Below are positions 1 through 64,000 of a stretch of 64,000 bases of DNA, one piece after another (positions within the stretch are counted from its first letter, which is position 1; each line of letters starts with the position of its first letter). A program made the position numbers and the translations under genes. Source of the stretch: a virus (taxonomy: Duplodnaviria > Caudoviricetes); the IMG/VR virus record IMGVR_UViG_3300006153_000003; one strand, written 5' to 3'. The notes under the pieces are model-generated. The model saw nothing but the letters and a program-made list of their open reading frames with translations, ran no database searches and was not told the origin of the DNA.

Positions 1-153
1 TACATCAATAAGATTGAGCGTAAAAGATGTAGATCTTACACTACCACAGTTAGAATGTGATATGAGTAAGTCAACGCTGAGAGATCTTATTATAGGATTA
101 AAATCTATTTACAATCAAATCGAAGATGAAGATGAAAAGGAAGGAGACTAAAA

Positions 154-624
154 ATGAACTTTTATGAAAAAATTGATATGAACGATAATGTTGTAAAATA
201 TACACTTCGAGCGAAATACAATGAGGAATTAACAGATGAAGAAACTCTTGAGATTGAGTCTCTACACGATTATATTCATAAGATTAAGTTTACTGATATT
301 GATTTTGTTTCAAATGTAAATCTTGTATCCGGTGCCCCAGCTGTTACGGAAGATAATATCAGCGAAGGTGTTGTCGAGGTTGACCTGGGGAAAATTGCTC
401 CTAAAGAGTATATTCTGGATGAAAACCTTGAAATCACATTCTCCGTTGATGCAGGACGGGTCCCTGATGCAGAGCTGAACAGCGTTTTGACTACGAAGGC
501 ACTTGTAGCTCAGGCAAAGGTAGCAGTATTCCAGTCTAAGATTAAAGAAGCAATCTTGGGTATTTTAGAAGAAATCCGTACTACTGATAATGATTTCGAA
601 AAAGAGTCAGAGATTATTTTATAG
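154..624 (+). CDS. Hypothetical phage protein
   Basis: ORF with GGAG RBS, co-oriented with the late operon. Confidence 0.6.
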   Translation: MNFYEKIDMNDNVVKYTLRAKYNEELTDEETLEIESLHDYIHKIKFTDIDFVSNVNLVSGAPAVTEDNISEGVVEVDLGKIAPKEYILDENLEITFSVDAGRVPDAELNSVLTTKALVAQAKVAVFQSKIKEAILGILEEIRTTDNDFEKESEIIL

Positions 625-635
625 GAGGTGTATTT

Positions 636-938
636 ATGTATTCTGTAATGATTAGAGATGAGAAAGATCGTTCTATCTATAGATTCTTGCAGGTAAAAGA
701 AGAGATCATGGATGAAGTTTCCAAAGAAATAGAGGATCCTGATACGCATGAAGTTCGTACTGAAATAGAATTAGTAGGTACTGGAACATTTCACAAGGTA
801 AATTACAAGGAAGAAAATAAAGATAAATTCGAAGAAAAATGTATTGCACTTTTAGATACATATAATCGTTCAGAAATCCTTCCTATTACTATTGAGGAAT
901 ATGACGTAGATTTACTGTGGAAATCAGATAATTCATAA
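636..938 (+). CDS. Hypothetical phage protein
   Basis: ORF preceded by AGGAGGTG RBS. Confidence 0.6.
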   Translation: MYSVMIRDEKDRSIYRFLQVKEEIMDEVSKEIEDPDTHEVRTEIELVGTGTFHKVNYKEENKDKFEEKCIALLDTYNRSEILPITIEEYDVDLLWKSDNS

Positions 939-961
939 TAGTAAATGAGGAGGTGTAGAAT

Positions 962-1237
962 TTGGGAGAATCTAAGAAATTCCTGGATTATACTGGGTTA
1001 TCATATGTTATAAACAATCTGAAAAATTTATTTGCTTTCAAAACTGAAATTCCTGAAGAATATACTCACCCAGTATTTCCTCCTCATGCATCTGGTTTAT
1101 ATAAAATAACTGTAGATGAACAAGGTCATGTAACCAATACAAAAGAAGTTACAAAAACAGATATTCTTGAGCTGGGTATATTTTCAGATGAATCATTTGA
1201 ATTGACTGAAGATGGTAAATTATATTTCAACTACTAA
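962..1237 (+). CDS. Hypothetical virion accessory (fibre-like) protein
   Basis: GGAGGTG RBS, TTG start; KFLDYTGL and YTHP...SGLYKITVDEQGHVT motifs recur in phage fibre proteins. Confidence 0.5.
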   Translation: MGESKKFLDYTGLSYVINNLKNLFAFKTEIPEEYTHPVFPPHASGLYKITVDEQGHVTNTKEVTKTDILELGIFSDESFELTEDGKLYFNY

Positions 1238-1256
1238 TGCATAGGGAGGAAATTAA

Positions 1257-1472
1257 ATGGCTGTTTCATTACTGGACAAAAACCATGATACAGATTATTG
1301 TACCTTTTCGTATGATAACTGGGATTTAGATAAAGATAACATGCCTAATTTAAATACACCTGGCAAAAATGCGTTGTCTACTGTGAAATCATGTTCTCAA
1401 GGTAGTTTTGCTATTGGAACGGATGGAACTCTAAAAATTTTGACTGGTAATAATGAATGGATTGATTATTAG
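1257..1472 (+). CDS. Hypothetical phage protein
   Basis: ORF with GGAGG RBS. Confidence 0.55.
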   Translation: MAVSLLDKNHDTDYCTFSYDNWDLDKDNMPNLNTPGKNALSTVKSCSQGSFAIGTDGTLKILTGNNEWIDY

Positions 1473-1488
1473 GAGGTGATTGTAATAT

Positions 1489-2220
1489 ATGGATGGTGTT
1501 GTTGCTTTAAAAAGAGCATCAAATGTTGAAGAATCACTTCTTAAAAAAGTTGGCGATATTACTAAATTAGAAACCACAGCAAAAGCTGACATTGTAACAG
1601 CTCTCAATGAAGTGAAATCTGCTGTATCAGCAGGTAGTGAGACTGGTGTTGTAACCATTGAAACAGAAGTTACTACAGATGGAGCTTTGAAATCATATAC
1701 TGTTAAACAGGGCGGAGCCTTCGTCGCAGTAATTGATATCCCCAAAGATCTTGTTGTTACAGAAGGTTCTGTTGTTACAGATCCGGAAGGTCAAGATCCT
1801 GGGACCTATATTAAATTAGTAATTGCAAATCAGGAAGAGCCTCTTTATATAAATGTAGGTAAATTGGTAGATATTTATACTGTAAAGAAAAATGCTACAC
1901 AGATTCAATTGACAATCGATTTTACTTCTAGGGAAATCAGTGCAACAATCGTTCCAGGTAGCGTAGGAACAACAGAACTGGCTGATAATGCTGTAACCAC
2001 AGTAAAAATTGTAGATGCAAGTGTAACTCTCGAAAAACTGGCGGTTGATGTTACAAATGCTTTTGATACTGCTGGATCTTCTAGTGCTGCTGAGACGAAT
2101 GCAAAAAAATATGCTGATGGACTTAATACCAATATGGAGGGACGAGTTAGTATACTGGAAAAGAAATCTGACTTTGAGCCAATTACTGAAGAAGAGATCA
2201 ATGCATTATTTAGTATATAA
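1489..2220 (+). CDS. Putative head/neck fibre-like structural protein
   Basis: 10-aa repeats GSVGTTELA / NAVTTVKIV / ASVTLEKLA typical of phage fibres; strong RBS. Confidence 0.5.
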   Translation: MDGVVALKRASNVEESLLKKVGDITKLETTAKADIVTALNEVKSAVSAGSETGVVTIETEVTTDGALKSYTVKQGGAFVAVIDIPKDLVVTEGSVVTDPEGQDPGTYIKLVIANQEEPLYINVGKLVDIYTVKKNATQIQLTIDFTSREISATIVPGSVGTTELADNAVTTVKIVDASVTLEKLAVDVTNAFDTAGSSSAAETNAKKYADGLNTNMEGRVSILEKKSDFEPITEEEINALFSI

Positions 2221-2264
2221 AATAACAAAGGAGAATAGTATCACTACTACTCTCCTACTATTTT

Positions 2265-2347
2265 GTAAAGTAAACCTACAAGGTGTAGGACTCCGCTGCT
2301 AACGGATGTGTTCTGAAAAGAATGGGTTTCGATTACTCTGCTTTACG
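2265..2347 (+). tRNA. Atypical tRNA-Ser(GCT)
   Basis: Acceptor GTAAAGT/GCTTTAC, D-arm CCTAC/GTAGG, anticodon arm TCCG-CTGCTAA-CGGA, long variable arm, T-loop TTCGATT; no encoded CCA. Confidence 0.65.
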
Positions 2348-2377
2348 TTCGAAACAAATTGTAATAATTAAGATAAT

Positions 2378-3244
2378 TTATATATTATTTTCCATGAATT
2401 TTAAAACAATATTTGCAGATTTTTCCCAGGCAGGATCAAGCATCATATCATGACATAAATCAGGTAGAATTTCTAATTCTATATTTTTATTCTTAGAATT
2501 CTTATAAGTTGTATATGTTTTATTCAGTGATGATTCCGGGAAATATGAGTCTTCATAAGAACCAATGACCAAAATTGGAAGATTAACACTATAGTTGCTT
2601 GTATAAGATTTGTATAACTCTTCCAACGTAATTTTTTTTGACTCAATTTGTAAACGTTTATTATACACTCGTATATCATTCATAGGAACTCTTTTATCAA
2701 AAAAGGCAGATTCAAATAGTTCTTTATCTGTTACCTCTTTACCAGATGCTTTCTTGGCCGCAATTCGTAAATCCTTATGAAGGAAATATGTATCAATAAA
2801 TGTTTTAAATTTCTTCATCCCCCCTGCTGTCGCAGGTGCAAATAATATAGCTCCTTTAACTGCATCTGAATGTTCACCAATATAATTTTGTACAACTGCC
2901 CCACCCATAGAATGACCTAATATAAATGGAGTTGACTTCATTATTTTCTTAATACTCATACAATAATTGATACACTCTTTAATATCTTCAGAATAATCTG
3001 ATATTCCAAATTCATTTAATTTTTCATGTCCTTGACTACCACTATGTCCACGAAAACTTAACGCAAAACAGTCAAATCCATATTTAGGGAAAAATTCGAG
3101 AAAATTCTCAAAGCACCATGCACCATGGCATACACCATGAACGCACAAAATACACCCCTTATATTGACTGGTTGTTAAAGAATAAAGCACTTCTAATTTA
3201 AATTTACTTGGAATATTTAATGATTCATATTGTTTTTCTTCCAT
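2378..3244 (-). CDS. Alpha/beta hydrolase (moron)
   Basis: HG oxyanion motif (HGVCHGAW), nucleophile elbow GHSMG, catalytic His in CHDMML; opposite strand to its neighbours, AT-rich. Confidence 0.85.
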   Translation of the reverse strand: MEEKQYESLNIPSKFKLEVLYSLTTSQYKGCILCVHGVCHGAWCFENFLEFFPKYGFDCFALSFRGHSGSQGHEKLNEFGISDYSEDIKECINYCMSIKKIMKSTPFILGHSMGGAVVQNYIGEHSDAVKGAILFAPATAGGMKKFKTFIDTYFLHKDLRIAAKKASGKEVTDKELFESAFFDKRVPMNDIRVYNKRLQIESKKITLEELYKSYTSNYSVNLPILVIGSYEDSYFPESSLNKTYTTYKNSKNKNIELEILPDLCHDMMLDPAWEKSANIVLKFMENNI

Positions 3245-3458
3245 TTACCTAGCTCCTTTCTATGAGTATATTTTTTATAATTATATTATTTATCGGACAA
3301 ACATAATTAAAAATTAGTTTTCTTTTCAGATTTATACAATTTTAATAATTATTAGAATATTATTATTAAATTCTTTTTATATACTTTTTGACAATCAACA
3401 AACTGTCTTTTTGTAGTATAACAATACAAGTTTTCAAAAAAGAAAGGATGGTGGCAAC

Positions 3459-4652
3459 ATGCCAAAAACAAAATCTCAATCATCTGACAATAAACCGTTG
3501 CCAGCCAATCAACAAAAAGGTACTAAAAAATGTAATTACTGTCATAAAGAAAAAAAAATGACAGATTTTTATATTAGTAAAAGTCCTCTTTTTTCAGTAG
3601 ATGGGCGCGTTCCAGTCTGTAAAGAGTGTATAATTAAAGAATCTCTTAATGAAGATGGATCTATCAATGAGATTAATTTGAATAAGATTCTTAAGAAAAT
3701 AGACCGACCTTATTATAAAGATCTTATTGAAAGCTCAATACAATCTTTTAAAAAAGAAAATTCATTTGTGAAGGATGAGGATATACCATATCATGGTAAA
3801 GACATTTTAAAAATCTATTTTCGCTTAATTGCTATGCGACAGGATCGAGCTAAAAGCTATGAAGACTCTGAAAAAGACGGCTTTATTCACCAAGAAAGTA
3901 ATACTCCCAAAAAGACTAAAGAAGCAATATCTAAAAAATATGCAGATATAAAAATAGAAAATCAAGATACTTCAAATATATCATCCTCCGTTCCAGAAGC
4001 ATTAGAAAAGATCAAATGGTCAGAGCAGGATAAACAGAATAAACAATACGCCATTGATATTGTAGGTTATGATCCTTTTGAAGAATATCCGGAAGAAGGA
4101 CGAAAATTTCTATTCAATCAATTATCACCTTATCTTGAGGATGACTCTAATGCAGATGATGCATATAAACTTTCCCAAATATTACAAATCATAAAAAACA
4201 ATTATCAAATTGACATATGTGATAAAAGAATGGCTCATTTAGATCCTTTAAAAGATGCAGAGAATATCAAGACCTTAAATGATATAAAAAACAAATTAGT
4301 CCAAAGCAATGATAAAATTGCAAAGGAAAATGAAATCTCTGTAAAAAACCGTTCTAATAAAGAAGCTGGAAAATCAACTCTTACTTATTTGATGAGAGAT
4401 TTACGAGAAAAAGATTTTGATAAGGCTGAAGCTGACTATTATGATCAATTGAGAAGTGTTGGTACACAATGGGCGGTAGATATGTCCATCAAATCAATTA
4501 AAGAAAATGGATTATTTGATGAAAATGATAAAAAGGAAATATATGAAATGCAATTAGACATGATCAATTCGCTAAATAAAGAAGTAGATGATTTAAAAGA
4601 AAAAGTCCGCTTATTAATTATAGAAAATGATAGATTGAAAGAAAATAATTAA
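3459..4652 (+). CDS. Probable terminase small subunit-like protein with Zn-finger
   Basis: CxxC...CxxC near the N-terminus; directly upstream of the terminase large subunit. Confidence 0.5.
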   Translation: MPKTKSQSSDNKPLPANQQKGTKKCNYCHKEKKMTDFYISKSPLFSVDGRVPVCKECIIKESLNEDGSINEINLNKILKKIDRPYYKDLIESSIQSFKKENSFVKDEDIPYHGKDILKIYFRLIAMRQDRAKSYEDSEKDGFIHQESNTPKKTKEAISKKYADIKIENQDTSNISSSVPEALEKIKWSEQDKQNKQYAIDIVGYDPFEEYPEEGRKFLFNQLSPYLEDDSNADDAYKLSQILQIIKNNYQIDICDKRMAHLDPLKDAENIKTLNDIKNKLVQSNDKIAKENEISVKNRSNKEAGKSTLTYLMRDLREKDFDKAEADYYDQLRSVGTQWAVDMSIKSIKENGLFDENDKKEIYEMQLDMINSLNKEVDDLKEKVRLLIIENDRLKENN

Positions 4653-4654
4653 GT

Positions 4655-6517
4655 ATGGCTTACAAAAAAGTAAAACGTCTACTATCAGATAGAAAAAGAA
4701 AAATATGCGAGTTAGATGCAGAAACCATTGCATTTTACAGACGTAATCCATGTATAGCAAGTGAGGATCTACTGGGCATTCGCTTAATTGACAGCCAAAA
4801 GTATATTTTACAAGAGAGTTGGAATAAGCCCCATGTTTTATGGTGTTGTAGCCGAAACTTCGGGAAATCATTTCTTGGTGCAGTTTTCATGATATTAAAA
4901 GCTATCTTATATGAGAACCAAGCTATATATATTGTTTCATCTGTCGGTAACCAATCTAAAGAAACATTCTCAAAAATTGAAGAAATTGTATTAAGGATTG
5001 GTAAAACTGCCGCCTCTATTGATTCTCTTCAAGATATCGTCGAAAAGGAAACCATTAAATCTACTAATAATAAAACTGGATTCCAACATAATCCTGAGAG
5101 CTTTCATGTTAGTTTTTATAATGGTAGTGAGATATTTACACTTAATGGAAAGCCCGACAATAACAGGTCCCGCAGGGCCAGTTTGGTATTTTTCGATGAA
5201 GCTGCTTTTTCCTCTGATGAATTAATTGCTGTCTGTGAAGCATTTGCTACTCAGAATACAGAGTTTAAAACTTCCACAGACGATAATTTTAATCCAGAAA
5301 CCGAAAAAAGAAAATGTCCTACTCAATTGGTTTACGCTTCCTCCCAGGATGATATGAGCAAAATGTTCTATAAGCACTACAAAAATTTTGCAAAACATAT
5401 GCTGGCAGGTGACAGAGATTATTTTGTCGCTGATATGATTTGCGATTGTGCTATTACTACATACATGAAGGGGAAACCATTTACTCCACTTCTTACACAA
5501 GATAAGGTAGATGCTGCGATGAAAGCAAATCCCGACAAAGCCAGAAGGGAATATTATAATCAACCTACTCGTGATGGTGGTGTTAATCAGATTGTAAAAT
5601 GGGGAACAATCCGTAGGAATGAAACGTTTTATTTGCCACAGCTACATTTCGAGCCAAATACTAGAATTGCATTGGCTTTTGATCCAGCAAGAACTACAGA
5701 TAACTCTATTCTAAGTAGTATGCGAATAGTAAATGATGAAAATTGGGGATATATGGGAGAAATCATTAATTGTATTAATTTTGTGGATGCCGCCAATAAA
5801 AAAGGATACAAATTAGATTCTAATAGACAGTTAAGAAAAATTCGAGAAAATCTGCTTTTGTATAATGGTTTATCAAATGATTATGATAATATTGATATTC
5901 TTCTGGTGGATCAGGGTTCTGGTGGAGGCGGAACATCTACCTATGCCGATGGACTTCTCAATGATTGGACAGATAAAAATGGAAGAATACATAGAGGATT
6001 AATTGATAAAGAACATGATATATATAAGGGATACGATAAGATTTATCCAAATGCTATCAATAAGCTAAGGTTATTGAGTCCCAAAAAGTATAGAACACAA
6101 ATGGTTGAAGAATTCATTGAATTAATGGATTTAGGTGTTATAAAGTTTCCATATGAATATAAACAAGAATTTATATCTATGACTAAACAAATAGATATTG
6201 AAAATCAGAAAATAGAATCTTATCAATTGTCTTTAGATGAAATTGTCGCATTACAAAGTATAGACATCATGAAAAATGAAATCACTGCAATTTATAAATA
6301 CGAAAACGCTGACAAGACATCTCGAACATACGCATTATCAAAGGAAAAAGAAAGTGATCCAAACTTCCATGATGATAGATTTTATACTATTATAATGCTT
6401 GCACACTATTTATATGGATTACGAAGAGGGCAAATTGTTACAACAAAAAAGAAATATAATACTCCTTCTAATATCCTTTCAATGGCACGAAAGCCTTCAT
6501 TAATAAGAAGATCTTGA
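4655..6517 (+). CDS. terL: Terminase large subunit
   Basis: Walker A SRNFGKS, Walker B VFFDEAA, nuclease motifs AFDPAR and HDDRF. Confidence 0.92.
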   Translation: MAYKKVKRLLSDRKRKICELDAETIAFYRRNPCIASEDLLGIRLIDSQKYILQESWNKPHVLWCCSRNFGKSFLGAVFMILKAILYENQAIYIVSSVGNQSKETFSKIEEIVLRIGKTAASIDSLQDIVEKETIKSTNNKTGFQHNPESFHVSFYNGSEIFTLNGKPDNNRSRRASLVFFDEAAFSSDELIAVCEAFATQNTEFKTSTDDNFNPETEKRKCPTQLVYASSQDDMSKMFYKHYKNFAKHMLAGDRDYFVADMICDCAITTYMKGKPFTPLLTQDKVDAAMKANPDKARREYYNQPTRDGGVNQIVKWGTIRRNETFYLPQLHFEPNTRIALAFDPARTTDNSILSSMRIVNDENWGYMGEIINCINFVDAANKKGYKLDSNRQLRKIRENLLLYNGLSNDYDNIDILLVDQGSGGGGTSTYADGLLNDWTDKNGRIHRGLIDKEHDIYKGYDKIYPNAINKLRLLSPKKYRTQMVEEFIELMDLGVIKFPYEYKQEFISMTKQIDIENQKIESYQLSLDEIVALQSIDIMKNEITAIYKYENADKTSRTYALSKEKESDPNFHDDRFYTIIMLAHYLYGLRRGQIVTTKKKYNTPSNILSMARKPSLIRRS

Positions 6518-6580
6518 AAATCTACAAGAATCCAAAATTTAAATTTAATATCAATATTGTTTTAGGAAGAAGGTGAGAAA

Positions 6581-8149
6581 ATCGAGAATATAAAAAACGG
6601 AAATAACGATTCAAAACCATCTGAAGAATTAGTAACCACTACATATAACAAAGATAAAGAAACATTTAACAATTTTACTTCTGGAAAATCAAAAACTGTA
6701 GATTTTTCATCTATCAAGCGGTTAATCTTATCTGAACTTGCGTTAAATAGATCAGTACGTCCACAACGTATATGTGGTTTTTCGAGAAAACAGATTTTAA
6801 ATATGTGTCAATATCCCGAAAGATATGGTTATCACATATTAAAATTAATGGACTATATGTATCAAAAATCAGGATATATGCGAAGGCTCATAGATTATTT
6901 TTCGAATATGCCAAAATTAAATTTTTATATAGACAAAGAAGTAACTGATTATTCTTTTTTTAAAGTAAATGAAAATGTATATAAAAAAAATTATATTAAA
7001 TTTGCTTCTCAAGCTAATAAATTCAATTTGGCAAATATTATCCACGATATTACTAAAAGAATGTATCTAAACGATATATGTTACGCATTTGTTATTGAAA
7101 CAGACTTAGATATTTCATATTTCTTTCTTGATCCTCGATACTGTGAAATAGGGAAATTAGTAAACGGAAATATTTATGAATTTACAATAAATCGAAGCTT
7201 ATTATCAAATTCATACTATGAAACTCTTCCATTTGAATTACAAAGTCTATTGGAAGAATCAAAAAAAATTTCTCCGAATAATCTTGTTGACATTCCCTAT
7301 AAAAACGGATTCTGTGTGAAATATAATAACAATTTCTTGCATTTATTCCCACCCTTTTTTCCTATGATTGCTGACATTTTGTTAATTGACGAATATAAAG
7401 ATTTGGCAAAAAGTAAGGCTGTCAACGATGCATATAAATTATTAGTGCTTAAAATACCGACAAAAGATGGTGTATTAACAATGGAAGAAGCTCAAATGTA
7501 TCCATATATTGATACTGCTTTAAAAGTTGTTCAAGAAAATATTGGTGTACTTCCTTATCCAGACAATGTTGAATCTGTGGAATTCTCATCAAGTAACTCT
7601 GATGATCGAGATAAGGTGGCTGACGCAACCACACAAATGTATGCAAACCAAGGGGTTAGTGAAGCTTTAATGTCTGGTGCTTCAAGTGGTTCTGAATTAA
7701 AACTATCTATTACTAATGATAGTGCAGATATCTTTAGAATTTACAGGATGTTGGAAAATTGGGTTAATTTGCAAATGAAACTTCGAAAGTACATTTACTT
7801 ATCATATCAATTCACATATAAAATTTTTGATATTACTATTTTTAATGAATCTGATGTCATAAGTAGAGAACTTACATTAGCACAGGCCAGTACCCCGAAT
7901 AAAGAAAGATTATGCGCCGCATGTGGTATGTCTCCCTCTGCTGTGATGGGAAATATATTACATGAAGGAAAAATGTTTAAAGATCTTTTTGATTTACTGA
8001 CTCCTTTACAATCTTCATATACTACATCTGGAAATCAATCTGATGATGGGGGAAGACCTGCGAAAGATGACGGGGATTTAAGTGCGTCTGGCGAAACTAC
8101 ACGCGAAAACGATACAAATAATCCAGATAATAGAATAGAAGGGAGATAA
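6581..8149 (+). CDS. Portal protein (frame is open upstream of 6803; likely non-canonical ATC start at 6581)
   Basis: Follows terL; C-terminal PLQSSYT...GGRP motif typical of SPbeta-like portals; RBS AAGGTGA at 6570-6576. Confidence 0.8.
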   Translation: MENIKNGNNDSKPSEELVTTTYNKDKETFNNFTSGKSKTVDFSSIKRLILSELALNRSVRPQRICGFSRKQILNMCQYPERYGYHILKLMDYMYQKSGYMRRLIDYFSNMPKLNFYIDKEVTDYSFFKVNENVYKKNYIKFASQANKFNLANIIHDITKRMYLNDICYAFVIETDLDISYFFLDPRYCEIGKLVNGNIYEFTINRSLLSNSYYETLPFELQSLLEESKKISPNNLVDIPYKNGFCVKYNNNFLHLFPPFFPMIADILLIDEYKDLAKSKAVNDAYKLLVLKIPTKDGVLTMEEAQMYPYIDTALKVVQENIGVLPYPDNVESVEFSSSNSDDRDKVADATTQMYANQGVSEALMSGASSGSELKLSITNDSADIFRIYRMLENWVNLQMKLRKYIYLSYQFTYKIFDITIFNESDVISRELTLAQASTPNKERLCAACGMSPSAVMGNILHEGKMFKDLFDLLTPLQSSYTTSGNQSDDGGRPAKDDGDLSASGETTRENDTNNPDNRIEGR

Positions 8150-8152
8150 TAC

Positions 8153-8341
8153 ATGGGAGAAATTTATATATTGGACAAAAAACTTGCAACTACTCTTCTA
8201 TCTCTTGGTTTTAAATATGTCAAAAGAACAATTGATAGTAAAGATGTATTTGTTTTTATACAAACAAATGAACTCATGAGAGAACTTAACTCAAATTTTG
8301 AGCAAAGTTCTTTTTATTTTGGGAAAAATCTTTGTTTTTAA
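8153..8341 (+). CDS. Small DUF5659-like phage protein
   Basis: KLA..LLSLGF.Y...VFVF..TNEL pattern. Confidence 0.5.
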   Translation: MGEIYILDKKLATTLLSLGFKYVKRTIDSKDVFVFIQTNELMRELNSNFEQSSFYFGKNLCF

Positions 8342-8365
8342 ATAAATGAAAGGAGGAAATTACTG

Positions 8366-9877
8366 TTGAAATTTAATAAAAATCAGACTTTAGGATTTAC
8401 TTCAAAATTATCTGATTTTGAAATCATTAATAGTGAATTTACTAGATGTAAATGTTATATGCTTGCTGTTGGCGATAACGTAAATGGATCTGATATCACG
8501 CTTGACTCTGTAAAAAAGGCAATGTCAAGAGGCGAATTTTATAACAAGCCTATTGTAGCTCACCTGTATAAAGATGAAGACACAGGTAAATGGAGAGTTG
8601 GAGGACACGATTCCAAGTGGGTTATCACAAATACATCTATAGAAATTATTAATGAATGTATTCCTTTTGGAACCATACCGGAATCATCTAATTTACAGTT
8701 AGAAGAAGTTTTGGAACCTGATGGAGAAACAACAAATACATATCTCACTTGTCAGATTATTCTTTGGACTGGACGTTTTAACATCATGGATGCAGCATAT
8801 AGTGATTCAATCTATTTTAATCAAAGCTGTGAATTATCTGTAAACGACTATCATTGGAAAGAAAATGATGTTCTTGCAATCGACGATTTTACATTTAGCG
8901 CATTATGTTTGCTTAACAAATCTGATGATAAATCAAAAAATGTACGTCCTTGTTTCCCATCTTGTAGAGTTGAAAAAATGCAAGGCTTCTCTATTGATGC
9001 TGATAAGTTTAAACAAAATTTTGAATTAATGCTAGATAGATTAAAACAATTTGAAATGGAGAGTGGGTGCCTTATTCAAAATAAATCCAACAATATGAAA
9101 GGAGTTTCAAAAATGAAATTAAGTAAATTTGCAGAAGCTCTTTCAACAATTACTTTTAAGAAGGATGATGTTGATGTTTGCAAGTACAAACTCATTAATG
9201 CTACTGAAACAAAAGTTTATGCATTAGATATGGAAGATTATAAACCTTATGGTTTTGATTATACTCTTGTATCTGATGAAGATGATGAAAAGTTAGCAAT
9301 TTCTTATGAGTCTAAAGTTGAAATGTCTTTATCTGCTATTGAAAAGATCACAGAAGATGATTTTGAAGGTTTTAGCATTGGCAATGAAATTAATGCTATT
9401 ACAAACAAATTCACTGAAGAAATGGAAGAAAAAGTAAACAAAAGAGTTACTGAATGTACAGAAAATTTAGAAAAAGAATTTAATCAAAAAATGGAAGAAA
9501 TGAAGATTGCTTTTGATGATTTGGCTAACAGTCATAAAATTGCATTAGAAAAACTTAGTAAATATGAAGAAAAAGAAGCGGCTGAAAAGGCAAAAGCGCA
9601 TGAAGACGAAATCAATGCTTTATTTGAGAAGTATTCAGGGAAACTTTCAAAATGCTCTGAATTCCTAGTTTACAAAGCAAAAGTAAATCCCAAAGACGTT
9701 ACAGTTGATGAGGTAAATGAGAAATTAACTTTGATGGTTGGAAGATTTATGATGGACTCTCAGACAAAGAAAAACTTTGCATACGAACCTACGGCAGTAA
9801 ATGTTAAAAAGGTAGACAATAAAACAGAAATAAACAAAAGATATGGAAACTTACTTGATAAGTATATCAATATTTAA
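8366..9877 (+). CDS. Prohead protease/scaffold protein
   Basis: Lies between portal and capsid; NQSCEL and FSALCLL protease-like motifs, coiled-coil C-terminus. Confidence 0.75.
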   Translation: MKFNKNQTLGFTSKLSDFEIINSEFTRCKCYMLAVGDNVNGSDITLDSVKKAMSRGEFYNKPIVAHLYKDEDTGKWRVGGHDSKWVITNTSIEIINECIPFGTIPESSNLQLEEVLEPDGETTNTYLTCQIILWTGRFNIMDAAYSDSIYFNQSCELSVNDYHWKENDVLAIDDFTFSALCLLNKSDDKSKNVRPCFPSCRVEKMQGFSIDADKFKQNFELMLDRLKQFEMESGCLIQNKSNNMKGVSKMKLSKFAEALSTITFKKDDVDVCKYKLINATETKVYALDMEDYKPYGFDYTLVSDEDDEKLAISYESKVEMSLSAIEKITEDDFEGFSIGNEINAITNKFTEEMEEKVNKRVTECTENLEKEFNQKMEEMKIAFDDLANSHKIALEKLSKYEEKEAAEKAKAHEDEINALFEKYSGKLSKCSEFLVYKAKVNPKDVTVDEVNEKLTLMVGRFMMDSQTKKNFAYEPTAVNVKKVDNKTEINKRYGNLLDKYINI

Positions 9878-9890
9878 GGAGGATTTATAT

Positions 9891-10418
9891 ATGAATGAGT
9901 ATATGGTTGCAGAAAGCACATTATTAACTGGTGCACGGATTTTTAGTTTACAGTCTACAAAAGATATTCAAAATGGCGCAATCGTCGGTAAGGGCGATTT
10001 AGTAACCGGAGAAAAAAGTATTTATACAGCATTGGATGATTATACAAACGGAATGTATCTTGTACTTAACCCGGCATGGTCATATAAAAACGACAGAATT
10101 ACTGACCAAAATGAAGAAAACTTCATTAATAAAGCTGGGGTTGCATTTAGAGTATATCGTCTTGAAAAAGATATGAAATATAAGATTTATAATATCTCTG
10201 AGACATTTAAAAAGGGTGACAAAATTAAGTATGATTCCGCAACAGGTAGATATGTCGCTGATGAAACATCTACTTTAGAAGTAGTAGATGTAGAAGAAGT
10301 TGGTTTCCCATATTGCATTGGTAGTATTGGAGTCCAATTAGCAGATGATACCGATAATGAATATGGATATTCAACTGGTAATAAAACTGTTAAATATACA
10401 ATTGAGAAAATTGCGTAA
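9891..10418 (+). CDS. Head decoration/capsid cement protein
   Basis: Lies between scaffold and capsid; AGGAGG RBS supports start at 9891. Confidence 0.55.
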   Translation: MNEYMVAESTLLTGARIFSLQSTKDIQNGAIVGKGDLVTGEKSIYTALDDYTNGMYLVLNPAWSYKNDRITDQNEENFINKAGVAFRVYRLEKDMKYKIYNISETFKKGDKIKYDSATGRYVADETSTLEVVDVEEVGFPYCIGSIGVQLADDTDNEYGYSTGNKTVKYTIEKIA

Positions 10419-10436
10419 TGATAAGGAGGACATATA

Positions 10437-11453
10437 ATGAGTTATTTGAAAGATCTTACAACTTTAATTAATGAAACACTTTCTGGAAAAGTCGCTTTGT
10501 TTGCTGGTGATGATGCTACTAAGTATACCGATCAGGCCGTTAGAGAAGGATTTTTCGAAATTCTAGGAGAAGACAAGCTTACATGGCAGGGCTGGCGAAA
10601 TCACAAAAATGAAATTTTTACGGTAATGGAAAATGTACTAACTACCAATCTCCCACTTGCCTGGGAAAATTCTCCATTCTATAATCAATTTGTAGAAACT
10701 AAAAACGGCGCGTTAGGTGATACTAATGAATTTTATGTTGATGATAATAGTATTCTTGTTGCGTCTCGTTTTTCTGGTAACCATTGGGACACTGATCGTC
10801 AGAAATTACAAGGAAAGAAAGGATTCGGACTAAGTACCGAATGGATTTATATTCGAATTTATGACGAATTAGAAAGATTTCTAAAAAACATCATTACACT
10901 TGCTGAAATGACAAAAAAATTACAGCAGGCTTTCCAAGTAGAAATCGATACACGAATGTATGCTGCTTTTAATGGAATCGGTACATATCTTCCTGCAAAA
11001 TTTCAGGAAGGTGGAGTCTACGACAAATCAACAATGACAGACCTAATTCAAAGGGTACAGACAGCTTCTCAAAAGAATGTTATTCTTGCTGGTACTAAAT
11101 CTGCACTTGCTCATATTGTTGATGGCATCGAAGCTGCTAGAATGTCTGCAAGTCAGAAAGAAGAGTTAGCAACCAAAGGAGCGCTGCTTGATCTTACCGG
11201 TCTTGGCGTATCCGCAGTAGAAATTCCACAGACTTTTATCCGTGGTACATATGATTTTAAAGTAGATAATAACAGTATTTTTGTTCTTCCAGATAATGAA
11301 AAATTTATCAAATTATATTTTGAAGGAGATACTAGAGCTAGAGAACTTGGTTCTCAGGATACAATGGATCAAACAATTGATACACAGGTTCAAACAAAAC
11401 TTGGAACTGGTATTATCGTATCCAATTTAATTGGTAAGTACACCGTAGAGTAA
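10437..11453 (+). CDS. Major capsid protein
   Basis: Size, synteny, FVETKNGALGD motif of SPbeta-like capsids; followed by a hairpin. Confidence 0.8.
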   Translation: MSYLKDLTTLINETLSGKVALFAGDDATKYTDQAVREGFFEILGEDKLTWQGWRNHKNEIFTVMENVLTTNLPLAWENSPFYNQFVETKNGALGDTNEFYVDDNSILVASRFSGNHWDTDRQKLQGKKGFGLSTEWIYIRIYDELERFLKNIITLAEMTKKLQQAFQVEIDTRMYAAFNGIGTYLPAKFQEGGVYDKSTMTDLIQRVQTASQKNVILAGTKSALAHIVDGIEAARMSASQKEELATKGALLDLTGLGVSAVEIPQTFIRGTYDFKVDNNSIFVLPDNEKFIKLYFEGDTRARELGSQDTMDQTIDTQVQTKLGTGIIVSNLIGKYTVE

Positions 11454-11541
11454 TAAAATATAATCCATAATACTTTTAGCCACACCTATAAATAGGTGTA
11501 TTTTTATATCTTTTTTGGTGTGGCTAATTTAGGAGTAAATA

Positions 11542-11739
11542 ATGAGTGTAAAAAAAGTATTTGATAAAGAGTACTCTACAAGCTACATGAAGGAAAAGCA
11601 ATGGTTATCTAATCACGGCATTCCATATGAGTTTGTAAAAGTAATTAATGGAATAACCTTTTATAAATACAAAAAGACTTCTGCATTATATAAAGTACTT
11701 TTTGAATTTTACCATCATTTAGAAAATGATTTGATATAG
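11542..11739 (+). CDS. Small DUF5659-like protein, paralog of 16975..17205
   Basis: EY...E..L..HGI.Y.FVK..NG.T..KY.K...L...L..FY shared with 16975..17205. Confidence 0.6.
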   Translation: MSVKKVFDKEYSTSYMKEKQWLSNHGIPYEFVKVINGITFYKYKKTSALYKVLFEFYHHLENDLI

Positions 11740-11749
11740 GAGGATAACA

Positions 11750-12475
11750 ATGAATTATGAAGAAAAGTCCCTTTCAGAATTAAAAGAATATGCTAAAAGT
11801 ATTGGTTTATCGGTAGGGAATATTGGAAAAGAAAAATTAATTACAAAAATCAAAGAAAAGGAAAATTTATCCAGCGTAATTGATGATTCTGATTTGAATA
11901 AAGATGAAATGAAAATAGATTCAAATAATAATGTGAATGAAAATTCTACATTACTTGAATCTATTACTTCTGCTATCGACGATTTGGAAGATTCAAGTGG
12001 AAGCGAAATAACAGGGACCGTAGATGACCTTCCCATTGATACAGTGATTCCAGTCAAATCAATTAAGTTTGGAGGATTAACATATAGGTCAAGATCTACA
12101 AATGCAACATTTAGATGGAACCAGATTGGTGCCATCGAATATATGACAATTGCAGAATTAAATGAGATGAATAATTTTAAGCCTTCATTTTTAAATAAAC
12201 CTTTAGTTATTTTAATGGATGAACGAGCCATTAAAAAATTTAGATTATTACCTGTGTATGAAAATGTTGCAAAAATTAATAATCTGAAATCTGTATTTAA
12301 TTCTGATATGACAACTATAGAAAAAACTATTGATGTAGCTTTACGAGTTAATATGCGTGATATTCTTATTTCTAAAGTACGACAAATGATAAAAAACAGA
12401 ACTTTAGTAGATATAAATATTATTAGAATGCTCGAGAGAAAGTTAGCTTTTGATTTCCAGGATGAAATTGAATAA
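11750..12475 (+). CDS. Phage protein with N-terminal Rho-N/HeH-like domain
   Basis: SLSELKEYAKSIGL...KEKLITKI motif; position after the capsid gene. Confidence 0.55.
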   Translation: MNYEEKSLSELKEYAKSIGLSVGNIGKEKLITKIKEKENLSSVIDDSDLNKDEMKIDSNNNVNENSTLLESITSAIDDLEDSSGSEITGTVDDLPIDTVIPVKSIKFGGLTYRSRSTNATFRWNQIGAIEYMTIAELNEMNNFKPSFLNKPLVILMDERAIKKFRLLPVYENVAKINNLKSVFNSDMTTIEKTIDVALRVNMRDILISKVRQMIKNRTLVDINIIRMLERKLAFDFQDEIE

Positions 12476-12492
12476 ACATAGATAGGTGGTGT

Positions 12493-12951
12493 GTGCATAT
12501 GGCTAATACTACTTATAAAGAACTTGCGGATGCTGTATTTAATAAAATTAAAGATATAGATTTTGCAAATATGGACGAAAATATTGCTTATCAAATAGTT
12601 ATTGGCTATATGCGATCTTCCATTGTCGCTTTTGAATCTGCAAAACAAGATTTATTTAACCGAGATGATACGTTGGAACAGTTTAATATAAAATTAACTG
12701 ATGAGACATTTATAATCCTTGTAAACTATATGATTATCGAATGGCTTACATCTAATTTTATTTTAACTACAAATGCTTTAAAATCGAGACTTAGTTCTAG
12801 TGATTTTCATAGTTTGAATCTACATAATCAATTAGCAAAAGCTATAGAACTTCGTGATTATTTAAAGGCAGAAAATGATCAATTAGCGATCAATAAATCA
12901 TATAAAGATTCAAAAATGTTTGACTTAATAGCAAATCGGAAGAAGGTGTAG
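12493..12951 (+). CDS. Head-tail adaptor protein
   Basis: Synteny and size. Confidence 0.55.
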   Translation: MHMANTTYKELADAVFNKIKDIDFANMDENIAYQIVIGYMRSSIVAFESAKQDLFNRDDTLEQFNIKLTDETFIILVNYMIIEWLTSNFILTTNALKSRLSSSDFHSLNLHNQLAKAIELRDYLKAENDQLAINKSYKDSKMFDLIANRKKV

Positions 12952-12952
12952 C

Positions 12953-13978
12953 ATGAGTCTATATCTTATGAAAGAACGAATTAAAGAAAGCGGAGCAACA
13001 CTTTATGACGAACAAAAAAAAGATGCTCAAAATATTTTAGAATATGGTTTTCGTGATGATATATCATATAATAAAAACATTGTCACATACGAAACTGATA
13101 GGAAAATTCCAATAAAGATGTTTGATCAAAAATACACAGCCTCTTATGGATTTACATCTAAGTTTCTGTCTCCTCACAATATTCAAATTAATTTAGGAGA
13201 ATTAATTTTTGACACTGAAAAGAGAGAATATTGGCTGTGCATAGAATCTTATGATGTTTCTGGAATTCACATTGAAGGAAAATTGGGAAAATGTTCACGC
13301 TTTATCAGATGGCAAGACCGTAATGGAAACATTCAAAAAATCCCCGTGATATCAAGAAATGCTACTCAGTATAATAATGGAGAATATAAAGATGAAAAAA
13401 TAACTTTAGGCTCTGACCAGATAATGATGTATACTCAATTGAATGAGCATACGAGAATATTGGATCACGGAACAAAATTCTTTATAGATGAGAATTTAAA
13501 TAATCCAAGTGTTTATGAACTTACAAAACCAGATACCGTGGATTATTCTTATATGGGAAAAGGCATGATTTCATTAATGTTGACAGAGCTTCCTTACTCT
13601 CCAACAAAAGAAGAATTGGAATTGGGTATATGCAATTATAGAGTAAATACTACTTCTCTCCCATCCCAGGTAATATCCCCTGATGAAATGGACGATATAA
13701 CTGCACATATCTCTGGAAATAAATGTATAAAATTGGGAATTTCCAAAACCTTTTCCGTATCATTTATGGATAATGATAAACAGAAGCTTGACTGGGAAAC
13801 TGTGAATTTCAAATGGAATGTTGTCTCCGATTTTAATATTGTACAAAATATAATTGGCAATAAGATAGAATTGACTGTTGAAGACGAGAACTATATAGAT
13901 AGTTCTTTTTTATTGCAAGTAGTTGTTAATGAAAAGGTCATCTCGGAAAATTCAATACTTGTTGTGTCTTTAGTGTAG
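12953..13978 (+). CDS. Head closure/neck protein with C-terminal Ig-like domain
   Basis: Synteny; beta-rich C-terminus. Confidence 0.5.
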   Translation: MSLYLMKERIKESGATLYDEQKKDAQNILEYGFRDDISYNKNIVTYETDRKIPIKMFDQKYTASYGFTSKFLSPHNIQINLGELIFDTEKREYWLCIESYDVSGIHIEGKLGKCSRFIRWQDRNGNIQKIPVISRNATQYNNGEYKDEKITLGSDQIMMYTQLNEHTRILDHGTKFFIDENLNNPSVYELTKPDTVDYSYMGKGMISLMLTELPYSPTKEELELGICNYRVNTTSLPSQVISPDEMDDITAHISGNKCIKLGISKTFSVSFMDNDKQKLDWETVNFKWNVVSDFNIVQNIIGNKIELTVEDENYIDSSFLLQVVVNEKVISENSILVVSLV

Positions 13979-13988
13979 GAGGTGAAGC

Positions 13989-14588
13989 ATGTCAAATTTA
14001 TATAATTTATCCAGTTACAAAAATAAAATCATTGATCTCCTACTTAAGAATAAGGATTTCATAAAATTAATTTCACCCAAGAGTGATAGTGAATGTGATG
14101 ATCTCGACATTATTGATGTTCTCTTAGGTGGAGAATGGATCATTGATGGTATACAGTATGATGAACAAGGTTATATTTTTGATCACAATTTTGTAAATGA
14201 TACCATAACTCAAGATAAAACATTTGTGTTTGTTGAAACAGATGTCGAATATGTAAAAAATGGGTTATTTGCAGATTTTAACTTGTTCATTTGTATTTTT
14301 ACATCGAAAGAATTGGTTCGTCTTACAGATTATACTTCACCATCTGTAAAAGAAGTAAAAGATATGGGATATTTTGCTGGTAGGCACGGAAATAGAATTG
14401 ATATATTGTGTGATATCGTAGATAGAACCATTAATGGTAATGAAAAAATCCCAGGCATTGGAACTGTCTCTCCTGATTACAGGAATTATATTACCCAATA
14501 TTGCCCAGCTAATAAATACTATGGTAAGTGTTTAAAATATAAAATCACAAATTTGATTGAGGATGGTGATGAATGTGAAGATTACTAA
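13989..14588 (+). CDS. Tail completion/terminator protein
   Basis: Synteny; NRIDILCDIVD motif. Confidence 0.5.
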   Translation: MSNLYNLSSYKNKIIDLLLKNKDFIKLISPKSDSECDDLDIIDVLLGGEWIIDGIQYDEQGYIFDHNFVNDTITQDKTFVFVETDVEYVKNGLFADFNLFICIFTSKELVRLTDYTSPSVKEVKDMGYFAGRHGNRIDILCDIVDRTINGNEKIPGIGTVSPDYRNYITQYCPANKYYGKCLKYKITNLIEDGDECEDY

Positions 14589-15345
14589 AGAATCGTTGCT
14601 TCCTCTTCTGATTTACAACTCTCCCATAAAGTACGATGAGCATATTACTATATATCCAGTAACTATGAGAGATGTAATTACCTTTCAATTCTTAGAACCC
14701 TCTCTAACTCTTAGAAAGAATAGTACCTTTCGTGAAAAGAAAATTATAAAAATGACATATCTTGATTTCCTTTTATACACAATCGGAAATACTGAGTTAG
14801 AAACTCAATATGAAATACCTGGGCTGTCAAAATATTATTACTATGTTATTCAATTGTTACAGCTCTGCTGTAAAAACGATAAGGTTACGATTGATCAATA
14901 TACTGGAAAAATATCTATAAATGACGAAATTATCACATCTCAAATTTTTGATGATTTGAGAAGGATTATTATAATTCAAAATGATATTGACTTTGATATC
15001 GATGAATTTATGAATCGTGACACAGAACAACGTCTTTTAAAAGCACAAAAGGATTCTAGTAAAAATGATGACAAAGCGACTATTGAAGATTATATTGATT
15101 CACTCGTAATAGCAATGCATGTTACAGAAGATTATGTTATGAATATGACTATTCGAAAATTCTGGCGATATATAAAACGTTATAACTTGCATGAAACTTA
15201 TACTATTGCGAAAACAGGAGAATGTAGTGGTTTTGTCAAATTCAAAGAACCTATAAAGCACTGGATGATATCTTTTGATAAGGAAGATAAATATAGTAAC
15301 TTGAAAGCAGACGAAAATGAATTGAGAAGCAAAGTTTCTGGATAA
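14557..15345 (+). CDS. Tail assembly protein (SPbeta-like)
   Basis: Precedes the tail tube gene; true start probably ~14575. Confidence 0.45.
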   Translation: MRMVMNVKITKESLLPLLIYNSPIKYDEHITIYPVTMRDVITFQFLEPSLTLRKNSTFREKKIIKMTYLDFLLYTIGNTELETQYEIPGLSKYYYYVIQLLQLCCKNDKVTIDQYTGKISINDEIITSQIFDDLRRIIIIQNDIDFDIDEFMNRDTEQRLLKAQKDSSKNDDKATIEDYIDSLVIAMHVTEDYVMNMTIRKFWRYIKRYNLHETYTIAKTGECSGFVKFKEPIKHWMISFDKEDKYSNLKADENELRSKVSG

Positions 15346-15398
15346 CAGGCTTTGCTTTTTATTTTGAATAAAAAGATTTAAGAAAGTGAGGATATAAA

Positions 15399-16427
15399 AT
15401 GGCTAATGCAAAAAATGCTAAGAATGCTAAAGACTTTTTAGTTAGTACGGCTGATTTCTCATTGTTTTATAATGATGTATTGGTGTGTACTGGTAACACA
15501 AACCTTAACGCATCAATTGAAGTGACAATGCAAGAACAAAATGTTAACGCAGGTAAAGGTAATAAATTGCTTTATTCTTACAAATATGGTAGGGAACTTG
15601 CGGTTACTCTGGAAGCCGCCGACTGGAAAATAGAGTATATTGCTGCGCAGAGTGGGACAAAGATTACAGAAGGTTTGAGAGATGCCTATGAAATGGCAAA
15701 GTGTATTACTATCGTAGATGGTGTCGGTATACTTCCTTCTGTTCCAATTGGTGATGTTGCAGTCGAATTAGCAGACGGGACTATTGTAACTGTAAAAGCT
15801 GAGGGCACTACTATTGACTTAACAAAATTTGGAGTTGTAAAGGGAACTGTAAAAGTTACATATCAGTACAAGAGAATTGCAAAATCCATTGTTATTGATG
15901 CTGAAAGTTCTCCAGATGTTTATAAACTTGTACTTGTTGCAGATAAGCACAATAACAAGATTGGTAAGGTTGGTAGCGTTCAGATCGTAATTCCTTCCTA
16001 TCAACCGAGTGGTAACTTTACCATTAACTTTACGCCGGATGGAGTAACAAGCGTGAATATTGATGGTAAAGCCTTGGCAGTCGAAGGTGATACTTGTGAG
16101 GATGGATCTGGTGTATATGCTTACATCTATGATTTTGAAGAGGAGACTACTACTTTCCATATCACTGAACTTGCTGCTACCCCAGCTACAATCGAATTAA
16201 CTACTGCAGGCGCTACCCAGGAGATCTCCGTTATTGGTTTGAAGGGGGTTATGTATAATCCAATTGAGCTTGAGAATACGGAATGTACTTTTGTGAGCGA
16301 CAATCCCGAGATTGCAACGGTGGATGAATCTGGAGTTGTTACCGCAGTTGTGGCCGGATCCACAAAGATCACTGTAGCATACAATGGCGTTGAGGATGAG
16401 GTTGATGTCCAAGTAACTACGGAATAA
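15399..16427 (+). CDS. Major tail (tube) protein with C-terminal Ig-like (Big_2) domain
   Basis: SDNPEIATVDESGVVTAVVAGSTKITV Big_2 signature; synteny. Confidence 0.8.
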   Translation: MANAKNAKNAKDFLVSTADFSLFYNDVLVCTGNTNLNASIEVTMQEQNVNAGKGNKLLYSYKYGRELAVTLEAADWKIEYIAAQSGTKITEGLRDAYEMAKCITIVDGVGILPSVPIGDVAVELADGTIVTVKAEGTTIDLTKFGVVKGTVKVTYQYKRIAKSIVIDAESSPDVYKLVLVADKHNNKIGKVGSVQIVIPSYQPSGNFTINFTPDGVTSVNIDGKALAVEGDTCEDGSGVYAYIYDFEEETTTFHITELAATPATIELTTAGATQEISVIGLKGVMYNPIELENTECTFVSDNPEIATVDESGVVTAVVAGSTKITVAYNGVEDEVDVQVTTE

Positions 16428-16489
16428 ACGATAAAATAATACGGTAGATGGTTGAAACATATCATCTACCGATAAATACGGAGGTATTC

Positions 16490-16738
16490 ATGGAAGAAAC
16501 AAAAGGAGTTCTGGAAGAAATCACAGAAGAAGTTCTTCCTCGGAAACCCAAAAGAACTAATGGCTTTAAAATAAAAAAATGCAGAGTTCTTTCCTATAAT
16601 AAAGCAACGAAGGACTTAGATATACTATTTGATCAATACGGTATCCGGATTCATGATGCGGTGGATCCCCAGGATGATATGGTTGAAATCAAATACAAAG
16701 GTACTATAGGGAAACCCAACTTTGCTTATAAGATGTAG
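16490..16738 (+). CDS. Hypothetical phage protein
   Basis: GGAGG RBS supports start at 16490. Confidence 0.5.
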   Translation: MEETKGVLEEITEEVLPRKPKRTNGFKIKKCRVLSYNKATKDLDILFDQYGIRIHDAVDPQDDMVEIKYKGTIGKPNFAYKM

Positions 16739-16928
16739 GTGCATAATGTGTAAGAATGCATATGAAAAAAAATCTGAACGTACAAAGAAAAAGATGATAT
16801 TCTGCAAATTGAAAGGAAATGATGCAACTCTATCTCAGTTATGCATCAGCCAACGTTTCTGTTCAGAAAAAGATAAATATATTCCAAATAATCAAAAAGG
16901 AAATTGTAAGTATTATGAGTGTAAATAG
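16722..16928 (+). CDS. Small Cys-rich hypothetical protein
   Basis: ORF within the operon; true start probably ~16746. Confidence 0.45.
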   Translation: MLIRCRCIMCKNAYEKKSERTKKKMIFCKLKGNDATLSQLCISQRFCSEKDKYIPNNQKGNCKYYECK

Positions 16929-16974
16929 ATTAGTGTATATGAATGGGTAAGATATATGGACTAATCTATTTTAG

Positions 16975-17205
16975 TTGTATGTCTTACCCATTTTTTTACG
17001 AAATGAGGTGATGACAATAAATGAAGTAAAAATAGATCCTGAATACAATTGCGTTTGGGCAGAGGAATATTCATATCTTTCTGACCACGGAATTAAATAT
17101 ACATTTGTAAAAACTGTAAATGGTGTTACTGTATGGAAATACCGTAAAAATGAACGATTGTTTAAAACATTGGCAGATTTTTATAAAAATGTTTATTACA
17201 GATAA
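16975..17205 (+). CDS. Small DUF5659-like protein, paralog of 11542..11739
   Basis: Clear similarity to 11542..11739; RBS GAGGTG at 17005 puts the start near 17011-17017. Confidence 0.6.
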   Translation: MYVLPIFLRNEVMTINEVKIDPEYNCVWAEEYSYLSDHGIKYTFVKTVNGVTVWKYRKNERLFKTLADFYKNVYYR

Positions 17206-17230
17206 TTATTTTAGGAAGGAGTAATTATAT

Positions 17231-17620
17231 ATGAATGAAGTATTAAAAGGAATTGATTGGGCACAGGTAATTTCTACTCTTTGGACTGTTGTGCTATTAC
17301 CAATCATTACATATATCGGTACACAGGTCGCCAACTATGCAAAAGCAAAGAAAATTGATAAGTATACAAATATTCTTTATCAGAATGTTGTAGATGCTGT
17401 TAAAGATGTATACCAGGCATATGTTGAAAATCTCAAAGGAACCGCTGGCTGGGATGATGAAACCAAGGAAGGTATGAAGGAACTGGCAAAAACAAAGACC
17501 ATTCATGCTCTAACTACATCCATTTATCAGTCTCTTAAAGCCGCAAACAGTGATTTTGACGAATATCTTGATAGTCTAATTGAAACAGCAATTTATGATC
17601 TTAAGAGAGCTAACGTATAA
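17231..17620 (+). CDS. Putative holin
   Basis: N-terminal TM helix, AVKDVYQAYVENLK motif like LL-H-type holins. Confidence 0.6.
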   Translation: MNEVLKGIDWAQVISTLWTVVLLPIITYIGTQVANYAKAKKIDKYTNILYQNVVDAVKDVYQAYVENLKGTAGWDDETKEGMKELAKTKTIHALTTSIYQSLKAANSDFDEYLDSLIETAIYDLKRANV

Positions 17621-17626
17621 TGTAAA

Positions 17627-18151
17627 GTGAGGATTAAAATGGAACCGATAGCAGAATTAACTACCATAGACTACTCTTCTCTTTTCATTGCTTCTTTTTC
17701 TGTCCTTATTGGTATAAAGGCTATCGTCTCTCTTTTCGAATGGATATTTGACAAGTTAGGACTTGAAACAAAATGGATGCGTAAAAAAAGAGAGGAACGT
17801 GAATTATTGATACAGACTTCCCAAGGACTTAATAAATTGCAAGAAAAGCATGAAGAAGATATAGAAAGATCTGATAGGCGAGACGAAAAGATTTCCAATG
17901 ATATTGAAAAACTCACTCAGATGTTCATTGATAAAGAAATTGATGATATGCGCTGGGAAATCAATAATTTTGCAATAAGAGTATCTGAAGGCAAACCTTG
18001 TAATAAGGATAGTTTTCAACATTGTATTCATATTTATGAAAAATATGAAAAAATACTGGAAGAAAATAGCCTCGAAAACGGTGAAGTTGAAATATCAATG
18101 GAATTAATCAATGAAGCATACAAACAAAAATTGAAAAACGGAGACTTTTAA
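17627..18151 (+). CDS. Membrane-anchored coiled-coil protein (holin-associated)
   Basis: N-terminal TM segment, coiled coil, ENGEV motif. Confidence 0.5.
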   Translation: MRIKMEPIAELTTIDYSSLFIASFSVLIGIKAIVSLFEWIFDKLGLETKWMRKKREERELLIQTSQGLNKLQEKHEEDIERSDRRDEKISNDIEKLTQMFIDKEIDDMRWEINNFAIRVSEGKPCNKDSFQHCIHIYEKYEKILEENSLENGEVEISMELINEAYKQKLKNGDF

Positions 18152-18249
18152 ATGAGCGGTTTCCATGTGGAATCGCTCTTTCATATAAGCTTCTTTGTCT
18201 GAGTGTCAATGGATTCAGACAAGGGAGTTTATCGGGAGGGAAGAGGTCA

Positions 18250-18717
18250 TTGAACTTCTCTCCCACTTCTTATAGAAAGGAAGCAAAAATTATCAAACTC
18301 ATTATAGACAATACTGTTGTGGATAAATATAATAAATATTATTTTTCTCTTCATCCACGAGCAAAGAAGAAAGCTATTGAACATCCCTATCATCCATCCA
18401 TAAATACTTGGATGATTTTACCCAGAATTCAAATGAATGCATTAAAGCAAAAATGGAAAGAGTTTATAGTTTTCTGGATTCATGAAATTGGATTAGAAAA
18501 TAAAAGACTTGAAAGTTTTGAAATGATATTTACCACATATATGCCAACTAAGCGCAGAATCGACTGCGATAATACAGTTCCTAAGTTCATTTTAGATGGA
18601 TTTAGTGAAGCTGGATTTATTGTGGATGACGATGGGAAACATCTAAAGTCACTTACTTTAAGAACTGGATATGATAAATATAATCCAAGAACAGAAATAG
18701 AGGTTATTGAAATGTAA
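18250..18717 (+). CDS. RusA-like Holliday junction resolvase
   Basis: RRIDCDN..PKFILDG...AGFIVDDD and NPRTEI motifs; likely ATT start at 18289. Confidence 0.8.
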   Translation: MNFSPTSYRKEAKIIKLIIDNTVVDKYNKYYFSLHPRAKKKAIEHPYHPSINTWMILPRIQMNALKQKWKEFIVFWIHEIGLENKRLESFEMIFTTYMPTKRRIDCDNTVPKFILDGFSEAGFIVDDDGKHLKSLTLRTGYDKYNPRTEIEVIEM

Positions 18718-18902
18718 TGTACTCTTATGAAATATCAAAATTATTAGAAAAACATAATCGCTCTCTCCCAGCATCTTTATATATCAATATGATTCAATCT
18801 TCTCCTCAGATAAATCACACAAAATATAATCCATATGGAAATTATTACGAATCTTGGGATACTCAAGGTGCTTATTGGAAGTATTCTATATATAAAGAGT
18901 AA
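18717..18902 (+). CDS. Hypothetical protein
   Basis: Coupled to the previous gene by overlapping TAATG. Confidence 0.5.
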   Translation: MYSYEISKLLEKHNRSLPASLYINMIQSSPQINHTKYNPYGNYYESWDTQGAYWKYSIYKE

Positions 18903-19017
18903 TTTGATTTAATAGTCATAAAAAATTTACATAATTTTGCAGAAAAACTCTTTACTCTTCTCTTAATGAATGGTATTCTTTATTATATCATTTCAAACTA
19001 TGAGGAGGTCATTGAGA

Positions 19018-19268
19018 TGGCAAGAAGAAAAGTTGAAGAGAAAAATTATGATGAATTAATTGAAATGTCAACTGAAAGAATTGAAGAATTGAAAGAAGAA
19101 TTGAAGCAGGAGAAAGCAAACCTGAAACAGTTGCAAAAGGACAAGATCAGGTACGAAGCTTTTGCTGAGAAACAGAAAAAGGAAGAAGAAATTAAGAAAG
19201 CTGCAGAATTGCTTGTATCATCCGGAAAGAGTCTGGAAGAAATCGAAGCCTTTTTGCAGGCAGAATAA
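19018..19268 (+). CDS. Small charged coiled-coil protein (moron-like)
   Basis: GAGGAGG RBS before ATG 19018; own terminator downstream. Confidence 0.6.
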
Positions 19269-19290
19269 TTAAAAATGTCGATGATATATA

Positions 19291-19320
19291 GGATCTGTCT
19301 TTATGGACAGGTCTTTTTTA
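19291..19320 (+). terminator. Rho-independent terminator
   Basis: GATCTGTC/GACAGGTC stem followed by a T-tract. Confidence 0.6.
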
Positions 19321-19351
19321 TTGTAAATACTTGATTTGGAGGAATTTATAA

Positions 19352-20086
19352 ATGGTAAAAAAAGATGTAAAAATAAAAGAATATATAAATATAGAAGAAA
19401 AAGCAATCATCACAAATCATTTGGTTGATTCCTATTTTGTAGAAAGACTTGATGGAACTATCGGTTATACTCCATATATGGTTGACGTTGCATTAGTAAC
19501 TGCATTTTTCTTATACTGCGTTGAAGGTATTAAATTTGACGAAGAAGAAAATATTTATAATACCGTAGTTTCTGATAAAGAACTTATGGACCTGTATACT
19601 ACTACCCTATCAGTACAGCTTGATAATGATGAACACCCAAATATTAAGATAGTTAGAGAAATCAACTCCATTATGAGAGACGTTGCCGATATGGTTGAAT
19701 TCAGAAAACAGCAGATTGTACATAATAATTCTGTTCTGAATGATAAATTGCTTGAAATTCTGGATATGCAGAAGCAAGTAGAATCCTTAAGGTTGGAAAT
19801 TGCTGAGAACGAGAACAAATTGTTACAGCAGCAATATAAGCAAAACGTATACAATGAAAAAGTGATGAGTCATATGACCCCAGAAGAAACGGCTGAGTTG
19901 AATCGAAGAATGCTAGATGAGAATATGGATTTTGGTAAATTAGCTGAGTTAGTAACTGAGAAATTTATTCACAGCGATATTCACACTTCAAATGTTGTTG
20001 AGATGAAACCTGCTCAAAAAAGAAAACCTGGGAGACCTAAGAAGTCTACGAGTACCGGCGCTATAAAGGAAACAATTAAAAAATAA
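19352..20086 (+). CDS. Probable tail assembly chaperone-like protein
   Basis: Synteny; basic RKPGRPKK tail. Confidence 0.4.
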   Translation: MVKKDVKIKEYINIEEKAIITNHLVDSYFVERLDGTIGYTPYMVDVALVTAFFLYCVEGIKFDEEENIYNTVVSDKELMDLYTTTLSVQLDNDEHPNIKIVREINSIMRDVADMVEFRKQQIVHNNSVLNDKLLEILDMQKQVESLRLEIAENENKLLQQQYKQNVYNEKVMSHMTPEETAELNRRMLDENMDFGKLAELVTEKFIHSDIHTSNVVEMKPAQKRKPGRPKKSTSTGAIKETIKK

Positions 20087-20484
20087 TGGGTGGAGTATTC
20101 AAAAATATGGCCTCTTTGGTGAACGCATTGCAGGCCGAGATGAGAGAAGCTATGGAAGAGGTGACTGAAAAATCTCTTAAAGATGCAGATAATGAAATGC
20201 AGGTTTTTGATGATGGTGGAACTCCTGATCGTTACGATAGAGTTTATAATTATGAGAATTCTCCCGATACACATGGTGTTTCTGGATCCGGCAATGTTGT
20301 AGATTCTGATATTTATCTTAATGATGGTTACGATTATTATACAGGAACTTTTTCCACCCCAGAAGTATTCAAAGCTGCTGAATCTGGAAGTTATGGAATT
20401 GTGGGTACACCAGGAACATGGGCAAGAATAGAAGAAGATATTCAGCAGAATATAGATAACAGCTTCGGGAAGAGATTTAATTAA
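20086..20484 (+). CDS. Putative tail component (HK97 gp10-like)
   Basis: Size, P.RYDR motif, synteny. Confidence 0.4.
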   Translation: MGGVFKNMASLVNALQAEMREAMEEVTEKSLKDADNEMQVFDDGGTPDRYDRVYNYENSPDTHGVSGSGNVVDSDIYLNDGYDYYTGTFSTPEVFKAAESGSYGIVGTPGTWARIEEDIQQNIDNSFGKRFN

Positions 20485-20652
20485 ATAAAAGACGAATTTC
20501 AACCGCATATGATTAGGAAGCGTTCCCCCAAGAATCTGACAGCGATTACGCTTCCTCATCCAAATTTACTGCCAGAGATTACATGGATATAACAATGAAC
20601 ACAAAGTCTAACATTCTTGACCGCATTTTAAATGTTATCCTCTGCATGTACT

Positions 20653-20681
20653 ATTTTATCATAGGATAAATATGTATGCAA
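20653..20681 (-). promoter_or_regulatory. Sigma-A-like promoter facing leftwards, antisense to the late operon
   Basis: TTGCAT-N17-TAAAAT with extended TG on the minus strand. Confidence 0.5.
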
Positions 20682-20727
20682 TTATTATAGAACGACTTAT
20701 TTCGACATATAACCACTACTCTTTTAT

Positions 20728-20744
20728 CTCATCTAAATGGCAAT
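20728..20744 (+). repeat. Shufflon crossover site CTCATCTAAATGGCAAT
   Basis: 17-mer identical at 20728(+), 21970(-), 30490(-), 32610(+). Confidence 0.9.
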
Positions 20745-21485
20745 ATGGATACATTAAAATGTGTCACAGCAGGAGGAATGGCTGCTGAAGGATGGTATCG
20801 AGTATATGAAGCTACTGTAGCAGTTTCAAGCATTTCTGGTTTTGGGTCAGGTGGCGATAATGGGATAATTTTTATTTCTACGAATTACAACTATTCTTCT
20901 CCGATGTCTTGCATATTATTATATACAGTGGAATATGGCGGCATTATCCATTGGAACTGCATATCTTGTTCCTCAAATAATGATGTTAGAATTATTGACA
21001 AAATTCGCTTTAGTCTTATTCCTGGATCTAAAGTATCTATTGATATACACTATCGCACATCAAATAATAACAACTTTGAAATCAAACTCATCTCCAATAG
21101 ATTTGGGAAAAAATTCCATCGATTGGAAAATGCGCAGCCTATCACAGATAATCCGTTAACAATCTCTGAGTATGATATTCCAGTGACCTCTGATCTGGAT
21201 GTTGAAAGAACCGTGTTTATAGAAGGCGGGATCTGGTATAAAACAAATAAGTTTGTTTTGATTTCTTTGAATAAAACCATTACAAAGGATACCGGAGGAT
21301 GGAATACGTTATCTTCAGCTATACCAACCGCAAAAGAACAATGCTTTGCACCATACTTGTCTGCGGATTTAGGAGTACAAGGAAATTTAATGGTTATTAA
21401 TAACTCATTACAAATAGATATTCCAAGCGCTGCGATTGGTAAGACATTCACCGTTAGAGGGCAGATAATGTATAGGTTAGCATAG
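20733..21485 (+). CDS. Silent tail-fibre C-terminal cassette E (remote shufflon pair)
   Basis: Begins in frame at CTAAATGGCAAT (L-N-G-N), no RBS; contains the TSDL junction. Confidence 0.8.
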   Translation, partial: LNGNMDTLKCVTAGGMAAEGWYRVYEATVAVSSISGFGSGGDNGIIFISTNYNYSSPMSCILLYTVEYGGIIHWNCISCSSNNDVRIIDKIRFSLIPGSKVSIDIHYRTSNNNNFEIKLISNRFGKKFHRLENAQPITDNPLTISEYDIPVTSDLDVERTVFIEGGIWYKTNKFVLISLNKTITKDTGGWNTLSSAIPTAKEQCFAPYLSADLGVQGNLMVINNSLQIDIPSAAIGKTFTVRGQIMYRLA

Positions 21486-21489
21486 GGCT

Positions 21490-21981
21490 TTATACAGGAT
21501 ACTTAAAGAAACGAACTCTAACACGTTGCGAAACAGTAGAATATATGTACCATACTCCAACATCCCGAAATACGTGATCCATAACGGAATTGTCATCAAA
21601 ATGTGACATAACAACCGGAATATAATTATCACTATTCGGAGCGTCTGATATACGAACAAAAGAACCGCCTGTCGTAACCACAATACAGTCAACATAGCTA
21701 AAATCAGAGTTTGTGATATAGATTCTCCATCCTGCCCAGTCACTACCATTATAGAAATTAAACGCCAATGGGGCACTATCAATACCAAATAAAGCTACAA
21801 CTATAGAAGTGGGTGATCGTTTCAAAATAACCGCACTTCCATATTTATAACTATTATTTGGCAAATCGTCGCTTAAGTAGCTGGAACCGGATAAAGAATA
21901 TGCGAAAAAACCAATAGGTAGCTTAGTTGCCTTAAGTAAAACACTTTCACTTATCATAACATTTCCGATATTGCCATTTAG
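21490..21981 (-). CDS. Silent tail-fibre C-terminal cassette F (remote shufflon pair)
   Basis: Starts at the LNG site, ends FFKYPV like the expressed fibre; clearly paralogous to cassette D. Confidence 0.85.
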   Translation of the reverse strand, partial: LNGNIGNVMISESVLLKATKLPIGFFAYSLSGSSYLSDDLPNNSYKYGSAVILKRSPTSIVVALFGIDSAPLAFNFYNGSDWAGWRIYITNSDFSYVDCIVVTTGGSFVRISDAPNSDNYIPVVMSHFDDNSVMDHVFRDVGVWYIYSTVSQRVRVRFFKYPV

Positions 21982-21986
21982 ATGAG
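21970..21986 (-). repeat. Shufflon crossover site (inverted)
   Basis: ATTGCCATTTAGATGAG is the reverse complement of the 20728 site. Confidence 0.9.
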
Positions 21987-22045
21987 AAGACAAACATTCT
22001 TTTTGCCATACTATAGCCTAAAAATTACGAAAGGAATTCAAACAA

Positions 22046-22222
22046 ATGAATACAACTAATGAAACTGTTACTATTTCGAATGAGCAGCAGTTAAATTCAA
22101 AAATAATTGATGTGATTATTGATATTTTAGCAAATAATAATTTATCTATTGCTGATGCAAAAAATATTCTATATGTAACATCAAAAAAATTATCTCAGCA
22201 AAAAGTTAAATCTTCTTTATAA
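22046..22222 (+). CDS. Small hypothetical protein (58 aa, not in the ORF track)
   Basis: GAAAGGA RBS, MNTTNETVTISNEQ...; 3' end overlaps the convergent gene. Confidence 0.5.
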   Translation: MNTTNETVTISNEQQLNSKIIDVIIDILANNNLSIADAKNILYVTSKKLSQQKVKSSL

Positions 22223-22496
22223 TTTGACTTAACTTCTGTGATATATTTTCTAGTTCACTTCTAATCTCCCATGATTCGGTTTGGTCGCTCCCTGTATTAG
22301 AATTAATATTTTTGAGTTCCTTTTCAATATTCTCCAAATAATCTTTCGGAGAATGTTCATCAAAACCATCTGATTGAATATTTCTTATTGCGTCCATAAT
22401 ATTACAATTTTCCGGATCCCCATCATCAAAACAATTATTATTAAAAATGCATTCACTTACACATTTCCCGTTAACAAAAGGGCAGAATGATTCCAT
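22206..22496 (-). CDS. Cys-rich hypothetical protein (moron)
   Basis: FCPF...C...C N-terminus, GAGGT RBS, AT-rich upstream region. Confidence 0.6.
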   Translation of the reverse strand: MESFCPFVNGKCVSECIFNNNCFDDGDPENCNIMDAIRNIQSDGFDEHSPKDYLENIEKELKNINSNTGSDQTESWEIRSELENISQKLSQIIKKI

Positions 22497-22677
22497 ATAA
22501 AAATACCTCTTTCAAAATTTTATAATATTATTATATAACAATACACCATATTTTCCATATAATTTTTATTTGCTAAGCGAATAAACAAGATTATTTCATG
22601 TGTAGGAGAAAAAGATTAACAATCACTCCTACTATTTTTATTATAAAATTCAAGAATAAAAGGAGTACATAAAATAT

Positions 22678-22935
22678 ATGAACAACACTAAAACAATTGA
22701 ATTGCTGCGAAAACGGAATACTCAACTACAAGAAGAACTTGACCGATTAAAGGAATTAAACACGAAACATTCCGACAAACCAGAAGATAAGAAAATTTCA
22801 GAATTAATCGCTGACCTAGAGAACATTCGCAAAGAATGGATGAATGTTTTGGAAGAATTAAATCATGATCGAGAAGAATACTGTAAATTATTAGAAGACT
22901 TACATACTATTCGAGAAACATTCAAAATGATATAA
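22678..22935 (+). CDS. Coiled-coil hypothetical protein
   Basis: AAGGAG RBS. Confidence 0.55.
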   Translation: MNNTKTIELLRKRNTQLQEELDRLKELNTKHSDKPEDKKISELIADLENIRKEWMNVLEELNHDREEYCKLLEDLHTIRETFKMI

Positions 22936-22959
22936 GAATAAAATTTCACAGGAAAAGAG

Positions 22960-23766
22960 GTGATAAATATGATTGCAATGGATTTTGAATATGATGGTGA
23001 ATATTTAAAAAATTACGGATTTACAATCTGTAGTATAAATGAAAATGGTTTCAATACCATCACTACGGATTCACAGGCAACTTTTAATAATGTAAAATTA
23101 ATGAATGGTAAACTATTTGAAATTACTACTTCTCAGTATGAAGATCGTTTGGAAATCAATTTCCAAATATGCAAGTATACTTCCGGCCATAAATTACATC
23201 CTATTTCCCATTACGAGGCAAGAGAATTAAAACGTTGGTTAAATAGACCTACCTTTAAGAGATTTAAGTTTATACAGCCTTACTGGGCAGATATTTATAT
23301 GGAAGGAAGCTTTAATGTAAAGAATATAGTATGTGGTGGAGAAATCTTTTTACTAGAACTAACTTTCATTAGTAATCATCCCTTTGCACTACACGAACCT
23401 ATCACCCATAGGATATTCACCTCTGCTACTAACGAATCTTATACTTTTTTTGACACATCAGATGAGATCGGATATATATACCCAGACATAAAAATCACTT
23501 GTCTGCAAAACGGGAAATTAGAAATAACCAATTCTAACGAAAATAGGATTACCGAAATAAAGAACTGCTCATCTGGTGAAATTATACAATTCACTCCAAA
23601 ATTATTGATGTCTACTTCTCTCCCGTCCCATAAGATTCAAAACGATTTCAATTATAAGTTTTTCAGAATATCTAACTCCTATAACAATCGTAAGAATACT
23701 TTAACTTTCTCACTTCCTGTAGAAGTAGAAATAACATATTGTCCTTATGTGAAGGTGGTGATGTAA
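22960..23766 (+). CDS. Distal tail protein (Dit)
   Basis: DFEYDG N-terminus, size, position before Tal. Confidence 0.7.
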   Translation: MINMIAMDFEYDGEYLKNYGFTICSINENGFNTITTDSQATFNNVKLMNGKLFEITTSQYEDRLEINFQICKYTSGHKLHPISHYEARELKRWLNRPTFKRFKFIQPYWADIYMEGSFNVKNIVCGGEIFLLELTFISNHPFALHEPITHRIFTSATNESYTFFDTSDEIGYIYPDIKITCLQNGKLEITNSNENRITEIKNCSSGEIIQFTPKLLMSTSLPSHKIQNDFNYKFFRISNSYNNRKNTLTFSLPVEVEITYCPYVKVVM

Positions 23767-23767
23767 T

Positions 23768-26700
23768 ATGGCAATAAAGATAAATTTTGATAGTGCTGGC
23801 AGACCAGAAATCCCCACATTCATACTTTCTGAGAAAAATGGAGATCATGTAGGTGTATTAAGTACAGTATCTCAAATTCACACTATAGGTAATTTAAATT
23901 CTTTTTCTGAATTTTCCTTTTCTATATATAAAGTATTAAACGAAGAAAAATGTGAATTCTGGGATGATATAGATAATTTCCATATCATGTATATTCCAGA
24001 ATGGGATAAATGGTTTGAAATTTATGTAGAAATAGATGAAAAAGATAGTTGTGTAAAAAATGTAACAGCTAAAACTATCCAAGAAGCTGAATTATCTCAA
24101 ATTTTACTGTTTGATATAGAAATAAATACAGAAAAAGATATAGAGAAGGATGATTATGTTCCTACTGTTCTATTTGAGCACAATAATGCAAAAGCTTCCT
24201 TATTACATAGATTGCTGGCTGATAAGGCACAGCACTATAAGATAATTCATGTTGATAGCACTATAGCCAAGAAACAACGGAGTTTTAGCTTTAACAATAT
24301 CTCTATTCATGATGCATTCCGTGAAATCTCTGAAGAACTTCACTGTTTATTTGTTTATGGTGAAGATAGTGGTTCAGAAGGAATCCCAAGAACAATTTCT
24401 GTATATGACCTAGAATCGAATTGTAATAAATGTGGCTACCGTGGAGAATATATGGGTATATGTCCAGAATGTGGTAGTCTGGATATTGATGAAGGGTACG
24501 GCGAAGACACTACTATCTTTGTATCAAATGAAAATTTGGCAGAAGGTGTTACCTTTTCAACAGACACGGATTCTGTAAAAAATTGTTTCCGTCTTGAAGC
24601 TGGTGATGATGATATGACAGCAGCAATTGTAAATATAAATCCTTCTGGTACACGATATATCTGGTATTTCCCAGATTATATGAAAAAACGTATGTCAAAA
24701 GGGCTTGTAGAGAAAATAGATTCTTTCAATACTCAATTAATCTACTATGAAAAGTCTTATCAGGAAAACTTGAATGCAACGATATTAAGCAACTATAATC
24801 AACTTATTGATAAATACCGGACTTATAAAAACACTTTGGAGAATATATCAGTCCCGATTACAGGATATCATAATTTGATGAAGATCTATTATGATATCAT
24901 AGACTTTAAAGGATATCTGCAAAATTCCCTGATGCCTAATATAGAAATATCAGAAACGAGTGTCACACAGCAAGCAGGTTTATTGACGGCAGGCAATCTC
25001 TCTCCTGTTTCTGTTGAGAACACATCCTATATTTCCCTGGCAACCGCTAATAGCGTGATTTTGTCATATGCCAAGGTTTTTATAGACACAGCAAAATACA
25101 AGGTAAAAGTAAAATCATCTAGTTTGACAGGAACTACTTGGACAGGTAATTTTACAGTTGTTAGCTATACAGACGACGAAGATACTGCTGACAGTCGTAC
25201 TATCACCATACAGATCAATGATAATTATGAGAATTTTGTAAAGCAAAAAATAGATAAGATTCTTACGAAGGAAAATGAAGATATCAGTATTATCGGATTG
25301 TTCAAGAAAACTGATGTAAATTTCAAAAATGATTTGAAGAAGTATAGCTTATCTTGTCTTCAGGTCATACATGATGCTTGTCAGGCATGTTTAGACATAT
25401 TGATTGAGCAAGGTATCTCAAACATGAAATCTGATTTATATGAAAAAATATATAAACCGTACAGAGATAAGCTAACCTATATCGAACAGGAAATTAAAGT
25501 GCGTGAATCAGAGATTGCCATCGTTGACGCAATTTATGATAAAGATGGTGATGTCGTAGCAGATGGCATGAAATCACTTATACAGAAAAAACGCAGAGAA
25601 ATTTCTAAAATTCTTGATTTCAAAAAGTATCTTGGAGATTACTGGAATGAATTTTGTTCCTTTAGACGTGAGGATTTGTGGAAGAATACTAACTATATTT
25701 CAGAAGGTTTGGACAATGCACAGCTATTCAAACAGGCAAAAGAATTCCTGGAATCAGCAAAAAAGGATCTCATTAAATCAGCAACACAGCAGCACAGCAT
25801 CTCTACTACCCTTAAGAATCTTTTAGTAATGGAAGATTTCAAACCTCTTGTCGAACATTTTGCAGTAGGAAACTGGTTAAGAATCGGTGTTGATGATAAA
25901 GTTTACAAACTTCGCTTGATTTCTTATGAGATTGATTATGAAAATCTTGATACTATTACTGTTGAATTCTCTGATGTCGTAGACGCATTTGGATTAATGA
26001 AAGATATTGAAGATATACTGAATCAGAGCCAATCCATTTCCAACTCCTATGATTCTGTAAAACACCAGGCTGAAGAGGGAGACAAGGCAAATGGTAGGTT
26101 GAAAGGATGGGTTGGTAAAGGGCTTGAAGCCACTACTATCAAAATCATGAATAACGCCGATGACCAAGATTATGTTTTTGACCGTCATGGAATGGTTTTC
26201 AGAAAAAAGGATCCTGATACGGATACCTACTCTCCTGTCCAAGTGAAAATCATAAATTCCACTATTGCTATGACCACTGATAATTGGATGACTTCTAAGG
26301 TCGCTGTCGGAGAATATATTTACCTGGATCCACGAGACTGGAAATATAAAACCGGATATGGGGTAATTGCTGATACTTTGATTGGTAATCTCATTCTTGG
26401 TGAAGAGGTTGGTATTTATAATGATAAAGGAACCATGACCTTCAAAGAAGATGGTCTGACGGTCACGAATGGCATTAATACTTTCCAGGTAAATCCAAAT
26501 TCCAAGACACTTTTGACTCTCTCCCATAATGATAGGAGGATTCTATACGTGGATGAGACTGGCGAATTGCATATTGAAGGTGACGGTTCTGCTCTTGATA
26601 TCACAGCTAATGGTACAGTGGAAGGCATGAATACTAAGATAACTCAGAATGCAAAAGCTATTACATTAGAGGCCAATCGTGCATCAGAAGCAGAAGGAAA

Positions 26701-27286
26701 ATTGTCAGCTTCTATTGAAGTAAATGCAAACGCTATTACTCAAAGGGTACAAAAAGATGAATTTGGTTCATACATGGAGCAGAATTATGAGAGCTTTTTG
26801 ATTGGATTTAATAAAAGTAGCAAGGTAATTCAGATAACCGATGGAGAAATCGCTATCTATGATAATTCCAAAACCAATAGTAAAAAGCGTGCAAGTTTCG
26901 ATGAACGTGGCAATAGTTTTTGGCGAGATGGTTATCGTATTGGTACAATAGGTACGAATAAATTAAAAGACTATCCATCAAAAAAAGGACTAGATTTTGA
27001 CCTGGAAACAGATGGTGCTTATATGACGTGGGCCTATAGAAATAAAACCGATGATGATGTTTATACCATGAAATGGACATATGCTGCTGAAAACTATGGT
27101 GATTATGCTGCTGATATGTTACATGCGGGGTGTGATATAGATATGCATAATTTCAATATATATAACGCAAAAATCTCAGAAGGATCTGTTAAATTCAATC
27201 TTCCAGGTATTACAGATATATTTGAAGCTGGCGGTATACGATGGAATTTCCAGAAAGGAAGATTAGTTGATGCAGCAGTCGTATAG
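23768..27286 (+). CDS. Baseplate hub/tail spike protein (Tal-like, prophage tail)
   Basis: Follows Dit; LRLISYEIDYENL..VEFS and YGVIADTLIGNLILGE motifs of SPbeta-like tail proteins. Confidence 0.75.
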   Translation: MAIKINFDSAGRPEIPTFILSEKNGDHVGVLSTVSQIHTIGNLNSFSEFSFSIYKVLNEEKCEFWDDIDNFHIMYIPEWDKWFEIYVEIDEKDSCVKNVTAKTIQEAELSQILLFDIEINTEKDIEKDDYVPTVLFEHNNAKASLLHRLLADKAQHYKIIHVDSTIAKKQRSFSFNNISIHDAFREISEELHCLFVYGEDSGSEGIPRTISVYDLESNCNKCGYRGEYMGICPECGSLDIDEGYGEDTTIFVSNENLAEGVTFSTDTDSVKNCFRLEAGDDDMTAAIVNINPSGTRYIWYFPDYMKKRMSKGLVEKIDSFNTQLIYYEKSYQENLNATILSNYNQLIDKYRTYKNTLENISVPITGYHNLMKIYYDIIDFKGYLQNSLMPNIEISETSVTQQAGLLTAGNLSPVSVENTSYISLATANSVILSYAKVFIDTAKYKVKVKSSSLTGTTWTGNFTVVSYTDDEDTADSRTITIQINDNYENFVKQKIDKILTKENEDISIIGLFKKTDVNFKNDLKKYSLSCLQVIHDACQACLDILIEQGISNMKSDLYEKIYKPYRDKLTYIEQEIKVRESEIAIVDAIYDKDGDVVADGMKSLIQKKRREISKILDFKKYLGDYWNEFCSFRREDLWKNTNYISEGLDNAQLFKQAKEFLESAKKDLIKSATQQHSISTTLKNLLVMEDFKPLVEHFAVGNWLRIGVDDKVYKLRLISYEIDYENLDTITVEFSDVVDAFGLMKDIEDILNQSQSISNSYDSVKHQAEEGDKANGRLKGWVGKGLEATTIKIMNNADDQDYVFDRHGMVFRKKDPDTDTYSPVQVKIINSTIAMTTDNWMTSKVAVGEYIYLDPRDWKYKTGYGVIADTLIGNLILGEEVGIYNDKGTMTFKEDGLTVTNGINTFQVNPNSKTLLTLSHNDRRILYVDETGELHIEGDGSALDITANGTVEGMNTKITQNAKAITLEANRASEAEGKLSASIEVNANAITQRVQKDEFGSYMEQNYESFLIGFNKSSKVIQITDGEIAIYDNSKTNSKKRASFDERGNSFWRDGYRIGTIGTNKLKDYPSKKGLDFDLETDGAYMTWAYRNKTDDDVYTMKWTYAAENYGDYAADMLHAGCDIDMHNFNIYNAKISEGSVKFNLPGITDIFEAGGIRWNFQKGRLVDAAVV

Positions 27287-27309
27287 ATAAACTGGAAAGG
27301 GGAAATATC

Positions 27310-27498
27310 ATGGCCAATATAAATAAAAACGAAGGCAGAGCTTATATTATGCCAAAAGGTACTCCTGTAAATATAGAAGAATCACCTTCTTTAAATGGAC
27401 AAGTACCCACCTATTCATTAGAGATGAATTTATTAAAAGAAGTCAATCAAAAATTAGATTTATTACTCACATCACTAAAAATATCAATAAAGGAGTAA
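27310..27498 (+). CDS. Hypothetical tail-region protein
   Basis: RBS, operon position. Confidence 0.5.
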   Translation: MANINKNEGRAYIMPKGTPVNIEESPSLNGQVPTYSLEMNLLKEVNQKLDLLLTSLKISIKE

Positions 27499-27506
27499 TC
27501 TTTAAT

Positions 27507-27731
27507 ATGGAAAAACCATTACTTTTAGTACGCGAAGAGTTTATGAGCGATCTGGCAGATTTGATTAATCAATCACGTCTGCCTTTTGTTATTATAGAGC
27601 CTATATTAGAGAAATTTTTAGAAAATGCCAGAGGTGCTATCAAACAGCAATTATCGGATGAAAAATTTCGATACGAAAAATATTTAAAGGAAAAGGAAAA
27701 AGAAGAATCAGGAAAAAATTCTGATGAGTAA
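27507..27731 (+). CDS. Hypothetical tail-region protein
   Basis: KPL...REEF...L..LIN.S.LP motif common in tail modules. Confidence 0.55.
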   Translation: MEKPLLLVREEFMSDLADLINQSRLPFVIIEPILEKFLENARGAIKQQLSDEKFRYEKYLKEKEKEESGKNSDE

Positions 27732-27803
27732 AATATATAAAGCTCTTAGTTTCGTCTAAGGGCTTATTTTTATGGATTCTCAAGCAATTATGCATTTGCT
27801 TGT

Positions 27804-28844
27804 GTGTCCAGGAAAGGAGTCAGGATGATACAGCAAAATGGATATCTAGCAGTACAACATATACGGGTTCGTATCAATCATAATATCATCAGCACTGTTA
27901 ATCTGGTTCAAGGTGACACAGCCCGTGAATTTCATTTTTTCTTTGACGACTACATCATCCCAGAAGGTGCAGAATTTCGTATTTATATTCGTAAACCGTC
28001 TGGTTGTGAAATATATAGTCATTGCTACTTACGAAATGATGAAATCGTTGTGCAACCCACTTTACAAATGGTTGCCGAAAAAGGACAGAACTTAGGTCAG
28101 ATACAAATTATAAAGGATGACAAATTGCTTAACACTTTCGTCTTCTATCTTGCTATCGAAGAAAATCTTATCTTCTCCTCCTCTATTACTTCTTCAAACG
28201 AATTCGATCTAATCAATGATTTCATAGATACTGCAAGGCGGTTAATCCCAGAAATAGAAAAAACACTTGCAGATGCCCAGGAGCAAGAAGCTAAACGAGA
28301 GGATTCAGAGAATGATAGAAAAAATAATGAACTGGTCAGAATTCTTAATGAAGATGAACGAGTAAATAATGAAAATACACGTATAGCTAATGAAATTATA
28401 CGAAATGAAAACGAAGAAGTCCGGAAAGCAAATGAGATTGAACGTCAAAAAAATACAGGCATTGCCATAAAAGAAGCCAATACTGCCAGAGATAAGGCAA
28501 ACGAAGCTACTAAGAATGCAAATGACACTGCTCAAGACATAAAAGATAAATTAGCTAATGGTGAATTTAGTGCAAGTATCCACGTAGGTGATGTAACAAC
28601 TGGAGATGCTAGCAGCGAAGTCGAAATCACAAATACTGGCACGGCTAAAGATGCTGTATTTAATTTTAAAATCCCCAAAGGAGATACAGGTGAAAGTGGT
28701 ATCACTACTCCCATCAGCGGTTTTCTCTCTTTATCGGTAGATGATTTAGGCAATCTATATGTACATTACAATGATGAACCCGAAAATCAAGAATTTGAAT
28801 ATGATCCGGATACCGGAAGTTTATATTATATCACACCAGATTAA
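27804..28844 (+). CDS. BppU-family upper baseplate protein
   Basis: VQGDTARE...YIRKPSG BppU_N motif; NE..R heptad repeats; FKIPKGDTG. Confidence 0.75.
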   Translation: MSRKGVRMIQQNGYLAVQHIRVRINHNIISTVNLVQGDTAREFHFFFDDYIIPEGAEFRIYIRKPSGCEIYSHCYLRNDEIVVQPTLQMVAEKGQNLGQIQIIKDDKLLNTFVFYLAIEENLIFSSSITSSNEFDLINDFIDTARRLIPEIEKTLADAQEQEAKREDSENDRKNNELVRILNEDERVNNENTRIANEIIRNENEEVRKANEIERQKNTGIAIKEANTARDKANEATKNANDTAQDIKDKLANGEFSASIHVGDVTTGDASSEVEITNTGTAKDAVFNFKIPKGDTGESGITTPISGFLSLSVDDLGNLYVHYNDEPENQEFEYDPDTGSLYYITPD

Positions 28845-28867
28845 TAAGAAAGGAAGGATGATAATAT

Positions 28868-29920
28868 ATGGGAAAAGTATTAATTGGAAATATTAAGGGA
28901 CCTCAAGGACCAACCGGCGTAAGAGGCGGTATGTGGTTACAGGGAACTGCAGTTACAGGTACAAGTACAGAAGAAACTTCATTTCCTGATTCAAATATCA
29001 CTTACGCAATTATCGGAGACGCTTATTTTAACGTAGAAACGTGTAATGTATATGCATGTACTAAAGCCGGAAATCCAACTGATGCAAAGTGGGTTTATAC
29101 TGGGAATATTAAAGGTGTAAAAGGTGACACTGGTAGCACACAATCAATTCAGAATGCGGTTCTTGAGTTTAATGAAGCTCTTACTCGCGAAAATATTGAA
29201 TCAACTGATACTGTTGAGACAATCTTTGGAAAGGTTAAGAAATATTTTACAGATTTAGGCTCTGCTGCTTTTATGAATGTTGTAAATAATGTCACTCAAT
29301 CAGAAGCAGGACAAGCGGTACTTGATGCTGCTGTCGGAAAATACCTTGAAGAGAAAAAGTTTGATATAAGTAAAATTATAGCAAATCGAAACATCACAGA
29401 ACCCGGATTTGTTATGGATGGCAAAACCGTTGCCGACGCTCTTACTGAGCTAAATGGCAAATTCGCAGTAACAATTATAGAGGGGGACTTGTTTGAATAT
29501 GCGGAATTGTTACCTGTCGGATTCTATACGTTTGGAGCAAATGCAAATACGACTAATGTTCCGGACTCCCCATCTGCTGGATGTATTATAAAACGCACAT
29601 CCTCACATATTTCCATTATTCTTGTGGCATATGGAACTGGAAAATATTATTGCGTTGAATATGGTGGTAATTGGCGAAAGTGGAACAAATTAGTACTAGA
29701 CTCTGATTTAGAAGTAATTTCATTTTCCCAAGAGATTATAGCCGATACAGCTACAGCATTAAGTTCAGCTCCACAAAGTAAACAATATATACCTGTCGTA
29801 ACTACAGTATCAGGAACACCGAGATATGCGGGAAGTTTTTGCTTTACATCCGGCTCATGGTATTTTACAGCTAATAATACACAAAGGTATGGATTTGCTT
29901 TTTATAAGTATCCTGTATAA
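28868..29920 (+). CDS. Tail fibre/receptor-binding protein: constant N-terminus plus currently expressed cassette A (29450-29920)
   Basis: Collagen-like GNIKGPQG start; crossover CTAAATGGCAA at 29450-29460; ends FYKYPV. Confidence 0.85.
   Translation: MGKVLIGNIKGPQGPTGVRGGMWLQGTAVTGTSTEETSFPDSNITYAIIGDAYFNVETCNVYACTKAGNPTDAKWVYTGNIKGVKGDTGSTQSIQNAVLEFNEALTRENIESTDTVETIFGKVKKYFTDLGSAAFMNVVNNVTQSEAGQAVLDAAVGKYLEEKKFDISKIIANRNITEPGFVMDGKTVADALTELNGKFAVTIIEGDLFEYAELLPVGFYTFGANANTTNVPDSPSAGCIIKRTSSHISIILVAYGTGKYYCVEYGGNWRKWNKLVLDSDLEVISFSQEIIADTATALSSAPQSKQYIPVVTTVSGTPRYAGSFCFTSGSWYFTANNTQRYGFAFYKYPV
29441..29460 (+). repeat. Shufflon crossover site inside the expressed fibre gene
   Basis: CTTACTGAGCTAAATGGCAA versus CTTACTCATCTAAATGGCAA at 32606. 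Confidence 0.88.
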
Positions 29921-30015
29921 GAGGAGATCCCATGATTTCAGCGAAAGGAAATAGAAAACCGAATTCACAGCATCTTTATAATATTGTTACAAGATAATGA
30001 GTTGATTTTCGTAAT

Positions 30016-30501
30016 TTACGCCGGATACTTGTAAAAACGAATAGTCATATTTTGTTCAGTAGGTGATATCACAAGCCACGAATTTGCGCCCCGATTTCCA
30101 TAAACTGAAACGCCTGTATAATCACTACTTACTCTTAATACAACAGGGATATAATTCATGCCTGTTATGTTGGGGACATAGTTATTGCTACCACGGACAG
30201 TATCCATTGTGACATCCGTATAGCCTAAATCAGAGGTTAGAACATATGGAATCCATGTAACTTCTTGTTCTCGATTAATCATTGAACCTGAGTACAACCG
30301 AGAAGGAATATCTAATAGTCCAGTATACACAATTGCCAAGAAATATGAATCTCCAGCAAAATATCCAGGTCTAGAATATCCGAGGGTTCTAATAATAACA
30401 CCGTAATTCCCTGGAAAATTTCCGCCAGAATTTTTCCATTCGCCTATACTCCATATTTTGAACGAATTTCCCCTAGATATAGTATTTATATTGCCATTTA
30501 G
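30016..30501 (-). CDS. Silent tail-fibre cassette B
   Basis: Open frame from the LNG site (LNGNINTISRG...) to FYKYPA; TSDLG junction. Confidence 0.88.
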   Translation of the reverse strand, partial: LNGNINTISRGNSFKIWSIGEWKNSGGNFPGNYGVIIRTLGYSRPGYFAGDSYFLAIVYTGLLDIPSRLYSGSMINREQEVTWIPYVLTSDLGYTDVTMDTVRGSNNYVPNITGMNYIPVVLRVSSDYTGVSVYGNRGANSWLVISPTEQNMTIRFYKYPA

Positions 30502-30506
30502 ATGAG
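30490..30506 (-). repeat. Shufflon crossover site (inverted)
   Basis: ATTGCCATTTAGATGAG. Confidence 0.9.
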
Positions 30507-30607
30507 AAGTTAAACTTTTCGAAAGACACTTGTAATTTAGATTTTTATGTCATATAATATCGGTAAAAATCATTTTGATAAATAAAGCGTATAGAGGAGG
30601 AATATTA

Positions 30608-31267
30608 ATGATTTCTACAAAAGATATGGCATTTTATTATCCTAATGGTGAAGAAATCAAAAAAGAAATATTTTTAGATTTCTATAGTAAATGCTATTAT
30701 ATGAATAATAATGTTTTTGTCGAAGATGAGATTGAGAAATTATTAGATAAAGGTAAAAATAATTTGACAGAAGAGGATTTGTTTAATATTTTAGCTTGGA
30801 AGATTGGGAAGATTAATCACAAAAAATCCAATCCAGATGATGGTATAATATATTATAAGGATTGGAACAAAGAACTTTTAGAAGCTAAAATATATAAAGA
30901 TTCATTGGACAAAGAGTTTTTTTCTTGCATTAAAAAAAGTTTATTAGAAATTAATGGTGAAGAATTGATCGATTATATAAACAAATTGAAAGATATAAAT
31001 CATCTAGGACCAGTGTATATTGTCACATTGAGATATTTTTCAACAAAAGGGAAATATCCAATTTATGATAGATTTGCATATAAAGCAATACAAGCCATTT
31101 TAAATAATCATATTCCTTTTGATTTAATTCCTGAAAAAAATACATTAAATAAAAACATTAATGATATATATAATGAATATTTAAAAAAATTACAAAATAT
31201 TTTTCCAGAGAATTTTAGCGAACGAAAAGTTGACCAAGCATTGTGGGTTTATGGACATTTATTTTAA
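30608..31267 (+). CDS. Moron inside the shufflon; possible HhH/OGG-fold DNA glycosylase-like protein
   Basis: GAGGAGG RBS; ILAWK ... HLGPVY..TL..F...KYPIYDRFA..A ... RKVDQALW pattern; very AT-rich. Confidence 0.5.
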   Translation: MISTKDMAFYYPNGEEIKKEIFLDFYSKCYYMNNNVFVEDEIEKLLDKGKNNLTEEDLFNILAWKIGKINHKKSNPDDGIIYYKDWNKELLEAKIYKDSLDKEFFSCIKKSLLEINGEELIDYINKLKDINHLGPVYIVTLRYFSTKGKYPIYDRFAYKAIQAILNNHIPFDLIPEKNTLNKNINDIYNEYLKKLQNIFPENFSERKVDQALWVYGHLF

Positions 31268-31285
31268 ACACTTTGATTAATAATA

Positions 31286-31313
31286 TTGTCACTCAACTAA
31301 GTATCTAATATCT
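31286..31313 (-). repeat. Degenerate shufflon site; 25/28 direct repeat of 33470-33497
   Basis: TTGTCACTCAACTAAGTATCTAATATCT versus TTGCCATTTAACTAAGTATCTAATATCT. Confidence 0.7.
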
Positions 31314-31344
31314 ATATTATAATTTGATTTTTAATTCTTAAAGT

Positions 31345-31380
31345 AATAAAAGACATCAGTACCTATCTGGTGTCTTTTAT
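31345..31380. terminator. Bidirectional terminator between the moron and the recombinase
   Basis: ATAAAAGACATCAG/CTGGTGTCTTTTAT stem. Confidence 0.65.
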
Positions 31381-31419
31381 CAATTATATGTAATTATTGT
31401 AGTTGATTATTTTGTGCAT

Positions 31420-32412
31420 TTATGCACTCAAATATTTTTTATGATGATACTGTACACTTGCTTGGTCAACAGTACAGTAAATCATAGTAGTTTCGAGTTT
31501 TGCGTGTCCTAAGAAGCGAGAAACTTCTTGTAAGGGCATTCCTCTATTCAATGCGTTAGTTGCTGCTGTCCGACGAAAACGATGTGGATGAGCGTCTTCA
31601 ACACCAGCGCGTTTGCCAATGCGTCGAATAATATCTTCTGCACCAGCTTTTGTTAATCGTTTGTTTGGTTTCCTTAATCCTACAAATAAAGCAGGGTTAT
31701 CATCATCCCGGCTATCTAAATATTCTTTCATGTACATACATGATCTGTCGTTCAAGTAAACAATTCTTTCTTTTCCTCCTTTCCCATACACGAGTAAGTC
31801 TCTTGTCATGAAATTCAAATCTTTTCTATCAAGACTTAAAAATTCACTTACTCGAACTGCTGTACTATACAAGAATTCTAACATTGCCTTATCTCTGAGA
31901 TTAGTGCAGTTTCGAGATAGTAATTCCCTTTCTTCGTCTGTGTAAGGTTTCTTTAGAATCTGTTCCACCTTGATATCTGATACGAGAACCATAGGATTTT
32001 TACGGATTCGATCACGGTCACGTAACCAGGTGAAAAAGCTATTAAAGACTGCTCGTACATTTCTTAAGGTTACATTTGCGACTTTCCGTGTTGCTTTGTA
32101 GGTTCTCATGTATCTGGATATATCACCATCTGTTATCATATCTACAGGTTTGTTGATGTATGATAACAGACGATGTAATTCATACTGGTATCGTATTGTT
32201 GTTTCTCTGGATCTGCCTTCAAGCATCTTTGCAATAATGAAATCTTCCAAGTCATCCATCCAACTGTCGTCTATAACCATTAGTTCCGTATTTTTGACTA
32301 AATCACAATCAGCAAAAGAGATTTGCATGATTTCTTTTAATTCCCCTAATTGTTTTTCATCTAAAATGTCTTGTGCTTTTCTCAATACTTCCATAATTTT
32401 TTGTTCAACCAT
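31420..32412 (-). CDS. Tyrosine recombinase (XerD-like), shufflon invertase
   Basis: Catalytic R (TAVRVSE), K (GKGGKER), HxxR (HRFR), H (LGH), Y (TTMIY); embedded among the cassettes. Confidence 0.92.
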   Translation of the reverse strand: MVEQKIMEVLRKAQDILDEKQLGELKEIMQISFADCDLVKNTELMVIDDSWMDDLEDFIIAKMLEGRSRETTIRYQYELHRLLSYINKPVDMITDGDISRYMRTYKATRKVANVTLRNVRAVFNSFFTWLRDRDRIRKNPMVLVSDIKVEQILKKPYTDEERELLSRNCTNLRDKAMLEFLYSTAVRVSEFLSLDRKDLNFMTRDLLVYGKGGKERIVYLNDRSCMYMKEYLDSRDDDNPALFVGLRKPNKRLTKAGAEDIIRRIGKRAGVEDAHPHRFRRTAATNALNRGMPLQEVSRFLGHAKLETTMIYCTVDQASVQYHHKKYLSA

Positions 32413-32609
32413 ATTTCACACACTCCTTTATACTCTTTTGGTTTCAATATGGTTCTTCTGTATTTATTGGAAAAACATACCAAAAATATGTTCGGTATAA
32501 AGGAGAGTGAGATAAGTATAGAAAATTTCTTGCTTTCCATCATGTAAAAATTTGTTTCGAAATGTTATATTGTAATCGCGCAGGTAGGAAAATCAATGGA
32601 AATTGCTTA

Positions 32610-32626
32610 CTCATCTAAATGGCAAT
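32610..32626 (+). repeat. Shufflon crossover site
   Basis: CTCATCTAAATGGCAAT. Confidence 0.9.
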
Positions 32627-32944
32627 TTTATAATGATATCGGGAACTGGTGGTAGTTTAGAAGCTATAGAGGGAGTAAGTGAAATATATTTTGATGATTA
32701 TTGTAGATTTTGGCATAACAATTTTATAGGATGTGTAAGTGTTACTTTCACTAATTTTACAGAAATACCAGCTTGGCGTGGATTTATACGATTACCCTTT
32801 AAAACATATCGAGAGTGTGTGACACATCTATACGATGCACCAGACATTCAAGTGTATGCAGGTACAGGAACTGCAGTGAATACTATGTCACGCCCCATAC
32901 CTGTGGGGAAACATCATTTTGACATGGTAGTTTCACTCATCTAA
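32615..32944 (+). CDS. Silent tail-fibre cassette C
   Basis: In frame from CTAAATGGCAAT; unrelated single-domain tip without the SDL junction. Confidence 0.8.
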   Translation, partial: LNGNFIMISGTGGSLEAIEGVSEIYFDDYCRFWHNNFIGCVSVTFTNFTEIPAWRGFIRLPFKTYRECVTHLYDAPDIQVYAGTGTAVNTMSRPIPVGKHHFDMVVSLI

Positions 32945-32976
32945 CATAGCATTCCTGTAAATTGAATTTCGCGACT

Positions 32977-33480
32977 TTACACTGGATACTTGTAAAATCG
33001 AACGCCTACGCTTTGTTCAACTGTAGAATATATTCTCCATTTGTCACTTTCCCAAAAAATATGTTCTAGGCATTCATTAGTCTTATTATGATCGAAAACA
33101 ACAGGTATGTAATTAAATGCATTTGGTGCATTGAGGATTTCAACAGAATGATCCGCAACTGTATTGAAAAAAATGTCGACATATCCTAAATCAGAGGTTC
33201 GCACATAAAACTGCCAATCTCCCCAATTAGTACCATCATAGAATTTAGTAGCTAACGGTGTAGAACCGATTCCGGTTAAAATCACTTTTATATTTGTCTG
33301 GAGTCTTTTTAAAATAATAGCGTTTCCATAAGCATAGCTAAAGTTTGGTAAATCTTCACCCTTATATCCGGCTCCACTTAGTATATACATAAAAAGCCCT
33401 TGCGCTGCAATCTCTACTGCTTTATTCAAAACACTTGTTGATAAAACGGATTCGTTTGTGCTTCCTAACTTGCCATTTAA
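32977..33480 (-). CDS. Silent tail-fibre cassette D
   Basis: In-frame TAG immediately precedes TTA AAT GGC AAG; ends FYKYPV. Confidence 0.88.
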   Translation of the reverse strand, partial: LNGKLGSTNESVLSTSVLNKAVEIAAQGLFMYILSGAGYKGEDLPNFSYAYGNAIILKRLQTNIKVILTGIGSTPLATKFYDGTNWGDWQFYVRTSDLGYVDIFFNTVADHSVEILNAPNAFNYIPVVFDHNKTNECLEHIFWESDKWRIYSTVEQSVGVRFYKYPV

Positions 33481-33487
33481 CTAAGTA
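33470..33487 (-). repeat. Shufflon crossover site (inverted, terminal)
   Basis: TTGCCATTTAACTAAGTA. Confidence 0.85.
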
Positions 33488-33647
33488 TCTAATATCTTTC
33501 TTCAATTTACACAATTTCACAGAAAATAGTACAAATGAAAGAGCAATTTCATCTGTATTATTTTCACTCATTTCAGAGTAAAACAAGGTTTTCTAGCCTT
33601 GTTTTTTTTATACCCAAAATTCAAAAAAAGAAAGGAAGAAAAATTTT

Positions 33648-34655
33648 ATGGCACATTTATTTGTAATCGCAGGACACGGACACGGAGATTCAGGAGCAGT
33701 TGGGAATGGTTTCACAGAAGCAGAACGAGTAAGAGCATTAGCAAGTAGAATTGGTGAACTTGGAGGTTCAAATGTAACACTCGGAGATATGAGTCGTGAC
33801 TATTATGCTGACAATGGAATATCAAAGCTTAATATTCCGAAGGACTGGGCGATTATCGAACTCCATATGGACAGCGGAGCAAGTTCAGCAAAAGGTGGTC
33901 ACGTAATTATTTGCAGTGGATTAAATGCAGATGCATACGATAATGCACTTGCAAACTTTATTGGTGGAATACTTCCGGGGAGAAGCAACAAAATCGTAGC
34001 AAGAAACAACTTAGCAAATCCAAGACGGGCAAAAGCAAGAGGATTTAATTACCGTCTGTTAGAATGCGGATTTATATCTAATGCAAATGACGTAGCTATT
34101 TTCAATAATAGAATGGATGAAATCGCCCGGGGAATTCTTGCTGCATTTGGAATCGGAGCGTCTGGTAAAGTAAATACGCCTGCACCGACTCCAGTGCCGA
34201 CTCCGACACCTAAACCAACCAACAATACAAATGCTGGTGGCACGCAGGCAATGAAAAATGCTCAGGTACATATCAATAATTTCTGTGGGGCAGGTCTCGT
34301 TGCAGATGGAATTATTGGTCCCAAAACAAGAAAAGGACTTATTAAAGCTCTTCAGGTGGCTTTAAACAAGGACTATAATGCCAAACTTGTAGAAGATGGT
34401 ATTTGGGGTCCTAAGACAAAAGCTGCATTAGGAAATCACTGTGTAGGCCGTGGAGATACTCAATATCTTGTGACTTTTGCAAAAATTGGACTTACTGCAC
34501 TGAGCTACTTTGGGAATGCGGTAGAATCTCCTGGAAAGTTTGGATCTGATTTTGAAAAATCTGTTTATAATTTCCAGGTTGCAACTGGTTTAACGAAAGA
34601 CAAAATTGTAGGGAAAAATACAATTAATATGATTCTAACAAAACTTGGATGTTAG
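33648..34655 (+). CDS. Endolysin: N-acetylmuramoyl-L-alanine amidase (Amidase_3) with peptidoglycan-binding domains
   Basis: AGHGHGD..A...TEAE, ELHMD, LECGFI motifs; PT linker; DGIIGPKT repeats. Confidence 0.9.
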   Translation: MAHLFVIAGHGHGDSGAVGNGFTEAERVRALASRIGELGGSNVTLGDMSRDYYADNGISKLNIPKDWAIIELHMDSGASSAKGGHVIICSGLNADAYDNALANFIGGILPGRSNKIVARNNLANPRRAKARGFNYRLLECGFISNANDVAIFNNRMDEIARGILAAFGIGASGKVNTPAPTPVPTPTPKPTNNTNAGGTQAMKNAQVHINNFCGAGLVADGIIGPKTRKGLIKALQVALNKDYNAKLVEDGIWGPKTKAALGNHCVGRGDTQYLVTFAKIGLTALSYFGNAVESPGKFGSDFEKSVYNFQVATGLTKDKIVGKNTINMILTKLGC

Positions 34656-34716
34656 TACATCTGCTATTTGATATGATTATAGGGTAGTTGAGATTAATTC
34701 TCTTCTACCCTATTTT

Positions 34717-34974
34717 TTACGATTTGTTATATTCTTTGATTTTCCTTAAAATTCCCCTATATATCTTATCTTTTAATAAATGGATATACTCACGAGATAT
34801 GGGGTATTCAGACATAAACTCCGGATTATCGTGGAAAAATTTCTTTTGTTCTTCATCTGGGAGATAGATTGTATATTCCTCATAGAAATCAAGGTCACTT
34901 CCGAACGCATAACTAAACAACCTCCGTATTTGTTCAGGGGTCATACTAATAGCATTTAGTTGGTTGTGCATCAT
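34717..34974 (-). CDS. Hypothetical protein
   Basis: GAGGA RBS; divergent from the HTH gene. Confidence 0.55.
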   Translation of the reverse strand: MMHNQLNAISMTPEQIRRLFSYAFGSDLDFYEEYTIYLPDEEQKKFFHDNPEFMSEYPISREYIHLLKDKIYRGILRKIKEYNKS

Positions 34975-35085
34975 ATCATTATCCTCATTTCCCTACATTT
35001 GTCCACATATAAATTATAGTCTCGATTAAGACTATAGTCAATAAAAAGACTTCATATTATTCTAAATTACAGGGAGGCGGACGCG

Positions 35086-35304
35086 ATGATAGAATATAGT
35101 CCATCCTGGAAAACACTTAAAGGCTCAACTGAATCAACATATACACTGGTTACCAAGCACCATATATCTAGTTCTACTCTTGATAAACTTCGTAAGAACA
35201 AACCCTTGAATACTACTACTATTAATGACTTGTGCAGGATTTTAAATTGTCAGATCCAGGATATCTGCCAATATATGCCATCCGATGACGATCAGAAGTT
35301 ATAA
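35086..35304 (+). CDS. Cro/C1-type HTH regulator (HTH_26)
   Basis: ISSSTLDKLRKNK.LNTTTINDLCRILNC..QDI. Confidence 0.85.
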   Translation: MIEYSPSWKTLKGSTESTYTLVTKHHISSSTLDKLRKNKPLNTTTINDLCRILNCQIQDICQYMPSDDDQKL

Positions 35305-35469
35305 ATGAGAAAATTATAGTAGAATTTGTTCTCGTTCCGAGATAATAAATAATCAATAATAATACAACACATTAAAAAATATTATAAGAGTTTTTAGGCC
35401 ACTTACAATTAAATAATTATTTTCAGTATTTATAGCTATGTGATAGTTGGGTTGATTTTGATTTTGTTT

Positions 35470-35850
35470 TCTAACAGTTGTCTAACACTTTTCTAACACT
35501 TGTGCAGAAAAAATGCAAAATTTTTGTAAACCATTGTGAATTTGCACAAACCATAAGATTAGCGCATTCTAAACATTTTTGTTGCATTTTCCTTGTATTC
35601 TCAAGGGTTTACCAATTTAATTTAGTTGTAATATATAGTGTAAATCATTATAAAATTTTGTACAATTTGCTAAAAATAACACCTCAAACTTCACTCGTAA
35701 TGAAGGGGTCGTCGGTTCAAGTCCGATTTCCAGCTTTCAATGAGAGAGGTCATAATCCTTTAGATGCGGAGGATTATGGCTTTTTTATTACTCCGTTGTG
35801 AAGTGCTCAATACCTTTTTTTCTAACACTTTTCTAACACTTTTCTAACAC
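35470..35850 (+). other. attP: core is the 3' half of tRNA-Thr(CGT) (35689-35735), flanked by 3+3 TCTAACAC arm-type repeats
   Basis: CTTCA-CTCGTAA-TGAAG anticodon arm and GTCGG-TTCAAGT-CCGAT T-arm, 5' half absent; repeats with 11-bp period at 35470/35481/35492 and 35821/35832/35843; adjacent to the integrase. Confidence 0.88.
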
Positions 35851-35878
35851 CTGTGTAAGCAAGTGAATTGTTAGGATA

Positions 35879-37108
35879 TCATATAATTACTTGTTTTGAT
35901 AGTGTATCAACCATATTTTTCTTAGAATTTTGATTAACATGAACATATATTCTTGCCGTAGTATCATAATTTGCATGACCTAGCCACTCTTGGATTTCTT
36001 TCATCTGATACCCTAAGTTTAACAACAAAGAAGCACAACTATGTCTCAACCCATGAAATGTTATGGGTGGAAGTTCATTTTTTTTAATCACTTTTGAAAA
36101 AGTATGAGTAATATAAGTCGGTGTAATCAAATTACCATTTTCGTGAACAAATAAATATTCTAAATTATCAGTGTTATACGCATTCCCGTAAATTTTCATA
36201 TAATACTTTTTATCTTCAATTATCTTTTTCAAATATTCTTCTAATTCTGAAAATAACGGGAAACTTCTTATTGAAGATTCGTTTTTCAATTGATTTTTCT
36301 TTAAGTGCACAGTTCTATATTTGTTTTCAGTATCGTCTAACATAAACCCGGTCACTACGCTATGTTGTATATAAAGAATATGATTAATAAAATCAACATC
36401 GCTTATTTTAATTCCAACCACTTCTTCTCTTCTTAACCCATAATAACTTGCTAATAACACAGGTATTAAAATTTTACTATCTTCAGATTTCAGAATATTA
36501 ATTAATTCTTGAATTTGATCTATATTATACCACTGTGCTTTTTTTGTATCACATTTAGGCTTGACAACATTATCAATAGCTTCTTTCCTGATGTATCCTT
36601 CTTTTATAGCTTTTGATATTATCGACATTAAAGTTGCATAGTGTCGTTGCAGTGACGTTCCTGATAATTTTTTTCTTCCATCATATCCATTCTTTTTTTC
36701 ATCAAAATATCGATTAATGTCATTAGAATTTAGATTACAAATTTTTATCTTTTGTTTATAAAAATATGGATACAGATGCACTCGAACTGTTAATTCATCT
36801 GAGGCAAAAGTTATATCATCAACTCTACTCTTTTGAGTCTCAAGCCATTGCTTCATATAATCACAAAACAATAAAGACTCTTTATTATTCAAAAATTCTA
36901 TATTTGTATGTTTAGAAGAATTGTATTTAGTCAATTCTTCTTCCAACATTATCTCGGCCTTCTTTTTATTTCCCCTTATATCTAATTTTGTATTTATCCA
37001 TTTAAGTTTTCTTTTGTTTTCCTTATCATATAAATTTAAGACGATATACCATTTCCCATTTTTCTTTTGAACACTTCCTGTAATCTCTTTTTTATTTTGG
37101 GTTTTCAC
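35879..37108 (-). CDS. int: Phage integrase (tyrosine recombinase)
   Basis: N-terminal arm-binding domain, GLRREE, HGLRH, LGH...TTARIY. Confidence 0.93.
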   Translation of the reverse strand: MKTQNKKEITGSVQKKNGKWYIVLNLYDKENKRKLKWINTKLDIRGNKKKAEIMLEEELTKYNSSKHTNIEFLNNKESLLFCDYMKQWLETQKSRVDDITFASDELTVRVHLYPYFYKQKIKICNLNSNDINRYFDEKKNGYDGRKKLSGTSLQRHYATLMSIISKAIKEGYIRKEAIDNVVKPKCDTKKAQWYNIDQIQELINILKSEDSKILIPVLLASYYGLRREEVVGIKISDVDFINHILYIQHSVVTGFMLDDTENKYRTVHLKKNQLKNESSIRSFPLFSELEEYLKKIIEDKKYYMKIYGNAYNTDNLEYLFVHENGNLITPTYITHTFSKVIKKNELPPITFHGLRHSCASLLLNLGYQMKEIQEWLGHANYDTTARIYVHVNQNSKKNMVDTLSKQVII

Positions 37109-37187
37109 TTATTTTAACCTCCTTAGTTAAAACCCAACTATCACTTAACATATTGTATTATATCATAGTTGGGTTTTAAAAACTATG

Positions 37188-37355
37188 TCATTTAAGAAAA
37201 TTGATTAAATTTTCTTTTGTTACTCTATATTCTCTTCCAATTTTTATACTTTTGATTTTATTTTGTTTAAATAGAGTTCTAACCATTTGCTGGCTCACCA
37301 CGAGAATATCAGCTACTTCCTTTGTTGTTAATAAATCTTTATATTCATCAAGCAT
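37188..37355 (-). CDS. xis: Excisionase-like HTH protein (55 aa, not in the ORF track)
   Basis: MLDEYKDLLTTKEVADILVVS...IKSIKIGREYRVTKENL; directly upstream of int. Confidence 0.8.
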   Translation of the reverse strand: MLDEYKDLLTTKEVADILVVSQQMVRTLFKQNKIKSIKIGREYRVTKENLINFLK

Positions 37356-37376
37356 ATAATCACCTTAATATTTTAA

Positions 37377-37889
37377 TTACCTTCCTGTACTTCCAAATCC
37401 GCCATTTCTCACACCACCCGCTTCATCATCATATGTAATGCCATATTCTACAAAAATCCCCTGGGCAATACCATCTCCTTTTTTAACTTGGATAACTTTT
37501 TCATCATTTGAATCATTACTGAGTTTTAAGAAGATGTGTCCTTCATTATCTGAGTAATAAAAATCACTATCTATTATCCCAACCGTATTATCCAACTGGA
37601 GACGATATTTGAATCCCAACCCACTTCTTGGATAACATTTTAGTACCCATCCATCTTCTATCTTACATCTAATGCCTGTTGGGATTTTGATTGATTCTCC
37701 AGGACGCAAAATAAAACCTGTTGGTGTATAAAAATCATATCCTGCGGATCCTTTCGTTGCTCTTTCAGGCAACTTGATATTATTGTACATTTCTGTAATT
37801 ATGTGCTCAGGTTTGTTTCCTTGAGCATCCACCCAATCCTTCATAAAACGCCCCAAGCTAATCTTTTCAAATTTTGCGACTCTCTTCAT
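37377..37889 (-). CDS. dut: dUTPase (trimeric)
   Basis: SAGYDF, PRSGLG, GIIDSDFY, IAQG, RNGGFGSTG motifs. Confidence 0.95.
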   Translation of the reverse strand: MKRVAKFEKISLGRFMKDWVDAQGNKPEHIITEMYNNIKLPERATKGSAGYDFYTPTGFILRPGESIKIPTGIRCKIEDGWVLKCYPRSGLGFKYRLQLDNTVGIIDSDFYYSDNEGHIFLKLSNDSNDEKVIQVKKGDGIAQGIFVEYGITYDDEAGGVRNGGFGSTGR

Positions 37890-37892
37890 TTT

Positions 37893-38237
37893 TTACACCT
37901 CTCTATATTTATTGATAATTCCTGCCTTTTTCATAGCCCGGAATTCTTCATTCAAATTATCTCTAACTGTTTTCAATACATTATTCTCATTTGAATTAGA
38001 CCATTCACGGTCATAATATGCAGAATATAAATTCCCTGAACAAGAATCTACAATGTCATATCCAATATATCCATATGTCATAAAAGCTGCGAATTGAACT
38101 TCTATGACCGCCTTACCATTATATTTATACAAAGGAATCGTTCGTGTATAGACGATTTCTTTGCTTTTTCGTCTTTTGAATCCATAGTCTATGAGATTTC
38201 CAATATTGCAATTTTTATGTAACCTCACCTGATCCAT
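37893..38237 (-). CDS. Hypothetical phage protein
   Basis: GGAG RBS, operon position. Confidence 0.55.
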   Translation of the reverse strand: MDQVRLHKNCNIGNLIDYGFKRRKSKEIVYTRTIPLYKYNGKAVIEVQFAAFMTYGYIGYDIVDSCSGNLYSAYYDREWSNSNENNVLKTVRDNLNEEFRAMKKAGIINKYREV

Positions 38238-38396
38238 ATCATCACTCTCCTTCGGATTTTATTTCCTTGTATTCACATGGTATACATTGTCCAAAATAAT
38301 ACGACTTATCTTTAATGCTACAATATACTCTGATTTTTGATTTATCAGTATCATCAAGTATTGAGTGAATACATTTTTCGCATTCACTCGTAATAA

Positions 38397-39044
38397 TCAT
38401 TCGCATATCTTTTTACACTCTTTCTTAAGATAGTTTATATAATTTTCCCATTTGCCGATAGAGTGTATATAATTCTTTCCAGATAAACCTTTCAACGCCA
38501 TATCTGCCTTTATATCTTCCCAAGTATTTCTTTTCGTTACCAATGATTTCAAATAAGAATTTAACATATGTGTTAGAGTTATTATCTGCTTTTGACCTAT
38601 ATCTCTAACTATATCTTTATAGGCCACTAAATCTTCATCCGGTATCTTGTATGCCTTATTTTTAGGTAAATTCTTTAAACTGAACGGACTGATATTAGAC
38701 CCTCCTGTTTTTGGTCGCAGATATTTTTCTAGGTCTGACATGTACTTTGCTTTAAACTGGAATAGTATTTCTGAATCATTTTCTTCCTTATTATATATGA
38801 TATCTTGTCCTAGTTCTTCTTCTATCGTCTTAATCAGATTTCGTCCTCTGATCTTTGAAGGAATATATGCCTCCAGAGTTGATTTTCCATAATAGAAGAT
38901 TCTTATATTGTTATAGCAATCTATGTAGCAGTCTATATCCTCATAGGTTCCATCAAGTTTTCTAGTAAATTGATTTATTGTCTTATCGTATTCACACTTA
39001 ATACGATACTGCCCTTTATAATGAGATATCAAATAATTTGCCAT
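38397..39044 (-). CDS. Hypothetical phage protein, separated from its RBS by an IS
   Basis: Long ORF; start codon overlaps the IS target duplication. Confidence 0.65.
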   Translation of the reverse strand: MANYLISHYKGQYRIKCEYDKTINQFTRKLDGTYEDIDCYIDCYNNIRIFYYGKSTLEAYIPSKIRGRNLIKTIEEELGQDIIYNKEENDSEILFQFKAKYMSDLEKYLRPKTGGSNISPFSLKNLPKNKAYKIPDEDLVAYKDIVRDIGQKQIITLTHMLNSYLKSLVTKRNTWEDIKADMALKGLSGKNYIHSIGKWENYINYLKKECKKICE

Positions 39045-39052
39045 ATTGAAAC

Positions 39053-40784
39053 CAATGTTAACAACCTAACTCAAGCAACTACAACATATAGTGTTTCTTT
39101 TAATTGGCACGGGATTCCCTGTGCCTTTCTTTATTTATAACCACTAATACGATTAAAATATTGCACAAAATTCGCCCATAAAAACCAGCATATTTACTAT
39201 TGACATAAGCTCCAAAAAATGCGGCGCAGCCCTTGTTTATATTACTTTTTTAAGGGGGCTGCATCGTATGAATTTAATTCAAATCTTAGTCGATATTATC
39301 TGTAACACATTACTTGATCCACATGTCCTTGAACGGGCCAGAAACAGAAAAGGGGCTTTTACACGCAATTGCGGGAAACTTCCCTATTGGACATTGATCA
39401 AACTGTTATTAAGAAATTCCAAGAAAACTATTTCTTCATCACTGGATGAATTCTTTACCGAATTGCGGCATATATCAGGAATTCCAATCTCTGATACTGT
39501 GAAATGTTCCCAACAGGCTTTCAGCAAGGCCCGTTCCGGCATTGATCACTCTATTTTCAAAGAATGCTTCGAACGTGTACTTGACTTCCTTTGCAGCAGG
39601 GATTCCCTGGATTTCCATTCACGTTTCATGGGTGTATGGGGACGGCAGATCATTGCTGTTGACGGCTCTAAAATACCTCTTCCTAACCGTAAGACTCTTC
39701 TTGATAAATACGGCAGCATAGGGAGAGGCCAAAACTCTCCCACTGCCATTGCCAGTGTTGCTTTTGATGTACTGAATCACCGCATCCTTGATGCACAGCT
39801 CGAACCCATGAGCGTCGGTGAACGTACCCTTGCCATAAGGCATATGCAAAATATAAAAAGCAAAGCACGGACGAATCTATTATACACCATATTTGTCTTC
39901 GATAGGGGATATGCTTCAAAAAATTTATTTTCTTTTATCGAAGACACCTTACATGCCGGATATCTCTTCCGGTTAAGGACTAAATTTAACACGGATATTG
40001 ATGCACTCCCTGTACCGGCGGATCGAAATGGAATCAGTGACTATATCTTTTTCCTTGATGGCAGGAAAGTACGCATCCTTAAATTTTACCTCCCAAGTGG
40101 GACGGTGGAAACGCTGATCACAAATGATTTTGACCTTGCCAAAGAACTGTTCCGCCAGTGTTACTTCCTTAGATGGCCGGTGGAGGAGAATTATAAGCTT
40201 GTCAAAGAAAAGATCGGGCTCACTAATTTCCGGGGCTATTCCGAGAACTCCGTTCTCCAGGAATTCTGGATATCGGTATTGCTTGCAAACCTGGCTCTTG
40301 CCATAAAGCGGGAGACGGACGGCATTGTTGACAGCACCATAAACCAGAAAGGGAATCAGAACAAATATATGACAAACATGAATGAGCTTGTCGGATACCT
40401 GAGCCGTCACATAGGAGAATATATGGATGCTGATACAGACACAGAAAAGTATGGCATCATCCGCTGTATATTTGATTTTGCCGTATCTCACCGGGTGCGT
40501 GACAAAAAGGGCAGCGGGGAATCAAATCTACGTACAACTCCAAGAAAAGTCAAACATCATTACAATAACAAGACTACACACTAATACCATTTAAGAAAGG
40601 TGGTGGTGCCAGTTTCTTTATATTCTACAATACAAACGCCATATCTAAAAAAACAGCTGATAGCAACCAAGGGGAAAGTCTGCCCTTTTTTCAGTGTATT
40701 TTAATCATTTCTATCATCTGCTATTATTGGTTTAATAGCTTAATCCTATTGTGATATCATGCCACTACTAAGTTGTTAACATTG
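39053..40784 (+). mobile_element. IS4-family insertion sequence, 1732 bp, with 10-bp target duplication ATATTGAAAC
   Basis: TIRs CAATGTTAACAAC at both ends; TSD at 39043-39052 and 40785-40794; higher GC than flanks. Confidence 0.92.
39268..40584 (+). CDS. IS4-family DDE transposase
   Basis: AVDGS, FDRGY, Y..RW.VEE.YK..K (YREK) motifs. Confidence 0.93.
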   Translation: MNLIQILVDIICNTLLDPHVLERARNRKGAFTRNCGKLPYWTLIKLLLRNSKKTISSSLDEFFTELRHISGIPISDTVKCSQQAFSKARSGIDHSIFKECFERVLDFLCSRDSLDFHSRFMGVWGRQIIAVDGSKIPLPNRKTLLDKYGSIGRGQNSPTAIASVAFDVLNHRILDAQLEPMSVGERTLAIRHMQNIKSKARTNLLYTIFVFDRGYASKNLFSFIEDTLHAGYLFRLRTKFNTDIDALPVPADRNGISDYIFFLDGRKVRILKFYLPSGTVETLITNDFDLAKELFRQCYFLRWPVEENYKLVKEKIGLTNFRGYSENSVLQEFWISVLLANLALAIKRETDGIVDSTINQKGNQNKYMTNMNELVGYLSRHIGEYMDADTDTEKYGIIRCIFDFAVSHRVRDKKGSGESNLRTTPRKVKHHYNNKTTH

Positions 40785-40800
40785 ATATTGAAACACCTCC

Positions 40801-41067
40801 TCATTCTGGCATATAATACACATAGCTCGGATTTTGCTTTCCCACACCAGTCGCCTCGCATTCCTTTAAATACTGATATGTATCACATATTTCATTTAAT
40901 GTTTTAATGGCTTCTCCTTCTGATTTGTATCTTCCAAGATTGCATGAACTTTCAGTATTACCATTATATGACTGCACAAATTATTCTGAATTTTGTAAAA
41001 CTATACAAATAGAATCTATACCTTCCATCACAACTATCGTTGTTTTATCCTGAGATCTTATAAGTAT
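40801..41067 (-). pseudogene. Small phage gene with internal TAA at 40981-40983
   Basis: ILIRSQDK...NSE*FVQ...LGRYKSEGEAIKTLNEI...YYMPE reads in one frame across the stop. Confidence 0.55.
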
Positions 41068-41084
41068 ACCTTTATCCTCGTCTT

Positions 41085-41354
41085 CTAATATTCTTCATAA
41101 TCTATCTCACATTTTTCTTCCGGCGCTGACTTCTCTGCCTCATTGACTTTTGTAAGAGCTATATTCCTATCAAAAAATACAATTTTTTCAATATCAGTAT
41201 TATTGAAGAGATATGCCCGTTTATCTCTTTTGTCTACGGCAACAAACCAGGAATCTCTTACTGTGCGCACTATTAATTCACACACTTCATAAATCCTTGT
41301 CCTAGGAATAACCCGGGCATAATATAAACTATCTTTTCTCTTTAATCGCACCAT
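41085..41354 (-). CDS. Hypothetical phage protein
   Basis: ORF coupled to nrdG. Confidence 0.55.
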   Translation of the reverse strand: MVRLKRKDSLYYARVIPRTRIYEVCELIVRTVRDSWFVAVDKRDKRAYLFNNTDIEKIVFFDRNIALTKVNEAEKSAPEEKCEIDYEEY

Positions 41355-41977
41355 AATACAACTTCACCTTGCTGCAATGATTTTTGCACATCTATTACCC
41401 TCTGGTTTCTGGATCCACGCCATTTAAGTGTTATATCTCTCTGATCTTCAATATACCTACCATCTATAAGCACATCACACTGGGAAACTATTTGCTGCCT
41501 TTTCCATCTGCCTATAGATAACTTCTCCATAGTCTGAGGATGATAATGCCATTGAGGATCAAATATATGGTCCCATTCATATCCAGTGTAAAGCCAAATA
41601 GATTTACGGGGTGTTGAAAGGCGGATTTCATTCGGATTAGCACACAACATACAGTGTTTGTATTCTTTATTTTGCACTATATCTTGTTTGATATTGTACC
41701 GAACATTCACCTCAGTCACTAAATCTAGGACATCATCAAGATTTTCTTCAAAAAGCGGGTCCCCTCCCGTCAATGTCAGCCCAGAAATATAGTTTTTATC
41801 AAGTTCTCTGAATAATTCTTTTTTTGATGCTTTGCCAAATGAGATACCACTCTTAGCAGCCCATGTTTGAGGATTTTGACATCCCTTACATCTATGAGCA
41901 CAACCTGAGAGCCATAATACCACTCTCAAGCCTTCCCCGTTGCATACATCTTCTTTATCTATTTTAAAATAGTTCAT
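41342..41977 (-). CDS. nrdG: Anaerobic RNR activating radical SAM protein
   Basis: NGEGLR, CxxxCxxC, GGDP, WRGSRNQR. Confidence 0.93.
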   Translation of the reverse strand: MNYFKIDKEDVCNGEGLRVVLWLSGCAHRCKGCQNPQTWAAKSGISFGKASKKELFRELDKNYISGLTLTGGDPLFEENLDDVLDLVTEVNVRYNIKQDIVQNKEYKHCMLCANPNEIRLSTPRKSIWLYTGYEWDHIFDPQWHYHPQTMEKLSIGRWKRQQIVSQCDVLIDGRYIEDQRDITLKWRGSRNQRVIDVQKSLQQGEVVLWCD

Positions 41978-41985
41978 ACACTCTC

Positions 41986-44900
41986 CTAAAATTTCTGATG
42001 TTTTATCCGCATTTCAACCTCTTGTTGTTTACCTTCGTTAAACGCCGTTTTATAATCTCCTGTCAAATATCCGGTTACTCTACGAAGTCTACGAATTTCA
42101 TTACATCCACACATAGGGCATTCTTTATTTATATCATCACAGTATCCGCAATTTATACACATATCATTTGGAACATTGACTGCGAAATAAGGTATATCTT
42201 TATCCATTGCATAATTAACGATAGACTCAAGTGCATCCAAATTATTTTTAACGCTACCATTGAGTTCAACATATGTTATGCATCCTGCACTACTATAACC
42301 AGTAAGTTGAGACTCAATATCAATCTTTTCAGTTGGAGACATTTTAATCCATACAGGAACATGTATAGAATTTGTAAAAAACTTTTTATCAGATATTTTA
42401 GGAATTACTCCATATTCTTCTTGAAATTTCTTCATTGCTGTAAAACACAAATTTTCAGCTGGGGTATAATAAACTCCAAAATTCAACTTATACTGTTCTT
42501 TAAATTCTGTGCATCTGTCTTTAAATAATTGTTCAATTCGTTTTGCTAAATTCATGCCTTTTTCTGTAGTATGATCACAGTCAATAAGTATCTGAAGTGT
42601 TTCTGCTAATCCTAATTGCCCCATTGCAAGTGTTCCATGCTTTAGAGCTGAGCGAATATTTTTTCCATCATATCCTTCCATAACTTTATTTTCGTACATA
42701 AATTTAGCTGAATCAGAAGATTGGCTACAAATCCATTCAAATCTTTCAAGCAACATATCCTTTGCTTCATGAATTTTTTCATCCAGAAGGTTAAAAAAAT
42801 CCTCGATTATATATTCTTCTGTACAATCAATATCAAAATCGTCTATCGTTCTCTTTTTTGATCTCATTGCCAATGTCGGCATAATAATTGTTACAGGGCA
42901 AATATTGCCTCTACCATCTTTTAATTGTCCAAATCCATTAATATCCCAACCATTTGCTGTTCTGCAATTATGACTATAAATTCCACTGACCTCAAAATGA
43001 TCACTTTCAGTTTCTACATCATAACTGTATTCCAACATATTACTGATCGGTGCTATACTATTTATTTCTGACTTAAAAAAATAATTACTGCTTTCATTTT
43101 CTATATAATTATCAAGTTTTTTCTGTGAAACAATAAACGTTAGCAAATCATCATTAGGTACAAATTCAACTCTATATCTTATTGCATTTGGATTCTTTTT
43201 TGAATAATGATTCTGATATACTGCACATGGCATTCCTAATGATTGCGCTAATGCCATTTGTTGTAATGCTAATTCTTTATTTGTTGAACCAAGTTGTACA
43301 ACCGATACATTATGTCTACTAGCATTTATATAACCATCTGCATCTATCATACCTGCTAAAAAACTCAACTTCGCATTATAGTTCCATGAGAATACTTCAT
43401 TTGGAATATGTCTTCTTGCTTTTGTAAGTCCTTCATATTTTGTTGATAAATAGTCAATAATATTTGTAACATTACCCATAGAAAATAAATCTTTATATCT
43501 TCCTTTATATCCTCTATGTCTTTCTATTACTTTGACAGAATTATCAAAACATTCTTTCATTCGTTCAATATAAGCAAGTTCTATATCATTTTCAGTATCA
43601 AATGCAATAGATGATGATAAATGTCCATCATAGCATCCGTCACACAAAATGAACCCTAATAACCAAGCTTTATGCTCATCAAAAACAAGACTTTCTTCAT
43701 AATATTGAGAAGGATTTATACTTATAATATCATTCCTTTTAAGTTCATCGGCTCTAATCCTTCCCCGATTTGTATGGAATGGATGATCTATTGTACAAAT
43801 TAATGAACGACCATGTGACATTTTAATATTTAGCCATTCCGAGCTTGTATTCCTAATAACCTTTTTAACTGAAACAAAACCTTTTTCTGTATCATAAATT
43901 TTTACATTGTCAACTTCTAAATATAAATTCTTATTATTTCCATTTTGTTGTTTAGCATTAAAATAGTCAGAAAGACGGTTCCACATACGTTTAAAAGATT
44001 CCACATATAAATTATCTTTGAATTTATACGTTATTATTTCGTTTCCTTCTACACATCCCATCGTACTAAAATATGTTTTAGGATCGTTTCTGTCATATCC
44101 CTTATTACCAGACCAATCTACATTTGCATAATTCGGATATAATCGTTGAGCTGTAGATTTAAGTGCTAACCTATACAAGTCATAATTCGGATCTTCTGGT
44201 TTCCTATTTACACCGTTCATACATTGAAAAATTCCACAAGGGAAAATACTTGTCTTATGTAATTTGCCAATCCCCTCAATCGAAACTTCTAACAATGCTT
44301 TTGTTATCATTCTTCCCTCTGGTTCTGTACAAGTTCCATAATTAATGCTAGTGAACGGTAATTGATTCCCTGATCGACTTTGTAAAGTATTCAAATTGTG
44401 ATAGAGTCCTTCGACGGCTTGATATACTTCTTTCTCAGTTTTGTCCATAGCATATTTATATGCTTTTGATTTAAATTCGAAATATGTAGAATCTTTAACT
44501 GATGGATTATCTTTCTCGTAATCTTTTAGATTCGTTTCGATCCACTCATTATCCATACATTCGATATATTTCATTCCATCGAGATAATGCTTATAAAAAC
44601 TTTTTCTCACATATGGGATCATAGTCCAATCAAGATGTGTAGCTGAAACACCACCAAACTGTTGCAAAGATTGTAATTGAAATATAACTGCCACTAATTG
44701 AAAAGCTGTACTTACTGATTGTGCAGGTCTTACATCTGTTTGTCTTGTATTAAATCCTTCTGCTAATAATTTGTCAAAAGGAATTGATAAGCAATTATGA
44801 CATCCTACGGCATAACTATTTAAATCATGAATGTAAATTTCGTTATTTAAATGGTTGTTTTTTGCCATTTCTGACATACAATTATCCAATGCATATTTTT

Positions 44901-45309
44901 TTAAAACAGTATCACTTGCTTCACCAACACGTCCACCAAATGATTTCTCATCAACATTTGCATTTTGATTTTGAACGTTCTTAGCATTAAGTTTTTCAGA
45001 AATATCTTTCATAAGTTGAGTATTTTTTTCTCTAATAGCTGTTCTATTATTTCTATATATAATGTACCGTCTTGCAACATCTTTTCGATTGGATATCATT
45101 AATTTTTCTTCTACTAAATTCTGAATCTCTTCTACAGTCATATCTTTATTTAATGACGCTATGTAATTGGCAATATCCCTTGCTTTTTCTTTTGCATATG
45201 CAGTTTCATCACTATCAACATCAAAAAATGCTTTCAGAACAGCAATCTTAATTTTTTCTTTATCAAATTTAACTTTTCGTCCATCCCTTTTTTCTATCTG
45301 CAATAACAA
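41986..45309 (-). CDS. nrdD: Class III anaerobic ribonucleotide reductase with ATP cone, interrupted by an intein
   Basis: ATP-cone N-terminus, TMG|CR active-site motif split by the intein, RRVTGYL glycyl radical motif. Confidence 0.95.
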   Translation of the reverse strand: MLLQIEKRDGRKVKFDKEKIKIAVLKAFFDVDSDETAYAKEKARDIANYIASLNKDMTVEEIQNLVEEKLMISNRKDVARRYIIYRNNRTAIREKNTQLMKDISEKLNAKNVQNQNANVDEKSFGGRVGEASDTVLKKYALDNCMSEMAKNNHLNNEIYIHDLNSYAVGCHNCLSIPFDKLLAEGFNTRQTDVRPAQSVSTAFQLVAVIFQLQSLQQFGGVSATHLDWTMIPYVRKSFYKHYLDGMKYIECMDNEWIETNLKDYEKDNPSVKDSTYFEFKSKAYKYAMDKTEKEVYQAVEGLYHNLNTLQSRSGNQLPFTSINYGTCTEPEGRMITKALLEVSIEGIGKLHKTSIFPCGIFQCMNGVNRKPEDPNYDLYRLALKSTAQRLYPNYANVDWSGNKGYDRNDPKTYFSTMGCVEGNEIITYKFKDNLYVESFKRMWNRLSDYFNAKQQNGNNKNLYLEVDNVKIYDTEKGFVSVKKVIRNTSSEWLNIKMSHGRSLICTIDHPFHTNRGRIRADELKRNDIISINPSQYYEESLVFDEHKAWLLGFILCDGCYDGHLSSSIAFDTENDIELAYIERMKECFDNSVKVIERHRGYKGRYKDLFSMGNVTNIIDYLSTKYEGLTKARRHIPNEVFSWNYNAKLSFLAGMIDADGYINASRHNVSVVQLGSTNKELALQQMALAQSLGMPCAVYQNHYSKKNPNAIRYRVEFVPNDDLLTFIVSQKKLDNYIENESSNYFFKSEINSIAPISNMLEYSYDVETESDHFEVSGIYSHNCRTANGWDINGFGQLKDGRGNICPVTIIMPTLAMRSKKRTIDDFDIDCTEEYIIEDFFNLLDEKIHEAKDMLLERFEWICSQSSDSAKFMYENKVMEGYDGKNIRSALKHGTLAMGQLGLAETLQILIDCDHTTEKGMNLAKRIEQLFKDRCTEFKEQYKLNFGVYYTPAENLCFTAMKKFQEEYGVIPKISDKKFFTNSIHVPVWIKMSPTEKIDIESQLTGYSSAGCITYVELNGSVKNNLDALESIVNYAMDKDIPYFAVNVPNDMCINCGYCDDINKECPMCGCNEIRRLRRVTGYLTGDYKTAFNEGKQQEVEMRIKHQKF
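42967..44055 (-). mobile_element. Intein (363 aa) with LAGLIDADG homing endonuclease
   Basis: Starts CVEGNE, block B ICTIDHPF, LLGFILCDG and FLAGMIDADG, ends YDVET..HF...GIYSHN followed by Cys. Confidence 0.93.
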
Positions 45310-45326
45310 ATACCTCCAACATTAAT

Positions 45327-45488
45327 TTATCTTTCATCAACTAATTCTTCTAATACACCACCAATTTCAGCGATAACTATTCCTACTGCCACAGGTACGA
45401 CCGATTTACTAATTAGTGTAATAATTCCACCAACCACTCTAACCGTTGATTTTGCCAAACTGATGAATAGATGTCCTTTACTGTTCAT
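45327..45488 (-). CDS. Small membrane protein (53 aa, not in the ORF track)
   Basis: MNSKGHLFISLAKSTVRVVGG...LEELVDER; GAGGAGG RBS. Confidence 0.6.
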   Translation of the reverse strand: MNSKGHLFISLAKSTVRVVGGIITLISKSVVPVAVGIVIAEIGGVLEELVDER

Positions 45489-46014
45489 TTGTTTTTCTAA
45501 CCTCCTCTGCGATTTTATCTGCTATCATATTGCAATTATAATCACTTGATGTTGTAGTCTCATATGGGATATCCATATCCTCTAACATTTTAATAATCCT
45601 ATTTCTTACTTCCTGGGCTTCTTCTTCATTCTGGAATCTCCCGGAGTTTTCATAAGTATGATACCTTGTGAGTAAATAATTTCTGTTATTATATGAATTG
45701 AAAACATTTAGAACTGTTTTATTAAAATTATCTCCTAACGTTTCATCTGAATTGTATACTGCACAGAGTATCAATGGAGAATCTACAACCATAACTTCTA
45801 CTTTATCTTTTACTCTCCCCATTTTGAAAGATTGTTTTCCAAACATATATTCCTGATGTTTAAAAACCTCTCCATTGCTTTCATAGACTTTATCTTTCGC
45901 AAATTCAGATACATACTCGGCATTAATGCCTTTTCTTTTCAATTTTGCTGTGATATCCATAGCAGCGGTACTCTTACCGGCAGATGGTTCACCAAACAAA
46001 TTTATCACTATCAT
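45478..46014 (-). CDS. NadR/Ttd14-like AAA P-loop kinase
   Basis: GEPSAGKST, EYVSEFAK, VVDSPL. Confidence 0.75.
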   Translation of the reverse strand: MIVINLFGEPSAGKSTAAMDITAKLKRKGINAEYVSEFAKDKVYESNGEVFKHQEYMFGKQSFKMGRVKDKVEVMVVDSPLILCAVYNSDETLGDNFNKTVLNVFNSYNNRNYLLTRYHTYENSGRFQNEEEAQEVRNRIIKMLEDMDIPYETTTSSDYNCNMIADKIAEEVRKTNEQ

Positions 46015-46016
46015 TG

Positions 46017-46235
46017 CTATTCTCTCCTCCTTCTCTTATTGTATATTCTTGTAAATGAAACAAAAGCAATTGCAGCAATCAATATCTCAACACCATATTT
46101 AGGAACCAGGTATGAAAATGAAAAAATAACGCCAGATGTTCCAAACACCAAAAACATTATGTATACTTCAAAGATGTAATTCCACACATTGGTTAATATC
46201 TTCTTTAATTTATTCTTTAATTTATTCTTCTTCAT
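46017..46235 (-). CDS. Small membrane protein
   Basis: Two hydrophobic segments. Confidence 0.5.
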   Translation of the reverse strand: MKKNKLKNKLKKILTNVWNYIFEVYIMFLVFGTSGVIFSFSYLVPKYGVEILIAAIAFVSFTRIYNKRRRRE

Positions 46236-46464
46236 TTATACGCCACTTTCTAATAAAACAATAAAAATCATGTTCAATACTTGCATCTGGTGTACTAATG
46301 GTAACATCTATAGGACGGGTTAAATCTAGGCTGTAAATTCCCAGGACACTTTTCCCATCAATTACCTGACGATTCTGTTTTACATCAATATCACCTGAAT
46401 AATAATCACTACAGGCTTTTGTAAAACTATTCACATCATTAATTGTCTTTAACCGAATTCTCAT
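46222..46464 (-). CDS. HPr-like protein 2
   Basis: VIDGKSVLGIYSLDL (Ser46 motif), no His15 motif; GGAGG RBS supports start at 46464. Confidence 0.8.
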   Translation of the reverse strand: MRIRLKTINDVNSFTKACSDYYSGDIDVKQNRQVIDGKSVLGIYSLDLTRPIDVTISTPDASIEHDFYCFIRKWRINEEE

Positions 46465-46712
46465 ATATTTTCCTCCACTATCCATCTATAAATTGAATTC
46501 AAAAACTGTTCAACTATTTTTTTATCTTTTGAATGAATTGTCACATGTGCAATCTTTCCCAATGTTGTTGATAGGATTCCTAGTAAAGATTTTGCGTCTA
46601 TTACATATCTTCCAATTACATAATCAACGTCTTCATCAAATTCCTCACAGACTTTTGAAAAATCTTTCGCACTATCTATACTATTCAATTTAACTTTTAC
46701 TGTGCTATTCAT
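46461..46712 (-). CDS. HPr-like protein 1
   Basis: GRYVIDAKSLLGILS (Ser46 motif), no His15 motif. Confidence 0.8.
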   Translation of the reverse strand: MNSTVKVKLNSIDSAKDFSKVCEEFDEDVDYVIGRYVIDAKSLLGILSTTLGKIAHVTIHSKDKKIVEQFLNSIYRWIVEENI

Positions 46713-47136
46713 TGTTTTGCCTCCGGTACGCCTCTACAACATTTTCTAACAGAGCTAATCTTTGCATCTCTTCATCAAAATATTTAATCTTGCCAAACAC
46801 ACTATCATCTTTAAGTACACCAACATCTTTCCCAGGAGAAATGCAATTTAAATATGCATAGCTATATGAAACATTAGTTTGAATAATAATGCCATTTACT
46901 ATTTCATCATTACTAAATGCATTTACCATGTTACATATTTCATTCTGTGTGAAATTTTCAAAATTGAAATAGACTAAATCAATACCAATATTATCACAAT
47001 CTTTTTTAAGATCTTTATAATATGCGCTATACGTTTTGTCATTCATAACTTGAATCATGATTAATGTTGGTACTTTTTCCAATTTTGCCACGTTCTCGAT
47101 TAAATTTTCTCTTACAATTTTCTGTGCAATATTCAT
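46705..47136 (-). CDS. Stand-alone FolD N-terminal (THF dehydrogenase/cyclohydrolase catalytic)-like domain
   Basis: P.L..IQV..D..SAY...KKDC..IGI, D..VNGIIIQ, ISPGKDV motifs; NAD(P)-binding domain absent. Confidence 0.65.
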   Translation of the reverse strand: MNIAQKIVRENLIENVAKLEKVPTLIMIQVMNDKTYSAYYKDLKKDCDNIGIDLVYFNFENFTQNEICNMVNAFSNDEIVNGIIIQTNVSYSYAYLNCISPGKDVGVLKDDSVFGKIKYFDEEMQRLALLENVVEAYRRQNNE

Positions 47137-47159
47137 TTTTTCACATCCTCTTTCTGCAT

Positions 47160-47600
47160 TTAAGTATTATTAACATAATGTCTAATCATATAAAGAATCA
47201 GTTCCTCCCTGTCTGTAAATATTCTTTCACAAAACTCTTTAAGCCATGGGTGTATAATATTTTCTTCTCCATTTTCACATAAACCAAATATTGGGATTCT
47301 ATTCTCAGATGCAACTGCCATTTCACAGGCAGTTCCTATACTTTTTGGATCGTTGAAATTTACAATCAACGCATTAGAATTACGGATTTTGTACAACTCA
47401 AAATTCATGATCTCTTTTTGACTCTTATATCCATAATCATCCAGGAAATTGAAATGATCATTAGGGTTACAACATTTTGCTTTCCCATCAGTTATTAGCT
47501 CTATTCGTGTTTTGATATTTTCTCTCCACTCATTGCATTCTTTGAAACGTTCTTTTCCAAACAGTCCCATGACACCGGAAAGATAAAATAATTTTTCTAT
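47160..47600 (-). CDS. Nucleoside 2-deoxyribosyltransferase-like protein
   Basis: FYLSG.M, WR, SIGTACEM, HPW motifs; RBS GGAGGTG implies an ATA start at 47600. Confidence 0.75.
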   Translation of the reverse strand: MEKLFYLSGVMGLFGKERFKECNEWRENIKTRIELITDGKAKCCNPNDHFNFLDDYGYKSQKEIMNFELYKIRNSNALIVNFNDPKSIGTACEMAVASENRIPIFGLCENGEENIIHPWLKEFCERIFTDREELILYMIRHYVNNT

Positions 47601-47724
47601 GCAATCACCTCCAGAATTTATTTCTTTTTGAATTCTATAAGAATACAAATTAAACATATACCTATAATTGCACCCGTAAAAAATCCAAGAGTTACTCCAA
47701 GTCCAAAACATGTAATATTATCCA

Positions 47725-48282
47725 TTATCTTTTCCTATCTCCTATCGTTTTCTTATATGTATATAAAATCATCTCTGCCAGAATCTCAGGCTTTAATCCC
47801 AGATCGTTACTAAATGAAAAATCCACATAATTAATAATATCAGAGAAATCTTCTCGATCAGCATTTAACCTTCTCACGGCTTCATTTATATTATCTCCAC
47901 GGCGTTTTAGCCTGTCCCAAACAGTTTCTTCACTAACGGAAATATAGAAAGAAACCGGATTAAGCGATTCTATATTTTTTAGTTGTTTTAATCCTTCTGG
48001 ATTTACAATGATTACTTTATTATCTTTTAGATCCTCTACTGCACTTCCATAATACCAAATTTCCCCAGTCGCAACATGATATGAAGTTGTCTCAGCAAAA
48101 AATCCTTCTTGCTTTCTTCTCAAAAAATCTTCTTTTGAGATAAAATGATATGTAATACCGTCCTTTTCTCCCGGTCGTGGAGGGCGAGTTGTATATGTTA
48201 CAACCGTCTCCATATCATTTTCAACAAGATATTTCTTGATTAAGTCCTTTCCAGCACAACTCTTACCTATTAAGATCAGCAC
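47725..48282 (-). CDS. gmk: Guanylate kinase-like protein
   Basis: GKSCAGKD, TYTTRPPRPGEKDGITYHFIS, WYYG. Confidence 0.88.
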   Translation of the reverse strand: MLILIGKSCAGKDLIKKYLVENDMETVVTYTTRPPRPGEKDGITYHFISKEDFLRRKQEGFFAETTSYHVATGEIWYYGSAVEDLKDNKVIIVNPEGLKQLKNIESLNPVSFYISVSEETVWDRLKRRGDNINEAVRRLNADREDFSDIINYVDFSFSNDLGLKPEILAEMILYTYKKTIGDRKR

Positions 48283-48285
48283 TAC

Positions 48286-48930
48286 TTATTCCTCCTCAGT
48301 TTCAATATCATCAAAAATAATAGGCAATTTCTCTTTCAATTCTGTTAATAGAGAAACCGCAACTTCTCTCATTTGTGGATGTGCTGCTTTTGTTGTTCTT
48401 AGCTTAAAGAAATTTCGCCATTCCCGATAATTTGCAGTAATGACAATTTCTGTTTTCGTGCTATTCGGGAGTACGGATCTTGCTTCCTGGGGTGTTGCAC
48501 CATCCTCCAATAGCAACATGTATATTTTTTCACAACAAACCATTGCGCTACACCATCTGTTATATTTATCAGAATCTTCCTTCCAAAAGCATGGTTTGAT
48601 AAATGTAATTTCCCCACCATGTTTTTCTTTAGAATAATTACAGTATCGTGTACTCTCCTGGGCAAATGATGCAATTCTATGGCGAACTAATTCATGTGAT
48701 ACACCACGATCAACAATAAGCTTTACTGATAAAGATGAGTGCTCTACCATCGCTTCATGACCTCTATCAATAATCATCTTAACAAATTTCTTTGCTGATC
48801 CTCCATCTGCTGTAATTTTATCTTCCGACTTATAACATACTCGTCCTATTTTTTCAATATGCTGAAGTTCCTTAATTCCTCCTTGGGAAATAGGCGTTAA
48901 AATTTCAAATCCTGCATTTATAATTTTCAC
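48286..48930 (-). CDS. thyX: FAD-dependent thymidylate synthase
   Basis: GHEAMVEH, ELVRHR...QESTRY, EARSVLP, LR...AHPQMR. Confidence 0.95.
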   Translation of the reverse strand: MKIINAGFEILTPISQGGIKELQHIEKIGRVCYKSEDKITADGGSAKKFVKMIIDRGHEAMVEHSSLSVKLIVDRGVSHELVRHRIASFAQESTRYCNYSKEKHGGEITFIKPCFWKEDSDKYNRWCSAMVCCEKIYMLLLEDGATPQEARSVLPNSTKTEIVITANYREWRNFFKLRTTKAAHPQMREVAVSLLTELKEKLPIIFDDIETEEE

Positions 48931-48954
48931 TATGTATCACTCCTTATAATTTTT

Positions 48955-49553
48955 TCATCATTTAACAAATACCATTCTTAAAAATTTCTATTGCTTTGCT
49001 TGTATAACATACTTCACATCCTGTATCATCATCCAAATATGGGCAAGCATTACATTGCATATTTATTTTTCCATCTCTCAAATCACACAAATTTTTCATA
49101 ACTTAATCTTGTTGGCTGTTCATTAATAAATTTAGCAGCATCATTAAACGATAAAGAATCTGCTCCTGCATCTTCTAAAGCCGAAAAGAAATCCAAGAGA
49201 TTATTTGCATCAATTAATCTCATCCCAGTTTCTAATTTACTATTCTCCATTTTTATCTTCTTTCTCCTTGCTATTTACTAATTCATCCCAGTTATCTATA
49301 ATGTCTTTAATCACTTCATCACAATGTTCTTTATTTTTTCCTTTATAAATGGCCATTATATTATCACCTCCTTATCACTTCCTAAATAATTCTTCTTTAT
49401 TTAATCAACACTTCTACTAAATAATGAAAACAAATCAGCGGGAGACATATCTAATACCAAGTCATCAAATCTATCGCATTGCTTCTTATACGGACAATCA
49501 AAACATTCTTGTCCTAAATCTCTACATTTATTCGCTAAATCCTGTACTGTCAT
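48955..49553 (-). other. Cluster of about four very short ORFs (<60 aa)
   Basis: For example MTVQDLANKCRD..., MAIYKGKNKEHC..., MENSKLETGMRLIDA..., MKNLCDLRDG...; several have an RBS. Confidence 0.45.
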
Positions 49554-49555
49554 AG

Positions 49556-51532
49556 TCACTTTTCTCCTTCAATCATTTTGATAAATTCATTTTCAGATAT
49601 AATCGGAATCCCTAGATCAATTGCCTTCTTATTTTTCCCAGACTGACTTGTTACATTGTTGTTAATCAAATATGATGTTTTCTTGGTTACTGATCCGGAT
49701 ACCTTACCACCCAATGATTCAATTGTAGATATCAACTCATCCCGATTCTTGTAATGCTTCAAACTACCAGTAATTACAAACATTTTCCCCGATAAATCGA
49801 TCCCAGTATTCTTATTATCTTCTATTCTAAATAAAAACTCTTTGCTCAATTCAAAAACAGACAAACTCTTTTCATTCCACCAATCGTCTAATGATTTACG
49901 CATTGAAGGCCCAAATCCATCAATTGACCAAAAATACTTTCCTCCGTATTTAGCCATTATTGTAGTAAAAGCTTCTATATTATGATTACAATGTTTTGAT
50001 ATATCCTTACTTGCTGTTCTGCCAATTAAAGGAATACATAAACTATAAAGGAATCTGTCTAATGTCGTGTTTCTACTTTTTTCGATATTCTCTAGTAGTT
50101 TATCAGATGATTTCTTCCCAAATCCTTCAAGCCGATACATTTCATTTTTGTGCTTTGATAATTGATAGATATCCTGGAATGAATTTATCCATCCCAAGCT
50201 AATAAATTTTTGCAACGTTTGTTCAGATAGTCCTTCAATGCGAATTGCATTTTTACTTACAAAATGTGATAATTTACCAAGCAATTTGCCCTTACAATTT
50301 GGATTGGAACATACAAGAATCTCTGTATCATTATCTTTTACAATCTTTGTATCTCCATCACAAATTGGACATACTTTTACAGGAGAAATTGCATTTTTGT
50401 CCGTAATTTCTATACTGTCTATTTCTGCTGAATCAATCTGTGGAATAATCATGTTACTTTTATATACATTCACTGTTTGCCCTTTATGAGTGATTCCCAG
50501 TTTCTTCATTATAGATAAGTTATGTAATGAAGCTCTTTCAACCATAGTCCCCTCAATCTCTACAGGATTGAAAACTGCTGTCGGCGTAAGAACTCCTGTT
50601 TTTCCCATTGTAAATTCAACATCTAATAATTTTGTAGGATAAATATCATCATAAAATTTGAAAGCCAAGGAATGTTTAGGATGATGTCCTGTCATTCCTA
50701 AAGATTTTCCATAGGCAATATCATTGTAGGACACAACAAGTCCATCAATCGGAAATCCTTTTTTGTATGCTAAATTCTTTAGTGTCTCAATATACTTATC
50801 ATAGTCTTTTTCAATTCCATCTATATAAATGTGTGGAACCACTTCAAAACCTAGCGCTTCGGCATCTTGAAACCCCGTAAGCATAGATTCTTTTTCTCCT
50901 GGCATTTTCCAGACAATAAATCTGATATGTCTTTCTGCAGCTACTCTACTATCTAATTGTCTAACAGATCCACTGGCCAAGTTCCGTGGATTTGCATATT
51001 TCTTATCCACCGGGAGCTTTTTATTGATTTTTTCAAAGTCACCATATGTGATAATTGCTTCACCCTCAATTTCCAAATGTCCTGAGAAATCAATATGTAA
51101 TGGAATATTTTCAAAAACCTTGGCATTGTGGGTAATAATCTCGCCCTCTTCTCCATTACCGCGAGTTTCTGCCTGTGTTAACACTCCATTTTCATAAGTT
51201 AAAAGTATGGTCAATCCGTCCATCTTACACATAAGTAGACAATCTTCATCCTTGGCAAACTTTTTCAAATCTTTAACTGACTTCGTTTTGTCCAGTGAAA
51301 GCATGAGATGACTATGCTTTATCTTTTTTAATTTCGACTTCACCTCATAGCCAACCATCTGAGTCGGAGAATTTGTCATTATAATATTTGTTTCTTCTTC
51401 TAATTTCTTTAACTCATCAAAGAGATCATCATATTCCCGATCTGTTACTATCGATACTGAATCATTATAATATGAATCTCTATACTCGTTTAAGAGCTGA
51501 TTCAGTTCCTTAATTCTCTCTATCTTACTCAA
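49556..51532 (-). CDS. ligA: NAD-dependent DNA ligase
   Basis: KMDG adenylation motif, NPRNLASGS, Zn finger, BRCT. Confidence 0.95.
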   Translation of the reverse strand: MSKIERIKELNQLLNEYRDSYYNDSVSIVTDREYDDLFDELKKLEEETNIIMTNSPTQMVGYEVKSKLKKIKHSHLMLSLDKTKSVKDLKKFAKDEDCLLMCKMDGLTILLTYENGVLTQAETRGNGEEGEIITHNAKVFENIPLHIDFSGHLEIEGEAIITYGDFEKINKKLPVDKKYANPRNLASGSVRQLDSRVAAERHIRFIVWKMPGEKESMLTGFQDAEALGFEVVPHIYIDGIEKDYDKYIETLKNLAYKKGFPIDGLVVSYNDIAYGKSLGMTGHHPKHSLAFKFYDDIYPTKLLDVEFTMGKTGVLTPTAVFNPVEIEGTMVERASLHNLSIMKKLGITHKGQTVNVYKSNMIIPQIDSAEIDSIEITDKNAISPVKVCPICDGDTKIVKDNDTEILVCSNPNCKGKLLGKLSHFVSKNAIRIEGLSEQTLQKFISLGWINSFQDIYQLSKHKNEMYRLEGFGKKSSDKLLENIEKSRNTTLDRFLYSLCIPLIGRTASKDISKHCNHNIEAFTTIMAKYGGKYFWSIDGFGPSMRKSLDDWWNEKSLSVFELSKEFLFRIEDNKNTGIDLSGKMFVITGSLKHYKNRDELISTIESLGGKVSGSVTKKTSYLINNNVTSQSGKNKKAIDLGIPIISENEFIKMIEGEK

Positions 51533-51582
51533 TATTCCCTCCTATAAAACACACATTTAATCAATGTTTCTTTTTGCAAATG

Positions 51583-51987
51583 CTACATACTTTTATGAAT
51601 CATTTTTAATTCTTCAATAACAATTTTCTCTGGAAATGTTAAACTTGTTGCAATATTAAAGATTTGTTCTATAGCTATTAGTAAACCAATAATAATTAGA
51701 ATTATTGTTGCTATACCACTAAGTACAGCCCATACATCATTATAATTATAGGAATCACTTTCTTCATATTTTTTAATAAATCTTTTTGTTTGTTTTGATC
51801 CCCATTTAGCAATAAATAAACAGATTACTCCCATTAAAAGCCATATTACACTTGTTGTAATTTCATAATTTATATATTTTCCACATAGCTTTTCTAGGTA
51901 TGGAATTACATTTGCTGATGTCCAATCAATAGCAAGTCCAAATCGTTCTGCAAGCGCATCTAATACTTTTATAATTTCTTCTGACAT
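51583..51987 (-). CDS. Membrane protein, phage
   Basis: Two TM helices. Confidence 0.55.
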   Translation of the reverse strand: MSEEIIKVLDALAERFGLAIDWTSANVIPYLEKLCGKYINYEITTSVIWLLMGVICLFIAKWGSKQTKRFIKKYEESDSYNYNDVWAVLSGIATIILIIIGLLIAIEQIFNIATSLTFPEKIVIEELKMIHKSM

Positions 51988-52326
51988 TTATTTCTCATCT
52001 CCTTCGTTCCATAGTCCTTTTATTCTATTTGATATAGGATATATTTCTTTTAACAACCAGGCGCGATATTTTAAATAACTTAATGGATAAAAAATTATGT
52101 AATTATCAGAAAATTTTATTGTTTTAGAATCAAGATAATAACTATAATTTTTTCTTGAATAACGGTTATATTTATTTTCATATTTTTGATACACTCTTTT
52201 AAATGAATTAAATGTAACCCAATCATATGTCCTTTCGCTTAATAACGTATCAAAAATATGGAACATATAGTTCATAATAAACCAGAACATACATATAGTA
52301 AGTAAGGTTATCGATATAGCTACCAT
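51988..52326 (-). CDS. Membrane-anchored hypothetical protein
   Basis: GAGGAGG RBS supports start at 52326. Confidence 0.5.
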   Translation of the reverse strand: MVAISITLLTICMFWFIMNYMFHIFDTLLSERTYDWVTFNSFKRVYQKYENKYNRYSRKNYSYYLDSKTIKFSDNYIIFYPLSYLKYRAWLLKEIYPISNRIKGLWNEGDEK

Positions 52327-52348
52327 TATATGCCTCCTCTCATATCCT

Positions 52349-52855
52349 CTATAGATCATCCCAATCATCATAATCATCATTATCCTTCTTTACAGGCTCA
52401 TCCTTCATTAATAAACATACTAAAATCTCAGCATTTGTATCCACAAACACTTCTTCGATGATTGTCTTAACTCTGTCCCAGTCCATTCCTTCATGACCAC
52501 AGCCAAGCCTTGGAATAGCGACTTTCGTAATCAAATTTTCTTCCATCTGATCTTTCATATCTTCTAATGCAGCTCGGAGTTTCTTATATTTTGCCTTCTT
52601 GGTCGGATCTCTCTTGATTACAAGATTGAACACATTATCTACAAGCAGCGCATCTCCCAGGTGATATTTTGCGCCTGGGGTGAAAAATCTATGTAATTTT
52701 TCCTTCATATTAAAGATTAAATCAATCTTTTTTGCTACTCCAGCTCCAAGTGAAAAATCCGCCGTAATGCAGTGTGCAAGGTAATATCCCTGTGGTACAT
52801 CAAATAAATTTCTTTTTTCTTCTTTAATTATCATGTTTTTCTTCTTCCTTTCCAT
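52349..52855 (-). CDS. Macrodomain protein (Poa1p/TARG1/DarG-like)
   Basis: LAHCITADFSLGAGVAK, FNLV.K, AIPRLGCG..G.DW. Confidence 0.85.
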   Translation of the reverse strand: MERKKKNMIIKEEKRNLFDVPQGYYLAHCITADFSLGAGVAKKIDLIFNMKEKLHRFFTPGAKYHLGDALLVDNVFNLVIKRDPTKKAKYKKLRAALEDMKDQMEENLITKVAIPRLGCGHEGMDWDRVKTIIEEVFVDTNAEILVCLLMKDEPVKKDNDDYDDWDDL

Positions 52856-52974
52856 TTACTATTTTAAATTTTGAGTAAGCTTTTATTACATCATTACAAT
52901 ACATTCTGTATTCTTGCATTGTATCCGGATATTTTATAGAATCGACTTTACTTTCGAACATAGTGTTTCATTCT

Positions 52975-53370
52975 TTATTTCTTCTGTTTTATAATTTGTA
53001 AAATTAAATTTAACAGTTCCTCCATCTTATAAGAATTTCCACTAAATAAATCACCTGTGGTTTTGATTTGATATTCCCATTCATTCTCAGGTACAATTTT
53101 TACAGGAACATCGTGGTATATAACTGCCCCTATTGGCACACTCCATTCTGATTCACACCATGAAGCTTTGTGCTTATATTCTTTAATAAGTTTCTTTAAA
53201 CCATTTTGACATCCCTTTGCGTATATTCTGGAATTATTTTTATCTGTCCGATGGATTCTTGGATATTGAACACCTTCTATTTCCATAGGTTTAAATTTAT
53301 TTATCACCAAAAGAACGCCATCAGTTATTCTGTATATATCTTGATAATCTGATTGCACTACTATTTCCAA
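52975..53370 (-). CDS. Hypothetical phage protein
   Basis: GGAGGTG RBS, TTG start. Confidence 0.55.
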   Translation of the reverse strand: MEIVVQSDYQDIYRITDGVLLVINKFKPMEIEGVQYPRIHRTDKNNSRIYAKGCQNGLKKLIKEYKHKASWCESEWSVPIGAVIYHDVPVKIVPENEWEYQIKTTGDLFSGNSYKMEELLNLILQIIKQKK

Positions 53371-53570
53371 TATTTTTCACCTCCAATTACACTTAATGAA
53401 ACCTATCCGTTAAGACCAATCTATGTTCTGATCACAAGTATTACAATTATGTGTTTTTTCATTATTTGCTGTATAAATATAAAACTACCACAGCTTAGAT
53501 ATACTTTTGAATGTAAGTAGGAAATATATCTGTACCTATTCACAAAATCTTGTATATAGTAAAATAGTTT

Positions 53571-53672
53571 GGTGTTAGTCAATAACTGTGTTGACCACCG
53601 TATTTTTGCTATATTGAGATATTGAATTTACTACATCTTTAAGCTATACCAACACAGTTATTGACTAACACC
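53571..53672. mobile_element. 102-bp MITE with 23-bp perfect TIRs and 8-bp TSD
   Basis: GGTGTTAGTCAATAACTGTGTTG ... CAACACAGTTATTGACTAACACC; AATAGTTT at 53563-53570 and 53673-53680. Confidence 0.85.
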
Positions 53673-53830
53673 AATAGTTTATATATTATTCTCTACATAT
53701 TTTCATCACTCACTTTATTTTGTATAATTTTTGTTATATAATATCATTAATAGTTTGATGGTTTTTCCTATCTCGAATATGGGCAACCGATAGTAACCTA
53801 GCTTGATGTTTTTTATGGAGGGATATATTT

Positions 53831-54484
53831 ATGGATGAAAACTTATTTTGGTGTATCATTGGAGTTATAGGTGGAGCCATTGTAAGTTATTTTATTAGCT
53901 ATTTTTTCTATTTCAAAAGCATTAAAAAGAAACGACTTACCTATGATATTAAAACTTTTTGTCTTGTGTCAGATAAAGTAAACAATATAGAGGGATTGGA
54001 ACTAAAATATAATTCCGTAGAAATAGAAGATTTATACTCTTCCACAATAACTATAACTAATATTGGAAATTCAATTATTGAAGAACAAGACATTGTATCT
54101 TCATGTCCGATATCAATATCTACATCTGGACATTTTTTGAAAGCAAAACATGATTCCATAAATTCTTATCCTAAAAATAAAGTTACTGAATATATTTTAT
54201 CTTATAATGAAAATAGCGATGTATGTAATTATGTTGAATTCAATTTTGATTATATTCCCCAAAATGCCATTATATCTTTTTCAGTATTTTATATAGGCGA
54301 TATAAACTTTAATGGTGCATTAAAAGATGGCGAAATAATTTCACCAGATGCTTATGAGAAAAAGTTGGATCTAAAATTGAAATTATTTATAATATATTCG
54401 ATTTTGTGTTATCCTATAGCTATATTTATTGGATTATTATTTACTAGACTCATCATTGCAGTTTTCCAATACTTATTTGGTTGA
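53831..54484 (+). CDS. Membrane protein moron (N- and C-terminal TM helices)
   Basis: Opposite strand to the operon, AT-rich, own RBS and TATAAT upstream. Confidence 0.7.
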   Translation: MDENLFWCIIGVIGGAIVSYFISYFFYFKSIKKKRLTYDIKTFCLVSDKVNNIEGLELKYNSVEIEDLYSSTITITNIGNSIIEEQDIVSSCPISISTSGHFLKAKHDSINSYPKNKVTEYILSYNENSDVCNYVEFNFDYIPQNAIISFSVFYIGDINFNGALKDGEIISPDAYEKKLDLKLKLFIIYSILCYPIAIFIGLLFTRLIIAVFQYLFG

Positions 54485-54569
54485 TCACCAACATTTTTTA
54501 AATAATGTTTTAACATATATTGTATAAGAAATAATTTATCAAATAAAAGTCCTATTTCATGTCCATATT

Positions 54570-54619
54570 CAGTCTATATATAGTGTTTTTAAGTTGTGCG
54601 AACCACTATATATAGACTG
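54570..54619. promoter_or_regulatory. 16-bp inverted repeat comprising tandem NrdR-box-like sites 32 bp apart (or a terminator)
   Basis: CAGTCTATATATAGTG / CACTATATATAGACTG. Confidence 0.55.
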
Positions 54620-54624
54620 TTTTT

Positions 54625-56937
54625 TTATGCTGTTTTTCCTTCTAGCATCATCCATGTATTACGCTTATTGTGACTTGTGCGGATACACTGTAAAAACGCT
54701 TGTGGTTCTGCCAACAGTAGACATCTTTTCTTTGCTCTTGTAAGTAGCGTATACAACATACAGTTATCCAAAAGTTGATGATGTGTATTGTCAATAATAC
54801 CAATAACAATCTTTCTACCGGCTCCCTGTAACTTATGTACAGTCATTGCATAAGCCAGATCCAAAGCTGCCAGTTCTTTCTTTGTGTACTCAATCAATTT
54901 GTCTTTGCCAAAAATGTCAGTATATGTTACCACACAATACTCTTCTTTCTTTTTACCATTTTGTCTCTCACTAATTTCTGTTATATATCCTATTTCTCCA
55001 TTAAACACATTCCTATCATAATCATTTACAGTCTGCATTACTTTAGCACCTAATTTAAATGTCATCTCAAAACCAGATATACTTTGCAATACATCTCCTA
55101 GCAACTTCTCCTGAATTGTTTTATTCAGTTCATTTGTACTATTCAAGCAATCTTTTCTTCGTGGTACTGTAATAACAACATTATCAATCCCATCAGACTC
55201 TACCGATTTTAGAAATGTCTTAACTGCAATATCAAATAATGATTGCCTATTTGTACGGAACATATAATACATATCCTGTAACTCACCATGAATAATTCTC
55301 GGTTGTAACTTTTCAGTTATAGGGTTGATGTTTTCACGGATCAGATTTGCGTCTACAAGAATGCCGGACTTTTCAGCTTGTCTCATTGGCTTAACCAGTT
55401 TACTTACTACTGTATCATCAAACATTTCTATTAAATCAGAAAATACATTACCAAATCCTATTGGCGGTAACTGCTTGTGATCACCAGAAATAATAATTCT
55501 TGTGTTATCATCAATAGCTTCTAACCAATGGAGAAATAAACTGGCATTTACCATACTTCCCTCATCAAGAAATGCAACGCTTGTAATCAAGTGATTATCC
55601 TTATTAAAATCAAACTTATTCAAACCTTTACATCCTAATGTCCTATGAATCGTCATAGCAGGAAATGATGTTGCTTCAGTTATTCTCTGTGCTGCCATAG
55701 CTGATAAAGCAGATGCCGTTAATGTAAATTGGTTCTCTGTATATGCTTTTACAATCGCTCTCATAATGGAAGTCTTACCAGTGCCAGCTTTTCCAGTTAT
55801 TAGGCTGATTGTTCTATGTAAACTTTTATTGATTGTGTCAAGCTGTTCTACTACATATTGAAATCCTTGTTCTTCTTCTGCATGTCTGATCGCCTGTTCT
55901 ATTTTTTCATCAGAGATATTAATGTCCGTCTGTTTCTTAGACTTTTCAAGCAGTATATTATAAATCTGCATTTCTATATCGTGATAATATTTCAATCCTA
56001 CTCTATCTTCTGATATGTGTAAAAACTCATTATTTTCTAATAACCAATCGGTTTTGTCTGCACATTCAGGAACACTATTGCTTATTGCTGACTTTAGAAT
56101 TTTAACTGAACACCATGTATGACCACTGCTTTCTCCCAAATCTGTAAAATAGTATTTTATAAAAGCCACTAATCTTTCAGATTTATTTATAAGTTCTGGC
56201 TTTAATTTTAAAGCTAAATCATCGACCTTCTTAAAGCCAAGCCCATTAATTTTTGTCAAAATGTACGGATTTTCTTCTAATTTCTGTTTTAACAATACCG
56301 GATTAGGCTCGTCTGTGAGAAGTTTCTTAATCATCGTATATGTAACACCTAATGGTTTTAACATAGTTATAATATCCGAAATCAGATAATTATTGATAAT
56401 CTTGTCCCTAATTCTGCTCCAAGTAAATTCTCTAACCCCTTTTACCAAATCATAATCAATCTCCTTTAATGTGCCGTTTGCCACATCATTTACTACATTT
56501 GGATATACATTGATTAAGTTCTCTGCAATCCAAGGCGAGATGATTGATTGCAGAAACATTAGTTGTGACTCTTTTGTTTGCGGAATTAAAGCATATATGG
56601 CTATTGGTGTATACTGATGCCCATATGTTTTGTCATACTTATACTTTGCTTTTACCATATATTCACCGCCGATAACTAATTCTTGCATTTTACCAGCTAA
56701 AGAACTGAACTTTCTATCCCGGTTGACTTCTTTATTGTCCTCAAAAGGTAAATCCATTTTTGTTTCTTTTGTGTATTGAGGAATGTCATCGTCTGTATAG
56801 AAACCATAAACTCCCCAAGTAGTATCTGGGTTATAATATCGCTCATATGTTATAACTGCTTTAAATTTTAGAATATCTTCATCATTCTCAAACAAATTTA
56901 TACTGCTACTCCTTTCTTCCTCATCTGATCTAACCAA
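54625..56937 (-). CDS. recD2: RecD2-like SF1B helicase
   Basis: GKAGTGKT, DEGSM, GDHKQLPPIG, AYAMTVHKLQG, LYTLLTRAK. Confidence 0.9.
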   Translation of the reverse strand: MVRSDEEERSSSINLFENDEDILKFKAVITYERYYNPDTTWGVYGFYTDDDIPQYTKETKMDLPFEDNKEVNRDRKFSSLAGKMQELVIGGEYMVKAKYKYDKTYGHQYTPIAIYALIPQTKESQLMFLQSIISPWIAENLINVYPNVVNDVANGTLKEIDYDLVKGVREFTWSRIRDKIINNYLISDIITMLKPLGVTYTMIKKLLTDEPNPVLLKQKLEENPYILTKINGLGFKKVDDLALKLKPELINKSERLVAFIKYYFTDLGESSGHTWCSVKILKSAISNSVPECADKTDWLLENNEFLHISEDRVGLKYYHDIEMQIYNILLEKSKKQTDINISDEKIEQAIRHAEEEQGFQYVVEQLDTINKSLHRTISLITGKAGTGKTSIMRAIVKAYTENQFTLTASALSAMAAQRITEATSFPAMTIHRTLGCKGLNKFDFNKDNHLITSVAFLDEGSMVNASLFLHWLEAIDDNTRIIISGDHKQLPPIGFGNVFSDLIEMFDDTVVSKLVKPMRQAEKSGILVDANLIRENINPITEKLQPRIIHGELQDMYYMFRTNRQSLFDIAVKTFLKSVESDGIDNVVITVPRRKDCLNSTNELNKTIQEKLLGDVLQSISGFEMTFKLGAKVMQTVNDYDRNVFNGEIGYITEISERQNGKKKEEYCVVTYTDIFGKDKLIEYTKKELAALDLAYAMTVHKLQGAGRKIVIGIIDNTHHQLLDNCMLYTLLTRAKKRCLLLAEPQAFLQCIRTSHNKRNTWMMLEGKTA

Positions 56938-59900
56938 GTATTATATGGCTTTACTTTCTCCACAAAGAAATGTTCTTCCCTCTTTCTTCCAAGTATTGCA
57001 AGGCAGTTTCCTTTCTTAATATCATCGCTATACTGTTTTAATTGACTTGACCAAATAGTTGCCTCAATAATGCCAAACGGTGTATATAGATCTAAATATG
57101 CAAATTGATTCCCGTTTTTATCTTTCTTCCTTTTAATATCAACTATGACACAAAATAATGTAGTCTTATCTCCGTCCTCTACCATATCCCAATCTGTTTT
57201 TGTATATTTGTAAGCATCTTTTAACGGGTCATTCGTCAGGAACATAGATAATGTATCAAACTCCCACATATACTCATCTTTAGCATATTTCTCTTGAAAT
57301 TCGATCATATGATTTTTATATTTCTGATTTTGTTGTTCTATAAATAACTTCTCTTTTGCTTTGTTATAGTCTATCAATAATGCTTCTTTATTTACTTTTT
57401 TCTTATCATTTCTATAATCATCTACATTTAACCCAAACGGGATAAGTTTTGAATATGGAGATGGTAATGTAGTTACTGGTTTATATTTTTTCCTTTCAAA
57501 AAGTCTGTTAGCATATTTCTTTAAAGAAAGCATTTTATCTTTTGTTGGTACTGCTCCAGCTTTAATCAATGTAATAATTGCAGTCTTATCAGAAACTTTT
57601 TCAACAAAATCACTCATGTTTTGATAAGGTCTATTTTCGATAATCTTATAAACAATAGATTCTCCAAGACCTTTAACTGCCAACAGTCCAAACAAAATTT
57701 CATTATTTTCTGGCAAAGCAGTAAACTCAATATCTGATTTATTTACATTCGGTGGAGATACTTTAATGCCTAATCTTTTGCAATCATTAATCACGATACT
57801 AATTTTCTGTACTTTATCACTTTTAGATGTAAGCAGAGCTGCCATAAAATAGATTGTGTAGTGTGTTTTCAAATATGCAGTAAGATAAGATAACAAGCCA
57901 TATGCAACAGCGTGACCACGATTAAAACAATATTCTGCCTGTTTAAGCATTAACTGCCAAATTTCAATCAACTGTTCATTGTTCCAACCTTTTTTTGTAA
58001 GACCAACTCTGAAATCAACTTCAAGTTGCTCCATTACTTCTTTCTTCTTTTTTCCAATAGCTCTTCTTGCATTATCAACTTGTTCCTCTGGAAAATCAGC
58101 ATGTCTGAATAACTGCAATGCCTGTTCTTGATATAATAAAATATAATGGGTTTTACCAAACAATTCTCTTAAATCTTCATGCAAGACAGTTACATTTTGG
58201 GGATATAACTTATTTTGACAATATGTTGGAAAACTTTCTTTTGTTCCAGGACGATTGGCTGCATTAACAACAATAACGTCCTCTACATTATCCGCTTGTG
58301 CTTCAATACACATCCGTCTTCCTTCTGCTGATTCCATCTGGAAAATACCAACTGTATTGCCATTCTTATATACCTTTTCAAAAACCTCTTTATCTTCTAA
58401 GTTCAAATGGTTAATATCAACATCGTCCCATGTAATACTAGCCATTTTTAATGTGTCATCAACAATATCAAGAGTCTCCAGACCAAGATAATCCATCTTT
58501 ACAAGTCCCAAATCATCCATTGCATTATGCATCTCTAATTCGATCATGATATTTTTCTCAGAGTCATAACATAATGGACAATAATCTGTGACTGGCGTAG
58601 GAGTTATAAGTGTCCCTGCTGCGTGTCTTCCCATTGATTTAGGTAAACCCTCAACATCCATTACATACTTAAACCATAGGGGAAATTTATCATATACTTC
58701 TTTCAGCTTTTCATTCTTATTGAGAATATCCTTAAGCAGAACATCTTTTTCTTCCTCTTCTCCTAAATCATTTAGCGTCTTGATTGTCGGAACCATCTTT
58801 GCAACTTCGTCACGCAATTTATATGGTATCTGTTTGTAATATGGAGAATAATCTTTTTCATCCAATACCTTACCAATATCACGAATCGCCACCTTTGTAC
58901 TTAATGTATTAAATGTAGCAATAGGAGCCACGTTTTCTTTTCCAAATAACTCTTCTGATATTTCCACCATTTCTTTTCTTCTTCGTTTTGATATGTCCCA
59001 GTCGAAATCTGCCATAGATTTTCTGCCAAGATTTGCGAAACGTGAAAAGTCTAAATCCCATCTAACACTGTCTATCTGTGTTACATTCAACATAAATAGG
59101 CATAAACAGTTTGCTCCTGAACCTCTGGAATACCCCAATGGTATTTTTCTTTTTCTTGCCTCTTTTGCAAGCATATACAGCATAATGAAATAATCCGTAT
59201 AGTCAACTGCATATAATACTGGCAGTTCTGTTTCAAGCCTTTGTCTTCTTATCTCCTGATCTTCCTTAGACATATGACCAAATTTTTCATCAAAGGTTTT
59301 GAATACCAAATATCTCAAATATTCTTCGTGATTATCATAGCCATTTTCAATATTTATTTTTGGCATGATGTTACCTTTATTCAGACCAATATCAATGTTT
59401 TCAATAATGTCTGTTATATTTACAGACTCTTCAATGCCTTTTCTTATAATGTCTTCAGAAAATTGGTCAGATAACTTTTCGTATATTTCATTCTCAGTCT
59501 GTAAATAGCAGTCTGTATAACTTTCTCCTACTTCTCTCCCTTCCCCTATTTCAACAAACATTGCGTGTGATTCCTTCAAAGAATCACTTAACATATGTGC
59601 ATCTGTTGTAATTGTATATGGTAAATTATGTTTCTGTGAAAAATCATAAATCAGTTGATTTGCATTTGCCTGATCTTCTGTATTGTGTGATTGAAGTTCA
59701 CATACCACATAATCAAATGTATTTTTCAGTTTATCAATATACTCTTCTGCTTCTTCATATTTCCCATTTACAAGGTATCTGCTCAGTCTTCCCGCTTGAC
59801 AAGCTGTTAGGCAGATGATACCTTTTCCAAGACCTTTTTCTTGTATGTATTTAATATCAACCCTTGGTTTCTTATAAAGCCCTTCTGTTCTTGATACAGA

Positions 59901-60233
59901 TGTGATTTTAATAAGGTTTTTATATCCCTCCTGAGTCCTTGCGAGTAAAATCAAATGATAACGTGGCTGCGTGTATTCTTTTGTGTCTGCCTTTTCCCAC
60001 ATATCATCTACTTCGTAAATCTCATTTCCAATTATAGGTTTGATATTATATTTATTACACTCTTTAACAAAATCTACAAATGAAGCCATACTCCCATGAT
60101 CTGTTAAAGCCATAGCTTTCATATCGTTTTCACTTGCAAATTTAACAGCTTCTTCAACAGTCAATATAGAATCCAGCAGAGAGCCTTTAGTCGTATGTAT
60201 ATGTAAATGTGTAAACAAACAATCACCTACCAT
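56898..60233 (-). CDS. dnaE: DNA polymerase III alpha subunit
   Basis: PHP domain HLHIHT/TDHG, SRGSGA, ADFDWD, GRHAAG, FNRGHA. Confidence 0.95.
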   Translation of the reverse strand: MVGDCLFTHLHIHTTKGSLLDSILTVEEAVKFASENDMKAMALTDHGSMASFVDFVKECNKYNIKPIIGNEIYEVDDMWEKADTKEYTQPRYHLILLARTQEGYKNLIKITSVSRTEGLYKKPRVDIKYIQEKGLGKGIICLTACQAGRLSRYLVNGKYEEAEEYIDKLKNTFDYVVCELQSHNTEDQANANQLIYDFSQKHNLPYTITTDAHMLSDSLKESHAMFVEIGEGREVGESYTDCYLQTENEIYEKLSDQFSEDIIRKGIEESVNITDIIENIDIGLNKGNIMPKINIENGYDNHEEYLRYLVFKTFDEKFGHMSKEDQEIRRQRLETELPVLYAVDYTDYFIMLYMLAKEARKRKIPLGYSRGSGANCLCLFMLNVTQIDSVRWDLDFSRFANLGRKSMADFDWDISKRRRKEMVEISEELFGKENVAPIATFNTLSTKVAIRDIGKVLDEKDYSPYYKQIPYKLRDEVAKMVPTIKTLNDLGEEEEKDVLLKDILNKNEKLKEVYDKFPLWFKYVMDVEGLPKSMGRHAAGTLITPTPVTDYCPLCYDSEKNIMIELEMHNAMDDLGLVKMDYLGLETLDIVDDTLKMASITWDDVDINHLNLEDKEVFEKVYKNGNTVGIFQMESAEGRRMCIEAQADNVEDVIVVNAANRPGTKESFPTYCQNKLYPQNVTVLHEDLRELFGKTHYILLYQEQALQLFRHADFPEEQVDNARRAIGKKKKEVMEQLEVDFRVGLTKKGWNNEQLIEIWQLMLKQAEYCFNRGHAVAYGLLSYLTAYLKTHYTIYFMAALLTSKSDKVQKISIVINDCKRLGIKVSPPNVNKSDIEFTALPENNEILFGLLAVKGLGESIVYKIIENRPYQNMSDFVEKVSDKTAIITLIKAGAVPTKDKMLSLKKYANRLFERKKYKPVTTLPSPYSKLIPFGLNVDDYRNDKKKVNKEALLIDYNKAKEKLFIEQQNQKYKNHMIEFQEKYAKDEYMWEFDTLSMFLTNDPLKDAYKYTKTDWDMVEDGDKTTLFCVIVDIKRKKDKNGNQFAYLDLYTPFGIIEATIWSSQLKQYSDDIKKGNCLAILGRKREEHFFVEKVKPYNTWLDQMRKKGVAV

Positions 60234-62002
60234 TCTTCATCGTCATCTGAATTATTTGTACTCACCACAACAACATCTTCAATAATTATTTGTGGTGTTC
60301 TAACCCCGTTATATTCGTTAATTGATGGTTTCCCTACAATATTAAAGACCACGCTATCATTTTCATCCCAGGCATTTTGAAGCCAATCATACAATTGATT
60401 ACCTTCTTTACACTTGAACTGGATATATTTAATCTCATCAATCATAAAACTGATAGTATCTTCATTCTTACCAAATATCTCAAACTGCTCTTTTGTAAGA
60501 CTGATATTTTCAATAGCGAGCATTGGTTCTTCGATACCTTGTCCGATAATATCTTCAAGTCTTGCTAAATCAGTCACAATTTTTATAGTTACATCATCAA
60601 TATCCATAATGAAATCAACTCGGTATGTAGAATCATACTCAACATCTCGCAAAATATCATTGAGTCTGTTTAATGCGTCATCTTTTTTATCTATCTCTAA
60701 ACCGACAATACCGAAAGCATTAGCATGACCTCTACCATCCAATATATTTGTGCTATTGACTATATCCTTGAAACTATCAATAGGACTGTTATCAATATTT
60801 CTCGCACTACCACCATATGTAATCTTCCCTGTTTTCTTATCTAAAAATTTATTTAGTAAGATACATGGTTTATTAAACATTTCAGCAATTTTAATAGCCA
60901 CAACGCCTGTTAAGCCATTGTCAAGAATATCGGAGGTGTCAATCATAACAACTTTATCTTCCTGTGGAATATGTTGTGCAATCTCTGCAATTTGAGATAC
61001 ACATTTTTCTTTCTGTTTATCTTGCCTACTTTTGGCATTTTTACATAGTCTCGCCGCTCTTTCATATATGCTTTCTTGAATTATTTCAGCAGGTTTGTCT
61101 TTAGTAGCACGTTTCTTATATTCAAAGAATTCATCCTGTTCAATAAATGCCCTAAATAATAATTCCTTTTCTTCTGGGGAACCAATGCGGATCATTCCAT
61201 TCAAAATCGGAGTAATATACCATTGAACATTATGAATATTTATCTTGCCACTCATACTATAATCCTGTGCATCTACAAGAGCTTTAAAGCATTTGTTTTT
61301 AATATTTAACAATCCCATATCTGTCAGATATCGTGTCTCAAAAGAACGCATATCCATTACATCACTTATATTTGCTAATGCACATAAATCTAAATAATCA
61401 TCTGCAAACTCATTCCAATTCTCTTCATCTAATGCTTGTAAGAAACGATATACTACTCCAGCACCACACAGATTTTTATTGGAATAATTATTACTTGTTT
61501 GGTTATTGACGATAACTGCATACGGATTTTCTTCTTCCTTTTCGTGGTGATCTAAAATTAAAATATCTATCTGACCATTTGATAGTTTCTCACATTCAGT
61601 TACATCATTTGTTCCTGCGTCTGGAATAATCAATAATCTTATATCTTTAGGAACGACTACATCATCTGATAACCCATGCGCCTTTGCCCTTCCGTGTAAA
61701 ATATAATCAACAGGGTAATCGCTATCCATCTGTTTTATATACAGATACATCATTGCAGCAGAGCAAAACCCGTCTGGATCTTCATCAACCAATATTGCAA
61801 TTTTATTTTTTTGATTAATGTGTTTCATGAATAAATTAACTGCTTCTTCAATATGGTCTAAGTTTTGATATGGTTCAATAACACTTTCATCTAAGTTTAA
61901 ATATCTGTTATAATCATTTATCCCTCTATTTTTAAGAACTTCTGCTAACACATTAGAAGTATCATTATTTCCGTTTTCATATAATTTATATTGCAAATTC
62001 AC
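60227..62002 (-). CDS. recJ: RecJ-like DHH ssDNA exonuclease
   Basis: DEDPDG, LDHH, NLCGAGV, GHANAFG. Confidence 0.88.
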   Translation of the reverse strand: MNLQYKLYENGNNDTSNVLAEVLKNRGINDYNRYLNLDESVIEPYQNLDHIEEAVNLFMKHINQKNKIAILVDEDPDGFCSAAMMYLYIKQMDSDYPVDYILHGRAKAHGLSDDVVVPKDIRLLIIPDAGTNDVTECEKLSNGQIDILILDHHEKEEENPYAVIVNNQTSNNYSNKNLCGAGVVYRFLQALDEENWNEFADDYLDLCALANISDVMDMRSFETRYLTDMGLLNIKNKCFKALVDAQDYSMSGKINIHNVQWYITPILNGMIRIGSPEEKELLFRAFIEQDEFFEYKKRATKDKPAEIIQESIYERAARLCKNAKSRQDKQKEKCVSQIAEIAQHIPQEDKVVMIDTSDILDNGLTGVVAIKIAEMFNKPCILLNKFLDKKTGKITYGGSARNIDNSPIDSFKDIVNSTNILDGRGHANAFGIVGLEIDKKDDALNRLNDILRDVEYDSTYRVDFIMDIDDVTIKIVTDLARLEDIIGQGIEEPMLAIENISLTKEQFEIFGKNEDTISFMIDEIKYIQFKCKEGNQLYDWLQNAWDENDSVVFNIVGKPSINEYNGVRTPQIIIEDVVVVSTNNSDDDEEW

Positions 62003-62008
62003 ACCTCT

Positions 62009-63034
62009 CTATCTCAATTTGTAAACATTATGTTCTACCATATATTGCCACTTTGTAGGATTATCTGAAGGTGATTCATGTTCGTTCAAAATATTGTCTT
62101 CATCATACATATAGAAAAGAGGAACCCCATCAGGAAATCTATCAGCTAACCTTTCTAATTCATCTTTTGTAACATCCTTATCAAAACAGAAAATAATCAT
62201 TACTCCAAGCCTGACAAGCATATCTATTTGATGTTGCGATAATTCCTTACCTCCTGTTCCCCCACCGTTTCTATATGAATAACTCCATAATTGCTGTGTA
62301 AATTTTTCTCCCTCACCTACAAATATCTTTCCAGATGATTTTATGTAATCAATAGTCTTGTATAATCCATAGATTATTTTTGATCTTGCACACGGTTCTA
62401 AGTAGATATATTTGTTTTCGCCATCTGGGACTTCCCTATAAAAATATCTGCCTTTAATTCCTACTAAGTCACCAAGTTCTGAACGAATAGGGATTGTATA
62501 TCTATTACTTTCTTCATCAAAGCCAATCTCAAATTCTTTTTGCGTGGAATAATCTATATTATCTTCATAAAACAAATCGTTTCCATATCTTTTATAATAG
62601 GAAAGCACACTCTCACTAATTGGCTTTAATGGTTTCTCCTTTTCTATATTTGCATTTGAACTCATGTCATCAAGCATTTTCAAAATCTTAAAACTTTCTG
62701 GAATGTCTTCTTCAAAATCATGGTAATAAGACATTCCAATTTCATCACATATAAATTGTAATCCTTTAGGAAAGGTTAAATCTTTTGTATAACAGACTAA
62801 ATCAATAATATCAGTCTTTCGATTTGTTTTAATCATCTGCCTTGTGTAGTTCTGACACATTAAATATTCGCTGTTATATAAAACAATTGCTCCATTGTTA
62901 TCTCCTGTTGCGTTTGCACAAGTCCAATAACCGTTTGAAGCATGATATTTGATATGGTGGCAACCAATGGATTCTAGGATTTGCTCAACATATCGGTTTT
63001 CATATATGTAATTCTTTAATTCTTTTACATCCAA
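62009..63034 (-). CDS. DNA primase (TOPRIM)
   Basis: TIPIRSELGDLVGIKGR, VGEGEK, FDKD; lies between helicase and RecJ. Confidence 0.8.
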   Translation of the reverse strand: MDVKELKNYIYENRYVEQILESIGCHHIKYHASNGYWTCANATGDNNGAIVLYNSEYLMCQNYTRQMIKTNRKTDIIDLVCYTKDLTFPKGLQFICDEIGMSYYHDFEEDIPESFKILKMLDDMSSNANIEKEKPLKPISESVLSYYKRYGNDLFYEDNIDYSTQKEFEIGFDEESNRYTIPIRSELGDLVGIKGRYFYREVPDGENKYIYLEPCARSKIIYGLYKTIDYIKSSGKIFVGEGEKFTQQLWSYSYRNGGGTGGKELSQHQIDMLVRLGVMIIFCFDKDVTKDELERLADRFPDGVPLFYMYDEDNILNEHESPSDNPTKWQYMVEHNVYKLR

Positions 63035-63049
63035 GTGCCACCCTCCAAA

Positions 63050-64000
63050 TTATTCTGTACTTTTAGGTTTTTTAATGATATAACCTATATTTTTCCAAAT
63101 ATTAAAATTGAGATCTATTTCAAACAACATAACTTTGTCTTTACTACCAGCTCTATTTTTATCAGGTTTAATACAAAAGTATTGCTTTTTTAAGTCTAAA
63201 TCTTCTGTAACAGGCTCACCCCAACTATCATTTTCAGCGACCATTTGATATTTGTGATATTCGTCCTTATTCAGTTTCTTACCAATATTCAAGATGTCAG
63301 CAACGTGCTTTATCTGCTTTGCATTTGCAATATTGTTACTGCTTAGACTGAAAATATCTGTAAACACAGTATCATCACTCAACTGAAAGACTGCATAACC
63401 ACTCATTCTTAATTCTTTTGTCAATTCTTTCAGCTTGGTAGCAAACTGTTTTATTTGTGACCAATCATCTGTGTTATATCCTTTTAATGTGTCATATCCA
63501 TAATATTTAATGTTTTGAACCATCTTTGCTTTACGCAGTTCAAACTCAATCTGCTCTGGACTGTAATCATTACCAACATCTTTAAACAGCACTTTACCCT
63601 TACGGTCAGAGCTGTCGATCCATTCTGTTACAGTTTTTACTTGCCAATATTCGTCTGATTCTGACTGTACTCTTTTAATATATTCTTCATTAGATTCTAT
63701 ATAGATACCAAAATCATCTATTTTTCTTCTAATGATTTCTCCCTTTTTATCATGGTACACACCAAGAACAATTTCTTTCTCTGGCTTTTCAAGTACAACA
63801 CCATGTAAATCCTGAAATTCCTTATTGTTGATTACCGTTGTTATTAAACAGCTTCTCAAATCTTCTTCATCCATTTCATTACTCATAAGAAAAAAATTTT
63901 CATTCTGTACAAGCGCAACATAGGCTGCTAATAATACCAGTTTTCTTGTTTTGCCCTCATTAGACAAGAAACCTTCAAATAACAGTTTTGTATCTCTCAT
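63050..64000 (-). CDS. Replicative DnaB-like helicase (C-terminal part; runs off the window)
   Basis: SNEGKTR Walker A-like, MSNEM, YDTLK, FQL, DKNRAG. Confidence 0.8.
   Translation of the reverse strand: MRDTKLLFEGFLSNEGKTRKLVLLAAYVALVQNENFFLMSNEMDEEDLRSCLITTVINNKEFQDLHGVVLEKPEKEIVLGVYHDKKGEIIRRKIDDFGIYIESNEEYIKRVQSESDEYWQVKTVTEWIDSSDRKGKVLFKDVGNDYSPEQIEFELRKAKMVQNIKYYGYDTLKGYNTDDWSQIKQFATKLKELTKELRMSGYAVFQLSDDTVFTDIFSLSSNNIANAKQIKHVADILNIGKKLNKDEYHKYQMVAENDSWGEPVTEDLDLKKQYFCIKPDKNRAGSKDKVMLFEIDLNFNIWKNIGYIIKKPKSTE

Follow-up and report, generated by a model that had tools for sequence, protein, structure and literature searches.

A probable distributed tail-fibre shufflon with a remote cassette pair upstream of the baseplate genes of an SPbeta-like prophage

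Introduction

In the R64 shufflon, the Rci recombinase and its sfx sites in pilV vary a plasmid pilus adhesin from a contiguous cassette array, by inversion only. Gin of Mu, Cin of P1 and Min of p15B are serine invertases of contiguous segments. In the Rin shufflon of Bifidobacterium and Eggerthella prophages, a phage-encoded tyrosine recombinase serves a contiguous array whose rix repeat, TTCCCTAACCC, is 11 bp long (PMC6109161, PMC8778435), and Rin has been described as the first phage-encoded tyrosine invertase (PMC6109161). Isomers of the Rin array are seen between prophage and virion genomes.

Here we analyze a 64,000-nucleotide stretch of DNA (the window) from an SPbeta-like prophage of mouse-gut metagenomes. 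Its fibre locus shares with R64 multiple inversion, here presumably by a tyrosine recombinase, a constant 5' part with alternative 3' ends, and sites built from a conserved core, one conserved arm and one variable arm, but differs in serving a phage fibre, in having dispersed sites and in showing signs of excision or deletion. With Gin, Cin and Min it shares fibre C-termini chosen by DNA inversion, which changes host range, whereas its recombinase is of the tyrosine and not the serine family. In common with Rin, it has a phage-encoded recombinase of the tyrosine family and a constant N-terminal gene with C-terminal cassettes at a short asymmetric repeat. Repeat and layout set the two apart: the core here is TAAATGGCAA in place of the rix sequence, and the cassettes, instead of forming one contiguous array between the constant gene and rin, are grouped in tail-to-tail pairs. 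The pairs occupy three positions, and as many as five in relatives; between them lie the recombinase block, a 7.5-kb baseplate block and, in relatives, tape-measure and accessory modules. Tyrosine-recombinase shufflons are known, and this is a shufflon-like system with non-contiguous cassettes, a different core and signs of excision, whose split layout is unusual; we found no report of such a layout in the literature.

Results

Six sites delimit three cassette pairs

The 10-bp core occurs six times in the window, three times per strand, and the six sites delimit three cassette pairs, E/F, A/B and C/D, each arranged tail to tail. The overall order is T, E/F, baseplate block X, A/B, recombinase block Y-R, C/D, lysin. 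A longer 17-mer, CTCATCTAAATGGCAAT, is found in exact copies at 20728-20744 (+), 21970-21986 (-), 30490-30506 (-) and 32610-32626 (+), and with three mismatches at 29445-29461 (+), within the fibre gene. These five matches compare with 0.46 expected, and none of 100 shuffles gave five. The sixth exact copy of the core lies at 33470 (-). Two features of shufflons are thus present, namely several sites in both orientations with a common core, and a constant 5' part in frame with alternative 3' cassettes at a site. Contiguity of the cassettes with the expressed gene is absent: E/F lies 7.5 kb upstream and C/D lies past the recombinase block. What had been called the main array shares its sites with E/F, as proposed, but is itself split by the recombinase block.

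All six cassettes, read from the core, are open in one L-N-G(N/K) frame. Site 1 (20728..20744, core 20734-20743, +), whose left arm is non-coding DNA past the last tail gene (132 aa), heads cassette E (20733..21485, +), which is silent and encodes 250 aa from L-N-G-N. Facing it is cassette F (21490..21981, -; 163 aa from L-N-G-N, also silent), headed by site 2 (21970..21986, core 21971-21980, -), whose left arm lies beside ORF58. The flanking arms of sites 1 and 2 comprise 20 nt and are 100% complementary. Site 3 (29445..29461, core 29451-29460, +) lies inside the expressed fibre gene (28868..29920, +), in which constant residues 1-194 are fused to cassette A and the left arm, ACTGAGC, is coding. 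Cassette B (30016..30501, -; 161 aa, silent in the window) is headed by site 4 (30490..30506, -), and the 109-aa cassette C (32615-32944) by site 5 (32610..32626, +). Cassette D (32977..33486, -; 167 aa) carries the core of site 6 at 33470-33479 and has an in-frame TAG directly upstream. The left-arm sequence of site 6 (33470-33502) has an 85% copy at 31286-31318, after a 219-aa gene, in which the core has decayed, and is repeated in inverted orientation at 29976-30005, between the ends of A and B; these extra copies may be relics of former sites.

Cassettes A, B, D and F have a common C-terminal motif, F(Y/F)KYP(V/A); C and E, with 22-33% identity, represent other types. F and D are 49-50% identical, in agreement with the earlier reading of F as a paralog of D. 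Over its C-terminal 100 aa, E shares 81% identity with the tip of a different 436-aa fibre, P0149, in which this part comes after an L-N-G-N junction. Across contigs, copies of E/F (99.6-100% identical) adjoin nine different left arms.

Block X and the recombinase block

Block X (21987..29444, +) occupies the interval between sites 2 and 3, 7,470 bp from core to core. It begins with ORF58, ORF96 (on the minus strand) and ORF85, followed by a DUF6558 Dit-like gene (22960-23766), a 1172-aa protein (23768-27286), two small ORFs and a 346-aa fibre-like protein (27804-28844), and it ends with the constant part of the fibre gene, which starts at 28868. The Dit-like, 1172-aa, 346-aa and fibre genes therefore all lie downstream of E/F, in line with the first-pass annotation, whose gene names Tal and BppU are provisional.

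The recombinase block lies between sites 4 and 5 and encodes a 330-aa tyrosine recombinase (31420..32412, -). Its sole Pfam family match is Phage_integrase (1.1e-39), and alignment to XerA/XerC-like structures finds the catalytic R, K, HxxR, H and Y all present. The best NCBIfam match is XerA-like (216.6 bits against a cut-off of 220), and no Rci-specific model is among the matches. From these sequence features, the protein is a candidate for the invertase of the shufflon. Protein Y (30608..31267, +; 219 aa), which stands beside the recombinase in every relative, had no match in Pfam or NCBIfam, and an Atlas feature search gave a weak OGG-like lead (14% of one cluster). The Y-R block occurs in both orientations across assemblies. 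In the relatives L015-L018, an IS110 transposase is found within the recombinase block.

The split layout in other assemblies

A Logan contig from run ERR2497918 (L030), built by a different assembler, is 100% identical to the window over 11,633 nt (window 18868-30500). Relatives at ~90% DNA identity (L015-L018 and L066, from mouse-gut metagenomes) have a pair immediately before the Dit gene and further pairs downstream of the fibre, and some relatives have up to five cassette pairs. The split layout, which the first-pass annotation had suggested looking for in related phages, therefore recurs, with a pair kept at the same place. Beyond these assemblies, megablast against a phage collection gave no match; in IMG/VR and GTDB the constant region has only distant relatives (40-59% identity), none with the core; 16-mer site scans of IMG/VR returned lone matches in unrelated contigs, which we take as chance; and a JGI metagenome scan for the left arms of sites 1 and 2 returned a single unrelated match. 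A distant fibre relative in Diplocloster hominis (L011:10388-11447) has 13-nt repeats in both orientations just after its constant part, which may be an independent fibre inversion system.

Exchange between remote and expressed slots

Protein searches with the fibre recovered the constant region, at 96-100% identity, with at least 10 different C-termini. An identical constant region is joined to A, B, D, F, c4, c11, c12 and other tips, and cassette B is expressed in P0009. Protein P0004 consists of constant residues 1-194 (100%) followed by F (100%), and in its contig, L014, window 28832-29460 is continued by 21990-21275 in reverse. In L028, from a related lineage (protein P0120), the order is constant::F, E, recombinase, so that the whole E/F pair occupies the proximal slot. 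Cassette B adjoins the ORF58 arm (site 2) in L058, a contig 99.7-99.9% identical to the window. Another pair, c2/c3, occupies the remote slot in L061 and L063; in L074 it stands in the proximal slot, with constant::c2 as the expressed form. The copies of this pair show 99.6% identity, and the portion of the block that the contigs have in common is 100% identical. With constant::F contigs, B at the remote slot and c2/c3 in both slots, the earlier proposal that E/F and the main array are parts of one shufflon is borne out, and on this sequence evidence the remote pair takes part in the shufflon. Of the two fusions that had been predicted, constant::F was recovered in both P0004/L014 and P0120/L028, and constant::E was not found in protein and fusion searches, which yielded only P0149, a different fibre sharing the distal domain of E.

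Inversion isomers

Natural isomers that differ from the window by inversion between sites, with breakpoints at the core, are seen in L070, L032 and L054, and E/F is flipped in place between L032 and the window and between L025 and L022. L070, a 69-kb JGI contig, is 99.99% identical to the window over X and 9.4 kb downstream, and reads constant::D, C, Y-R unchanged, B, A. This arrangement is the exact product of inversion between sites 3 and 6 followed by inversion between sites 4 and 5. The isomer that a single inversion would give, in which the recombinase is flipped, is found in L015-L020, L054, L056, L071 and L074 and is the commoner state in relatives. By contrast, the inverted Dit-to-fibre block predicted by the first-pass annotation was seen in none of the 18 assemblies that span it, all of which keep it co-directional with the upstream module, with the proviso that consensus assemblies hide minority isomers. 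Because X was never found inverted but Y-R occurs in both orientations, an inverted X would be at most transient or counter-selected. The related suggestion that such inversion switches tail expression on and off gains no support from these 18 assemblies, and a promoter and terminator scan of 19300-23800 performed no better than shuffles and is therefore uninformative on this point.

Possible excision products and missing modules

Other arrangements suggest recombination between directly repeated sites. The two ends of L058 (JGI 3300006155, 8,597 nt) overlap by 77 nt, so that the contig forms a circular path of 8,520 bp, which contains constant::A, B, the ORF58 arm and block X and closes at the junction of B with the ORF58 arm. 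Recombination between sites 2 and 4, which are direct repeats, would yield such a product, and L058 is a candidate excised circle or, alternatively, a tandem duplication.

In full-length relatives the order is T, pair, G, pair, Tad2 segment, pair, X, pair, Y-R, pair, lysin. G denotes a module of ~11 kb with a tape-measure gene (2012 aa, or split into 1319 + 658 aa), and the Tad2 segment an accessory block of 9.5 kb that includes a Tad2-like gene; each of the two is flanked by the same shufflon sites. Other genomes are without G, the Tad2 segment or both, with the breaks at sites; the junctions observed are T/X in the window, G/X in L054, T/Tad2 segment in L032 and G/Tad2 segment/X in L076. No tape-measure gene or homologue is present in the 64-kb window, the interval 16448-22960 from the tube gene (15399-16427) to the Dit-like gene included, and the G and Tad2 segment modules that relatives carry between T and X have no homologue in it either. 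From its gene content, the window looks like a site-to-site deletion form. Because of the 8,520-bp circular path and the whole modules missing between sites, the data suggest that excision between sites also occurs. Module order varies as well: in one sample (L079:1-12405, compared with L076) the Tad2 segment runs straight into the tape-measure module with no pair between, the reverse of the order in the 154-kb contig type.

Discussion

We propose, with a probability of roughly 60%, that this locus is a distributed tail-fibre shufflon with a tyrosine recombinase, in which the remote pair is moved most likely by nested inversions. E/F would be a reserve pair, and only the copy joined to the fibre constant region at site 3 would be expressed. 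The recombinase at 31420-32412, presumably the enzyme responsible, would recombine any two oppositely oriented sites, so that pairs flip in place and the recombinase block flips. The remote pair could reach the expressed slot by an outer inversion spanning pair, block and pair, probably followed by an inner one restoring the block. An inverted baseplate block, if the block ever inverts, would be a short-lived or counter-selected intermediate. The first-pass annotation had put forward two nested inversions of this kind; the product of such a route is seen for A/B and C/D across Y-R in L070 and, by analogy, supports a similar swap of the remote pair across the baseplate block. In three comparisons (F in the window versus L014, F versus L028, and c2 in L061 versus L074), it is the cassette nearest ORF58 that becomes joined to the constant region, which is exactly what the inversion route would give directly. 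Less easily accommodated are the L058 circle, which fits excision between direct repeats better than inversion, the presence or absence of whole modules between sites, the absence of constant::E, and the co-directional block X in 18 of 18 assemblies.

Several of these observations would be natural if remote and proximal pairs were exchanged by excision and re-integration, or by unequal exchange between genome copies at direct repeats, with the block and one pair leaving as a circle and re-entering at another site. The block would then never invert, as observed; the circular path of L058, with its 77-nt overlap, would be an intermediate; and module content would vary with breakpoints at sites, as in the window, L054, L032 and L076. 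We nevertheless regard this route as unlikely to be the principal one. Its direct product would be a fusion of the constant region to the (+) cassette of the upstream pair (E or c3), and the fusions found carry F and c2 instead; the arrangement in L070 would take four steps as opposed to two by inversion; and the L058 circle could come from a mixture of isomers in the assembly graph. Still less probable, in our judgment, is that E/F is a stranded relic in a prophage left defective by a site-to-site deletion of the tape-measure module and an accessory module, and that the exchanges record rare evolution or inter-phage recombination and not ongoing switching. This would fit a window without a tape-measure gene or the T-X modules of its relatives, the full-length relatives reading T, G (with the tape-measure gene), Tad2 segment, X, and the fact that all of the evidence compares one sample with another. 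Against it, genomes that are 99.9-100% identical in their flanks differ only at the cores, the Logan contigs L059 and L057 break off at precisely sites 2 and 3, suggestive of within-sample branching, and the recombinase sequence is intact.

That the position of E/F is an assembly artefact of the repeats, an outcome the first-pass annotation had allowed for, is very improbable, and we reject it. In favour of an artefact are the repetition of the sites and the length of the pairs, which at 1.2 kb exceed short reads. Against it, the sequence common to sites 2 and 3 is only ~11 nt long and that common to sites 2 and 4 ~22 nt, below assembly k-mers; L030, produced from another run with another assembler, shows no difference over 11.6 kb; and a pair is retained upstream of the block in at least 18 assemblies.

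The preferred reading, a distributed shufflon shuffled mainly by inversion, may be extended. The sites bracket the tape-measure, 9.5-kb accessory, baseplate and recombinase modules, and it is possible, although we hold the idea tentatively, that the recombinase also excises, inserts or deletes modules of 8-20 kb together with one pair, as circles. If so, the system would be a shufflon-integron hybrid that restructures the phage and yields prophages without a tape measure like that in the window.

More broadly, the host range of gut phages is set by fibre tips, and this system keeps at least six tips in store, and many more exist in the population, all for a constant region that remains identical. 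Because some of the tips are kept at a distance from the expressed gene, essential structural genes fall inside potentially invertible or excisable segments, an arrangement unexpected from Mu, P1, p15B, R64 and Rin. A system of distributed sites would account for the missing tape-measure gene in the window, and short-read assemblies of such phages can show one isomer among many.

Other mobile elements lie elsewhere in the window. Beyond the lysis genes are a second tyrosine recombinase (35879-37108; 409 aa), probably the prophage integrase, and a DDE transposase (39268-40584). The anaerobic ribonucleotide reductase gene nrdD (41986-45309), with NrdG downstream at 41342-41977, is interrupted by an intein with a LAGLIDADG homing endonuclease.

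Follow-up and report, generated by a model that had tools for sequence, protein, structure and literature searches.

Several described systems build receptor-binding proteins by shuffling DNA segments. In the R64 shufflon the tyrosine recombinase Rci carries out multiple inversion at asymmetric sfx sites, each with a conserved arm, a core and a variable arm, and joins a constant pilV N-terminus to alternative C-termini that set partner specificity. The C-termini of phage tail fibres are switched by inversion in the Min system of p15B, the Cin system of P1 and the Gin system of Mu; these are serine invertases that work with an enhancer and Fis, on sites all of one class. Min, with six sites, can line up more than one segment after the constant part and would, if so, be the nearest precedent for multi-segment fibre assembly. 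In the gp37/gp38 adhesins of T-even phages, crossing over at short conserved boundary motifs reassorts the determinants of host range among phages; this is homologous recombination of co-infecting genomes, without a dedicated invertase, silent cassettes or in-place inversion. Bifidobacterium prophages encode the Rin shufflon, in which a tyrosine invertase that lacks an arm-binding domain adjoins the constant 5' part of a receptor-binding-protein gene. Inversions take place at a short asymmetric 11-bp site that heads each of several promoterless 3' cassettes (Mavrich et al., 2018; PMC6109161). As described, Rin has one site class and exchanges whole cassettes only. In the hsdS shufflons of type I restriction systems (pneumococcal cod/SpnIII, PsrA), a single tyrosine invertase adjoins the locus, and the two specificity domains are re-paired combinatorially through at least two classes of in-frame inverted repeats at domain boundaries (PMC7096588). 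The invertase PsrA acts on three different in-frame hsdS repeat pairs: IR1, the shortest at 15 bp, and IR2 and IR3, both of which depend on IR1-like sequence; the secondary repeats work via similarity to the primary one, and a recombinase-independent background exists (PMC7096588).

The locus reported here lies in a 64,000-nucleotide stretch of phage DNA, which we call the window. Its outer shufflon belongs to the known Rin-type class, and the Rin features listed above recur in it. It differs from Rin in its site (CTAAATGGCAA here, TTCCCTAACCC in Rin), in host phylum and fibre family, in having one cassette pair 7.5 kb off across baseplate genes, and in a second in-frame junction that splits the cassettes. 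With R64 it shares a multiple-inversion tyrosine recombinase, asymmetric sites and a constant N-terminus with alternative C-termini, whereas R64 acts on a plasmid pilus adhesin, has a single site class and uses a recombinase of another clade; the fibre here is not pilV, and the site sequence is unrelated to sfx. Like Min, Cin and Gin it switches fibre C-termini by inversion, and like gp37/gp38 it crosses over at short conserved motifs at segment boundaries. The inner tier described below is new among tail-fibre systems and finds its nearest parallel in the hsdS shufflon. The hsdS target, however, is a bacterial DNA-methylase specificity subunit and not a virion protein, its repeats are longer (85 and 298 bp; PMC7096588), and exchange there is shown experimentally, whereas everything about the phage locus is inferred from assemblies.

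Fibre gene, silent cassettes and outer sites

We read the system as a two-tier tail-fibre shufflon in a large Lachnospiraceae phage of the mouse gut, a description that we hold with about even confidence. The expressed tail-fibre gene, recognised from its ORF and translation (350 aa; 28868..29920, + strand), has a constant part that runs to 29449 and is followed by cassette A, which comprises a proximal domain (29459-29698), a junction (29699-29710) and a distal domain (29711-29917). Silent cassettes B (30016..30501, - strand) and D (32977..33480, -) have two domains each, and C (32615..32944, +) is a single domain without the inner motif. The remote pair, beyond the baseplate genes, consists of E (20733..21485, +), with a large proximal domain and a GWNTLS..TVRG-type distal domain, and F (21490..21981, -), a two-domain paralogue of D. 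Three cassettes lie on each strand, tail to tail, as promoterless 3' cassettes behind the constant 5' part; all six are open from Leu-Asn-Gly to the stop, and homology among A, B, D and F runs from end to end. Among 116 fibre homologues a common N-terminal part is followed by many different C-termini after LNG. The fibre gene neighbours baseplate genes (DUF6558) and an endolysin, and the target is the virion fibre, whose AlphaFold2 model weakly resembles the R-pyocin and phage K fibre tips. Also within the shufflon is a 230-aa ORF of unknown function (30575..31267, +), which has no match in Pfam or NCBIfam and is conserved next to the recombinase in L040-L047.

Each cassette is headed by one of six exact copies of (C/T)TAAATGGCAA: 29450..29460 (+; CTAAATGGCAA) for A, 30491..30501 (-) for B, 32615..32625 (+) for C, 33470..33480 (-; TTAAATGGCAA) for D and, in the remote pair, 20733..20743 (+) for E and 21971..21981 (-) for F. 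A degenerate seventh site with a D-type flank (31286..31318, -; repeat family D4) is 85% identical to 33470-33502. The outer tier is demonstrated by rearrangement joints in assembled contigs of four public runs: 29460<->21970 at the site of A (X4 and X11), 30490<->32627 at that of B (X2), and 32609->20728 (X11) and 20743->32657 (X3) at that of E. L049 and L050 carry the E/F pair in inverted orientation. We propose that an Xer-like tyrosine invertase recombines the six asymmetric sites, whose consensus is CTNANYTAAWTGGCAA (from 24 unique 21-nt outer-site sequences). Each promoterless cassette begins with the ..L-N-G.. that its site encodes, so that any complete tip can be fused to the constant shaft.

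The presumed invertase is an Xer-like tyrosine recombinase of 330 aa without an arm-binding domain (31420..32412, -; PF00589 at 1e-39). It has a SAM-like N-domain, is XerA/XerC/XerD-like, and its R..HxxR..H..Y residues are readable in the translation. Among the best 25 of 61 Pfam families matched by 48 window ORFs (E down to 6e-13), Phage_integrase is the only recombinase family and there is no serine recombinase. An enzyme 59-68% identical to the recombinase adjoins the cassettes in related loci, and relatives at 64% identity in IMG/VR serve single-domain cassettes only, which counts against the two-tier reading.

The inner motif and its recombinants

An earlier note on this DNA had pointed to an in-frame motif, (A/G)(A/C)C-TCT-GAT, on the coding strand at the boundary of proximal and distal domains in five of the six cassettes, and our analysis bears this out. 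The motif reads GAC TCT GAT TTA G in A (29699..29711, +), A ACC TCT GAT TTA GG in B (30224..30238, -; the 15-mer AACCTCTGATTTAGG), the identical 15-mer in D (33185..33199, -; repeat family D2), AAC TCT GAT TTT A in F (21699..21711, -) and ACC TCT GAT CTG G in E (21186..21198, +), the last 2-3 bases of E and F differing from those of A, B and D; the single-domain cassette C has no copy. By itself CTCTGAT is no rarity in the window, with 16 copies where 10 +/- 3 would be expected, but five of the 16, within ~3 kb of cassette, share the coding strand, one frame and the same structural position. The boundary in E is a true one: E-like distal domains stand behind SD(L/F) or EDL after other proximal domains (P0017, P0023-26, P0060, L083), and at this hinge other distal families are attached where the motif is only partly present (P0008, P0015, P0059, P0079). 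In the AlphaFold2 model (pLDDT 67-94 for residues 200-350), S279-D280-L281 form a short turn from the last strand of one beta domain to the first of the next. The putative inner site, (A/C)C-TCT-GAT-TTA-G, encodes x-S-D-L at the hinge between the domains of two-domain tips; the tail-to-tail layout of the cassettes places the two inner sites of each pair in inverted orientation.

Public contigs from ~10 samples of different studies, assembled by three pipelines (Logan, ENA and JGI), carry window modules in new pairings, with flanks 97-100% identical to the window. With the proximal module named before the distal one, and X and Y denoting modules not of the window, nearly every pairing is represented: A-A (window, L012, L056), B-B (window, L056), A-B (L037), B-A (L036, L038, L092, L093), X-A (L011, L037), X-B (L038, L039, L092) and Y-B (L012). 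The breakpoint of the re-paired contigs is always within the shared 11-mer CTCTGATTTAG; the copy in A is the breakpoint of the A-B, B-A and X-A chimeras, and run X3 holds a joint 29701<->30236 between opposite strands with 11 shared letters, which is also found in L036-L039, L092 and L093. In L083 a proximal domain 97.5% identical to that of F matches up to 21705, inside the motif, and is followed by an E-like distal domain. The chimeras in P0148, P0170 and L092 are expressed, full-length fibres.

Between two inverted 11-mers lies an inner invertible unit of 535 bp (29701..30235, no strand), in which A-distal and B-distal face each other tail to tail across a 95-bp spacer. This unit has the window orientation in L012 and L056 and is flipped, as a contiguous block of 547-563 nt at 98-99% identity, in L037, L038, L092 and L093, where it is cut, and also in run X3. 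The non-coding spacer turns over together with the two distal domains, all in one piece, which makes the event an inversion and not a replacement. Recombination between inverted inner sites would flip the two distal domains as a unit and re-pair the proximal and distal halves. Two features of an hsdS-type system are present: a second class of inverted in-frame repeats, the five CTCTGAT(TTAG) copies at the hinge, and the products of exchange at it, namely the A-B, B-A, X-A, X-B and Y-B chimeras and the flipped unit.

Exchange has thus happened repeatedly in nature, exactly within the motif, and we are highly confident that the inner motif is a real, recurrent recombination junction. Its breakpoints lie inside CTCTGATTTAG and not at the outer site alone, and at a 3' motif of comparable conservation (TTTTA-AAGTATCC) no exchange is seen among these ~10 contigs. 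A module graph of 34 proximal and 30 distal clusters with 44 pairings contains five complete 2x2 "four-gamete" squares; the proximal and distal combinations are incongruent, as under free reassortment. With breakpoints, junction codons and domain pairings as they are, the earlier interpretation comes through all three of the tests that its note had named as able to refute it. The two-tier arrangement proposed earlier holds in that crossover at a second site re-pairs the halves of tips, but for some modules only: where up to 5x5 pairs had been envisaged, A/B pairings (plus X and Y) and F-proximal with an E-like distal domain are seen. With tip halves re-paired at a second motif, many more receptor-binding tips can be built than there are cassettes.

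Codon usage and the route of exchange

Across 12 distal modules at <95% nucleotide identity the junction codons are held constant: Leu is TTA in 10/10 (P=1e-4), Ser is TCT in 9/11 (P=7e-4) and Asp is GAT in 11/11. By contrast, four different codons are found at a conserved Ser taken as control, and codons are scrambled in most control columns; one further conserved codon, Tyr TAC in FYKYPV, is as biased as those of the junction, a point against this reading. The motif is therefore constant at synonymous positions, which suggests that the DNA word itself is under selection. The earlier claim that Ser-Asp is always TCT GAT is correct for all five window copies and does not extend to relatives, L084 having AGT in both cassettes and two modules TCA.

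Conservation of the protein only, in which a structural hinge is written in the commonest codons and domain architectures of great age, not exchange at this DNA word, account for the mosaics, is an improbable account of the motif. In its favour, TCT (30%), GAT (80%) and TTA (40%) are used more than any other codon for Ser, Asp and Leu, homology between A, B, D and F extends over their entire length, and the partial motifs listed above occur at the same hinge. This account is contradicted by the near-identical reciprocal chimeras, whose 97-100% identity to window modules on both sides of the motif marks the recombination events as recent, by the five four-gamete squares, and by the scrambled codons at the control Ser and most other conserved residues. 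It is more improbable still that the junctions are assembly or library chimeras formed at a short repeat: the shared word of 11-19 nt is shorter than assembler k-mers (k=31 in Logan), and identical junctions came out of Logan, ENA and JGI assemblies made for different studies and also lie in 8-17 kb contigs encoding full-length fibres, although several contigs are short and of low coverage and in L012 A-proximal and the motif are followed, oddly, by 23 nt of a foreign distal domain and then a second copy of 29650-29711.

A rival that we consider quite possible, though we doubt it, is short-homology recombination over evolutionary time at the conserved S-D-L hinge, with the invertase acting at the outer sites only. 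Host RecA-independent pathways or a phage single-strand-annealing recombinase would use 11-19 nt of identity within one genome or between co-resident phages, and selection for new host ranges would fix the products. Modules 98-99% identical are found in phages with unrelated virion genes and with invertase genes ~70-77% identical in DNA, and such near-identity in otherwise unrelated phages indicates that general exchange between phages does occur. Since the modules are unrelated elsewhere, identity-based recombination of any kind would be confined to the inner motif, which lacks the TGGCAA core invariant in the outer site. In L084 both cassettes carry AGTGATTTAGG, which disrupts the most strongly conserved C in the putative left arm; the two copies form a different but mutually identical 17-mer, a pattern that homology-driven exchange would also need. 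Some pneumococcal hsdS inversions are independent of PsrA (PMC7096588), and relaxed recombination by phage Rad52-like enzymes is documented (PMC3945230). Against this route, 11 perfect bases are fewer than the usual RecA minimum, at least three independent reciprocal events would be needed for nine pairings of modules differing by 0-3%, the inversion is clean, in place and takes the spacer with it, no exchange is seen at the equally similar 3' motif, and the synonymous constraint suggests a selected DNA word.

The boldest reading, to which we give slightly less than even odds, is a model in which one Xer-like invertase uses two in-frame site classes, the outer L-N-G site joining shaft to tip and the inner S-D-L site being a degenerate copy one codon shorter, so that nested inversions within a single genome would assemble tips from half-cassettes shared among unrelated gut Lachnospiraceae phages. 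For its central step, that the same invertase performs the inner exchange, the sequence evidence leaves us evenly divided. The similarity between the two sites is indirect; the proposed alignment sets TCT-CAT-CTA-[AAT]-GGC-AAT of the outer site against TCT-GAT-TTA-GGC-TAT of the inner one. By an outer-site weight matrix minus one codon, the inner sites of B, D and F fall in the 99.89-99.98th percentile of window positions, whereas A (98.9th percentile) and E (95.9th) are poor matches. This forward alignment fits better than the reverse-complement CTAAAT that the earlier note had found common to inner and primary sites, which is weak evidence. Since TCTGAT is identical between inner partners and variable between outer partners, the two sites cannot be used in the same register. 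If one invertase does serve two site classes, receptor specificities would multiply roughly quadratically, and half-cassettes would be a common currency among unrelated phages of gut Lachnospiraceae. Half-cassette modules are also seen to move between unrelated phages with related invertases.

Exchange of tip halves at the inner motif

Five of the six fibre-tip cassettes, A to F, carry an inner motif, a word with CTCTGAT that encodes the S-D-L hinge between the proximal and distal domains. A check of the sequence found all five copies where the earlier note had placed them (E, 21186; F, 21699-21711; A, 29699; B, 30224-30238; D, 33185-33199), on the coding strand and in frame, and bore out the 15-mer common to B and D. 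Homology between cassettes A, B, D and F extends from end to end, while E is indeed unlike the others in both domains. The T-S-D-L of E is a true hinge, because many homologues have an E-like distal domain behind SD(L/F) or EDL and a different proximal domain in front of these residues; a MAFFT alignment of the six cassettes placed the E motif wrongly, and the homologues gave its correct place. In an AlphaFold2 model, S279-D280-L281 is predicted to form a short turn that links two beta domains, between the final strand of one and the opening strand of the other (the last 150 residues have pLDDT 67-94). The N-terminal 190 residues of the model are unreliable, so that Foldseek returned only weak matches to the fibre tips of R-pyocin and phage K (TM ~0.2). 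The proposed CTAAAT overlap between the reverse complement of the motif and the outer site finds no support in the flanks.

Contigs fetched via protein searches were aligned to the window. The outer site and the interior of CTCTGATTTAG are the only places where their blocks of 97-100% identity end, which places breakpoints at the motif as had been proposed. This sequence comes after each of four proximal ends, those of A (..CTAGA), B (..CTAAC) and two modules from outside the window, X (..TTAA[T/C]) and Y (..CAAAC), and past it lies either the A-distal (AAGTAATTTC..) or the B-distal module (GCTATACGG..). A-proximal is joined to A-distal in the window, L012 and L056 and to B-distal in L037; B-proximal to B-distal in the window and L056 and to A-distal in L036, L038, L092 and L093; X-proximal to A-distal in L011 and L037 and to B-distal in L038, L039 and L092; and Y-proximal to B-distal in L012. 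Three of these contigs (L037, L038 and L092) carry A-distal, a 95-bp spacer and B-distal as one contiguous opposite-strand alignment of 547-563 nt to the window, flanked by different proximal domains. This is an inversion in place, with the two inverted motifs as its bounds; L093 has the same junction and ends within the block. In run X3, a joint between opposite strands (29701<->30236) has 11 letters common to both sides. The junctions recur across Logan, ENA and JGI assemblies, and we do not regard them as chimeric, since the motif repeat is presumably shorter than the k-mers used by these assemblers. B-proximal with A-distal, and F-proximal with an E-like distal domain, also appear as full-length fibres in the expressed position.

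When 81 cassettes were clustered at 90% amino-acid identity, they resolved into 34 proximal and 30 distal modules, which form 44 pairings. Multiple distal partners are found for eight of the proximal modules, and multiple proximal partners for nine of the distal ones. All four combinations are present in five module quartets, so that the two halves are incongruent, as the earlier note had anticipated.

The constraint on synonymous sites that it had also proposed was examined in twelve distal modules of less than 95% DNA identity, with the caveats that lineages are not independent and that exchange there would by itself make the motif uniform: the hinge Leu is TTA in 10/10 (background 0.40, P=1e-4) and the Asp GAT in 11/11. 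The claim that Ser is always TCT holds for 9/11 diverged modules (background 0.31, P=7e-4) but not throughout, with AGT in both L084 cassettes and TCA in two modules. Another conserved Ser, taken as a control, is TCT in five cases, TCA in three and TCC and TCG in one each, and codons in the conserved Pro, Ile, Arg, Lys and His columns are mostly scrambled. Taken as a whole, the motif is very probably a real and recurrent recombination junction.

Several structures stand beside these results. A second island of synonymous conservation lies at FYKYPV (column 78 of the distal-domain alignment), whose first Tyr is the rare TAC in 7/9 diverged modules (background 0.18), a bias equal to that of the hinge codons. 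One homologous protein (P0134) is almost without a proximal domain (LNGNLNNALTHP-TSDL-distal) and may have arisen by deletion or represent the one-domain ancestor of the YKYP tip family. JGI contig L012 (5680-5830) runs from A-proximal through the motif into 23 nt of a foreign, GYVNCEV-type distal domain; window 29650-29711 then recurs, followed by A-distal. The contig may have been assembled from a mixed population, or it may hold a genuine small duplication at this junction. A further X3 joint, 29460<->30239, was considered as a fibre without a proximal domain and rejected, because an unaligned X-proximal end (..TTAACC) before B-distal gives the same match start, as in L038. No evidence was drawn from the gaps in depth that runs X3, X4 and X11 show at 21-24.5 kb and 29.6-30.1 kb.

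Outer sites and the remote cassette pair

The outer site, an L-N-G word at the cassette head (CTAAATGGCAA), occurs as six exact copies of TAAATGGCAA in alternating orientation, each opening a frame L-N-G-(K/N)... that continues to a stop. Public contigs aligned over 19.5-34.7 kb have joints that fall exactly at these sites: 21970<->29460 (2 runs), 30490<->32627 (1 run) and 32609->20728 (1 run). Recombinase relatives of 64% identity in IMG/VR lie in arrays of this kind, whose site is TTAAATGGCAAA. The consensus built from 24 unique 21-nt sequences, CTNANYTAAWTGGCAA, gives way to cassette-specific sequence; the left arm and core are conserved and the right arm is variable. In a second phage lineage (L036-L038, L048, L083, L085, L092) the silent sites read TTAATTGGCAA (..L-I-G..) and the expressed site ..E-L-N-G..; the two forms keep to their left flanks, so that the outer crossover lies within TGGCAA or beyond it. 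The flanks of the outer sites take many forms, and the "SDL" that some of them bear before the site (..RRDSDLIGN..) is probably a coincidence. A degenerate seventh site (31286-31318), between a 230-aa ORF and the recombinase gene, reads TTGTCACTCAAC in place of TTGCCATTTAAC and has the same 21-nt flank as site D.

The E/F pair (20733-21981) lies 7.5 kb upstream of the fibre gene, with baseplate genes between, and recombines with the main array (29450-33480) despite this distance, through the joints at 21970 and 20728 and a third, 20743->32657. L049 and L050 carry the pair inverted in situ, followed by genes (Tad2-like, tape-measure-like) that have no window counterpart, and in L040-L043 the equivalent place holds another fibre-type cassette gene (277-325 aa, S74 domain). 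In relatives (L049:10001-10561) a small ORF of 186 aa with its own ribosome-binding site, MHNHYRTTYYDLLRHRITTLLSH-LNG..., reads into the pair; in the window (20650-20745) its start is out of frame, because the 10-nt tandem repeat ACGACTTATT is one copy short.

Recombination acting at the inner motif

The exchange might be catalysed by the shufflon invertase, the 330-aa Xer-like tyrosine recombinase (31420..32412), or arise by short-homology recombination. An ungapped matrix of the outer site does not single out the inner sites (61st-99th percentile), and the same matrix minus one codon (A-W-T) ranks those of B, D and F, in the expected register, at the 99.89-99.98th percentile of all window positions; the comparison is of TCT-CAT-CTA-[AAT]-GGC-AAT (outer) with TCT-GAT-TTA-GGC-TAT (inner). 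PsrA, a tyrosine invertase with three target repeats, one of 15 bp and two others that contain similar sequence (PMC7096588), is a precedent for the use of a second site class. Against the enzyme, the inner site is without the TGGCAA core, positions identical between inner partners vary between outer partners, the sites of A and E match the matrix poorly, and the L084 variant disrupts the best-conserved base of the arm. Moreover, the modules share nothing else, so that identity-dependent recombination would be possible only at the motif. A point in favour of the enzyme is that a similarly conserved motif at the cassette 3' end (TTTTA-AAGTATCC) showed no exchange in the same contigs. Given these points for and against the enzyme, we put the chance that the invertase acts at the inner motif at about even, and consider short-homology recombination a somewhat less probable but serious candidate.

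Known systems, module sharing and gene setting

The outer tier is a Rin-type system, a class known from Bifidobacterium prophages (PMC6109161). Among verified systems the inner tier is most like the hsdS shufflon; the searchable literature has no description of a tail fibre whose tip halves are reassorted at a second in-frame junction. Min of p15B may assemble several segments. In the usual reading of tail-fibre shufflons, the number of host ranges equals the number of cassettes. The cassettes of this array are divided in turn at a dedicated junction: up to ~25 tips are possible from five two-domain cassettes, and far more from the modules of the whole population, at least 34 proximal and at least 30 distal, which alters host-range prediction from gut phage genomes. 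The array offers a compact natural case of combinatorial protein assembly via nested inversion outside restriction-modification systems, and could show cleanly whether two different sites can be read by a simple Xer-like invertase. It is also a warning for metagenomics, in that a fibre gene assembled from a mixed population captures a single one of many isomers.

Half-cassettes are shared between phage lineages, since the A, B and X modules occur at 98-99% identity in a quite different siphovirus-type prophage (L092, with a tape measure, a Prophage_tail protein and a 457-aa fibre), whose invertase gene is only ~70-77% identical in DNA. In the phage GenBank collection the lysin was the sole match to the window; an IMG/VR fibre scan found relatives of the N-terminal part only, and a degenerate FYKYPV pattern had no match there. 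The JGI metagenomes gave 29 pattern matches, of which only L056, L073 and L074 are real, and a distal-domain profile found nothing in the 401 Lachnospiraceae GTDB genomes and five handles searched. The stretch is present in ~20 mouse-gut sequencing runs from 13 studies, and relatives of the shufflon enzyme occur in Lachnospiraceae genomes, e.g. Mediterraneibacter, Faecalimonas and Dorea.

The window is low in G+C (~32%) and comes from a large phage that encodes DNA polymerase III alpha, NrdD, ligase and ThyX. The fibre gene (28868..29920) is preceded by baseplate-type genes (DUF6558, then a 1172-aa protein) and followed by the silent cassettes, the Xer-like recombinase and an amidase endolysin. 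Among the best 25 of 61 Pfam families over 48 ORFs, the only recombinase genes are that of the shufflon enzyme and a second tyrosine recombinase, a 409-aa integrase-like protein (35882..37108) just past the endolysin. A DDE transposase gene (39268-40581) comes after the latter, and in relatives L040-L044 an IS110-family transposase adjoins the shufflon.

Follow-up and report, generated by a model that had tools for sequence, protein, structure and literature searches.

A probable tail-fibre shufflon with an embedded Xer-like tyrosine recombinase in a large Bacillota-type gut phage

Fibre gene, silent cassettes and recombinase

Phage context: The features of the 64 kb window, which is the whole stretch of viral DNA analysed, are listed in Table 1. 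The phage is a large siphophage-like gut phage of the Bacillota type, and sequence from runs ERR2497918 and ERR2497919 is 100% identical to the window. Neither the DNA of the window nor its fibre protein has a match in 50,697 phage records, and its portal is only ~30% identical to those of Brevibacillus phage Sundance and the Lactococcus 949 group. The baseplate operon lies in segment S2, which contains two small ORFs, a stem-loop, Dit, a Tal-like gene, two small genes, a BppU-like gene, and the constant part of the fibre gene. Relatives carry the tape-measure gene beside the remote array, and no homologue of their tape-measure proteins or TMP-like segment is found in the 64 kb. This element might be defective.

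Table 1. Features of the shufflon locus and its surroundings, with positions counted from the first base of the window
Feature	Position	Strand	Remarks
Core TAAATGGCAA, six copies	20734(+), 21971(-), 29451(+), 30491(-), 32616(+), 33470(-)		
Tip E, remote, silent	20733-21485	+	250 aa; site s1 at 20733-20743
Tip F, remote, silent	21490-21981	-	163 aa, ends KYPV; site s2 at 21971-21981
Segment S2	21982-29449	+	bracketed by inverted sites s2 and s3
Conserved stem-loop	~22603-22631		within S2
Dit	22960-23766		within S2
Tal-like protein	23768-27286		1172 aa; within S2
BppU-like protein	27804-28844		within S2
Tail-fibre / receptor-binding gene, expressed	28868-29920	+	350 aa; ORF; PHROG 21765
Site s3 (CTAAATGGCAA)	29450-29460	+	within the fibre gene; LF3, the fixed flank to its left, codes for …L-T-E
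Tip A, in the expressed position	29450-29920	+	156 aa, ends KYPV
Tip B, silent	30016-30501	-	161 aa, ends KYPA; site s4 at 30491-30501
Recombinase module	30502-32614		invertible segment bounded by s4 and s5; orf219, site relic and recombinase
orf219	30608-31267	+	
Decayed LF6-like site relic	31286-31313		in recombinase module; found as a repeat
Tyrosine recombinase, Xer-like	31420-32412	-	330 aa; Pfam Phage_integrase 1.1e-39
Tip C, silent, short type	32615-32944	+	109 aa; site s5 at 32615-32625
Tip D, silent	32977-33480	-	167 aa, ends KYPV; site s6 at 33470-33480
Second tyrosine recombinase (integrase)	35879-37108		409 aa
Second-tier junction, tip A	29701-29711	+	CTCTGATTTAG; S279-D280-L281
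Second-tier equivalents, tips B and D	30225-30235; 33186-33196	-; -	
Second-tier diverged copies, tips F and E	21701-21708; 21189-21194	-; +	

Fibre protein and tips: The protein comprises constant residues 1-194, then L195-N196-G197, then tip A. Its position after the Dit-Tal-BppU-like genes, together with the predicted fold of its distal domains, identifies it as a phage tail fibre or receptor-binding protein (RBP). The AF2 model of tip A (pLDDT 80-90) finds its matches among fibre and RBP distal domains of phages, with Z scores of 10.2 for phi812, 9.5 for AS12, 9.0 for the R2 pyocin fibre, 8.7 for phage K gp144, and 7.8 for the phi11 RBP. VIA-align against phage RBP and fibre chains gives Z of 7.6-10.2 for residues 192/201-277 and ~6 for residues 277-350. 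Read directly from the sequence, the five silent cassettes have no upstream open frame and no Shine-Dalgarno at the head. Tips B, D, and F share the KYPA or KYPV ending with the expressed tip A, while C and E end otherwise; the fixed flank of tip D, LF6, is on the endolysin side. The ORFs and cassette heads thus bear out an earlier note on this DNA, which had described one core inside the fibre gene and five cassettes lacking an RBS, three of them with the KYPV/A ending.

Across 12 protein clusters with different tips the constant part is 92-100% identical, and at least 12 tip types are found in the databases on a constant region of that identity. Cluster comparison finds seven tips both silent and expressed, and one alternative tip (c13/P0015) bears Phage_fiber_rpt and Peptidase_S74 domains. 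The N-terminal half of tip E and its L014 homologue, silent in both phages, give a dN/dS of 0.16; the values for the indel-bearing pairs c06/t170 and c12/t166 are invalid and were left out, and tip C and its L047 copy differ by too few changes.

Recombinase: All catalytic residues are present (R187, K214, H277-x-x-R280, H303, and Y312). The protein consists of core-binding (SAM-like N-domains) and catalytic domains only, lacks an arm-binding domain, and aligns to XerA/XerD across residues 53-321; its best structural relative is XerA (4a8e, 2.7e-32). It falls below the curated Xer cut-offs, with 216.6 bits against 220 for NF040815 XerA_Arch, 161 against 335 for XerC, and 156 against 330 for XerD. 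The earlier description of an intact XerD-like recombinase in the middle of the array therefore stands as to integrity and location, and the XerD likeness is one of architecture only. Profile searches found only tyrosine-recombinase domains and no serine recombinase domain of the resolvase type. A Foldseek search of orf219 against PDB returned weak rows only (E 0.4-0.9), and promoter and terminator matches are no commoner than in shuffles, which makes them uninformative on promoters of S2, orf219, and the recombinase.

Recombination sites and arrangements in relatives

Sites: The core TAAATGGCAA has exactly six copies within 64 kb, against a mean of 0.40 in shuffled sequences, and none of 100 shuffles reaches six. 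Each copy with its preceding base reads [C/T]TA-AAT-GGC, that is L-N-G, the frame that the earlier note had claimed, and all six frames are open from there to a stop. Comparison of 45 junctions defines an asymmetric site of ~20 bp, made up of a semi-conserved 8-bp left arm (T-W-C-T-n-A-n-Y) and the invariant 10-bp core. This short asymmetric repeat is present in the expressed gene and at every cassette head. The six sites alternate in orientation (+,-,+,-,+,-), so the proposed reachability of the tips holds on the map: B (s3 x s4) and D (s3 x s6) are one inversion away and C is two. Tip F is likewise one inversion away (s2 x s3), which would flip the whole baseplate operon.

In the 45 distinct junctions, 19 fixed flanks invariably meet 30 cassette heads; F is on four flanks and E on three different ones. 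Among DNA contigs, LF3 is joined to eight different cassettes. The variable base at -1 travels with the flank and that at +1 with the cassette, and the exchange therefore falls within the 10-bp core.

Arrangements: Isoforms were compared between samples, on different public metagenome contigs. A single arrangement in relatives, named in the earlier note as part of what would refute it, is not what is seen. Relatives with the same recombinase protein and flanks 99.9-100% identical to the window occur in several arrangements, with breakpoints exactly in the core, and at least five different tips occupy the expressed position on the same phage backbone. A reciprocal swap separates L014/L020/L031 (LF3|c02 … c03|LF5) from L018/L022 (LF3|c03 … c02|LF5), all with flanks in that identity range. 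L018 and L044 both carry the E/F segment with 100% identity but in the orientation opposite to that of the window, and the upstream flank of L044 is that of the window (99.97%). L024 joins window positions 28832-29460 (100%) inside the core to positions 21990-21275 on the minus strand, fusing the constant part to F; such fusions are also found in L059 and P0011/P0236. L029 joins the constant part (100%) to B, and L025-L029 and P0010/P0209/P0212 carry B fusions.

Other samples thus show two of the five silent tips, B and F, joined to an identical constant region, and no fusion of C, D, or E to it was found among contigs or proteins. A 95% identical copy of C lies behind LF5 in L047-L058, and other short tips (c20, c14) are expressed in other contigs. 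An exact-pattern scan for LF3 and the core returned only the common P0013 arrangement in metagenome contigs and nothing in viral contigs. Paired runs of one study share their arrangement (L018/L022, L017/L019), and ~24 contigs have the P0013 form. Such stability within studies points to slow switching or strong selection.

Larger segments: The recombinase is bracketed by sites in every lineage that carries it. Its module is reversed relative to the fibre gene in L014-16, 18, and 20-22, and sits upstream of the baseplate operon in L017/L019. A 45%-identical recombinase occurs in the same architecture in L007/L009, with the core TAAATAGCAA. The bracketing of the baseplate operon and fibre constant region by inverted sites is found in three lineages (the window, L016, and the 66%-identity L035/L037); among the contigs examined none has S2 inverted relative to its neighbours.

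Second junction: The two predicted tip domains are connected by a linker that holds a second exact junction, TCTGATTTAG (S-D-L), at which half-tips reassort. L017/L019 carry the N-half of A fused to the C-half of B, silent behind LF5. The E-type junction is less clean, as the c05 copy reads TCAGATTTT and identities are only 78-90%. The reverse complement of TCTGATTTAG, CTAAATCAGA, shares CTAAAT with the first-tier core; the likeness ends there and the left arms differ. No junction of a first-tier flank with a second-tier core was seen among the contigs examined.

Mechanism and competing explanations

Confirmed as observations are the sites, the cassettes, the intact enzyme, and, in near-identical phages, alternative arrangements that break within the core. 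The locus is very probably a multiple-inversion shufflon of the phage, in which a phage-encoded Xer-like tyrosine recombinase acts on fibre-tip cassettes. Near-identical phages in different flipped states indicate, at the level of sequence, that the switch is real. Linkage suggests the embedded enzyme as the catalyst, inversion may be frequent enough for phase variation, and the tips presumably differ in the host receptor that they bind.

In the proposed mechanism, the recombinase would recombine the asymmetric ~20-bp sites, one of which is at L195-N196-G197, the putative shaft/tip boundary. Five further sites head promoter-less, start-less cassettes kept tail-to-tail, with the tips forming three pairs. 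Because the sites alternate in orientation, recombination would invert an odd number of segments and bring another cassette into frame after the 194 constant residues, altering the predicted two-domain receptor-binding tip. The recombinase gene itself lies on one invertible segment, and the baseplate operon with the constant region would form another.

The locus may further be a hierarchical, module-scale system, a tentative reading with chances somewhat below even. One recombinase would then serve two core classes that do not cross-react, CTAAATGGCAA at the shaft/tip boundary and TCTGATTTAG at the domain linker, so that every proximal tip domain could pair with every distal one, giving N x C combinations in place of N. 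The sites would also flip or permute the baseplate operon, the recombinase module, and the tape-measure segment of relatives, and phages would exchange cassette pairs.

Among the alternatives, the improbable case of a fossil survives best: the element would be defective through the missing tape measure and its arrangement frozen, though its relatives switch. In L044 the E/F pair is followed by a TMP-like segment that a seventh site flank precedes, so the loss could be a site-specific deletion between direct sites. On the other hand, none of the six cores has a mismatch, every cassette has an open frame, the recombinase is intact, and the source contig is ~158 kb long, such that the tape-measure gene may lie beyond the window. 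Moreover, L043, which was assembled independently, shows 100% identity over 12.5 kb, and its contig breaks off precisely at the s4 core, as a branching assembly graph would lead one to expect. True contig ends lie within 5 nt of a core in 4 of ~54 cases; they are suggestive of graph branching, and co-existing strains would look alike.

The arrangements might instead come mainly from recombination between co-infecting related phages at a conserved domain-boundary motif; the core would then be a hot spot for crossovers, with the silent cassettes as a by-product. Exchange between phages is visible in the E/F pair: L059 and L060 share it at 99.6-99.8% identity, with a fibre constant part or a baseplate operon that reaches only 87-91% against the window, and they carry it in the main array or in a standard remote array. 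Cassette pairs shift between the two arrays, also between diverged phages, and the window and L014 have different cassette sets beside baseplate operons that are 99.98% identical. The stability of arrangements within studies also fits exchange. However, exchange would leave unexplained why start-less cassettes are kept open and inverted, the way in which L014 and L018 have swapped two cassettes between one pair of fixed flanks, the flipped recombinase module, and the conservation of the non-coding left arm and in-array recombinase in lineages 45% apart. As the main source of the arrangements it is improbable, slightly more so than a fossil; inversion and inter-phage exchange are compatible, and both would use the same enzyme and sites.

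It is very improbable that the 409-aa integrase or a host Xer makes the inversions and the embedded gene serves, for example, dimer resolution: Clostridium phiCp-D and Terrisporobacter TPELB_ph1 have a Xer-like 'integrase' between fibre and lysis genes with no annotated cassettes near, and L035 has two sites and both isoforms with no recombinase within 16 kb, but the embedded gene is bracketed by sites wherever it occurs, including the 45%-identical lineage, and moves with the array in L017/L019.

Comparison with known inversion systems and implications

R64/IncI1: The R64/IncI1 shufflon uses the Rci tyrosine recombinase and 19-bp sfx sites to exchange pilV tips, and rci lies outside the invertible DNA. 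It was reportedly described by Komano in 1999. Similar to the present locus, it combines a tyrosine recombinase with multi-site inversion, asymmetric sites in which one arm is conserved and the core is short, a constant N-terminus that receives alternative C-termini, and segments that are permuted and flipped. In contrast, its target is a conjugative pilus adhesin, its site sequence is different, and it has no large operon as a segment.

Gin, Cin, and Min: These systems rely on serine recombinases and a Fis-dependent enhancer. Min of p15B, Gin of Mu, and Cin of P1 are among the serine invertases cited in PMC6109161. In them, too, inversion switches tail-fibre C-termini and changes host range, and Min is also multi-site, whereas the present locus has a tyrosine recombinase.

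Type I restriction: The hsdS shufflons of S. pneumoniae (ivr/CreX) and Mycoplasma pulmonis (hsd) have an embedded tyrosine recombinase. As in the present locus, inverting cassettes surround the recombinase gene. Within the genes, inverted repeats of two classes let the half-domains TRD1 and TRD2 reassort independently, which is the nearest precedent for two-tier junctions. The hsdS target is a DNA-specificity subunit rather than a virion protein, and no structural operon lies in the invertible DNA. Type I restriction hsdS shufflons are among the systems surveyed in PMC9881135.

Rin: Among known systems, the Rin shufflon of Bifidobacterium breve and B. longum prophages (Mavrich et al. 2018, PMC6109161), which has also been reported in Eggerthella lenta prophages (PMC8778435), comes closest. 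Both loci have a phage tyrosine invertase without an arm-binding domain, inversion that ends within the sites, one constant RBP N-terminus (Rc) with several promoter-less variable C-termini (Rv), and, ahead of every cassette, a short asymmetric crossover site of 11 bp. Unlike the Bacillota-type large phage, Rin belongs to prophages of Actinobacteria. Its rix site TTCCCTAACCC differs from the present core TAAATGGCAA, and its recombinase flanks the array, whereas the present one is inside on its own invertible segment. Moreover, the present array is split around a 7.5-kb baseplate operon and has a second junction that reassorts half-tips within the cassettes, both unlike Rin. The present locus is a functional analogue or variant of the Rin type, and membership of the Rin clade is not claimed for it.

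DNA-inversion switches of fibre tips are already known. Fibre shufflons with a tyrosine recombinase are barely documented in the literature, yet apparently common in gut Bacillota phages. The present locus is an unusually complete natural record of one, with at least five expressed tips, mobile cassette pairs, and an exact second junction at the linker. Its defined 20-bp site and small recombinase could be a tool for swapping receptor-binding domains in laboratory-strain phages. If the operon segments are enzyme-driven, the baseplate operon must work as an orientation-independent unit, and if the second tier is as well, host-range diversity would be built combinatorially from few half-cassettes.

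Core sites and recombinase module

The tail-fibre locus is a real shufflon and very probably an active one. The 64-kb window contains six copies of its core, TAAATGGCAA, against a shuffle mean of 0.40, and no shuffle reached six. The base before the core and the core together encode L-N-G at all six copies, and a pattern count reproduced exactly the positions, strands and frame that an earlier note had claimed. The tips comprise A in the expressed position and the silent cassettes B to F; A to D form the main array and E/F a remote pair. They are arranged in three tail-to-tail pairs with site orientations alternating +,-,+,-,+,- along the window, and B, D and F share the (F/Y)KYP(V/A) end with A, as the same note had it. 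Two decayed LF6-type flanks, the first with the degenerate core TTGAGTGACAA, look like relics of former sites, one inside the recombinase module and one between tips A and B.

Features of the shufflon and its surroundings (window positions unless stated)
Feature	Position	Strand	Length	Remark
Tip A	3' part of fibre gene 28868-29920		156 aa	open from core to stop
Tip B	30501-30016	-	161 aa	open from core to stop
Tip C	32615-32944		109 aa	open from core to stop
Tip D	33480-32977	-	167 aa	open from core to stop
Tip E	20733-21485		250 aa	open from core to stop
Tip F	21981-21490	-	163 aa	open from core to stop
LF1				fixed left flank, upstream genes' end
LF2				fixed left flank, baseplate operon, left end
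LF3				fixed left flank, fibre constant part
LF4, LF5				fixed left flanks, two ends of recombinase module
LF6				fixed left flank, endolysin side
Decayed LF6-type flanks	31286-31313; 29976-30005			
Tier-2 junction, exact TCTGATTTAG (S-D-L)	29701-29711(+); 30225-30235(-); 33186-33196(-)			
Tier-2 junction, diverged copies	21701-21708(-); 21189-21194(+)			
orf219	30608-31267	+	219 aa	in recombinase module
Stem-loop-like element	~22603-22631			just inside baseplate segment's left end
IS4-family transposase	39268-40584	+		near NrdD
NrdD	41986-45309	-		intein N-terminal motif at residues 419-513
Xer-like 'integrase', Clostridium phage phiCp-D (L033)	21639-22616 (record)			
Xer-like 'integrase', Terrisporobacter phage TPELB_ph1 (L034)	17645-18640 (record)			

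Across all contigs, 19 fixed flanks and 30 cassette heads form 45 distinct junctions, and all 45 join a flank to a cassette. The variable base at -1 stays with the flank and that at +1 with the cassette, which places the exchange inside the 10-bp core. Across flanks, even non-coding ones, the left arm is semi-conserved (T at -8 in 17 of 19, C at -6 in 18, T at -5 and A at -3 in all 19), which together with the core defines an asymmetric site of ~20 bp. Such a site resembles sfx sites.

The interval between the fourth and fifth sites contains a 219-aa ORF and a 330-aa tyrosine recombinase with a Pfam Phage_integrase domain (1.1e-39) and SAM-like N-domains. The claim of an intact XerD-like recombinase amid the array stands for integrity and place, since R187, K214, H277, R280, H303 and Y312 are all present; as to type, the best NCBIfam model is XerA-type and just below its cut-off (216.6 against 220 bits), and the closest solved relative is XerA 4a8e. 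Xer-like 'integrases' 30-32% identical to it are found in cultured phages between the last tail/fibre gene and the holin, with no cassettes annotated close by.

The companion ORF, orf219, rides in the invertible module; its family, widespread but unnamed, has members of ~240 aa (242 matches, no Pfam family). Its AF2 model (pLDDT 95), with a conserved G-x-G … P-I-Y-D motif, has only weak fold likeness to HhH-GPD DNA glycosylases (Ogg2 TM1821, TM 0.46, E ~0.4-0.9). It is missing from the distant L007 system and is therefore probably a passenger gene. In four contigs an IS110-family transposase lies between orf241/219 and the LF4 site (L047:13194-14411, L048:13757-14974, L050, L051). The IS110-bearing form, represented by protein P0013, is the commonest relative; it has a single arrangement in ~24 contigs, and switching in it may therefore be locked or slowed.

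Rearrangement among relatives

Related contigs were retrieved by the exact recombinase protein (23 in number) and mapped to the window, and their near-perfect homology to it always ends at a core. A single arrangement among relatives, set beforehand as the refuting outcome, was not what appeared: several were found, with breaks at cores (L014 vs L018, L017/L019, L024, L029, L044). In L014, L020 and L031, cassette c02 adjoins LF3 and c03 adjoins LF5, while L018 and L022 have c03 at LF3 and c02 at LF5: the two cassettes have reciprocally traded flanks, and over the 6.9-kb baseplate region these phages are 99.9-100% identical to the window. L018 and L044 carry the E/F segment inverted at 100% identity (the upstream flank of the latter is 99.97% identical to the window's own), and eight contigs have the recombinase module reversed relative to the window.

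L017/L019 run TMP … LF1'/pair/LF5, recombinase, ORF, LF4/pair/LF2', Dit, Tal … LF3; the baseplate operon and recombinase module have traded places relative to the window. Because the sites alternate, the number of segments turned over by any inversion is odd, so that cassette pairs (odd positions) exchange only with cassette pairs and large modules (even positions) only with large modules; three such inversions suffice to give the L017 order.

Expressed tips also vary. L024 joins window 28832-29460 (100%) within the core to 21990-21275(-), which puts remote tip F, followed by E, on the constant region, and in L029 the constant region (100%) carries B. Among proteins, 12 clusters share a constant part 92-100% identical and differ in their tips, among them constant+B (98.8-100%) and, in two samples, constant+F (100%). 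Both silent and expressed copies were found for seven tips; none of C, D and E turned up in expressed position in the contigs and proteins searched. Of ~54 true contig ends, four lie no more than 5 nt from a core, including one in L043, the window's 100% identical twin; these ends are the sole pointer to within-population heterogeneity, and a hint only.

Tip structure and a second junction

The AF2 model of the fibre is poor over the trimer shaft formed by the constant part and confident for residues 200-350 (pLDDT 80-90), where the tip is modelled as two beta domains. Residues 201-277 resemble distal domains of phage fibres and receptor-binding proteins (phi812 baseplate chain, Z 10.2; AS12 tailspike, 9.5; phi11 RBP, 7.8; Pa193 fibre, 7.6), and residues 277-350 the C-terminal domains of tailspikes/fibres (Z ~6). 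The R2 pyocin fibre (Z 9.0) and phage K gp144 (Z 8.7) align across both. In the model, helix 188-197 ahead of the first domain closes with L-N-G. The alternative tip c13 has Peptidase_S74.

Besides the core at the shaft/tip boundary, KYPV-type cassettes have in common a second junction (tier 2), TCTGATTT(A/T/C), encoding S-D-L/F ~85-95 codons in. All 11 distinct junction contexts have the same 8-mer, with TCT always as the Ser codon, while codons of other conserved residues (Ile, Pro, Ala, Val) vary. The reverse complement of the junction shares CTAAAT with the main core, and the motif, S279-D280-L281, is the linker between the two predicted domains. A silent cassette of L017/L019 consists of A[1-262] (100%) and B[259-486] (98.7-100%); A and B are only ~55% identical on both sides, so this crossover must fall within an identity island of 11 nt. 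In addition, the C-half of A occurs with another N-half (c15), its N-half with a third C-half (P0007), and the c12 N-half with its own or a c07-like C-half. E-type cassettes break at the same motif, less cleanly. The exact 10-mer is retained in a lineage with 66% identical fibre constant part, where the tip protein is only ~34% identical. Recombination at this junction is somewhat favoured as enzyme-driven; alternatively, the joints are rare microhomology events, kept since the linker tolerates them.

Genome setting and relation to other systems

The window is a piece of a large phage genome; the fibre protein's database record is a 158,582-nt JGI contig. Gene order runs from terminase, portal, Ig-domain tail protein and holin to the remote pair, then Dit (DUF6558), a 1172-aa Tal-like protein, BppU-like, fibre, main array, amidase endolysin and integrase, followed by DnaE, RecJ, RecD2, LigA and the anaerobic ribonucleotide reductase NrdD, which bears an intein-like insert. 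A phage-record search gave no DNA-level match to a known phage, and the names of related contigs include 'mouse gut metagenome'.

No tape-measure (TMP) homologue was found in the window, where holin and RusA-like genes stand between the tail-tube and Dit genes (16700-22960). Behind the E/F pair, L044 has a seventh site flank (…cattactgag) and then a Tad2-like and TMP-like segment absent from the window; a 2012-aa TMP lies ahead of the remote array in L048. The stretches concerned in the relatives are L044:4319-9395, L048:1-760 and L019:3-2141. Site-specific deletion, or a gene outside the window, is possible. The L044 TMP-like gene (PhageMin_Tail, 5954-9268) is interrupted by two ORFs (55 and 398 aa), which looks like an intron or homing-endonuclease insertion; L035 has an uninterrupted 489-aa gene (9132-10601). 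The stem-loop-like element, AGGAG-N17-CTCCT within TAGGAGAAAAAGATTAAYAATCACTCCT, is conserved between lineages only ~66% identical in fibre (L035 ~65-100) and may be a transcription signal giving the baseplate segment orientation independence.

Among described systems, the Rin shufflon of Bifidobacterium prophages (PMC6109161) comes nearest, and the principle is thus already known. In contrast to Rin, the recombinase here lies within the array and has an invertible segment to itself, the baseplate operon is bracketed by the split array in three lineages, modules have swapped positions among natural isolates, and a second exact junction exists at an inter-domain linker. The system also extends to distant phages: the 66% lineage has the same core, both isoforms (P0023, P0019) and another site directly upstream of the baseplate operon, and L007/L009, with a recombinase only 45% identical and the core TAAATAGCAA, match in layout (constant part, site, pair, site, recombinase, site, pair, site). 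Moreover, phages that share only 87-91% identity with the window over the constant part or baseplate operon have an E/F pair 99.6-99.8% identical; cassette pairs thus also move between phages.
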